Assembly (NCBI GenBank): GCA_020627925.1
Contig: JAHDFY010000001.1
Span: 1,583 to 41,582, forward strand
Source of the DNA: a bacterium
Lineage (GTDB): Bacteria; Patescibacteriota; Gracilibacteria; Absconditabacterales; Absconditicoccaceae
Length of the DNA: 40,000 bases
Direction: 5' to 3'
In this document: positions 1 through 40,000 of the stretch, in pieces
Layout: every line of letters begins with the position of its first letter
Position numbering within the stretch: position 1 is the stretch's first letter
Translations under genes and position numbers: made by a program
The notes under the pieces: model-generated
What the model was told of the DNA's origin: nothing
Databases searched by the model: none
Seen by the model: only the letters and a program-made list of their open reading frames with translations

Positions 1-129
1 GAACACGCAATAAATCATTTTTATCAATCGCTCCATGTCCTCAAGACAACTGTCGTCATCAGTTTATAATTTTTGATATATGGTAGTCATCACTAATGGT
101 TGTTGTAGGAATGGTAATATTATTTTTCA
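1..129 (-). CDS. hypothetical protein, N-terminal part only (gene runs off the left edge)
   Basis: ATG at 127-129 (minus), 26 nt downstream of the stop of the preceding minus-strand gene. The frame stays open to position 1 with TGA=Gly (MKNNITIPTTTISDDYHISKIINGGRQLSGGHGAID...). Confidence 0.35.
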
Positions 130-154
130 TTGGATAGTAAGAATAAGAGATAAA

Positions 155-1336
155 TTATTTTTTGATATTGCTTATTTTTTGATCAATAATCGTGTTAGCT
201 TTTTCTAACATATGTATCGCATTTTGTAAAGTAGATTTCATCGGAAAACCACCAGTTCACAAAGCATCTTTTTGTTCCACAACAGGCAAATGATGTTTCA
301 CTACTGCATAGTGAGCTTTTTTGAAACGAATACACAATGTATTAATCTTTTTTGCTGCTTCAAGCAACGAAACAGAGCCTATTGATTCTGCATAATCAAC
401 GAGCGAAACAAAGGTTCCTGTATGCAATTCACTCATTACCTGTTGTAGCTCTCCAATCGCATTGGTTGCAAAGTTTTTTTCATTTTGTGCTAAGATGCTT
501 TTGAAATAATTTCACTCTTGTTCCTGAGTATCTTGCAACATATGACCGTTTATCTTCAAGGTCAGCAAAGGAATTACTGATGAACTCGCACCACTAGGAC
601 CATCATTGATAGGTAATTGTTCTTGAAAACTCTCCGGAATAGAGAAATACGGACGCAATCTAGCAAACAAATCCTTGTCATAAGCAGATCTATAACGAGC
701 CATACTACGAGTAGCATTTTTTAAATTCTCTTCGATCGTCGTCATTGCAGCAAAAAAATCGTCCACACTACTCTTTTCTTGCAACAATCAATTCACAGCG
801 TCAAGAGCGACCTCATATTGTTTTTCAATCATCAAGTGTCCTTTATAAAAATGATACTCTCCCTGCCCTTCTTCACCAACAAAAAACGTAGTTGCCTCTT
901 GTGGTCAGAATATTAATTCTTGATAAGTAGGAACCGGAGTTTGGGGCTCTTGCAAATCATCAGCCAAGGGATAAATCACGTCCGTCACAAAATCTACTGC
1001 TGCATTTTTTTGATTTTGATCAGAATTTTCTTGATCCAAAGCAACAAGAAGACTCATCGCAGTAAGTTTTAGTTGATGAAGAGCGAGAGCCTTCTCATCA
1101 CGTTTTTTTTCCATCAATGTTACTAATGGGTTGGCAAGCAAGGCTATTATTTCATTGCAAATACGAATGGTTTGATCGTGTGCTCAAGCAGTGACAGAGA
1201 GTGGGCGATCATGAGTAATAAGGTGAGTAATTTCCTTTCATAAAGGATGCTTATCTCCTTTATAAGCGAGGTTTGTTTTTTCATTAAAATCAACAATTCA
1301 AATAGTTGATGAATAAGGGCATGTTACATGTTTCAT
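155..1336 (-). CDS. IDO/TDO/PrnB-superfamily haem dioxygenase-like protein (393 aa)
   Basis: One frame joins track ORFs 512-787 and 905-1141 across in-frame TGAs, from ATG 1334-1336 to TAA 155-157. Contains LRPYF..x..DGPSGASSS (like the IDO GGSAGQSS block) and a C-terminal H-x14-GTGG (KKAHYAVVKHHLPVVEQKDALGTGG), like the proximal-His/GTGG region of IDO/TDO. Confidence 0.5.
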
Positions 1337-1375
1337 AAAGACAAATGTGTAATCATAGATAAAATATTTTACAAC

Positions 1376-1410
1376 AAAAAAACCTGCCGCCTCTCGAAAG
1401 AGACAGCAGG
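1376..1410 (-). terminator. intrinsic terminator (minus strand)
   Basis: Hairpin CCTGC..TCTC-gaaa-GAGA..GCAGG (1383-1410), followed on the minus strand by a T7 run (A-run 1376-1382 on plus). I cannot say confidently which transcript it ends. Confidence 0.45.
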
Positions 1411-1719
1411 TTGATTCTTTTGCTACGCTAAGCGCTATAGGCAATTATTTGGAAAAATTGCACCAACAAGAAAACCGCTCTCTGTTCGAGATTGACGAGT
1501 TTTCTTTCCACCATAAAGAGAAGAATTGTTGGCTCATTAATATGATATCCAAATAAAACAATGAAAAAATAATTATTTTTGTGCTTTGTGCAAGAGATTT
1601 TATGTTTTTTCAAAAAAGACTGTTCACAACCAGGCAAAGGAAATCTTTTGAATCAAGCAAAAATAACTATACTATGAGTATCACAATATTCATCTTTTAT
1701 CTACACGAGAATATTAATA

Positions 1720-1854
1720 ATGAAACAGTCATGAGAAGGAATTGCAATTGGTATAGCAATAGGAACAGCTATTGGCGTTGCTACCAATAATATAAGTCTA
1801 CGAATCGCCCTTTGAGTTGCACTATGAGCAGCTATCTGATCAAGTAGAAAATAG
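1720..1854 (+). CDS. small glycine-zipper membrane protein (44 aa)
   Basis: ATG 1720 to TAG 1852-1854: MKQSGEGIAIGIAIGTAIGVATNNISLRIALGVALGAAIGSSRK. Four of the zipper glycines are TGA codons. Confidence 0.4.
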
Positions 1855-1978
1855 TAAATTCAAAAAAATGATCTTTTCATAAAAACCATTTTTAGGTAAT
1901 AATTGTAGCTTATTGTACGTTTTGGAATAGGTACAAAAATATATTTTCTGCCAGACGAATATAGTGGAAAAGAAATAA

Positions 1979-2752
1979 TTAACACTCATATGTAGAAAAA
2001 AAATAATCTACAAACATTTCTATACATTCAACAATATGAATGATTTCATTATCAGTTAACCTTTTAAGATTGTAGCGTTGAAGAAAATTTTCATTCATTG
2101 TTTTTAAAAGAGACAAAGAATCAAACAAATAAGTAGGATCCAAAATGAACATATTAATCATTTCTGTTACGTCCTCCACAGCTTGTTCTTCAGGACCTCA
2201 TCTTTGTTGGTAAGTTTCTAAACTTCACAATAGAGTTAATCATTTTCCACTAACTTCTCTAGGAGATAGAATATATGTGTCATAAAATTTTTTAAATTCT
2301 GCAGACTGTTGTAAAAGCGTCTCTGACACAAAATGGGACATTTCATGGTTTAATTTCCAAATCATTTCTTTTTCATAGTCAAAAGCAGAATCAAAATAAA
2401 TCATTTTATTTGCCATTAATGGTGGAATTTTTTTTCATCAAAGAGTAATTGATCAATCATAATTGCCTGTGTATGATACATAACTTTCAGGATCTATCTT
2501 TAATATTTCCGGATGTGTGGACCCGTTACTATTCAGAAGGTACCAAAGTCTATATGAGTTTCATTGTTTTTTGATTTTTTGCAACAAAATTCTTTTAAAA
2601 AGCAGTTCATCACGAGATAATAAATCTTCAGAAATTTTAGAGTCTTTTTTATCCAAACTATCCAACACCTGACACAGTTCTTGCTCAGTAAGTCAAGTTG
2701 CTTGAATTTTATTGTGATATGTTTCATCTAACAACATTTTATCCAAAGCCAT
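1979..2752 (-). CDS. putative zinc metallopeptidase-like protein (HExxH), 257 aa
   Basis: Single frame from ATG 2750-2752 to TAA 1979-1981 with several in-frame TGAs. Contains KLNHEMSHF (HExxH). The competing track ORF 2533-2727 is in another frame and has a junk-like composition. Confidence 0.5.
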
Positions 2753-2965
2753 ATTTACTGATATACTTACTAAATATCTTACGCACTATCTATCAATTAT
2801 AGATAGATGACAACACATTACATAATTATATGTAATAACGCTAATCTTGCAAATTTGTATAGCATAGGTGTATAGCCAATAAAAAATAGTATATTTGCTA
2901 TGAATTAGTACAATAATCTATACTCATTGAGAAAATAATGTTTTACAAGCTAAGCAGGCAAATCA

Positions 2966-3112
2966 ATGAAAATAAAAGATAACAAAAAAGCATTAGTTTT
3001 TATAGTAGCCTTCTTCGCAGTTTCCACATATTGGTTCTTATCAAAATTTGAAATACTTTTATACAATGAAATTGCAGAGATAAATGAGCGGCGCAAGGCA
3101 AATGAATATTAA
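2966..3112 (+). CDS. small membrane protein (48 aa); possibly the front of a gene broken by an in-frame TAA
   Basis: ATG 2966 with a hydrophobic N-terminus (ALVFIVAFFAVSTYWFL), TAA at 3110-3112. The same frame stays open for another 51 codons to TAA 3266-3268. Confidence 0.3.
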   Translation: MKIKDNKKALVFIVAFFAVSTYWFLSKFEILLYNEIAEINERRKANEY

Positions 3113-3260
3113 AACTATACACGTGTCATTGGCATAGTAGAAATTGAATATGATGCAGTAGTAGATAAAAATACAGCCTTGTTTGACGGAAAATCTTATT
3201 CATGTAAGCACGACCTTGACTTACAAGAAATCTGTCAATGAAGGTTTGATACAGAAAAAA

Positions 3261-4043
3261 TACATTAATCAAAAATTTTAGTTTTTCTTAATGCAACCAT
3301 GGCAAGAATCGTAGCACTTTGATGAGGTGAAATTAGTGAAAAAACCACATTAAAAATTGATAAAGAAATAATTGATTTTTCTTGAAAAAAGAACCCCAAC
3401 TTATTGTTTATTCCTACTGCCAGCGGAGATTCAGAAGGATACTATACTGGCATTCAATCATACTTTTGATTATTATGATGTAAGACAGATGTTTTATACC
3501 TTACCAAGAATAGAGCTACTAAAAAAATAATTGAGGAGAAAATTCTATGAGCAGACATTATTTATGTTTGATGAGGGAACACACTTAAAATGATGACGCT
3601 TTGGAGAAAGTTAGGTGTTGATAAAACATTAAGGAAAGCTCTTAAAAAAAATATTGTTTTGTCTGGTCTTTCAGCATGAGCAATTTGTTGGTTCAATTTT
3701 GGTAACTCAGATTCTAGAAAATTTACGAGTTGAAGCAATAAACTCATCAAAGTTACTTGATTATGATTTGTGGATGCGTTACATTGTCCGCATCGAGATA
3801 GAGAAAAACATAGACAAAGTGATCTAAAAAGAATGATGAAAAATACTCCAGGAGTAGCAATCGCACTTGAAGATGATTGTGCTATTCAAATCAAAGACAA
3901 CCAGTATAGAATTATTACAAGCAAAAAATGAAAAAATGCTTACAAAGTTTACTGGAAAAGGTGAAAATTCTACAAAGAAGAAATTATTCAATTAAAAGAA
4001 TACTGTAATTTACAAGAATTAGTTGCAAAATAATCTACTAAAG
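3261..4043. repeat. 783-bp duplicated segment, copy 1 (partner 28608-29390)
   Basis: Collinear high-identity match seen by eye across the whole peptidase S51 gene plus about 38 bp upstream and about 10 bp downstream. The flanks are unrelated. Confidence 0.85.
3299..4033 (+). CDS. peptidase S51 (dipeptidase E / cyanophycinase-like) family protein, 244 aa
   Basis: ATG 3299 to TAA 4031-4033. Motifs IPTASGDSEGYY, IIYVGGGNT and VLSGLSAGAICW (Ser nucleophile context). About 14 of 23 Gly are TGA. Confidence 0.8.
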
Positions 4044-4153
4044 CGTTCTAGATCCTATTTTAATACGCAAGTTGTAGGATAGCAGCAAAGACAAATTATT
4101 GCATTAATCCATCTAATATATAGTATAGCTATCAGTATATCATTGCATCATAG

Positions 4154-4564
4154 ATGAAAAAAATATTTATTATGACATGTCTATTAATTTTTTTCTTTTC
4201 ATCATCCTCTCTCGTTCATGTGAGTAGTATGAATTTTTTTGTGGATATGAAAATGAAGCAAGAACATAGTCATGAGTTGTCTGATAATAGATGTTGTGAT
4301 GAAAAAACAAATCATAACAACAATAGAACTTGATCGTGCATAGAACATTGCATAGGAGATTATGATAATATCATAGGTCAAACAAACAAGGTAACATCTA
4401 AAGAAATAGACGACAAAGAACAGCAACATATTGCCAATCAATTTGAACCATTTATTAATAAATGGGACACTAGTACAGACCAACATAAATTAAGATGACC
4501 CCCACAAAATATATCCTTTTCTCCATACAAAAAATTTATAGGAACAACCATACTCTTAATATAA
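4154..4564 (+). CDS. secreted Cys/His-rich small protein (136 aa), possible metal-binding protein
   Basis: ATG 4154 to TAA 4562-4564. Has a signal-peptide-like N-terminus, then HSHELSDNRCCDEKTNH...SCIEHC. Sits first in the copper cluster. Confidence 0.45.
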
Positions 4565-4618
4565 AAAATAAGGAATAATTATTTGCTTAGATTTTTTTAT
4601 ATTCCTTATTTTTTCTTA

Positions 4619-5956
4619 TGTCGAAAAAGAAAAAATTATATTTTGCATGAATGCATTGTAAGGCATGTGAAACATTAGCCCGTCATACATGCGAAGATAT
4701 AGATTGAGTACAATGTGAAAAAGTTTCATATAAAAATTGATTATTAGAAATCAATACTAATAGTGTCAAATCAGAAAATAAACTTATCAAAGAAATGAAA
4801 AAACACTGATATATATATTCTAATAAACCTGTAAGTTTACCATGGTGACGAAAAACATTATCTCAAAATGATATGATCCAAATTGTTTGAATTGTTGTAG
4901 TTATCTGGATTATACAATTTACCTCTGAAGAATTATGACGAATAAACTCTCTCATGACAATAGTATGAGGGACATGATATGCAACAGCTATTCTTACTGG
5001 TTTGGTCGCTTCTGTATCAACATGTTTAGCCGTTACTTGATGAATCGTCATATGATTTAGTAACTATATTGATGACGAAAGAACAACAAAAAAACACGTA
5101 TGAATACAATTATTCTTTCAAGTGTGAAGAATTTTATGATTCTTTATTTTTGGTTCCTTCTTATGATTACTAGGAGATATGATAAGCATTTCGCTTAATG
5201 TGACTATCATATTAAGTATGATTGTAGCAGTCTTAATGGTTTATTTGGGAGGTCATATTTTACACCTTCTACCCCCATTAGGTCATTGGTGAATCACTAT
5301 ACCATCATTCCGAAGCAACAAACTTCATACCAACAAGAATCCATGGGTTTCGCCACTCATTGGGGCTTTGACTTTCTTTGTACCTTGTGGATTTACTCAA
5401 GGGATACAGTTACTAGCTCTTTGAACAGGGAATTGGCTAACCTGATGAATTACTATGGCATTATTTGCCTTGGGAACTGCACCAGTATTGTTTGTTGTAT
5501 GATTATGATCAAGTTGGATAAAAGATCGTTCTCGATGATTAGCAAAACAAATTATATGAGTGCTTGTTATAGTTTTTTGATTGTCAACAATGATAACAAC
5601 ACGAAACCTTGTTGGTCGGTGAACAAGTGCATCAAATATACCATCTGAAATGACTATGAGACAAAACAGAAATAAAGATATTATTGAAGTATCTGCAATT
5701 CATGATGGCCGACAAATCGAAAATCGAAACATTTTACTACCTGCAAATACTCCTTATAAGCTTACTATAAGCCCTCGAAATAATGGAATTTGATGCATGA
5801 GCAGCATGGTCATACCCAAAGCAGGTTTTAGAAAGCCACAACGCATTATAAAAAACACTCCAATTGTTTTTGAATGAAACTGACTACCAAAATGATACTA
5901 TCCTATTGTCTGTGCAAGCATGGGAATGGAAATGTGAGCAATTGAAGTACAATAGA
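4619..5956 (+). CDS. HMA domain / DsbD_2 (TauE-like) membrane domain / cupredoxin-like domain fusion protein, 445 aa
   Basis: Verified codon by codon from ATG 4619 to TAG 5954-5956, with more than 30 in-frame TGAs. N-terminal GMHCKAC (HMA), a polytopic region with FFVPCGFTQG, and a C-terminal GIGCMSSMVIPKAG...YYPIVCASMGMEMGAIEV (cupredoxin-like Cys/Met). Confidence 0.7.
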
Positions 5957-6004
5957 ATTTTATATATTGAGCAAAAAATGAAAAAAAAAATACCAACATA
6001 CTTT

Positions 6005-6346
6005 ATGGCACTAGCCATAATGACTATTCTAGCTTGATGTACTATAAACAATAAAATAGAAATAATAGGAGTTGAATCTTCTTTTTCTCAAGAGATTGAA
6101 GCTTTACAGTGAACATGGGATAGTATAGATAGTGAAGAGGTTTTGATTTTTAGCTGAAATAAAAAGTATGACTATTTTGGAACATGATTTTTTGGAAGTT
6201 GAATATTCTCGCTTGAAAATAAACAATTAACCGTTGTTAGTGAACGATGAGAAGATAGTTTTGGTTTTGTGATATCTACTGGAAATCAACTAACACTGAT
6301 TCATCTATGATGCGGAGCAGAAATAACATATGCTAAAAGAAAGTAA
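6005..6346 (+). CDS. lipoprotein (lipobox LAGC); start uncertain because of an A9 tract
   Basis: Frame verified from ATG 6005 to TAA 6344-6346, with ...MTILAGCTINNK (the lipobox Gly is TGA). An upstream ATG at 5979 would give the canonical MKKKIPTYFMALAIMTILAGC, but it is out of frame by 1 nt across the A9 run 5982-5990. Confidence 0.5.
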
Positions 6347-6367
6347 ATTTATATCATATAAAGAAAG

Positions 6368-8557
6368 ATGAAAAAAATAACAATAAATATCTGAGGTATG
6401 CACTGTGCTAGTTGTAGTGCTGTCATAGAACGTACTATTTCAAAAATAAAATGAGTAGAGAAAGCTACAGTTTCTCTAGCAGAAAATACAGCAACAGTTT
6501 CTTTTGATTCACATGAAGTTACAGAGAAAGACATACATGATATGATCAAAAGACAAGGATACAAAGTACTTAAAGACAATGAAGATGAATCAAAATGACT
6601 ACTTCGTTACTATCGATGGTGATTTTGGGTTTCGCTGGTTCTGACTATCCCTGTTGCAATTACTATGTTTATTAAAGTGCCACATATCTTTGCCCTGGAT
6701 ACATTTTTTATGCTAGCGGCATTGTTAGTAGTTTTTGGTGCATGATGGAATTTTCATAAATGATTTTTCACAAAAATTATCTATGGTCAAATGAATATGG
6801 ATGCACTTATTAGCATATCTACTTTGATTGCAATCATCTACTCATGATACGCCTACTACAATATCTATTGGACAGAAAATATTATACATTTTTATCATTT
6901 TCTTGAGGGAGCTCAGTTTATTATAACATTTATTCTTCTTGGTAAATATTTAGAGCTCAAGAGTAAATGATCAGCCTCTCGTGCCATTGCATCATTGATG
7001 CAACTACAAGCAAAACAAGCAACAGTTATTCGCGATGGTAAGGAGAAAAAGATTGATATAGATGATATTGTGATTGATGATATTGTTATTGTTCGTGCAG
7101 GAGAAAAAATACCAGTTGATGGTATTGTAATCGAATGATCTTGTGATGTTGATGAAGCTATGTTAACAGGAGAAAGCTTACCAGTCAACAAAGAAAAAGA
7201 TAATGAGGTCTATAGTGGTACAATAGTTAATAATGGGTCACTTCGTATTCGTGTGACAAAAACATCAGAACAAACAATGTTGGCTGGCATTATGCAATCA
7301 GTACGTGATGCACAAGCAAGTAAACCACCAATACAGCATCTTGTTGACAATATCTCTCGTATTTTTGTACCATGTATTCTTCTCATTGCAGCACTTGCAT
7401 ACCTATTGCACTCGCAATGAATGATGATGCGATTGTATGAAATAATGGGAACAGAGATTCATGATCTAACCGCTCACGCGTTACTAGTGGCAGTAGCAAC
7501 AATTGTAATTGCATGTCCTTGTGCAATGTGATTAGCAACACCAATGGCAATAACAGTCGCCAGCGGAACAGGAGCAAAACGTTGAATACTTATCAAAACG
7601 TGAGATGTATTAGAAACATCCAAAGCAGTCAGCATGGTATTGTTTGACAAAACAGGAACGCTAACAAAGGGAAAACCAATAGTTACAGATATAATTAATT
7701 ATAGCCAAAAAAATGAAAAAGAATTATTGACCATGATTCAAGGCATGGTTCGTGAGTCACATCATCCTCTATCACGTTCTTTGATAGACAATGAACTACG
7801 TATCAATCAATCTGACTATACCCAAGTACGTGAGCATCGTGGTAAATGAATGACAGCACAATACCATAACAATAAAATATGATATGGAAATATCTCATTG
7901 GTAAAAAATATGAATGTCGAGATTAGTAAGAATATTCAAAAAAACGTTATTAACCTACAAAATGGATGAAAAACAGTGAATTATATCATTTATAAAAACG
8001 CTGTTATTTGACTTATTGCTGTTCGTGATAACCCTAAAACCTCAGCAAAGGAAGCAATGAGACAGCTTCATTCTCAATGAATTGAAACAATGATGATTAG
8101 TGGTGACAACGAAAGAACGGTAGGCGCTGTAGCAAAAGAAATAGGGATTGATACCTATCATGCTTGAGTACATCCCGATCAAAAAGCAGAGCTAGTCAAA
8201 AAAGCACAAGAAAAATGACATATTGTAGCATTTGTAGGAGACGGAATTAATGATGCCCCAGCTCTTGCACAAGCGAATGTGGGTATAGCAATCGGTCATG
8301 GTACTGATATTGCTATAGAAACAGCACAGATGGTTGTAGTTTCAGGAGATCCTCTTCGTGTAGCACAAGCAATTCAACTAGCTCGTAAAACATACAATAT
8401 TATCCGTCAAAACCTTTTCCGAGCATTTGCTTATAACACTATACTCGTTCCAGTAGCAGCATTGTGACTACTGATGCCATGGTTTGCGTCACTAGCAATG
8501 AGTCTGAGTAGCGTCAGTGTTGTAGTTAATAGCCTGAGAATAAAAAAAGCATCCTAA
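6368..8557 (+). CDS. copA: copper-translocating P1B-type ATPase, 729 aa
   Basis: ATG 6368 to TAA 8555-8557. N-terminal HMA (GMHCASC), CPCAMGLATP (Gly = TGA 7529-7531), DKTGTLT and [10 protein letters not shown]. Joins track ORFs 7160-7420, 7634-7849 and 8279-8467 in one frame. Confidence 0.92.
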
Positions 8558-8564
8558 TCATAAT

Positions 8565-8597
8565 AGTAGACAAAATCATTTTTTGTCTACTTTTTCT
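8565..8597 (+). terminator. intrinsic terminator of copA (hairpin of the AGTAGACA family)
   Basis: AGTAGACAAAA-tcatt-TTTTGTCTACT followed by a T-run. The same stem sequence recurs at 10443, 16865 and 20510. Confidence 0.6.
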
Positions 8598-8686
8598 TTT
8601 TAGTTTATTGGTCTAAGTAAGTCTATCTTTCGTTTACATAACTATATAAAAATCATCATACAAGATCTTTGGGTTCTTGAATTTTT

Positions 8687-9016
8687 TTATGATTTCAAAA
8701 TCTCTGATGCAATTTTATCAAAATCAATAGTTTGCTTTATAGTCTTTCCAAAATGACTAGGATAGACAAATACTTCATCTTTGATAGCACTAATATCTGA
8801 AAGGTAGGATAAATTATTATCCCATAATTTTTCAATAACTATCTTAGTTTTTATATAGAGATCATACAAATCTTTCATTTTTCAGTTTAAATCCACAATT
8901 TTTTTATTAAATTCGATAGCAATGTATGGCAATAAATCTCCCATAGCAAGAGAAGAAACTCTAACCTTAAAGCCATTTCATAAATCAAACTCCTTTCACT
9001 TTCAAACATCAGTCAT
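8687..9016 (-). CDS. hypothetical protein (109 aa from the first ATG; the frame is open further upstream to the recombination core)
   Basis: TAA at 8687-8689 and ATG at 9014-9016. The same frame stays open and protein-like up to about 9180 but holds no ATG/GTG/TTG there, so the gene may be 5'-truncated. Confidence 0.35.
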
Positions 9017-9182
9017 ATTAAATTCAAAATCTAGGTATTTATTTGTAGTTTTACCTCATTCTAATTTTGAATAAATCTCATCATTTTTATTATAAATCTT
9101 ATCTGTAATTTCACTTCTCCATTCGTTGAAATATGTATTATCAACTCTTCATCTTAAAAGTCAATCTTCAATATTATTTTTT

Positions 9183-9311
9183 CATGGAGCACCTAATCGG
9201 TGAACTTTCGAACATTTGTACAAAGCATTCAGCTCACAACTACACTTTCAGATAAACAAGGTAGTTTTGTGGCATAAAGAGGTGATTAAATCCTTATCGG
9301 AAAAAAGTTAG
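9183..9311 (+). pseudogene. orphan C-terminal tail of a large serine recombinase ORF (43 codons)
   Basis: HGAPNRGTFEHLYKAFSSQLHFQINKVVLWHKEVIKSLSEKS*, collinear with the tail that continues the recombinase remnant at 18856-18984. The two copies differ at 12 codons, 5 of them synonymous, and keep the same TAG. Confidence 0.4.
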
Positions 9312-9471
9312 TCCATAACTAAGAAAGGAGAGTCAGAAGCTAACATTTTAAGCTATTTGATTCTTTTTTGGTATATACGGTGATGGGAAGGGAACAAGTT
9401 TGCAAAATAACTATAACATTTCTAATCAATAGACAACGCAGAAAAAAGCCCTCAAAAACAACACAAACATA

Positions 9472-9499
9472 TTGACATATACACAACAAAAAATATAGT
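9472..9499 (+). promoter_or_regulatory. sigma70-like promoter candidate
   Basis: TTGACA (9472-9477), 16-nt spacer, TATAGT (9494-9499), about 50 nt upstream of the 9549 ATG. Confidence 0.35.
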
Positions 9500-9548
9500 A
9501 TTATAAATACAAAAATTAATTCCAATCACAAAATAAAAACAGTGAACA

Positions 9549-10400
9549 ATGAACAAGTACCAATTTTTATTGCTTTGCGTAATCATATTAATTACAGCAA
9601 GCTGCTCTAATGAAGCTAAATACCACAAAATTGTGAAAGACAAAAACCAGTTTCTTAAAAACTATCAAAACCGCCCATTATCCTCATGGACAAATGAAGC
9701 TGTAGATAGTATATTTCAAGGGTTTTTATCAAAAGAGACCTCTTTTGGAACAAAAGAAATTGCTCCCTTTCAACAAATTGATACTGTAACAGGGAAATTT
9801 AAAACTGATACAACATGGTTTCAATACCATAGTGGGAAAAGCTTGTCAGGCAAACAAGAGTTCTTATTAGCAAAAAATCACCGTAATGACATCTTTTGTA
9901 TGGTAGCTGACCAGGAAACTGAACAAATGTTATACTTATACTTTTTCAAAGGAGATTCTTTGGTAATGGAGGTAGGATTAGATATCGTCTGGAACGAATA
10001 TCCTACTGTTACATTTCATTCTGTACTAAGATATTGTCCTATTGCAAAAACTAGGTACGACAACATGAAAGAAAAGGCATCATTGTATTCAGATTCAGTA
10101 GGTTATGCTAAAGATAAAAAATTAGCAGACTATGAAATTGAATATTATGAAAGTTTAGCCACGTTATATTCAGAAGATTTGGAAGCTATCTATCCATTTA
10201 GATCACGAACAGAAGCTGAGCACGCTCAATATTTCGTTAATTATGAAATGCCAAAATTTGCTTTAAGAAAAGTCGGAGAAAGAACAGAGGAAAAAGGATC
10301 TGCTTTAGCTTTAAGCTATTATAATTTAAGTAGAGACTTCAAAGAAATAGAAATGAATAGACAGGTAAATACAGTAATTGAATGGTTATCTAATATGTAA
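9549..10400 (+). CDS. lipoprotein, 283 aa, TGA-free
   Basis: Intact in the standard-code track. Signal peptide with ...LITASCSNE (SPII-type Cys). All 10 Gly codons are GGN. Confidence 0.7.
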   Translation: MNKYQFLLLCVIILITASCSNEAKYHKIVKDKNQFLKNYQNRPLSSWTNEAVDSIFQGFLSKETSFGTKEIAPFQQIDTVTGKFKTDTTWFQYHSGKSLSGKQEFLLAKNHRNDIFCMVADQETEQMLYLYFFKGDSLVMEVGLDIVWNEYPTVTFHSVLRYCPIAKTRYDNMKEKASLYSDSVGYAKDKKLADYEIEYYESLATLYSEDLEAIYPFRSRTEAEHAQYFVNYEMPKFALRKVGERTEEKGSALALSYYNLSRDFKEIEMNRQVNTVIEWLSNM

Positions 10401-10438
10401 CCAAAAAACACGAATAATACATATCAAGTATCATTGAT

Positions 10439-10565
10439 AAGATAGTAGACAAAATTACCTTGTGTCTACTATTTTTTGTTATCATAAAGAAGAAGCTATA
10501 TATTTATCTTGTTATTTTTTGTAAAGACCATTATATAAGAGCTAATGATAAAGTATTTTACTTTT
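10439..10565 (+). repeat. repeat R, copy 1 (terminator hairpin plus conserved tail)
   Basis: AAGATAGTAGACAAAATTACCTTGTGTCTACTATTTTTTGTTATCATAAAGAAGAAGC..., collinear with 20505-20662 apart from an internal deletion. Includes ATGATAAAG, the start of the gene seen at 20644. Confidence 0.75.
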
Positions 10566-10613
10566 AAAAAACATAATGAAACTCAAAGAAATTTCATACA
10601 AATAATTAGCGAT

Positions 10614-10638
10614 GGCGTGTGATGAGTTGGATCTATAG
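10614..10638 (+). pseudogene. 3'-terminal remnant of a tyrosine recombinase gene
   Basis: GGCGTGTGATGAGTTGGATCTATAG matches the last 25 nt of the integrase gene (22517-22541) with 2 mismatches. Confidence 0.5.
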
Positions 10639-10730
10639 AGACAACCCTAACCAAAATATAAGAGATAGAATATATTGCTCGATTTTTTTAGACATACTCA
10701 AATACATAGTTTACTTGAATACTATATTTG

Positions 10731-11393
10731 ATGAAAAAACAAAGACTTATTAATGCATTAAAAAAAATGCCACAGGAACAAAGAGATTGGCTAGAGAAGA
10801 CGAAACTAGAAGGCATTAAATTATTCAAAAAGGATAACTTTTTGTGGTATGTGTTGCTTCAAAGTTTTGCCACAATGGGTAACTCAAGAGGTCGAGAATG
10901 ACTGATGAAAGATAAAAACAACTACCAAAAAGTATCTTATGATAACCTTATACATATACCGGGTGAAAAAGTTTTTTCTCATATAGAAAATGTATTAAGA
11001 GAGTCCAAAGTTAGAATGCCTCAAAAGAAAGCAATATGGTTAGGTAAGAACCTTGAGTTTATAAAAAAAATGTGAGGTCCTAAAATCATGAAAGAAATTG
11101 CAGGCTACTATAAAAGTGCTGAGTGCAAAATATTATTTACCAAGCAGTTCTATTGAATTTGAGACAAGTATGCTAGAAACATGTGGATGGATGCATACCA
11201 TCCTGACTTTCACAATAATATAGCAGTAGATGTTCGTATCAAAAAAATATTAGAAAGACTAGGCCAAAGCATAAAGCAATATGATAAAAGCGAAAAGTTT
11301 CTATTGGATATAGCACATAAAGCTGGTCTTAATTGACGAGAGTTGGATCGTTTACTATATCAGTATACAGAGTATTACATATCAAAAGTATAG
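10731..11393 (+). CDS. HhH-GPD superfamily (endonuclease III-like) DNA glycosylase-like protein, 220 aa
   Basis: ATG 10731 to TAG 11391-11393. FYGIGDKYARNMWMD...IAVDVRIKKILERLG parallels the LPGVGxKTANxVL...VDTHVxRVxxRLG architecture. Confidence 0.5.
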
Positions 11394-11410
11394 CATAAAA
11401 TTAACGATAG

Positions 11411-11593
11411 ATGAAGATGATAGGAAATAATTCGAACACAAGTCTGTTTGAGTATAAAAGATTAGACTTTAGAACTGCGTATACCTTATTGCACTGCTAC
11501 AGTGAAGCTTTTGACAAGAGGGATGAGATTGTTTCACAACTAACGAAAAAGCAAAGGATTCTCTATAGATTTACAGAGGCACAGATTTATTAA
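11411..11593 (+). CDS. hypothetical small protein (60 aa)
   Basis: ATG-to-TAA ORF present in the track, 17 nt after the preceding gene. No motif recognised. Confidence 0.3.
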   Translation: MKMIGNNSNTSLFEYKRLDFRTAYTLLHCYSEAFDKRDEIVSQLTKKQRILYRFTEAQIY

Positions 11594-11891
11594 TACGATA
11601 TATACACGGGAATAGAACAGAGAGGGGGTCCTACAGAAGTCGTTAAAAACTTAAGGTGACTTATAATGGTGTTAAAATGTAATTTCTTTTTATTGATAAC
11701 AATAATAAAAATAGTATCTAGCGATAAATCATAAGCTAGTGAAGACAAAAAAAGAAATTTATTAGTGACTAAAAACCCAGTTCGTTCCGTCGTGAAAATG
11801 TGTTTGAGCCTTCTGGATATCAAAAACGGAATAACTATCATACTACAAGTAACAAAATGATCGCAGATATTTAGTTTATTGAAGTTTAGCA

Positions 11892-12284
11892 ATGATAAGT
11901 AAAAAAGAATCAGTTAAGAGTTGAAAAATCCTTCCCAAGAGTGAAAGATTGAGAAATGATGATTGTTCTTTAGGTAGCCAAGGGTTGGACGAAGAGTATT
12001 TAAAATTATTTCTGAAAGCTTGCTTCAATGAACAAAAAAAAACGACTGAAGAAAATGGTCTGAGTGTTATGCTTGAAAAGATCAAGCAAAGTTTAGTAGA
12101 TCATAACTGTAGTTGAAATACGTTAACTACTAGCACACACATTCCTCAAGCTCAAAATGAGAACTTGATGTTTGAAGAGTTTTCTAAAGAATCTATGAGA
12201 AACGGACCCAGTCCTGAGATGAAGAAGATTATTGAGTTACTTGATGAATGCGTAACTGGTGAAGTTGTTGCTTGAAGTGATTAA
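11892..12284 (+). CDS. hypothetical protein (130 aa)
   Basis: ATG 11892 to TAA 12282-12284 with 3 in-frame TGAs. Composition is protein-like and acidic. Convergent with the methylase gene. Confidence 0.4.
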
Positions 12285-12287
12285 GTT

Positions 12288-13160
12288 TTACTTAGTTCTT
12301 CTTTTAGACTTTTTTATAACAGTGTTAGAGGCGATCAAGCCATCACTTAGAAATAAAATTTCCTTTCATTCTCTTGCCTTATATGCTGAGTGGTTGAATG
12401 AATACTTTCTTACTCTTTTACTTGGAACTCGGCCATATATTTTTTCTATTTCAGGGGTGTTATCATAAGAGACAATCCAGTTGATGTTTTTTATCTTTTT
12501 AATCTGTTCAGAAATATTCACATGTTCATCTTCTTTGTAGTGATTCATGTAGAGGGATGCTCCTTTTAAGTAGTAAGGTGGGTCAAAATAGAAGATTGTA
12601 TTATGGTTGTTAGATTCTTTTTGAATGAGTTTGATAAGATCTGGTGCATCTAGTTTACACAATCTGATACGTTTCTTGTGTTTAGCAATTAGTTTTATTC
12701 TCCTAATTAGCTCTGGTTTATTGAAACGACAATCAATTTTGTATTTTCAGTTCTGGTTGTATCCTCATATCATTCAAGCTGTTATTATTCCTGAGATATT
12801 TGTTCTGTTTAAAAAAAAAGTAGAAAATCATAGGTCTAAAAGCTTTGCCTTGCCTTTATTTTGTTGGATCTCTTTTGCTTTTTCCCAGTTGTCAACAGTG
12901 ATTTCTGTATTTGCTATTAATTCACAAAACTTTTTTGTATTCTTTAATACAGAATGCCAAAAGGCATATATTGAACGATCATAGTCATTAATAGTTACGT
13001 TGCTTACTTTTCACTCAATTAGTAAGTATAGTGCTACAGAAGCACCTCAAGCATACGGTTCAACGTAGTGCCCATTTATGCCATTATTAAAACAAACTTC
13101 AGAAATGAACTTAGCTAGTTTGTTTTTACCTCCTGGATACCTAAGGGGTGAGTAGAACAT
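12288..13160 (-). CDS. D12-class N6-adenine DNA methyltransferase (Dam family), 290 aa
   Basis: ATG 13158-13160 to TAA 12288-12290. Motifs LRYPGGK, EPYAGGASV (motif I), FFLNRTNISG and FYFDPPY (motif IV). Confidence 0.85.
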
Positions 13161-13175
13161 TGGAACTGTTATCAA

Positions 13176-14585
13176 TTAAAATGTTTTCCACAATATTTCA
13201 AAAAATTCTTCTAAATTGTCTCGTTGTAGTTTTAATGAGCTAGGAGTAGGTTGAGATTTGTATGAATGTACATACGAGTGGAAGTTATCAATATGTAAAA
13301 TATTCGATTTGTCAGAAGCTACCTTTCTGATGTTTTTCAGCGACTTACCATCTGCTATCTTTTTAGACTCTAGGTCGTTAGTTACTTTCCCAATCTTTCC
13401 CTTTATTATATCGTCCTTACTGAAGCTGAATCAGTTCTTTGCTGCATAGTAATCTAATGAAACCTCAAGAAAAACTCTAAATAGAACTCAGACCGCATTC
13501 GGTACTGATTTTTTACTATCATCTATGCACAAATCATCTCTTAATTCACGGTATATATTATTAATTTTAGGTTCTGTTATTTTTATGATAAATGACTTAG
13601 GTATTAGATAGGATCTAGTTGTGGATTTAGCTCTTGCTCTACTTTTTTGTTTTGCTTGTGTTTTATCTGTAAGAGGACTTCTTTTTTTCTTCTCAATAAC
13701 GATGGTCTTTTGATCAAATAAATTTGTTTTAATTTTTTCTGATATGCTTTTTTCAACATGTGCATAGTCCTCCTTAGTTATTGACTGAAGATAAGTTTTT
13801 TGTTCGCTATTCTTGTTTAAAGAACGTGAATTAATTTTATTCCCCGAGAAATCTTCTTTTTCTAGGGTATTGATAATTATAACTTTGAGTTCTTTTTGGA
13901 AATCTGGATATGAAACTAGTAGTTTTTTATCCTCAATACTGTATCAATACTTTTCCCAAGCAGACTTGCTTCCAATTATACGTCGAAAGTTTGTTACATA
14001 TCCAGGGCCCAAAACACTTTCTTTAAGAGCTTCTGGTAGATCTAATGTTTTGATTAGTTTTGCAATCTCAGCTTTGAAAATTTCTAAGTTGTTAGCATTT
14101 CAGCTACGTACTTTATAGTGAGTTCTCTCAAGGTCCCCCCAATTGACCTGATTGTTTCCATGTATATGTTTTCTTTCAATGTACGTAAATCACAAAGTTA
14201 AATCTTCTGTAACTATACATTCAAGAGAGTACGCTGAATCTATGTTTACTTCTTTTTTTTGCTGTAAAAAAAATGACTTTACAGTTTTATTAGGCGCTAA
14301 ATCAGGGTTACTAAGGAGTTTATAAACTGTTAGACGACGATTTCATTCTAACACTATACTTTTTTCCCCATCACGCAAAACTACAAGCTTCTCTAGTTGC
14401 GGGAAATTGAATTGATCAACAATACTTTGCGTGAGTTCCTTTATTTTAAAGTTAGGTTTAGAACAGAAATGCTTAATTAATTCTCCCTCTTCTTTTTCGA
14501 AATACTTCTCTGGAAAACGAGCATTTTCATCCCATAGTTTTAATTCTTGAATTGATATGTTTTCAGTTCGGATACTATTACTCAT
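13176..14585 (-). CDS. ParB/Srx N-terminal-domain protein with an uncharacterised C-terminal region, 469 aa
   Basis: Read codon by codon from ATG 14583-14585 to TAA 13176-13178. N-terminus ISIQELKLWDENARF...VVLRDGEKSIVLEGNRRLTVYKLL (ParB GxxR box). Its stop is 15 nt upstream of the methylase ATG, in the same frame. Confidence 0.6.
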
Positions 14586-14896
14586 CAGTAACTTGATTTG
14601 AGTTAAAATTAGAATCTTCTGGCAAAAGTGAATACTTCTTTTGGAGTAATATTTTAGATACGTTATGAAGCAATCCTATCTTATTATATAAGCTTTTATA
14701 GGAGTAAAACCATATATTTTTTTCATATAATTATATACTTATATAGATGTAGGCGATAAGCTATTTATTAGGCTTTTTGCTATCATTTTTCTCATAAAAG
14801 ATTATACTACGAACCGTAGAGAATCCAAGAGAGAAACAGACTTATAACGCCATTATAAGTTCGAATATTATCCATTTAAAGCATAATTGATTTTGT

Positions 14897-15241
14897 ATGC
14901 CGTGCTTAGCCAAAAACTCAGAGTGATTACCATGTAATGCTGCACCGATGAAGGGTGAAGATTACTGTTACATTCACAATCCACACGTTCCTGAAAATGA
15001 AAAGAAATTAGCCCAATCTCTAGGCTGAAAATCTAGTCCAGTTGTAGTAAAAAATACTCTAATAGAAAATGCTTCAGATGTGGCAAATTTGTTATCCGAC
15101 ACATTAAATAGAGTCAGAACTTGAGAAATATCTGTATCAGTCGCAAACTCTATTGGGTACTTGAGTAATCAATTTTTGAAAGCCAAAGAGGTCTCTGAGT
15201 ATCAGGACAAGCTTGATCATATTCATAGAGCGATCACTTAG
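14897..15241 (+). CDS. zinc-ribbon protein (114 aa)
   Basis: ATG 14897 to TAG 15239-15241. N-terminal C-x9-C-x11-C-x2-H (PCLAKNSEGLPCNAAPMKGEDYCYIH), a motif common in mobile-element small proteins. Confidence 0.45.
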
Positions 15242-15264
15242 CGTTTATTAAATTTAAAGTTAAG

Positions 15265-15543
15265 ATGTACTGAACAACAAGAAAAACAAAGCAGATGCGC
15301 AAGCTATTGTGAAAAGCATCGTCTATCAATGCAGTTAAAACAATTGTTTCAAACGAAGTAAACAGCTTGGAAGGTGGGAAGGGATTTTTAGATAAGTATG
15401 AATACGCTGAGTTACTGGAATCAACGACAGATAACCAAGAAGTTACTTCTTTGGGTCTAAAATGACGGGAAATGGTGAAGATGTTAGTTAATGAGGTGCA
15501 TCACAAGGCAGACAAGATTGTAGCTAATCATATTGCAATATAG
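15265..15543 (+). CDS. hypothetical protein (92 aa)
   Basis: ATG 15265 to TAG 15541-15543 with 3 in-frame TGAs. Confidence 0.3.
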
Positions 15544-15671
15544 GTCCTGGCCACAATCACCCAAGTGAAGGAGTTGATTATTTTACTGGTAATCCTGGTG
15601 CTTATGCAGGTCATATAGTTACTATAGTTGGCGTAAAGTTGACTCCAACAGGGATAATGGCAGTAGTGTAA
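15525..15671 (+). pseudogene. possible CHAP/NlpC-P60-type amidase fragment, TGA-free
   Basis: Startless open frame ...GPGHNHPSEGVDYFTGNPGAYAGHIVTIVGVKLTPTGIMAVV* (the GH-hydrophobic-V motif is typical of the CHAP His region). All 8 Gly are GGN. Confidence 0.25.
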
Positions 15672-15745
15672 GATATAATGCCTTAAGAGTAAGAGGTCTG
15701 CAATAGCCCTTAAATTGATTTGCATACAAGTCAATATTGCCTATA

Positions 15746-15780
15746 GTGATTCTAGGTTTTTTACTTAGAATCACTTTTTT
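15746..15780 (+). terminator. intrinsic terminator
   Basis: GTGATTCTA-N11-TAGAATCAC followed by T6, ending 1 nt before the next ATG. Confidence 0.5.
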
Positions 15781-15781
15781 G

Positions 15782-16840
15782 ATGAAAAAAATATTTATTG
15801 GATTCTTTGCTTTTGTATTAGGTGTCAGTATCGTAGCCGCTGAAGGTACATGTATTGAACTATTGATGGTGCATGAAAGTGATCGAAAAAATGAGAACTA
15901 CCACAAAAGGTTAGGGAAGATTAAAGATAAAATAGAAGGTTTACCTGTTGATATTAGGTTGAAAGTAATAAAAAAAATTGAAACTATAAATACAAGCCCT
16001 TGATTTTCTGATTTTTCTGAAATAAAAAAGTCTGTACTGCAAGATGTACAGAATATACTGCTTAATGTAGTATATAATTCATTAGAAGATGATCATGCGT
16101 ACACTAAAATATTAGATAAAGTAAAAGATATTAAGCTATATAGTGATAGTTATTGATTTGAAGGATTCTCTATCATTGGTGATGAAGTTTCTACTATAAA
16201 ATCTAATCAAGAAGAATACTGAGTGTACGAACTATCAAGGCTAGTAGAAGATACAAAGGTAGTATACGTAGTCAATACCTTACAGCAATCTAACGATTAC
16301 CAGAATAGTTTTCAGTGAAAAAGAATTCCATTTGACATATTAGGACAGTACTTTAAGGCGCGAGAGGATAATGATTTATCAATTGTCGCTTCAATTATTC
16401 AAGAAGGTATCGCAAACTGAATTTCTTTTGCGCCATTTACGGATACTTTGTGGTTTGGTGGTTGAGCTAAGTTGCTTTCAGTAGAGATACATAAAAAATG
16501 AGTTCGAGGTCTTGGACATTGAATGACTACTGGATCGCCTGAGTATTTTTTGCGATATATGACAGTAACTGGAGATAAGATCATCTATATGATAGAACCT
16601 TTAGATATATTTTACGATCTGAACGGGGATTGGAATTCAAATATTGAGTTTGCTCAAGACTTAACAAAAGATGAATTTACTAAACTGTCTAATGCTTGCA
16701 TAGCATGGGAACATAGACCATTATGTGATTCATGTACAGAGTATTTTGTTGATCGTATTGAGTGAAGAACTGATAATGATTATTTTAATACAATTAGGCA
16801 AAAGTTTCTATCAAAGATAGATAAAATACATAATGAATAG
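15782..16840 (+). CDS. secreted hypothetical protein (352 aa)
   Basis: ATG 15782 to TAG 16838-16840. Signal-peptide-like MKKIFIGFFAFVLGVSIVAA. Joins track ORFs 15737-16003 and 16523-16765 across TGAs. Confidence 0.5.
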
Positions 16841-16860
16841 ATGGCGAAAATTTTAATAAT

Positions 16861-16916
16861 TAGATAGTAGACATAAAAACATTGTGTCTACTATCTTTTG
16901 TTATCATAAAGAAAAG
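16861..16916 (+). repeat. repeat R, copy 2 (short form)
   Basis: TAGATAGTAGACATAAAAACATTGTGTCTACTATCTTTTGTTATCATAAAGAAAAGC matches the first ~57 nt of R1/R3 and then diverges. Confidence 0.7.
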
Positions 16917-17148
16917 CAAGGTTAGGTATGCTAGATCGCTGATTCAGGGGTATATTAATGTTACAGATGATGAAGAAGGAATCATCTCAAGATTGAATGA
17001 CAAACAGATGATTGTGTATGATTTAGACGGTTTTGAAGCCGCTACGGGGATTGACAGGTATTAAGAGAAGGGCGAATGAACCATAGATCTATTGTATTGT
17101 CCAATAGTATATTTACACTTATGCAAAGTATTTATATATTTCGTTACA

Positions 17149-18024
17149 ATGAAAAAAATAGTTGGGTTGTGTATATTATCATTTGTAGCAATGATTAGTT
17201 TTGTACAGTGAAGTAATGTTGAGCCTATCCCTGTGGTAGTATCTGATACTGAATTTTACAATAACAGTTTATCTGTAGAAGAAAGACAAACAATAGTTAA
17301 AATTATGACTATATTAGAGCCAATTTTTGAGCAGGATTCGAGTAGCTTTTCTGAATATGAGTGGCAAACTAACTCTGATTTTTTCTCCACAGTTAGGTGG
17401 AAATTGATGAAGAAGATAGTAGATAATATAGGTTCTGAAGATTCAATAAGAAATAAGTTGCTAAAAGAGTTATATTTTCAGATAGCGTACAAGAAAAAAA
17501 TTCTTCAAGATGGAGTAGATCTTGAGTATAGCAGATATCTATCACCTGATTATAGTATGAATGGTTATGATGGGACTATCGTGCTTGAAGGGTATCTAGT
17601 GTCACCGAATGATATGTTCATAGAAGAGATAGATGCTTGATGAAGAAGAATTATTGAGGAGGAGCAAGTATATATTGATGCTAAAAGTTACTTTTTTGTA
17701 ACACAGTGAAAAAATGCTGATCTATTAGAACAACATATGAGTCTAAGATATAATATAGATGTTGTTAGTGATATGTTAGACTCTCGCTTCAAAAGAAGCA
17801 TTGGGCTATCTTGCTTATGAGCGTATGAAAATCTTGATCTTGATGTACTGCTTGATGCAAGTGCTGACAATCCAGTAAGACTTAAGGTATCAATGACATT
17901 CCCAGAAAAACAATGGCCGTATACAAAGTTTGATGCACCAATAAACGATGTATACACATATTATCATGAAATTAATGATTGTAACAAAAATGGTTTTGAC
18001 AATATTGAAGTAATTACTAATTAA
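17149..18024 (+). CDS. secreted hypothetical protein (291 aa)
   Basis: ATG 17149 to TAA 18022-18024. Signal-peptide-like MKKIVGLCILSFVAMISFV. Extends track ORF 17233-17640 on both sides through TGAs. Confidence 0.5.
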
Positions 18025-18026
18025 AG

Positions 18027-18059
18027 AAAAGGGAGTACCTAAAATAGGTTCTCCCTTTT
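18027..18059. terminator. bidirectional intrinsic terminator between convergent genes
   Basis: AAAAGGGAG-N15-CTCCCTTTT, with A/T runs on both sides. Confidence 0.6.
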
Positions 18060-18086
18060 AATATTCAAAAGATTTTAATCTTAATC

Positions 18087-18660
18087 TTATGGTTTGTAGA
18101 ACGGATGCGAATACACATTACCGTTATCATCAATAACTCTTACAGCATACCAACCTGAAGCATATGTACTTGTGTTCATCGTAAAGGTATTCACTGTTGG
18201 GTTGAATGTTCCATCTTCTTGTGGTTGTCCACCCCAGGTAAAAACCTCATACGATGAAATCATAATACCATTCCCAAATACATCAACAGATGCTGTAGTT
18301 GGAACACCCATTGTGATCGTCATTCCATCACCAACTGAACAAGTAGAAACAATGTTTTGAGATACGTAAGCGGAACTAATCATTCCATTGCTTGGATTTA
18401 GCTCATCAATACCATCAATTTGAGTGCCATTGTCATAGTAGTCTATAATATCAATAACGCCATTTTTGTTTCTTAGCTCTTGTAGATTGAGTCTTAGAGA
18501 ATCTTTATTTACTTCAAAGTGAATATGATTTCCTGTAGTTCCTTTTGAGTTTCCAGTATTATTTCCACTACCTCCATTGTTTCCACTACATAGTGTTGTA
18601 TTTAAACACTGGTTGTGGCAGTAGTTTTGAAAGTCAGTCCAGCCATTACCATCAATGTTA
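18087..18660 (-). pseudogene. 5'-truncated M23 (LytM-type) peptidase gene, TGA-free
   Basis: The frame ends at TAA 18087-18089 and reads ...GNHIHFEVNKD... (M23 HxH block) plus a beta-rich C-terminal domain. No start: the frame abuts the recombinase remnant at 18660/18661. About two dozen Gly codons, all GGN. Confidence 0.6.
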
Positions 18661-18984
18661 AATCATAAGCTTATTGAGTTTGAGATGTTTATACAGTTAG
18701 CCAAGAACGCAGGTGCATACTTTAAAAACTCTACATATGTTCGAAAGGCTAAAATCATAGAAATATTTTTTTCGAACATCATCCTAAATTGAGAAAAGGT
18801 AGTTCTCAATTATATTTTTGATACGAAAAAAACCGCCCTACTCGGACAGTTCTTTCATGGAGCACCTACTCGGTGAACTTTCGAACATTTGTATAAAGCT
18901 TTTAGCTCACAACTACCTTTTCAGATAAATAAGTTCATTTTGTATCATAAAGAAATGATTAAATACTTATCGGAAAAAAGTTAG
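18661..18984 (+). pseudogene. 3' remnant of a large serine recombinase gene with its own tail
   Basis: 18661-18852 is collinear with 30883-31074 (the end of the intact recombinase gene). The frame continues across the core into ...FFHGAPTRGTFEHLYKAFSSQLPFQINKFILYHKEMIKYLSEKS* (TAG 18982-18984). Confidence 0.65.
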
Positions 18985-19167
18985 TTCATAAGTAAGGAAA
19001 AGAGAATCAGGAACTATTGTTTTCAGTCATTTGATTCTCTTTTGATATATTCGGTAATAAGGAGGGAACAAAATATATTGCAATATGTTACTACAATAGA
19101 TATAATCATATCAGTTTATCACTGATAAGAAGATGATCAGAAACAGACAAAACACATCATATTATTA

Positions 19168-19265
19168 CTACTTCCGCAGCTAGGGAGAGTTTTTCTGCAT
19201 ATTCATTTTCGACTAAACTACTTCCTATACAGCACTCTAGCTGACAAAGGGAAGTAGTTTTTTTA
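19168..19265 (+). promoter_or_regulatory. tyrS leader with nested or alternative hairpins ending in a T-run (attenuator candidate)
   Basis: CTACTTCC occurs twice (19168-19175, 19218-19225) and either copy can pair with GGAAGTAG (19250-19257), which is followed by T8. CAGCTAG (19177-19183) pairs with CTAGCTG (19237-19243). The tyrS ATG is at 19282. Confidence 0.35.
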
Positions 19266-19281
19266 TTCTAACACAATTACA

Positions 19282-20496
19282 ATGAAAACGATTAATACTA
19301 ATGAACAACTTATTGATGATATTCTTTCACGTAGTATCTCAGAAATACTACCGTCAAGAAAAGAATTAAAAGCAAAGTTATTAAGTGGAGAGCGCTTAAG
19401 AATATACATTGGTGCTGATGCAACATGAACAGCATTACATTTGTGACATGCTACTAACTTTATACTATTAGAAAAATTGAGACAATTAGGTCATGAAACA
19501 ATAATCTTGATCTGAGACTTCACCGCTCGTATTGGAGATCCTACAGATAAAACTGCCACAAGAGTAAAGTTGACACGCAAACAAGTAATTGAGAATACAA
19601 GCACTTGGTTAGAACAAATTGGAGCAGTAGTTGATATCAAAAATAAAGATAACCCTGTTTCTGTAGTCTACAATCATGATCGACTATCAAAACTTAGCTT
19701 TGAAGACATTATAGAACTCTCATCTCACTTTACTGTTCAGCAGATGCTGGAAAGAAGTATGTTTAAAAAAAGAATAAAAAGGAATCAACCTATCAATATG
19801 CATGAGTTCTTTTACCCACTAATGCAGTGATTTGATAGTGTGGAGCTAGATGTTGATGTTGAGCTTTGTGGTAATGATCAACTATTCAATGCTATGACTT
19901 GAAGAACATTACTGAAGAAAATTAAGAACAAAGAAAAGTTTGTTGTAACTACAACTCTACTAGAGAACCCCAAAACATGAGAAAAAATGATGTCCAAAAG
20001 TCTAGGCACTGGAATATTTCTAGATGAAGATCACATATCAATATTCTGAAAAGTAATGGCTCAACCAGATGAAAATATTCCACAACTGTTTACGGATTGT
20101 ACATTAGTATCTATCGAAAAAATTGATGAGATTCTATCAAATAGTTCTAATCCTAGGAATAGTAAACTTGATTTAGCTTGGAAAATAACCAATCTATTTC
20201 ACTGAAAAAAGTTAGCTGATTTTGCCAAAAAGAACTTTGAGAAAGTAGTTCAAAACAAAGAAATTCCGACAAACATTGATGAGATAATATTATCCAAAGA
20301 TTCCATTAATATTGTAGAAGCACTAATTCTAGCTAATTTTGCAAAATCAAATGGAGAAGCAAAGAGATTGATTGCTCAAAATGGAGTGAAAATTGATGGT
20401 AATACTGTCTCGTCAGTTAATAAGGAAGTTTCTCTGAATCAAGAATGAGTAGTTATACAAAAGTGAAAGATACATTTTGTAAGAATCAAAAACTAA
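19282..20496 (+). CDS. tyrS: tyrosine--tRNA ligase, 404 aa
   Basis: ATG 19282 to TAA 20494-20496. Motifs GADATGTALHLGH (HIGH; Gly = TGA 19444-19446), LIGDFTARIGDP and KMMSKSLG (KMSKS), plus a C-terminal S4-like domain. Confidence 0.9.
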
Positions 20497-20504
20497 ATGG
20501 TGTT

Positions 20505-20662
20505 AAGATAGTAGACATAATTACCTTGTGTCTACTATTTTTTGTTATCATAAAGAAGAAGCCACGTTTTGGTCTTGCTATTTTTTGGAAGGATCATTAT
20601 ATAAGACATAACTACAATTATTTTATATTTTGTCTTCTTATAAATGATAAAGAAGTTACTTA
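20505..20662 (+). repeat. repeat R, copy 3 (includes the tyrS terminator hairpin)
   Basis: AAGATAGTAGACATAATTACCTTGTGTCTACTATTTTTTGTTATCATAAAGAAGAAGC... The hairpin AGTAGACA/TGTCTACT plus T-run is collinear with R1. Confidence 0.75.
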
Positions 20663-21948
20663 AAGTGTTCTTTTGATGAGATGACAAAATAGTTCCTCGG
20701 AACACATATTTCCCAGATATTAGTAGCGCACCAAAGGACATTCAAAAATCCTATCAATTTATCAGATCAAAACTGAAGAAATGAGAATATTTTGATGTTG
20801 GAGAAAATTTGTCATATTTATTTGCCTACATCTACGAAGTAATAAATGACTTTGCCCATAGTAGCGATATAGAAACACTCGAGAAAGAATTTGATATATT
20901 AAGAAAGAACTACAAAGACACAAAAATAGTTAGGTACTTAGATTCATGGCAAGAAGAAGCCTACTTATACCTAGGAGAACATAAAAAAGCTTGGGAATAT
21001 GCCCAAAAGCATTCATACTCAGGAATAGAAGACATCCTATACTACTGAAGAAACATATGATCCAGTATTGAACTATCTTGAAAGAAGTTTTTATCCATAT
21101 TTGGAAAATCTAGCTTAACAAAACTAGGTAAAGAAAATCTTGATGACATTGAAAAGTTGGTTGGCTTGTTTCTTTCTGATTTCCATATAGAGAATTGAAT
21201 GAACTTCATTGATTACTTTTGCAAAGATATTGGAAAAGACATAACTGAAGATGACCTTAAAAGCTATCTATGCTTCTTTGATAATGAAGAAGAGTTTAAT
21301 GAGTATATTTGATATGATAAGTGACAATTTGAATTTCAACATAAGACAGAGTCAGATCATATTGGAGTATACAAAAAAGAACTGTTTAATGGGATAGTAC
21401 GTATACCCAAAACCGAAGTATTTAAGCAAGAAGGCTTTACAGTTACCGTAACTAGCTCAGAAAGTGTAAAAGCAACTCATGAGGTAGAAGCAATACAACT
21501 AGGTATTTTCTTCAACAAAGCTATTAGCAATTATGCTAAAAAGACAATTAGAGAGTGTGAGAATACATATCGTGAAGAAGCAGGAATACCCAAAATTTGA
21601 GAAGGATGGGTATCAGAAACACAACTCTACCATAGAATCTCCAAAGAATTCCCAGAAATTAACATTAAACATCACTGAAGGCCAAGTTGGTTATGAAGAC
21701 AGCACCTAGATATCTACATTCCAGATCATAACATTTGAATTGAATACCAAGGAAAACAACACCAAGAACCTGTTGAATACTTTGGCTGAAAAGAAGCATT
21801 CAAAAAACAGCAAGCAAGAGATAAGAAAAAGCAAAAGAAATGTAAGGATAACAACTGTCACCTTATCTATGTATATGAATGATATGACTTTAGAGAGATT
21901 GCAAAAAGTATTTCAACAATTATTCAATCTCAAAATAACAATGAGTAA
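20644..21948 (+). CDS. protein with a C-terminal Vsr/DUF559-like (PD-(D/E)xK) endonuclease domain, 434 aa
   Basis: Codon-by-codon read from ATG 20644 to TAA 21946-21948. C-terminus ...GEGWVSETQLYHRISKEFPEINIKHHGRPSWLGRQHLDIYIPDHNIGIEYQGKQHQEPVEYFGG...RDKKKQKKC (DUF559-type D..IEYxGxQH). No motif recognised in the N-terminal ~270 aa. Confidence 0.55.
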
Positions 21949-21950
21949 CC

Positions 21951-22541
21951 ATGCAATTCGTAGAACCAATCAGAGATAAAAAGAAGATTGCCCAAATAAA
22001 AAATACATTGAAGGGTGAAGGCAAAATAAGAGAACTCCTCTTGTTCCATTTCGGTATTGTATCTGCCCTTAGGATATCAGATATCCTTGCCGTCAAGGCG
22101 AGGGATCTGTATGAAGAAAACTTAACAATCAAAAAAGAATTCACCCTAAAAGAGAAGAAAACAAAGAAGACGCAAAGAATAACAATAACCCCTTGATTGA
22201 AAGATACATTACACTTATACCAAGAGACATATCCTAATATCATAAAGAACCCAAACAATTATCTATTCTTCCATACAAAGAAGTCTATGATAGGAGAACA
22301 TCACATAGGGAGGAAGCAAGCATGGAAGATGATATGAGACTGGTGTAACGCCGTCTGATTAGATTGAAGATATGGATCACATACGCTTAGAAAGACATGG
22401 TGATACCATGCCAGAAAAAAAGGAATTCCAATTCCATTGATCCAAAAGAAACTAAACCACGTCAGCACATGAACAACGCTTAAATACCTTGGTATTACAC
22501 ATGAAGAATTAGCAAAGGCGTGTGATGAGTTAGATCTATAA
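21951..22541 (+). CDS. small tyrosine recombinase/integrase, 196 aa
   Basis: ATG 21951, 2 nt after the upstream stop, to TAA 22539-22541. Motifs VSALRISD (Arg I), GSHTLRKTWGYH (HxxR) and TLKYLGI (catalytic Tyr context). Confidence 0.75.
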
Positions 22542-22578
22542 ATACACAACAATAATTATTTATTAAAAAAATTTATAT

Positions 22579-24225
22579 ATGAAGCTAAAAAAACTAAAAA
22601 TACAATCATTCAGAGGATTAAACTGAAGTCAAAACGAAGTTGATTTTGAAAGTTCCAACATAATATTCTTACTTTGACAAAACAATGTCTGAAAATCAAC
22701 ATTCCTTCATGCATACATGTATTTGGTAACTACAAAACAAAAAGCACTTTTAAGCGACTTTCATAACCATGATGAGAGCATCCCCATCATCATAGAATGA
22801 TGGTTCAAGAAAGAAGAGGTAGATGACAATAATAAGAACCTAAACTCTGATCCTGATCGAGTTAACAAGTGGGTAAATGATGATTGATATATAAGGGTCA
22901 GAAAAAAATGGTCCAACGTTTGAGGAATAGCTCAAAAAGAAACATTTAGCACATCAAGTAAAACTTGGGTAAAAGACGGCTTTTGATGAATGGATAGTCT
23001 TTTTCAAAAGCATTCCCCAACACCTATTTTTATTGAAGCTATTGAAAGTGAAGAAAGCCTAGAAAAAAAAGTAAATGATTTAATCAAATCCGAACTCATC
23101 AAAAAGATCGAAGAAGAATACTCAGATCAATATAATCATATAGTTTCTAGCATATACTCACTACAAAATGAAATGATGTGATCAGATAAAATATCTGATT
23201 ATAACTTGGGCTTGAATACATACTTTCAAAAAGTTTTTAATAACTTAGAGCTAAAATTATCTCCTAAAGGAGAAGATGATATAACTCTAGTCAAAGCCTT
23301 TGAAAAAAATCATTCAATCTCAATCACTAAAGAATGAAATAACGATATACAAAACTTTGCACAACACGGACATGGAATAATTAGGCAAGTTCTTTTTAAC
23401 TTTCTAAGACATCATGGATCACAAAATCCAAACTCTTCATACATCCTACTTTTTGAAGAACCAGAAATTTTCTTACACCCCAAAGCAGCAAAAAAACTTA
23501 GATCTTGTTTGTATGAACTAGCAGAAAAAGAAAACATTCAAGTAATGTGTGCATCACATTCTCCAATTATGATTGACATATCAAAAGAACATTCATCAAT
23601 AGTTCGTATTGTAAGAAAAGACAACATTACTCAAACATATCAAGCATGAGATAACTTATTTCATAAAGACGATGAGAAGAAAAAACTAGTTAAAATGCTC
23701 AATAAGTTTAATCCACACATATGTGAAGTTTTCTTCGCAAATGAAGTATTACTCGTAGAATGAGACACAGAATCAATTGTGTATAGGGATCTATTATCAA
23801 GATTATATCCCAATAAGGAGTGCTTCGTACTTAATACATGATCAAAAAATAATATTCCTTTCTTTCAAGAAGCATTAACTCATTTCAACATAGTACACTA
23901 CATTATTCACGATGTAGATACTCCAAAGTTAGCTAATTGAAATACAAACTCAGCTCGAACATTAAATATAAAAATACGAGATAATGTTATACATGCAAAT
24001 AATATAAATGAAAACTTAGCAAGAAGATTAGTTCATGACAAGGACTTTGAAAGTGCACATAACTATAATTATTGCAAAACAAAGTGAAAACCTCTTTCTG
24101 CATTTGAGTTTGTTACAAATTTAGTTTGAACAGAAGATCTTGATTGTATAAATTATACTAACCTAATATGACGCAAAGAGGATTTCAATAGCCATGATAG
24201 TAAATACATAGAATCACTTATTTAG
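22579..24225 (+). CDS. OLD-family nuclease (ABC-type ATPase plus Toprim), 548 aa
   Basis: ATG 22579 to TAG 24223-24225. Walker A LLGQNNVGKST (both Gly are TGA), Walker B-like YILLFEEPEIFLHP, Toprim VLLVEGDTE ... IHDVD. No helicase partner gene follows. Confidence 0.75.
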
Positions 24226-24254
24226 TTTGAAAATAAATTAGCAATCAATAACAT

Positions 24255-24283
24255 ACTAGTGCCTCACAAGCACTAGTTTTTTT
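24255..24283 (+). terminator. intrinsic terminator of the OLD gene
   Basis: ACTAGTGC-ctcaca-GCACTAGT followed by T7. Confidence 0.7.
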
Positions 24284-24290
24284 ACAAAAC

Positions 24291-24425
24291 AACCCGATAA
24301 CTTACGCACAGTAAGAACCATTTTTTGGTATTCATTATGGACAAAGTAGGGGGTACGGCCACCGAAACGTCCATAGTGATTATCGGGTTGCTTGTGAGGC
24401 ATTTAGGTCGTGCCTCCTTTTTTGA
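24291..24425 (+). ncRNA. candidate structured RNA (multi-helix junction plus its own terminator); class unknown
   Basis: 11-bp closing helix CAACCCGATAA (24291-24301) / TTATCGGGTTG (24381-24391) encloses CTTAC-gcaca-GTAAG, ACCA-ttttt-TGGT and ATGGAC...GTCCAT. It is followed by GAGGCA-N9-TGCCTC and a T-run. Confidence 0.3.
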
Positions 24426-24467
24426 TTTGGCAAAATCCTAAAAAGATTTTAACCATTAACATCCATC

Positions 24468-24929
24468 ATGTTCTTTCTAATCAAACTCATAAGCATCATT
24501 GCCTTAGCTCTTATCGTATTAGCTAATATTTACTTTTATATAATGCAATGGCCTCTATGGGGTACTATTGCTTCAGTATTTGGAATTGGAATTATTACGA
24601 ATATTAGCTACTGAATTATTTACTTATATCTAGAAAAATGGGGGCATTCACAAGGATTACCTAAACACAAATCATTGTGGCAAACATTTGTTGATTGAAT
24701 CAATGAATCTTCATCAAAAAAAATGAGTCCTAGAACATGAATCTTAAGAATAAGCTGACTCAAAATTGCATTATCCATATTATTAATAGGTAACATTAGT
24801 ACTTCTTCATCTGAAATAATAACACCATTATTCAAGCAAATTAGTTTTGGAATAATATGCATTATGGTGATTAGCATTATAATAGACATAAATTCCATCA
24901 AAGCACTTATTAAGAAGTCTTTATCATAA
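24468..24929 (+). CDS. hypothetical membrane protein (153 aa)
   Basis: ATG 24468 to TAA 24927-24929 with 5 in-frame TGAs. Several hydrophobic segments. The competing antisense track ORF 24620-24901 has a less protein-like composition. Confidence 0.35.
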
Positions 24930-24953
24930 TTTTAGTAATTAATAGTAATACAT

Positions 24954-25256
24954 ATGCATGATATATGAGAGGTCTTAGAAATGTACTTTGGAAGGTGGGG
25001 ATTCAATGGGATTCACTCTTTCTTTTATAAACTAATCTTTGGGACATTAGTATTCATAGTTGCAATTTCTCTATTTGGCGGTATTGATGGAACATTCAAC
25101 AACCCAAAGACACAGTGAAAGAATTGAATACTAATTCTGTTATTAGTTTTATTTTGTATTGGTGCAGTAAAAGACCTAATGGTAGGAATTGGAGAAGAGA
25201 TTGAATTCCGTAAAATTAGAAAGAAAGTCAAAGACAGTGAATCAAAAAAACTGTAG
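24954..25256 (+). CDS. hypothetical small membrane protein (100 aa)
   Basis: ATG 24954 to TAG 25254-25256. Two hydrophobic segments and a basic C-terminus. Confidence 0.35.
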
Positions 25257-25573
25257 CTATTACATATGTAAACACGTCAAGTATAAGCAAACAACTCAAA
25301 CAAATATAAGTATACTAACGCATAATTGACATTTACTAGGGGGCGAGGACAGGGTATACTTTATCCTTAAAAACACCCTGAAAACCCCCTCCCAAGAATA
25401 TAGGGGGAGAATGATTAGCATGTATAGATGATTAACAATCCAGTTGAAGTTGTAGAGGCTCTCTATACACTACAAATAATCGGCTACCTGAAATATAGCG
25501 GGGGTACCTACCCCATTGTATCTTATGGTATAATGTAAAGAGGGACTATTTACAATTTTTCTAATGTAGAGTT

Positions 25574-26593
25574 ATGCAGTGATTTAGTATAGAAAGATCA
25601 TTATTCTTAGATATCGAAGCAAAGGTATCTTATACAGATTTCTTAAGCAATAGAGACAATCTACTAGGAGAAATTAATACTCAATGGTTCAAAGAAGAAC
25701 CATCAACAACAAGGACAACAGATCTGATTAAACAGCATGCACCTTTTCTAGCAAAAGAAAAACTGTCTCCTAGACTACTAACCCAGTTAATGCTCTACAT
25801 TAATTACTCTAAGAATAACTTGGTTGGCAAAGAACTTGCAAAACTATTAATAGACCTACTAAAGAATGATATTACTGACACCTATAACGTTAGTGACTTG
25901 AAAGAAAAGTACGTACAACTAATCAAGCTATGAATCATAACAGATACAAAACAAGGATTGTTTATAACCAAAATGATTAATAACCCGGCAAACAAGGATC
26001 ATTCACCACTCTTTATCAATGCAAACCATCAAGCATTTGAACTAGCTGACATATTACCCCTTATATCACACAAAAGATCTTTAAATGAAAATTACTTATT
26101 AGAGTACCTACTGTTTCTAAGCATTAAAGAAGAAAAAACTGTATACTTAGTAGTCCATAATGACTATGGGATAATACCAGGAACTATCATTGACGAAAAA
26201 AAGCTTCCTAGTATTCTTGATCTTGGATGATTAATCCTACCAATCACAAGAATAATATTCACTGTAATAGCGAATTTTGATGAAGCATGAGAAATTGAGA
26301 ATTTATTACACAAGCATAAAAGCTATCAAAAGTTTTTACAAGATATTAAGCATCGTTCAAGCATAACAAAAACTGCTACATTTAATGTAAGCACCAAGGG
26401 AGGAAATATAGATATATCTCACTTCAGAACAGAATCTTGATACATAGAAAAATGGGATGAATACAAGGAACTTACAAAAGATTTTGGATATGTAACTAGA
26501 AACAAACATCTGTGACAAGACGCGAATGTAATTGTTGAACAGAAAATTAACTACAAAAAATCCAAACTTGATAGTGACAACAAGAATGATTAA
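25574..26593 (+). CDS. hypothetical protein (339 aa)
   Basis: ATG 25574 to TAA 26591-26593. Extends track ORF 25958-26230 through TGAs. An extended -10 (TGgTATAAT, 25526-25534) lies upstream. No motif recognised. Confidence 0.45.
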
Positions 26594-26684
26594 AATAAGA
26601 ATACCCTAATATCAAAGGGATTGTTTTGCATAAAGTTCTATCTGTTATCTACATACTTGTAGAAGAAAGACTGAACAAAGAAAC

Positions 26685-26780
26685 ATGTCTGAAGAAGACA
26701 AAAAGAAAGGTGAAGCTTTGGTTACGCTATACAATGCGTTTCTAAAATTACACCTAGAACAAGAAGAAGAGGATGAATAA
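26685..26780 (+). CDS. very small acidic protein (31 aa)
   Basis: ATG 26685 to TAA 26778-26780 (MSEEDKKKGEALVTLYNAFLKLHLEQEEEDE). Its end lies within a clean terminator hairpin. Confidence 0.25.
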   Translation: MSEEDKKKGEALVTLYNAFLKLHLEQEEEDE

Positions 26781-26791
26781 TCCTCTTTTTT
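26767..26791 (+). terminator. intrinsic terminator
   Basis: AAGAGGAT-gaata-ATCCTCTT followed by a T-run. Confidence 0.6.
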
Positions 26792-26829
26792 GTTTATTAC
26801 AATGATAGTTTATCTATTGTACAGTGCAT

Positions 26830-28530
26830 ATGAGTGAAGAAGAAAAGAAGGTTATTCCGTATGTAATTTATGTAAGGAAGTCTACAACCAAGGGATCTGG
26901 TGAACAAGAGAAATCTATACCTGATCAAATAGAAGCATGTCTTAACTACGCAGAACAACACAAGGATGAGATGGATATTATGCTAAAGCCAGAAGACTTT
27001 ATATTTGAAACAGAGGAAGACCTACTAGATGAAGATGCTGATAGCAATCCAACACATGCAGAGCTATACCAAAAAACAAGACATCTATACATCATCAAAG
27101 AACAAGCTTCAGCTAAGGATCCTTGAGCTAGGCCTAAATGGAACCGCTTGATTTCATTAATCAAGAAAGGAGAAATAAAAGGGGTGTTATCATACTCTCC
27201 AGATAGACAATCAAGAAACATGGTAGATGGTGGCCACCTTATTCACTTAGCACATAATTACTTAGTAAAGTTAAAGTACACAAATTTCAGCTTTGACAAT
27301 AATGCTGGGGGAAGGATGATGCTTTGAATATGGTTTGTCTTCTCAAAACAATACGTGGATAAAATGACTGAAGATAGCCAAAGAGGAACAAGATCTTCGG
27401 TACTTGCATGAAGCACCTTAGGTAACTTCAAATACTGATACAAAGAAAGTGCTAGCAGAACATTTACACCATTCTATCCTCATTTCCATCATCTTCAAAA
27501 AGCATTTCAAATGAAGATCAGAGATAAGAAGTCTAATAGTGACATAGCCGACTGGCTGAATGATGTTGGCTTCCTAAAACTAGTAAAAGACGCTAATGTT
27601 GATTGATGAAGACTAGAGTGAGTTAATGCATCTAGCTTAGCAAGAATTTGGACTGATCCATTTTATTATGGTATATACATTTATTGAGAAACAACTGTTG
27701 ATCTTAGAGAAGTAAGTGATGAATATGAACCTATGATAACAAAAGAAGAACATGAAGAACTTCTACAAAGAAAGTATGAAAACAAAAGGAATGAATACTC
27801 TAAAATAAAGGAAGAAAACAAGCAATTCTATGCTGTACCCAAAGGAATGTTAATTGATGCTCAAGGAATAAAATTCAATCCAAGTATACCAAGTAAAAAC
27901 AAGAGACACAAAAAGAATCTTACCATTCTACAGGAAACTAAACCTGATGCAGATCTAACAGATATTATTCAATATCATCATATCTACTATGAAATGAAGA
28001 CTGACAAATCAAAGCTGCATAACACAAGGTTCAAATACAGTGAATTAGAAAAAATGATTGTAGGAAAATTAAGCAAACTAAGGGTTGGCAGTGATGAATA
28101 TGAATTGTTTATGAATGCACATAGAATGATGGTTGAAAGAATCAACAATGAAAGACTAAAGGAACTCAGAATGCACCAAATGAACCTATGAACCTTTGTC
28201 AAAAGAAAAAATGATTGGATGACAAAATCTTTAGTACCTAATTTGAATCAAGAACAGGAAGAATTGATAAACAAGAAGCTTGATTGAATCAAAAAAACAA
28301 TCAACTACATACAGCAAGAGATGAAAAGATTGGAAGAACAAGAAGAAATTGAAGTGGCGAAGTTTCTTGATTTCAAAAAGATATTAAACAATGCAAAGAA
28401 ATACTATGCAAATGCTTCCCTAGAACAAAAGGCTAAGATATGCAATATGTTGTTTGATAACATCGTAGTGCACTCAAAGCAAAGAGTTGTATTCAAAGTC
28501 AAACCAGAACTAGAGTCAATCTTTAAGTAA
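26830..28530 (+). CDS. large serine recombinase 1, 566 aa
   Basis: ATG 26830 to TAA 28528-28530. YVRKST...SIPDQ (catalytic Ser region), SYSPDRQSRN, recombinase-domain FYYGIY, and a coiled-coil C-terminal region. Joins four track fragments across TGAs. Confidence 0.85.
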
Positions 28531-28607
28531 CTTATCATATATGAGAATCATCTTTGATGAAAACCTCCTGAGCATTGTAAATCATATGAAAATGACATAG
28601 AAATAAG

Positions 28608-29390
28608 TACATTAACAAAAAGTTTTAGTTTTTCTTAATGCAACCATGGCAAGAATCATAGCACTTTGATGAGGTGAAATTAATGAAAAAACCACATTAA
28701 AAATTGATAAAGAAATAATTGATTTTTCTTGAAAAAAGAACCCCAGATTATTGTTTATTCCTACTGCTAGCGGAGATTCAGAAGGATACTATGCTGGCGT
28801 TCAATCATACTTTTGATCATTATGATGTAAGACAGATGTTTTATACCTTACTAAGAATAGAGCTACTAAAAAAATAATTGAGGAGAAAATTCTATGAGCC
28901 GACATTATTTATGTTTGATGAGGAAATACACTTAAAATGATGACGCTTTGGAGAAAGTTAGGTGTTGATAAAATATTAAAGAAGGCTCTGAAAAAGAATA
29001 TTGTTTTGTCTGGTCTTTCAGCATGAGCAATTTGTTGGTTCAATTTTGGTAACTCAGATTCTAGAAAGTTTACGAGTTGAAGTAAGAAACTCATCAAAGT
29101 TACTTGATTATGATTTGTGGATGCATTGCATTGTCCGCATCGAGATAGAGAAAAACATAGACAAAATGATCTAAAAAGAATGATGAAGAATACTCCAGGA
29201 GTGGCAATCGCACTTGAAGATGATTGTGCTATTCAAATCAAAGACAACCAGTACAGAATTCTTACAAGTAAGAGATGAAAAAAGGCTTACAAGGTTTACT
29301 GGAAAATGTGAAAATTCTACAAAGAGGAAATTATTCAATCAAAAGAATACTCTGATTTAGAAGAGTTAGTTGCAAAATAATCTACTAAAG
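28608..29390. repeat. 783-bp duplicated segment, copy 2 (partner 3261-4043)
   Basis: Same length and collinear with copy 1. It fills almost exactly the gap between the two serine recombinase genes. Confidence 0.85.
28646..29380 (+). CDS. peptidase S51 family protein, second copy, 244 aa
   Basis: ATG 28646 to TAA 29378-29380. Same length and motifs as 3299-4033, with scattered substitutions. Confidence 0.8.
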
Positions 29391-29418
29391 AAAGTTCTTC
29401 ATCCCCTAACCACCACCA

Positions 29419-31137
29419 ATGGAATACATCATCTACGTCAGGAAGTCTACAGAAGAATCATCCTGACAACAAAAACAATCCATACCTGACCAGATCAAAG
29501 CCTGTATTGATTATGCCAAAAGACTAGGTATCACCGTTGCATCTAAACCTAATAATCCACGGTTTGAATCCAATGATGATATTATTAAGGAAAACCAAGA
29601 AGAGAAGCATATTGCACAGCTATACAAAGCCACAAGACATCTCTATATTGTGAAAGAACAAAGAACAGCTAAAGAGCCAAGATGCAGGAGAAAATGGAGT
29701 CAAATTATCAGCCTCATAAAGAAATGACAAATTAAAGGTATCATATCTTACAGTCCAGATAGACAAGCAAGAAATATGGTAGACTGATGAGAAATTATCC
29801 ATTTAGCACATAAGAAACTAGTTGATCTAAAATATACCAATTTTGTCTTTGATAATAATGCTTGAGGAAGAATGATGTTGGGTATACGGTTTGTTTTTTC
29901 TAAACAATACTCTGACAAGCTGTCAGAAGACATAAAAAGGGGTACAAAGTCCAAACTAATGCAAGGTAAGTCCATGTGAATGCAGAAATATGGATACATG
30001 ATCAATGATGATTGATTCCATGAGCCACATCCAGACTACTTTCCACTAATGCAAAAGGCATTCCAGATGAAAATCTACCAACAATTATCCAATGAAGAAA
30101 TAGCCACTTGGTTAAACAACAACTGATTCCTAAGGTACTTACGTAATGGTAAGGAACTACCATGCAAACCTAAGACGTTGGGTAAGATATGGATAGATGA
30201 ATTCTACTATGGAATATATGTCTATGGAGCTAATTCGGTAGATTTAAGAGAAGTTAGTAACTATTACCAACCATTAATCAGTCAGGATGAACATAACATC
30301 TTAGTAAATAGATACTTCAATAGTTCAAAGAACTCTAGTTGTAAGACCAAGAAAGAGAATGAAGCAATCTACCCAATCACCAAATGAATGGTAATTGATC
30401 TTGAGTGATACAGGTTCAATCCATGCATCCCAAACAAGAAGAGACACCAAAAGAAACTAATAGAACTACAAGCAACCAATCCCAAATTAGAATTAAAGGA
30501 CATTATCAAACCGCATCACATATACTATGAAATGAAGCGTAAGGAATCCAAACAGTTCAATAATTCCATCAACTACATTACCTTAGACAAAGCTATATCG
30601 AGGAAATTAAACAGAATCAAAATTGATGATGCTCTAGTTGCCAAGTATATGAAGAAATTATGGGACAAGTATGACAGCCAAAGCCAAGAAATTAAAGCAG
30701 AAGTAGAAATATTAAAGAAGAATAAAGACAAGCTAGTCAAAGAAAGAGATATGCTAATCAAGAAGAACCTAGCAAAGGAACTTAGCGACAATGAGATAAC
30801 TGTATATGATAGAACTCTTACGAGTCTGGAAAATACAATACACAGTATCAGCAACCAAATTGAACTACTAAAAACGAAGTGTAATCATAAGCTAGTCGAA
30901 TTTGAAATGTTTATACAGTTAGCCAAGAACGCAGGTACATACTTTAAAAACTCTACATATGTTCGAAAGGCCAAAATCATAGAAATATTTTTTTCGAACA
31001 TCATCCTAAATTGAGAAAAGGTAGTTCTCAATTATATTTTTGATACAAAAAAAACCGCCCTACTCGGACAGTTCTTTCATGGAGCGGGTGACGAGACTCG
31101 AACTCGCAACCAACAGCTTGGAAGGCTGTGACTCTAG
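29419..31137 (+). CDS. large serine recombinase 2, 572 aa as read with code 25 (the tail crosses the att core into tRNA-Gly antisense)
   Basis: ATG 29419. YVRKST...SIPDQ, SYSPDRQARN and FYYGIYVYG. TGA 31012-31014 is read as Gly, so the first real stop is TAG 31135-31137. Paralogous to recombinase 1. Confidence 0.8.
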
Positions 31138-31156
31138 CCAATTGAGTTACACCCGC
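31080..31156 (-). tRNA. tRNA-Gly(UCC), CCA encoded
   Basis: Hand-folded cloverleaf: acceptor GCGGGTG/CACCCGC, anticodon stem ACAGC/GCTGT, loop CTTCCAA, T-arm GCGAG-TTCGAGT-CTCGT. Confidence 0.85.
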
Positions 31157-31159
31157 GAC

Positions 31160-31239
31160 TATGGCTAATTTATGCATGTATTACCTAGCAACCAATACCG
31201 CAGTACTGCGGTATGACTCATCAATTGAGTTACACCCGC
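31160..31239 (-). pseudogene. decayed tRNA-Gly paralogue (5' half only)
   Basis: 18 nt identical to the 5' acceptor and D-arm of tRNA-Gly (31222-31239), plus TGGTTGC after the anticodon-arm position. The anticodon arm is replaced by a perfect 20-nt palindrome (31195-31214), and there is no T-arm. Confidence 0.5.
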
Positions 31240-31288
31240 ATACATACAATAGTATTGTACAAATTTGGCTACACTTTTCAAGATTTCA

Positions 31289-31365
31289 TGGTGGGTGATA
31301 TAGGACTCGAACCTATGACCCCCTGCTTGTAAGGCAGATGCTCTAGCCAACTGAGCTAATCACCC
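31289..31365 (-). tRNA. tRNA-Val(UAC), CCA encoded
   Basis: Acceptor GGGTGAT/ATCACCC, anticodon loop CTTACAA, T-loop TTCGAGT. Confidence 0.85.
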
Positions 31366-31395
31366 ATGAATGTTGTTTGGATCATCATAGAAGAA

Positions 31396-31470
31396 TGGCG
31401 CTCCCACGGGGAATCGAACCCCGACCGTAGGATTGAAAGTCCTATGTTCTAACCATTAAACTATGAGAGC
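31396..31470 (-). tRNA. tRNA-Glu(UUC), CCA encoded
   Basis: Acceptor GCTCTCA/TGGGAGC, anticodon stem TAGGA/TCCTA, loop CTTTCAA, T-loop TTCGATT. Confidence 0.85.
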
Positions 31471-31524
31471 CTGAATTTGTAGCAAGTGCTACATAGGCCT
31501 CATACGAGTAACCTAATTTTGGAT

Positions 31525-31597
31525 AGCCAGTTGCGAGACTCGAACTCGCGACCTACCGCTTACAAGGCGGTTGCTCTACCAGCTGAGCTAAACTGGC
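31525..31597 (-). tRNA. tRNA-Thr(UGU)
   Basis: Acceptor GCCAGTT/AACTGGC, anticodon stem ACCGC/GCGGT, loop CTTGTAA, T-arm GCGAG-TTCGAGT-CTCGC. CCA is not encoded. Confidence 0.85.
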
Positions 31598-31619
31598 GAC
31601 TATTTGTATTGTATTTAAT

Positions 31620-31693
31620 TGGGTCTAGCTGGACTTGAACCAGCGACCAATCGGTTATGAGCCGACTGCTCTAACCAACTGAGCTATAGACCC
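31620..31693 (-). tRNA. tRNA with CAU anticodon (elongator Met or lysidine-type Ile2)
   Basis: Acceptor GGGTCTA/TAGACCC with a G1-C72 pair, anticodon loop CTCATAA, T-loop TTCAAGT. Confidence 0.75.
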
Positions 31694-31732
31694 TTCTCAT
31701 TTGGTAACAATTTGCAGTTATTGCCATTAGAA

Positions 31733-31809
31733 TGGCGGGAGTGACGGGACTCGAACCCGCGACCTCATGCGTGACAGGCATGCGTTCTAGCCAGCTGAAC
31801 TACACCCCC
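31733..31809 (-). tRNA. tRNA-Asp(GUC), CCA encoded
   Basis: Acceptor GGGGGTG/CACTCCC, anticodon stem CATGC/GCATG, loop CTGTCAC. Confidence 0.85.
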
Positions 31810-31855
31810 ACATGGACTTTCGTCCTATGTGATTGAACATTTTCTGTTCTATCGA

Positions 31856-32161
31856 TTATTTGGCTTTCTTTGTTGTCTCTTTTTTTGTAGTCTTTGCTAC
31901 TGATCCAGCAGTATTAAATCTTTTTGCCATAAGAGATTTTCTTCTAGCAGCAGTATTTTTGTGCAGGATATTTTTCTTTTGAGCCTTATCAATCTTCTTA
32001 TAAACTTCAGACAAATCCTTGTCAGTTAGCTTATCTCCTTTTGTAATTTTCTTCATGAACACTTTAATAGCAATTTTCATGTCGTTCTTAACCTGTCGAT
32101 TAATTACTCTTCTCTTATTTGCTTGTTTCATTGCTTTTTTAGCACTTTTTGTAACAGGCAT
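31856..32161 (-). CDS. rpsT: 30S ribosomal protein S20, 101 aa
   Basis: Intact in the track: MPVTKSAKKAMKQANKRRVINRQVKN...LHKNTAARRKSLMAKR, the typical S20 pattern. Confidence 0.85.
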   Translation of the reverse strand: MPVTKSAKKAMKQANKRRVINRQVKNDMKIAIKVFMKKITKGDKLTDKDLSEVYKKIDKAQKKNILHKNTAARRKSLMAKRFNTAGSVAKTTKKETTKKAK

Positions 32162-32216
32162 GTACTTGTTAAGTCTAGGTAAAATAAATTGTCTGAAATA
32201 AGTAAGATATGTACTC

Positions 32217-32289
<73 letters not shown>

Positions 32290-32340
32290 ATGTAATTGCA
32301 ACTTAATCATTTCGAGCATTGACAGAATATATACCGATTC

Positions 32341-32368
32341 TGTATACAAATGCAAGAGCATTTGTCAA
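32341..32368 (-). promoter_or_regulatory. sigma70-like promoter candidate for the tRNA-Asn/rpsT transcript
   Basis: On the minus strand: TTGACA, 16-nt spacer, TATACA, about 50 nt upstream of tRNA-Asn. Confidence 0.3.
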
Positions 32369-32386
32369 GCTCATTTGTCGTAAACT

Positions 32387-32468
32387 TACCGAGGAGGGGA
32401 CTTGAACCCCTACGCCTCACGGCACATGGTTCTAAGCCATGCGTGTCTACCAATTCCACCACCTCGGC
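32387..32468 (-). tRNA. tRNA-Leu(UAG), long variable arm
   Basis: Acceptor GCCGAGG/CCTCGGT, anticodon stem CATGG/CCATG, loop CTTAGAA, 13-nt variable arm. Confidence 0.85.
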
Positions 32469-32516
32469 GGGTAAGTTTTTATGATTATAAGTGAGTAGCT
32501 ATCTAGTATTTTTTGG

Positions 32517-32588
32517 TTGCGGGGGATGGAATCGAACCACCTATCTTTGGGTTATGAGCCCAACGAGATACCATTTCTCCACCCCGCA
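32517..32588 (-). tRNA. tRNA-Met(CAU), probably the initiator
   Basis: Loop CTCATAA flanked by three G:C pairs (TTGGG/CCCAA). The 5' end TGCGGGGTGGAG resembles the initiator CGCGGGGTGGAG. The weak U1-A72 pair fits this. Confidence 0.7.
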
Positions 32589-32631
32589 ATATAATATATC
32601 GCGTGAATTAATGCAGTTACCACTTGAAGTG

Positions 32632-32703
32632 CTGGGGTACAAGGACTCGAACCTTGACTGACGGCTTCAAAGGCCGCTGTCCTACCGATTAGACGATACC
32701 CCA
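32632..32703 (-). tRNA. tRNA-Gln(UUG)
   Basis: Acceptor TGGGGTA/TACCCCA, anticodon stem GCGGC/GCCGT, loop CTTTGAA. Confidence 0.85.
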
Positions 32704-32870
32704 ATCAAAGTTTTTTTCATTTAATCAGATATGCGAACGCCGAATATATAATACTTTTAAAACAAAATGCAAGTGTATTTACAAATAATGTCAACAAAGA
32801 ATGATATTGCAAAAACAAGTAGAAAATGCTACTCTCTCAATAACGAAAGGATTTTACCTACGCACAGACC

Positions 32871-34088
32871 ATGACGAAAAACCAAAACACTAGCCCCAAC
32901 GTCAAAAAAATCCAGTTTATTTTTTTTGGTAGATTGGACAAAGAAAAATGAATAGAGATACTCCTCCATGTGCGAAAAAGACTCATCATCGAAAATCAAT
33001 CAGGACAAAATACTTTGCTGCAGCAATCGCAATTTCTTGTTTTTGGAGATGGGGCCTATCGTGATGAAATCATGCAACTAGCCAAACAAACAGATCACAT
33101 CAATTATTTTGGATTCAAACCTCGAGAACAATTACAAAGATATATTGCTGCAAGTGATTATACATTGATGCCATCTCTTTTTCTCGAAACATTTTGACTG
33201 ACTGCGTTGGAGTCTTTGTCCCTAGGTGTTCCCGTTGTGGGCTTCAAAAAAGGAGGTATTACTCCTTTCATTTTGGAATGATTAGCCATTGGCGACTACG
33301 CATGAGCAACACAAGAAGATCAATTGTATCATTGCCTCAAAGAACTCATCACCAAAACGGACACCACAACCCAACAACAACAGTGTGAACAAGCAAGCAC
33401 TCTAGCATTTCGTTATACAGCGCAGAAGCGAATCAAAAATTTCCATACACTTATCCAAACCGACAAGAAACCAAAAAAAATATTGTTTATCAGTGACTAT
33501 TCCACTATTATCGCAGGAGTAGGCACGTATATTGCATGAGTAAGGCATTTGTTGGAATCGCACCATTATACGACTCATTTGTATGGATGCAAAGTACCAT
33601 TAGGAAAACGAAACAAACTCATAAGAAAATTGCTACTACCATCGATCGCTTTTAATCTATGGGCGGCGTTGCGTATCAAATACTTAATCAAAAAAGAGAA
33701 ACCAGACATCATTTGGCGACATTCTACAGCGAGGTGGATTGGGCGACTCCCCTTATTTATGACATCGACATTCCAAGGAAAACAACGAATTACATATCAT
33801 GAATTAGGATACTTCCATCCGTATGCTGCCAAAGTACAAGAACAAGCACAACTACCACAACGAAGCATAGACGAGTACCTCAAAGCAGGAAAGCCAACAA
33901 ACGTAGTCAAAAATATCGCTATTAGATGTAGATTTTTCTTTCACTCGCTCATGAGAAAACAACTCAAAAAAAATATAGATAAACATTTTGTTCCATCAAC
34001 ATTTATGCTTTCTATTGTCAATAAGCGATTAGGGCCAACCAACAAAGGCAAAGTAATATTATTAGAACATTATCTAAGAGAAAAATAA
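32871..34088 (+). CDS. GT-B (GT4-like) glycosyltransferase with its two Rossmann domains in reversed order, 405 aa
   Basis: ATG 32871 to TAA 34086-34088. Residues ~14-190 form a C-terminal-type domain (IQFIFFGRLDKEKG ... LFLETFGLTALESLSLGVPVVG). Residues ~200-405 form an N-terminal-type domain (KKILFISDYSTIIAGVGTYI ... DIIWRHS ... VPSTFM). Confidence 0.6.
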
Positions 34089-34133
34089 AAAGAGCCATCA
34101 TCACAAAAGAGGTTTAGTTTTTATGCAAAAAAC

Positions 34134-35240
34134 ATGTCAACTGTTCTTATCTCCCTTATTATAGGAATTTCTGTAGCCCGACTCTGACTAATAATCAGTC
34201 GTCATTTTGGCATTCTTGATGATCCCCGTCGAGCAAAAGTATACAAAAGAGATCGTATCCCCACAGTACAAGGAGTCACCTTATTTGTCGCTTTTGTATT
34301 GAGCGTCCTTGCAACAAGTCGATATGCACCGCTCAACGAATACATCCTCTATATGATCGCGGGCGCAACAGGACTAGTAATCATGTCAACCATAGAAGTT
34401 TTCATCAAAATCAGCGCACTTATCAGACTACTCTTGCAGTTTATCATAGTCGGTTTGGTAGTGTGGTTTGGCTGATTAGAAATGGAATTGATACAACTAG
34501 GACAGTTCACCGTAGAATTTGGTAAACCACTAGGGATAATAATTAGTTTTGTCCGATTCATCCTATGTATCAATGCAATCAATCGATTTGATGGAATAGA
34601 ATGACAAACATCTGGGGTGGCCACTATAGGTTATTTTACCGTATGGGCACTCATTCACTACATCATCATTCCCCAGTTCCCTGACATAACAACACAGAAC
34701 CAAGTCATCCTTTCTACGGTACAACACATGAGTGTAATTTGTCTGGTACTGAGCGCGATCTATACCGTTTTAGAGTCTCGTTTTAGCTGCCTCTTGAGAG
34801 ATGCAGGAACCTATTTCTTTGGATTCACCATTGCGTACCTTTCCCTCATGTGATGAGCAAAAGTAGGAACATTGATCGTAGTATTTTCTTTAGTCATTTT
34901 TGATGCTGTGTGGGTTATTTTTTATAGATTCTTTATTATGAAAAAAAATCCTCTCAAAGGAGATCTCACTCACGTCCATCATAGACTTCTCGCTTTGTGA
35001 CGATCACGTGGGGAAGTGAGAATGTTCGTCTTAATACGATCCACTTCGATGGCGGTGCTTATGCTTTTGCAAGGAACCAATAGCCTCAACAAACTTATTA
35101 TTTTTGCAATGATGGCAACAATATTCTTCTGAATCAACACCTATCTCTATCTAATCAAAAAGAAAAATCCTGAATACCAACTTGACCAAAGAGTAAAAGA
35201 CATACTCAATGATCCAGTCTACAGATCCGCAGCAAATTAA
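34134..35240 (+). CDS. polyprenyl-phosphate N-acetylhexosamine-1-phosphate transferase (WecA/MraY family), 368 aa
   Basis: ATG 34134 to TAA 35238-35240. Polytopic, with NAINRFDGIEGQTSG (NxxDGxDG-type) and GDLTHVHHRL (HxHH). Confidence 0.7.
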
Positions 35241-35243
35241 AAA

Positions 35244-35271
35244 ATACTGCCTTACAAAAGGCAGTATTTTT
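35244..35271. terminator. bidirectional intrinsic terminator
   Basis: ATACTGCC-ttacaaaa-GGCAGTAT with flanking A/T runs, between convergent genes. Confidence 0.6.
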
Positions 35272-35284
35272 ATAGTAACAAAGA

Positions 35285-35545
35285 TTACAGAAAATATGTG
35301 ATAGTTGCAGCTAACGCAGTAAAAACACCAACAACATTACAACTAAATAGCGGTCGATCTTTACGAGAGTAAGCATAAATTGACCACAAAATACAATTGA
35401 AAAAAGTACTAATAGATATAACAATCGGTCCTTTTACTCACTGTATGTTCAAGTATGCAATTTCTAATTGAGAAAGAAACATAATAATTGCCAAAACAGA
35501 ACCCAATCGTCATATAGCTTTAATTGTTTTTTGATTTATTTTCAT
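35285..35545 (-). CDS. SemiSWEET/PQ-loop-like small membrane protein, 86 aa
   Basis: ATG 35543-35545 to TAA 35285-35287. Three hydrophobic helices at SemiSWEET-like length and spacing (LGSVLAIIMFLSQLEIAYLNIQ...), but the PQ motif is not conserved (SQ instead). Confidence 0.4.
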
Positions 35546-35579
35546 TTAAACACATAAGAAAATAAAATGTATGTGTAGT

Positions 35580-36386
35580 CTAACTTTTCTTGGTTCAAAA
35601 ATCAATAACATTGACTGCTATTGAAGCTCACCACAAATTTTGTGCCGGCAAAGCAAATTCATCAGGATCCCCAGTAACATAAAATGAAACACTCGATTGT
35701 TTTGATAAGGTGGTTTCAATCTCTGGATGCCTAAAAAAATAGGAAATCATCGCCAGAGCTGCTTCTTGACCAGGATCAATAATATCTCCCGAAAACAGTT
35801 CTCTCACTTCATTGATCCAAATTGGATAATGAGTACAACCCAAAACCAAGGAATCAATAGGTTCTACAAATTTATTCAAATATTCCTGAAGAATTTTTTT
35901 ACGTTCCTGCGTATCTTTTAGACCAGACTCAATAGCTCAAACAATTTTTGGAGCAGCAACAACATCAACAATTGTTTTTTGGCGACCACCCAATCTACAA
36001 AAAAGATAAGGATAAACGCCAGAGTTCATTGTCGCCTCCGTAACCAAAACGCCAATGCGATCATGTTTTTTGCCAACCATTGCCTCTATCCCAGGAATAG
36101 TCACGGAGAGAACTTTTTTGTCAGGATGTATTGCTTGCCAATCTCTTACCGCAAAAGCAGAAGCTGTGTTACAAGCCAAAATAACCAAACCAACATCGAG
36201 GCAATCAAACATATAATCCAAGCCAGAAAAAGTAAAATCTCTGATTTGCTTTCATGTTTTTTCTCCATACGGATTATTTTTAGTGTCTCCAACAAAAACA
36301 TAGTCATATTCTGGGTGTATCGCTCTCAAATCTTTTAAAGTTTGCAGTCACCCCATTCCTGAATCAAAGACACCTATTTTTTTCAT
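35580..36386 (-). CDS. murI: glutamate racemase, 268 aa
   Basis: ATG 36384-36386 to TAG 35580-35582. Motifs GVFDSGMGGL, ILACNTAS and LGCTHYP. Confidence 0.9.
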
Positions 36387-37720
36387 AATTCTTTTACATA
36401 TTGAATAAACAAAGCTCATTTTTGTCTATAAGATTCCCGCACACTCATACTAGGGCCAGCACAAGAGAGCAAAACAACAGATCAAGCTGGTGCTACTGAA
36501 TAGGCGTAAGCAACTGCATCTTTCATACTAACTGTAACAAATGCCTTATAATGATGATTTTTGGCATCAAGCATTTTTTTGACAACAAATCAAGAATCAG
36601 GAAAACAAACAATTTGTGTAATATTTAGCTCTATAATAGTATCAACCAAAAGCGAAAAATCAAAACCATGATCCAATCAACCTAGAAACAAACAACCAAC
36701 AGGCCAATTTTCTTCTTTCATTGTGAGTAATGCTTGTACAGTACTATCAGGAGTAGTGGAAATTGCATCATCAACAAATGTAATAGATTTATAATTTCCA
36801 ATAATGCGAAGCCTATGAGTAAGTGGTTCTACTGATTCAATTCATTCTTTGATATTATCCAGAGTCAATCACAACAAAGCACAACAGAGCGCAACAACAG
36901 CACACGCATTAGTGCGATTATGACTTCACAAAAGCTTCATATTATCGATAACGCCAAGCAAACGTTGATCATAAAAAAACTTTTTACCTTTTTCATGATA
37001 TTCTTTTTCATTACCAAACGAAACAAAATTTGCGTCAAGCCCATCAAAAAAAGAAGAAAACAACAGTTGAGTTGGATGATACACAACAATATTTTCGCAA
37101 AATTTTGCTAATTTCAATTTATCTCTATGATAATTTTCAGTTCCATGATGCCAATCCATATGTGCAGCGTAGATATTGGTGATAATACATGCATACAAAT
37201 GAACAGAGTCTAAGCTTTCTATCATAAAACTAGACATTTCAAAAATAACATATTCGTACTCTTCCTTTTGTAATTCTTCCAAAATATCCAGTGATGGTTT
37301 CCCAATATTTCCCAAGAGAATAGTTTTTTTTCATGCATGTAAGAGTACTTTTTCCAGGATAGTTGAGGTAGTTGATTTTCATTTTGTTCCTGTTACTGCT
37401 ATTACCTTTCATTGATACAATTGCAAAAAAATAGAGGTATTACTGAGCATTTTATCACGAACTTCTTGAAGTTTTTCAAGATATGGGCTGATTCAAGGTG
37501 TTTTGATGATAGCATCATACTCGGTTAGCGAATCCAAATATTCATCTCACAGCACAGAATTTACTCATTCAGGAATAACTGATTCTTTACTTTGATCATG
37601 TATGGTAATGGCATTTTTTTGCACACCGCTTCTCAACAAATATCTCAAAGTTGATTGCCCTTCCATTCAAAATCACAAAATAGCAATCTTCTTTTTTTTC
37701 AACAGTGTAGCTACCTTCAT
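36374..37720 (-). CDS. murD: UDP-N-acetylmuramoylalanine--D-glutamate ligase, 448 aa
   Basis: ATG 37718-37720 to TAG 36374-36376. Motifs ILGFGMEGQS, VTGTKGKSTT (P-loop), GNIGKPSL, EMSSF and HRLR...FVDDAISTTPDS. Confidence 0.85.
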
Positions 37721-37922
37721 CAAGACAAAACAAAAACTAAACTGGAAGTAATTGTATTTATTTTGTAAGTAAAAAAAATAGCAAAAAGTGTCACTTTTTT
37801 ATCACCATGATCGTTACATACAGTGAATGAATTGCAGAATTGTACAAAAAAATTACAACTACTAGTAGTGCAAACCATTCACCACAAACTAAGTACAAAA
37901 TGCTTTTATTACATCATTGTTT

Positions 37923-38942
37923 ATGATGAAAAACACTCATATCAAAAAACTAATTCTTGCATCAATCATACTAACTACCACATCAGTAATTTCTTATACT
38001 AATGCGACAGAAACAATAACAATAGATCCTGTGGACGCAGCAATTGCTATAGACTATGTTGATCCTATTTTTGGAGAATTCACCAAAGAAAAAGACCAAC
38101 TACTACAAAAAGAATTTGAAAGACACTACAACATCATTGATCCTCTTTACAATAGTTTCTACACAACAGATAGTGAAGAACAAAAAGAATCAATCAAAAA
38201 ACAAATGACCACAGAAATCAATAATCACTATGATAATCTTTTGAAGTTAGTAGACTCAAGTGAAGGGGAAGCTGCTCTCAGTCAAGAAAAAGCAGCATAT
38301 ATAGCATCACTAGAACAACTCGATGAAGAATGGGAAGAAGCAGAAGAAATAAGTTGGGAAGAAGAACTATTTGGAAAAAACGCTGATTGGGAAAAAATAG
38401 AAAGTATTTTTGAAAAATATAACCAACAAATAGACAATTTCTTTCTACAAATGGAAAGAAATGCAAGCAACAATACCGACAACAGCCTTATCAAAAAAGA
38501 GTTTATCTCTTTGGTTAATACTCTTTACCAAGAACTTCTACCACATACAACACAACAAGGAAAAGAACTTCTACAACAAGAAAAAAAAGCATTGGTAGAC
38601 TACATAACACATTTTGAACATCATGATGATTATGAAACAGTACATTATGATGAAGAAATTGAGGAAGAGGACTATCTAGAACTCAAAGATCTCAGTGAAT
38701 CAGAATACCAAGAGCTAGAAACAATTTGGCAAAACCATGACGAAAAAATGGAAACATTCTATCATGCACTTGAAAATAATTCATCAAGCAAAGAAACAGT
38801 GCAAAAAAATATGATACAAGAAATCGAATCTGTTTATGTACAACTACAACCATACGTAACTAAAGAAACACAACAGTTCCTCACGCAAGAAAAAGACTAC
38901 TACATCCAATTTGTACAAGAAGAAATAGCTTCACGAAAATAA
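37923..38942 (+). CDS. secreted acidic repeat protein, 339 aa
   Basis: ATG 37923 (the track starts at TTG 37917) to TAA 38940-38942. Signal peptide, then three ~100-aa modules each ending in a ...QEK(x)2-3Y(I/V).. block. Very Glu/Gln-rich. Confidence 0.6.
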   Translation: MMKNTHIKKLILASIILTTTSVISYTNATETITIDPVDAAIAIDYVDPIFGEFTKEKDQLLQKEFERHYNIIDPLYNSFYTTDSEEQKESIKKQMTTEINNHYDNLLKLVDSSEGEAALSQEKAAYIASLEQLDEEWEEAEEISWEEELFGKNADWEKIESIFEKYNQQIDNFFLQMERNASNNTDNSLIKKEFISLVNTLYQELLPHTTQQGKELLQQEKKALVDYITHFEHHDDYETVHYDEEIEEEDYLELKDLSESEYQELETIWQNHDEKMETFYHALENNSSSKETVQKNMIQEIESVYVQLQPYVTKETQQFLTQEKDYYIQFVQEEIASRK

Positions 38943-38952
38943 TACTATAGAT

Positions 38953-38983
38953 CTTGATAGCATGCTTATTGCATGCTATCAAG
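38953..38983 (+). terminator. intrinsic terminator
   Basis: 13-bp stem CTTGATAGCATGC-ttatt-GCATGCTATCAAG, with a T-run a few nt downstream. Confidence 0.6.
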
Positions 38984-39020
38984 AATATTTTTTATATTTT
39001 AGCTAGATCCACAAATCGGG

Positions 39021-39566
39021 ATGAGAAAAAATGAGCAAGCATGGATACAAAAGATCCAAAAGTGAGACAAAAACATTTTCTCAGAAATCTATCAAGCATA
39101 TCTTGATGAAATCTATGCATTTGTTGCACGAAAAATTGATGGAACAGCTGATGTTGAAGATATTGTATCAACGGTTTTTCACAAAGCATTTCTAAACTTA
39201 GAAAAATCTTGTACAAAAAAAAATCCCAACATTAGAGCCTGGCTCTATACTATTGCACGCAACTGTGTCATAGATTTTTATAGAACAAAAACACAAAAAC
39301 AATTAGACGACAATTATGACATTATTGACAACAAAACATCACCACTAGAAGATATACAAAAAACAATCATCATTGAAGAAGTGATGCACTATCTTTCTCG
39401 TTTGTGAGATGATATTCATGATCTTTTTATTATGAGGTACCGACAAGGATTAAGCTATGCTGAGATCACCAAAATAAACGGCAAAACAGAAGCAAACAAC
39501 AAAAAAATATTCAGTAGAACTTGTCAAAAATTACGTACCCAATTTTCTTGACTTTCCGCACAATAA
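39021..39566 (+). CDS. ECF (sigma-70 family group 4) RNA polymerase sigma factor, 181 aa
   Basis: ATG 39021 to TAA 39564-39566. Region 2 AWLYTIARNCVIDFYR and region 4 LFIMRYRQGLSYAEI. Confidence 0.75.
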
Positions 39567-39595
39567 TCAACTATTTATTTTGCAAGACCATACAC

Positions 39596-40000
39596 ATGTC
39601 TCATAAAACATCTCTTCAGGAGGAAATGAAAGCTGAAGGAATCAACATACATCATCCAAGCCTACAAGCTCCAGCAAAAAAACCATCAAAACAATTCAGA
39701 AAAGAACTTGATACAAAAGTTTCTCAACGAATAACCGATACCGTCTCATTGTCTTCTCAAAAAAAACAATGACTTTTCTTTCATATCAAAAAATTTCGTT
39801 ATACAGGAATATCAATCACTGCTTGTCTCGTTTTTGTGGTACTATGAACATCATTACAAAGAAACAATTTTTTTCCATGAACAACAACAGATACAACAAT
39901 ACTAGTACAGACCAACAGCAATGAAATAAATCAACAAAAAATTCCTTCTACTAGAGGAACAAGTACAACAACGCAAAGCGAAACTTCTTTTCTTAGAACA
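39596..40000 (+). CDS. putative membrane-anchored anti-sigma factor (partial, runs off the right edge)
   Basis: ATG 39596, 30 nt after the sigma gene. Single TM (YTGISITACLVFVVLG), then a Thr/Asn/Gln-rich region. Still open at 40000. Confidence 0.4.

Follow-up and report, generated by a model that had tools for sequence, protein, structure and literature searches.

A truncated, TGA-free reading frame bordering one end of a decayed integrative element of a code-25 genome: a plausible relic of a standard-code-compatible gene

In a stretch of 40,000 nucleotides of bacterial DNA read with TGA as glycine (hereafter the window), we found a 5'-truncated reading frame in which none of the glycine codons is TGA. 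We read this ORF (18087-18662) as most plausibly of foreign, standard-code-compatible origin, because its lack of TGA is not explained by chance, it lies at the edge of a decayed element and its C-terminus resembles a type IX secretion system (T9SS) C-terminal sorting domain (CTD). For the whole scenario, in which an integrative element (E1) brought in a gene from a TGA-free pool as cargo and this gene was later reduced to a truncated relic, we estimate a probability of about 0.5.

Results

Glycine codon usage in the window

The window is decoded with TGA as glycine (code 25), as indicated by in-frame TGA at invariant glycines of TyrRS (HLgH), MurD (GTKgKST), the copper ATPase CopA (CPCAMgLATP) and PepE (YVggGNT). 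TGA makes up 42% of the glycine codons in its 34 genes (269 in-frame TGA). The share per gene varies from 0.20 to 0.68, is overdispersed and drops as gene GC rises; core wall genes have values of 0.20-0.27, and secreted or lipoprotein genes other than those discussed below use TGA without restriction, as in gene 5978-6346, where 7 of 13 glycine codons are TGA. The statement in the preliminary description that TGA accounts for more than half of the glycine codons in most genes was thus overstated, as this holds for only about one-third of the 34, while its count for pepE (about 14 of 23) was accurate, with 14 TGA and 9 GGN codons. Two genes, rpsT (0/2) and the secreted-protein gene 37923-38942 (0/4), are also TGA-free and have too few glycines to count.

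The statistical background consisted of 33 genes from this single 40-kb window. For the tested ORFs, a beta-binomial model was fitted to the other 31 genes and P values were corrected for 33 tests. Across the 27 genes that have 10 or more glycine codons, 0.036 TGA-free genes were expected and 2 were seen (P=6e-4). They are ORF 18087-18662 and the lipoprotein gene 9549-10400, located at opposite ends of E1 (Table 1).

Table 1. Coordinates of the features discussed, in positions of the window.
Feature	Position	Strand	Basis or remark
E1, decayed integrative element, 9.7 kb	9191..18863		repeats, 11-nt core, gene content
E2, sister element	18864..31085		repeats, 11-nt core, gene content
Junction core TTTCATGGAGC, copy 1	9180..9190	+	left end of E1
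Junction core, copy 2	18853..18863	+	E1/E2 junction: recombinase end joined to 9177-9397-type repeat, attP-like
Junction core, copy 3	31075..31085	+	right end of E2, overlaps tRNA-Gly(tcc) 3' end
Large serine recombinase remnant, last ~200 nt	18661..18863	+	96% identical to 30883-31085
TGA-free 5'-truncated orphan ORF	18087..18662	-	191 codons, triple TAA stop, 23/23 Gly = GGN
LytM/M23-like C-terminal motif (…GNSKGTTGNHIHFEVNKD…)	18477..18572	-	SpoIIQ 3tuf_B, 3uz0_B, E=0.09-0.4
T9SS type-A C-terminal sorting-domain-like beta-sandwich	18111..18281	-	Pfam, NCBIfam, phmmer, Foldseek
TGA-free orphan gene, first of E1	9549..10400	+	283 aa, 10 GGN, TAA stop
Promoter-like site TTGACA-16-TATAGT	9472..9499	+	50 nt upstream of lipoprotein ATG, near-consensus
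Unique insert holding lipoprotein gene	9398..10434	+	flanks repeated around tyrS (self-blastn)
Reported "CHAP-like fragment"	15525..15671	+	48-codon open stretch between stops; no support as gene relic

A robust outlier that is truncated and has no known relatives

The absence of TGA from ORF 18087-18662 is beyond chance. With 0/23 TGA, the binomial probability is 3.7e-6 and the beta-binomial probability 1.1e-4 (0.004 after 33 tests), and a GGN run of at least 23 has a permutation P of 9e-4, the longest such run in any other gene of the window being 8. Neither next-base context nor gene GC accounts for this absence; after adjustment for GC, 0.44 of the glycine codons of this ORF would be expected to be TGA. 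The count of about two dozen glycines, all GGN, given earlier for 18087-18660 holds. Among the window genes the ORF is outlying in its TGA share while being native-like otherwise: in both TGA-free ORFs, non-glycine codon usage, GC3 and the proportions of the GGN codons are indistinguishable from those of native genes, and the GC contents (0.32 and 0.365) match the window. Both end in TAA.

The annotated 230-aa ORF is a chimera. Its ATG and its sole in-frame TGA (18663-18665, within unrelated repeat sequence) come from the antisense strand of the recombinase remnant, and the TGA-free part is cut exactly at the left edge of this 96% copy of the recombinase 3' end, with no ATG, GTG or TTG between 18662 and 18383. 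At its other end, the ORF converges with a TGA-containing gene across a 62-nt spacer.

Homology searches, which might have pointed to the taxonomy of a donor, returned only self matches for both ORFs. For ORF 18087-18662, this was the outcome of an exhaustive phmmer search against 1.84 billion representative proteins and of a search in an index of 5.8 billion clusters; no relative was found in IMG/VR, JGI metagenome contigs, GenBank phages or PLSDB.

Domain resemblances of ORF 18087-18662

The T9SS sorting domain is a hallmark of Bacteroidota-type secretion and, to our knowledge, this system is not expected in CPR cells. The C-terminus of ORF 18087-18662 resembles such a domain, all sequence scores being below curated thresholds: PF18962 matches with E=0.056 and 14.2 bits (cut-off 27), TIGR04183 with E=0.031 and 14.3 bits (cut-off 23), and phmmer aligns the ORF with the CTD of mirolase (PDB 8qb1_A) at E=0.23. 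The match spans residues 128-184 of 191, the extreme C-terminus. In a low-confidence structural model (pLDDT 44 overall, 50-66 in this part), the best Foldseek match in the PDB is again the mirolase CTD (8qb1_A, E=4.5e-4, TMt 0.65), with the RgpB CTD at rank 44, and in BFVD the four best matches carry an annotation as sorting domains of secretion systems. As a control, the model of the lipoprotein 9549-10400, with equally low pLDDT, gave no structural match below E=0.4. The modelled part would resemble Bacteroidota T9SS cargo (PF18962/TIGR04183; mirolase CTD, PDB 8qb1) in that a predicted beta-sandwich of about 70-80 residues ends a putative secreted hydrolase, with best fold matches in two libraries and weak profile matches in register with the domain end. 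It differs from such cargo in its scores (14 bits versus gathering thresholds of 27 and 23), in the low confidence of the model and in being a truncated ORF in a CPR-type genome.

The label "M23 peptidase" previously given to this ORF found no profile support, as Peptidase M23 (PF01551) does not match it even at E up to 10. What it rests on is the motif GNHIHFEV compared with SpoIIQ, a LytM fold, with the E values listed in Table 1 and a sub-threshold NCBIfam SpoIIQ match (E=0.11); the SpoIIQ comparison domain is itself a degenerate LytM. The relic's G-x-S-x-G-T-T-G-N-H-I-H-F-E-V corresponds to the HxH motif of the M23/LytM family, "TG.STGPHLHFE". Unlike in M23/LytM proteins, there is no Pfam match, the stretch from Y-x-H to HxH is short and Cys/Asn-rich, and the upstream HxxxD half of the active site is missing because the gene is truncated at 18660, whereas HxH is present (H-I-H).

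Tandem elements at a tRNA-Gly gene

E1 and its sister element E2 lie in tandem beside tRNA-Gly(tcc) (31080-31156, minus strand). As in tRNA-associated elements, a serine recombinase adjoins this tRNA gene and an 11-nt core, TTTCATGGAGC, is repeated at the junctions; the window contains this core three times and no more, always on the plus strand. Resolvase and Recombinase domains were shown for a paralogue of the tRNA-Gly-abutting recombinase. The arrangement is that of tandem integrative elements at tRNA 3' ends, with the identical core at three junctions, an attP-like internal junction, cargo that differs between E1 and E2 and one decayed copy. Unlike in usual tRNA islands, the recombinase adjoining the tRNA gene is of the large serine type, with a reading frame that runs across the core, and a short tyrosine integrase occurs as well.

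E1 starts with the lipoprotein gene and a terminator element, followed by the 3' remnant of an integrase gene (10601-10643), an unknown gene and the genes of a Dam methylase and of a phrog_9592 protein. Next come a small gene, a degenerate gap and the genes of two secreted proteins, and the TGA-free ORF and the recombinase remnant close the element. Its middle genes have a normal TGA share (0.35-0.50), and no portal, terminase or tail matches were found in it with Pfam and PHROGs. E2 carries tyrS, a TerB_N-like gene, a tyrosine integrase, an OLD nuclease, membrane proteins, a first serine recombinase, a pepE copy and the second serine recombinase that abuts tRNA-Gly. No empty site or excised form of the element was found, and metagenome scans gave nothing close.

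The lipoprotein gene and a rejected third locus

The gene 9549-10400 had been reported to have 10 glycines, all GGN, which our count confirmed (no TGA). Its TGA absence by itself is marginal and does not exceed chance: the beta-binomial P is 0.0086, or 0.28 after 33 tests, and roughly one GGN run of 10 is to be expected in ~600 glycine codons. The product has a putative signal peptide and a lipobox-like sequence, …LITAS followed by C (by inspection MNKYQFLLLCVIILITAS followed by C, with an atypical T at -3); there are no Lgt or LspA genes within the window. A word-indexed cluster search gave only the self match, IMG/VR and GenBank phages held no relative, and Pfam, NCBIfam and structure searches no family or fold match. 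Its promoter-like site is the best match across 9-19.3 kb. The insert of 1,037 nt that holds the gene occupies the same slot as 19072-20500 at tyrS, as indicated by the flanks of this slot in self-blastn: 9177-9397 resembles 18850-19071 (84%), and 10435-10560 resembles 20501-20625 (85%). This position in the swapped cargo slot of E1 lends indirect support to a shared foreign history.

The third locus, 15525-15671, was rejected as a gene relic. With E values up to 10 allowed, neither Pfam, including CHAP (PF05257), nor NCBIfam gave any match, and the PDB gave none to a CHAP domain; PHROGs, searched up to E=1, gave nothing relevant. Its candidate Cys lies beyond an in-frame stop. As the CHAP fragment is no real evidence, the claim that two of three loci are cell-wall hydrolase pieces falls with it. 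Of the three loci said to break the TGA rule, only 18087-18662 does so clearly (P=1e-4), 9549-10400 being marginal.

Discussion

What the analysis shows is the deficit of TGA, the junction at which the ORF is truncated, the arrangement of repeats and core, and the orphan status; the donor type, the order of events and the ancestral function are inferred. ORF 18087-18662 would be the 3' two-thirds of a gene from a pool without in-frame TGA, drawn from a standard-code Bacteroidota/FCB-type bacterium or from a phage or mobile element of such bacteria that is compatible with the standard code. Its ancestral product is likely to have been a secreted wall hydrolase of the LytM/M23 type with a terminal T9SS sorting domain. 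The gene may have entered as cargo of E1, which forms a tandem with E2 where tRNA-Gly(tcc) has its 3' end, and a later deletion would have taken the 5' part of the gene together with nearly all of the E1 serine recombinase gene, leaving the relic attached to the recombinase's final 200 nt. A code-25 cell reads TGA as glycine and uses no stops other than TAA and TAG. A standard-code gene that is imported with a TAA stop is therefore translated correctly there and gains TGA only slowly by GGA>TGA changes, so that the absence of TGA would mark where a gene came from and that it is relatively recent, rather than a function it has today. The lipoprotein gene would be an intact, promoter-equipped cargo in the swap slot and may share the relic's history. 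Of the earlier proposal of a recent acquisition from a standard-code organism or phage, a foreign origin is retained as the best reading for 18087-18662, while the lipoprotein gene (corrected P=0.28) and the CHAP fragment do not carry it. Several points speak against it. A recent transfer from a well-sampled phylum should leave relatives, and none was found in the collections searched; the composition outside TGA is native-like; the domain matches are sub-threshold and the structural model has low confidence; the other E1 genes use TGA normally, indicating an element that is, taken overall, adapted to code 25; and the background of 33 genes is small.

Native genes that lack TGA through gene-to-gene heterogeneity or chance would fit the overdispersed TGA share, its fall with gene GC, the low values of core wall genes, the native-like codon usage and the unremarkable run of 10 in the lipoprotein gene. 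Yet 0/23 retains its low probability under both the overdispersed model and the permutation, no other GGN run exceeds 8 and the GC-adjusted expectation for 18087-18662 is 0.44, which makes such an explanation of both ORFs quite improbable. A contig assembled from pieces of a standard-code genome joined at repeats is hardly credible. Repeats of 200-220 nt with 84-96% identity do adjoin both ORFs and could mislead an assembler, but both are flanked within 35-150 nt by repeats that elsewhere adjoin TGA-rich genes: the short lipoprotein insert sits between flanks that also border the TGA-rich tyrS. Moreover, the relic has its convergent spacer in common with a TGA-containing gene and ends at the repeat edge rather than within the repeat, and GC and codon usage agree with the window.

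Selection against TGA inside the code-25 cell, either because tRNA-Gly(UCA) is limiting or because the genes are read in a standard-code partner, would be in keeping with the promoter-like site of the lipoprotein gene, the strongest in 10 kb, and with the TGA-free rpsT and 37923-38942, which have only 2 and 4 glycine codons. We consider it very improbable, since the strongest outlier is truncated, lacks its own start codon and retains only half of its catalytic domain, which makes present-day selection on its translation unlikely; other secreted and lipoprotein genes, such as 5978-6346, use TGA without restriction. More deserving of attention, if still doubtful, is an origin from a TGA-free broad-host-range phage or plasmid of the code-25 lineage's own rather than from a standard-code bacterium, the sorting-domain likeness then being that of a generic Ig-like cell-binding module of a lysin or tail. 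Code-11-compatible phages have been described (PMC10746230), the best BFVD matches of ORF 18087-18662 are phage proteins, its orphan status and native-like AT-rich codons would suit fast-evolving phage genes of the same ecosystem, and both ORFs lie in an integrative element with a Dam methylase and a PHROG-family gene. Against this, no phage hallmark gene was found in E1, its other genes are TGA-rich, as are all integrated prophages in that study (PMC10746230), and IMG/VR and GenBank phages yielded no relative.

If acquisition from a standard-code-compatible source is correct, it might be one instance of a broader process, which we think unlikely, whereby a TGA-free mobile gene pool common to Bacteroidota or their phages feeds genes into a code-25 CPR bacterium. 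Such transfer would be one-way, since the recoded cell can read standard-code genes and the reverse does not hold. Were this true, TGA-free relics with Bacteroidota-specific sorting signals would record a neighbour or substrate organism of the CPR cell and provide a sequence-only clue to its host or prey, and the present ORF would be the first trace in integrated form of "dual-code" phages, for which CRISPR spacers have been the sole basis of inference until now.

Phages without in-frame TGA have been predicted to infect Gracilibacteria and Absconditabacteria, and Bacteroidetes spacers also target 5 of 9 co-targeted Gracilibacteria phages (Liu et al., mBio 2023, PMC10746230). Unlike these, the TGA-free DNA described here is chromosomal, is limited to one or two ORFs in an element whose other genes use TGA (share 0.35-0.50) and has no sequence relative in phage collections; without portal, terminase or tail matches, E1 does not qualify as code-11-compatible phage DNA. 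What the two have in common is TGA-free genes tied to code-25 hosts, termination by TAA/TAG or back-up stops, a Bacteroidetes link and standard-code genes readable in a code-25 cell.

TGA usage in the window

The window has a G+C content of 33%, and long reading frames are obtained only when TGA is read as a sense codon. TGA also occupies invariant glycine positions in TyrRS (HLgH, the HIGH motif), MurD (GTKgKST), the copper ATPase (CPCAMgLATP) and PepE (YVggGNT), indicating that the genome uses code 25. In a code-25 cell, TGA encodes glycine and termination occurs at TAA and TAG. Overall, TGA accounts for 42% of the Gly codons in 34 genes of the window (269 TGA, 163 GGA, 112 GGT, 48 GGC and 46 GGG), with a share per gene ranging from 0.20 to 0.68. 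The count given for pepE in the preliminary description (14 of 23 Gly codons) was correct; its statement that TGA makes up more than half of the Gly codons in most genes does not hold against these values.

The TGA share decreases as gene GC rises (likelihood ratio 10.6). Low shares (0.20–0.27) were observed in the core cell-wall genes at 32871–36419, which adjoin a tRNA cluster and have a GC of 0.37–0.40. In the glycosyltransferase encoded at 32871–34088 the order of the Pfam domains is reversed (Glycos_transf_1, residues 6–137; Glyco_transf_4, residues 216–316), which suggests a permuted or fused gene.

A TGA-free ORF at 18087–18662

The ORF at 18087–18662 (minus strand; 191 codons, truncated at its 5' end, hereafter the relic) contains 23 Gly codons, all of which are GGN. 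The sole TGA of the annotated 230-aa ORF (P0001; 18087–18779, minus strand) lies at 18663–18665, inside unrelated repeat sequence. In the public record of this ORF, W stands in place of a TGA codon (...SISLWFNIDG...), indicating that the genome was translated with code 4 and not code 25, in which case every TGA-Gly residue would be misread in its proteome, whether deposited or derived.

Using 33 genes of this single window as the TGA background, the probability of 0/23 was 3.7e-6 under a binomial model and 1.1e-4 under a beta-binomial whose parameters were fitted on the remaining genes (0.004 after 33 tests). Moreover, a GGN run of at least 23 arose in 0.09% of permutations, and the longest run in any other gene was at most 8. 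The relic, already singled out as TGA-free by inspection, is a robust outlier.

Sequence context and composition were rejected as causes of the deficit: the TGA share showed no helpful dependence on the next base or next residue, and the share predicted for the relic from gene GC is still 0.44, since its non-Gly GC is ordinary. De novo birth from non-coding DNA was also rejected, as TGA would then be expected at the random rate computed from base composition, ~1.8% of codons. For both the relic and the lipoprotein gene (9549–10400, plus strand, 283 aa), non-Gly codon usage, GC3 and GGN proportions are mid-range for the window; they are outliers in TGA only.

The relic matched only itself in a word-indexed search of 5.8 billion clusters and in an exhaustive phmmer search of 1.84 billion representatives, and no homologue was found in IMG/VR, JGI metagenome contigs, GenBank phages or PLSDB. 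Its earlier designation as an M23 peptidase was not confirmed: PF01551 gave no match, the HxxxD motif is absent, and the label comes down to a single motif, GNSKGTTGNHIHFEV, resembling SpoIIQ (LytM fold; E=0.09–0.4, NCBIfam E=0.11). The C-terminal ~60–80 residues gave weak in-register matches to the T9SS type-A sorting domain, namely to PF18962 (E=0.056), TIGR04183 (E=0.031) and the solved mirolase CTD of Tannerella (E=0.23). The single-sequence AlphaFold model of the relic is poor (pLDDT 44 overall, 50–66 in the C-terminal part), and at this low confidence its best PDB match, the only one at E<=1e-3, was again the mirolase CTD (E=4.5e-4, TMt 0.65), followed at lower ranks by the RgpB CTD and Bacteroides Ig-like domains. 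Against a viral library, the top four matches of the model were annotated as secretion-system C-terminal sorting domains. The lipoprotein model, equally low in confidence and used as a control, gave nothing below E=0.4. It is thus probable, though not proven, that the relic ends in a sorting-domain-like tail; on these weak matches, a Bacteroidota-type secretion tag is its sole recognisable module.

The lipoprotein gene and the 15525–15671 stretch

All 10 Gly codons of the lipoprotein gene are likewise GGN, with P(0/10) = 0.0086, or 0.28 after correction. Its proposal as a foreign TGA-free locus was therefore right as to the count, but the absence of TGA is marginal and by itself within chance. 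In the set of 27 genes that carry 10 or more Gly codons, 0.036 TGA-free genes were expected and 2 were observed (P=6e-4). The product has a putative signal peptide with the end LITAS/C, and a promoter-like site (TTGACA-16-TATAGT), the best in a 10-kb region, lies 50 nt 5' of the gene. Its single-sequence AlphaFold model is poor (pLDDT 43), and neither a fold search with this model nor Pfam, NCBIfam or PHROGs yielded a family or fold. Only the protein itself was retrieved from the 5.8 billion word-indexed clusters, and no homologue from IMG/VR or GenBank phages.

The supposed CHAP-like fragment at 15525–15671 is regarded as a non-feature. It consists of 48 codons between stops and is unsupported in Pfam, NCBIfam, PHROGs and PDB; in the first three of these libraries nothing above threshold was found for any of the three loci. 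A third TGA-free gene was seen at 37923–38942; it has just 4 Gly codons and encodes an acidic secreted protein of 340 aa. This gene is present exactly in the Logan assembly of SRR14415275, whereas the lipoprotein gene and the relic are on record from the NCBI contig only.

Two probable sister elements at tRNA-Gly(tcc)

The architecture of the region was examined by self-comparison and pattern search of the window. An 11-mer, TTTCATGGAGC, hereafter the core, occurs in exactly three copies, all on the plus strand.

Positions of core copies, recombinase gene, terminators and defence-type cargo
Feature	Position	Strand	Remark
TTTCATGGAGC, copy 1	9180–9190	+	
TTTCATGGAGC, copy 2	18853–18863	+	
TTTCATGGAGC, copy 3	31075–31085	+	overlaps tRNA-Gly(tcc) 3' end
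Large serine recombinase gene	29419–31079		before third core; frame crosses core
Hairpin terminator	8563–8602		after copA
Hairpin terminator	10442–10481		after lipoprotein gene
Hairpin terminator	16864–16903		after secreted protein gene
Hairpin terminator	20508–20547		after tyrS
Defence-type cargo	22579–24225		E2
Defence-type cargo	12288–14585		E1

The 203 nt that lead up to the middle core (18661–18863) are a 96% copy of the 3' end of the recombinase gene, and ~210 nt past the first and middle cores are alike at 84% (9177–9397 vs 18850–19071). After this repeat the order is parallel: a gene (lipoprotein or tyrS), then a terminator within a common 126-nt element (10435–10560 and 20501–20625), then the 3' end of a tyrosine integrase, which is a 43-nt remnant at 10601–10643 and an intact gene at 21951–22541. 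The internal junction is attP-like, the recombinase end being joined to the repeat. In our reading, this arrangement represents a tandem pair of integrative elements, sisters of each other, at tRNA-Gly(tcc): E1 (9191–18863), which appears decayed and would have lost its recombinase except for the last 200 nt, and E2 (18864–31085), the more complete copy.

E1 begins with the lipoprotein gene, which lies within a 1,037-nt unique insert where E2 has tyrS. The last ORF in E1 is the relic, which the recombinase remnant cuts at 18660/18661. Before 18383 the relic offers no start codon of its own; the 230-aa ORF takes its annotated start, and likewise its only TGA, from antisense strand of the remnant. 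The E1 genes lying between lipoprotein gene and relic (Dam methylase, phrog_9592 protein and two secreted proteins) have TGA shares of 0.35–0.50.

The 9177–9397 repeat is not a known RNA, as Rfam matched tRNAs only. Relatives of the recombinase were absent from IMG/VR, and two distant fragments were found in metagenomes. The recombinase frame has no stop before the core and continues into the tRNA, to 31137, while at the internal junction it enters the 18850–19071 repeat; its C-terminal tail would thus be set by the integration state. The ORF at 8687–9307 (minus strand) has its 5' 40 codons inside the 9177–9397 repeat. Given that the repeat copies differ mostly non-synonymously (9/44 residues), this 5' stretch is probably non-coding, and the start is more likely the ATG at 9016.

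Origin of the relic

An imported standard-code gene with a TAA or TAG stop would be correctly translated in a code-25 cell. Both ORFs stop at TAA, and the relic ends in TAA-GAT-TAA-GAT-TAA. Such a gene would begin without TGA and gain it solely by GGA>TGA changes, so that the absence of TGA would mark origin and relative recency. The recombinase remnant is only 4% diverged from its source copy, which indicates a recent truncation, and the GGA>TGA changes expected since then in 10 GGA codons are far below one; the gene would therefore have been TGA-free already before the cut. Native-like codon usage combined with zero TGA seems to argue against an old transfer followed by drift, and may favour a donor of similar AT-rich composition. 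Since no homologue was found in any collection searched, no donor can be named.

We consider a foreign, standard-code-compatible origin the best reading of the relic, with a probability of about one half. The preliminary description had proposed recent acquisition from a standard-code organism or phage for three loci; this survives as the best reading for the relic, not for the marginal lipoprotein gene or the non-feature at 15525–15671. Ranked next, and tentative, is the variant that takes as source a TGA-free phage belonging to the code-25 lineage. Liu et al. described phages predicted for Gracilibacteria/Absconditabacteria that lack in-frame TGA and are workable in either code (PMC10746230). 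This held for all 9 Gracilibacteria phages that other bacteria co-targeted; Bacteroidetes spacers matched 5 of these 9, and the integrated prophages of that study were all TGA-rich (PMC10746230). The relic, TGA-free like those phages, has a Bacteroidota-type tail and sits in an integrative element; it may fit their picture as a chromosomal trace. It nevertheless falls outside that phage class as defined, since E1, taken as a whole, uses TGA and is without phage hallmark genes. Chance or gene-to-gene heterogeneity is unlikely at the probabilities obtained for 0/23, selection against TGA would be a decidedly improbable cause, and assembly error we regard as very improbable. The self matches of relic and lipoprotein come from one NCBI contig of 392,957 bp.

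Horizontal transfer into recoded genomes is a known type of event, of which this case is a new example; its weight is limited to one short orphan ORF and one marginal gene. It offers a useful marker logic, in that the share of a reassigned codon per gene can mark incoming DNA and its rough age in recoded genomes, and a testable hint of a Bacteroidota connection; the mobile element belongs to a lineage of which few hosts and phages are known. Should the pattern extend to the whole genome, gene flow out of standard-code into code-25 organisms, and candidate partner organisms, could be screened for at low cost, and the TGA-free phages already reported would gain a counterpart in a chromosome.

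Other features of the window

The tyrS gene (19282–20496) occupies the cargo slot of E2, and a second TyrRS on the same contig (P0006) is 85% identical to its product. The closest TyrRS from another organism (62% identity) belongs to a standard-code CPR genome, which was for that reason unusable as a TGA background. The pepE gene is duplicated (3247–4043 and 28593–29390, 94% identity), and its second copy is flanked in E2 by the two serine recombinase genes.

The hairpin terminator, ATAGTAGACA-N11-TGTCTACTAT plus a T-run, follows four unrelated genes, and for two of its copies the similarity reaches over 126 nt (85% identity); in species-representative genome contigs the pattern gave chance matches only. 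Defence-type cargo is carried by both elements: in E2 an OLD-family nuclease (AAA_15 and OLD-like TOPRIM) adjoins the tyrosine integrase, and in E1 a Dam-class methylase adjoins the 470-aa phrog_9592 protein.
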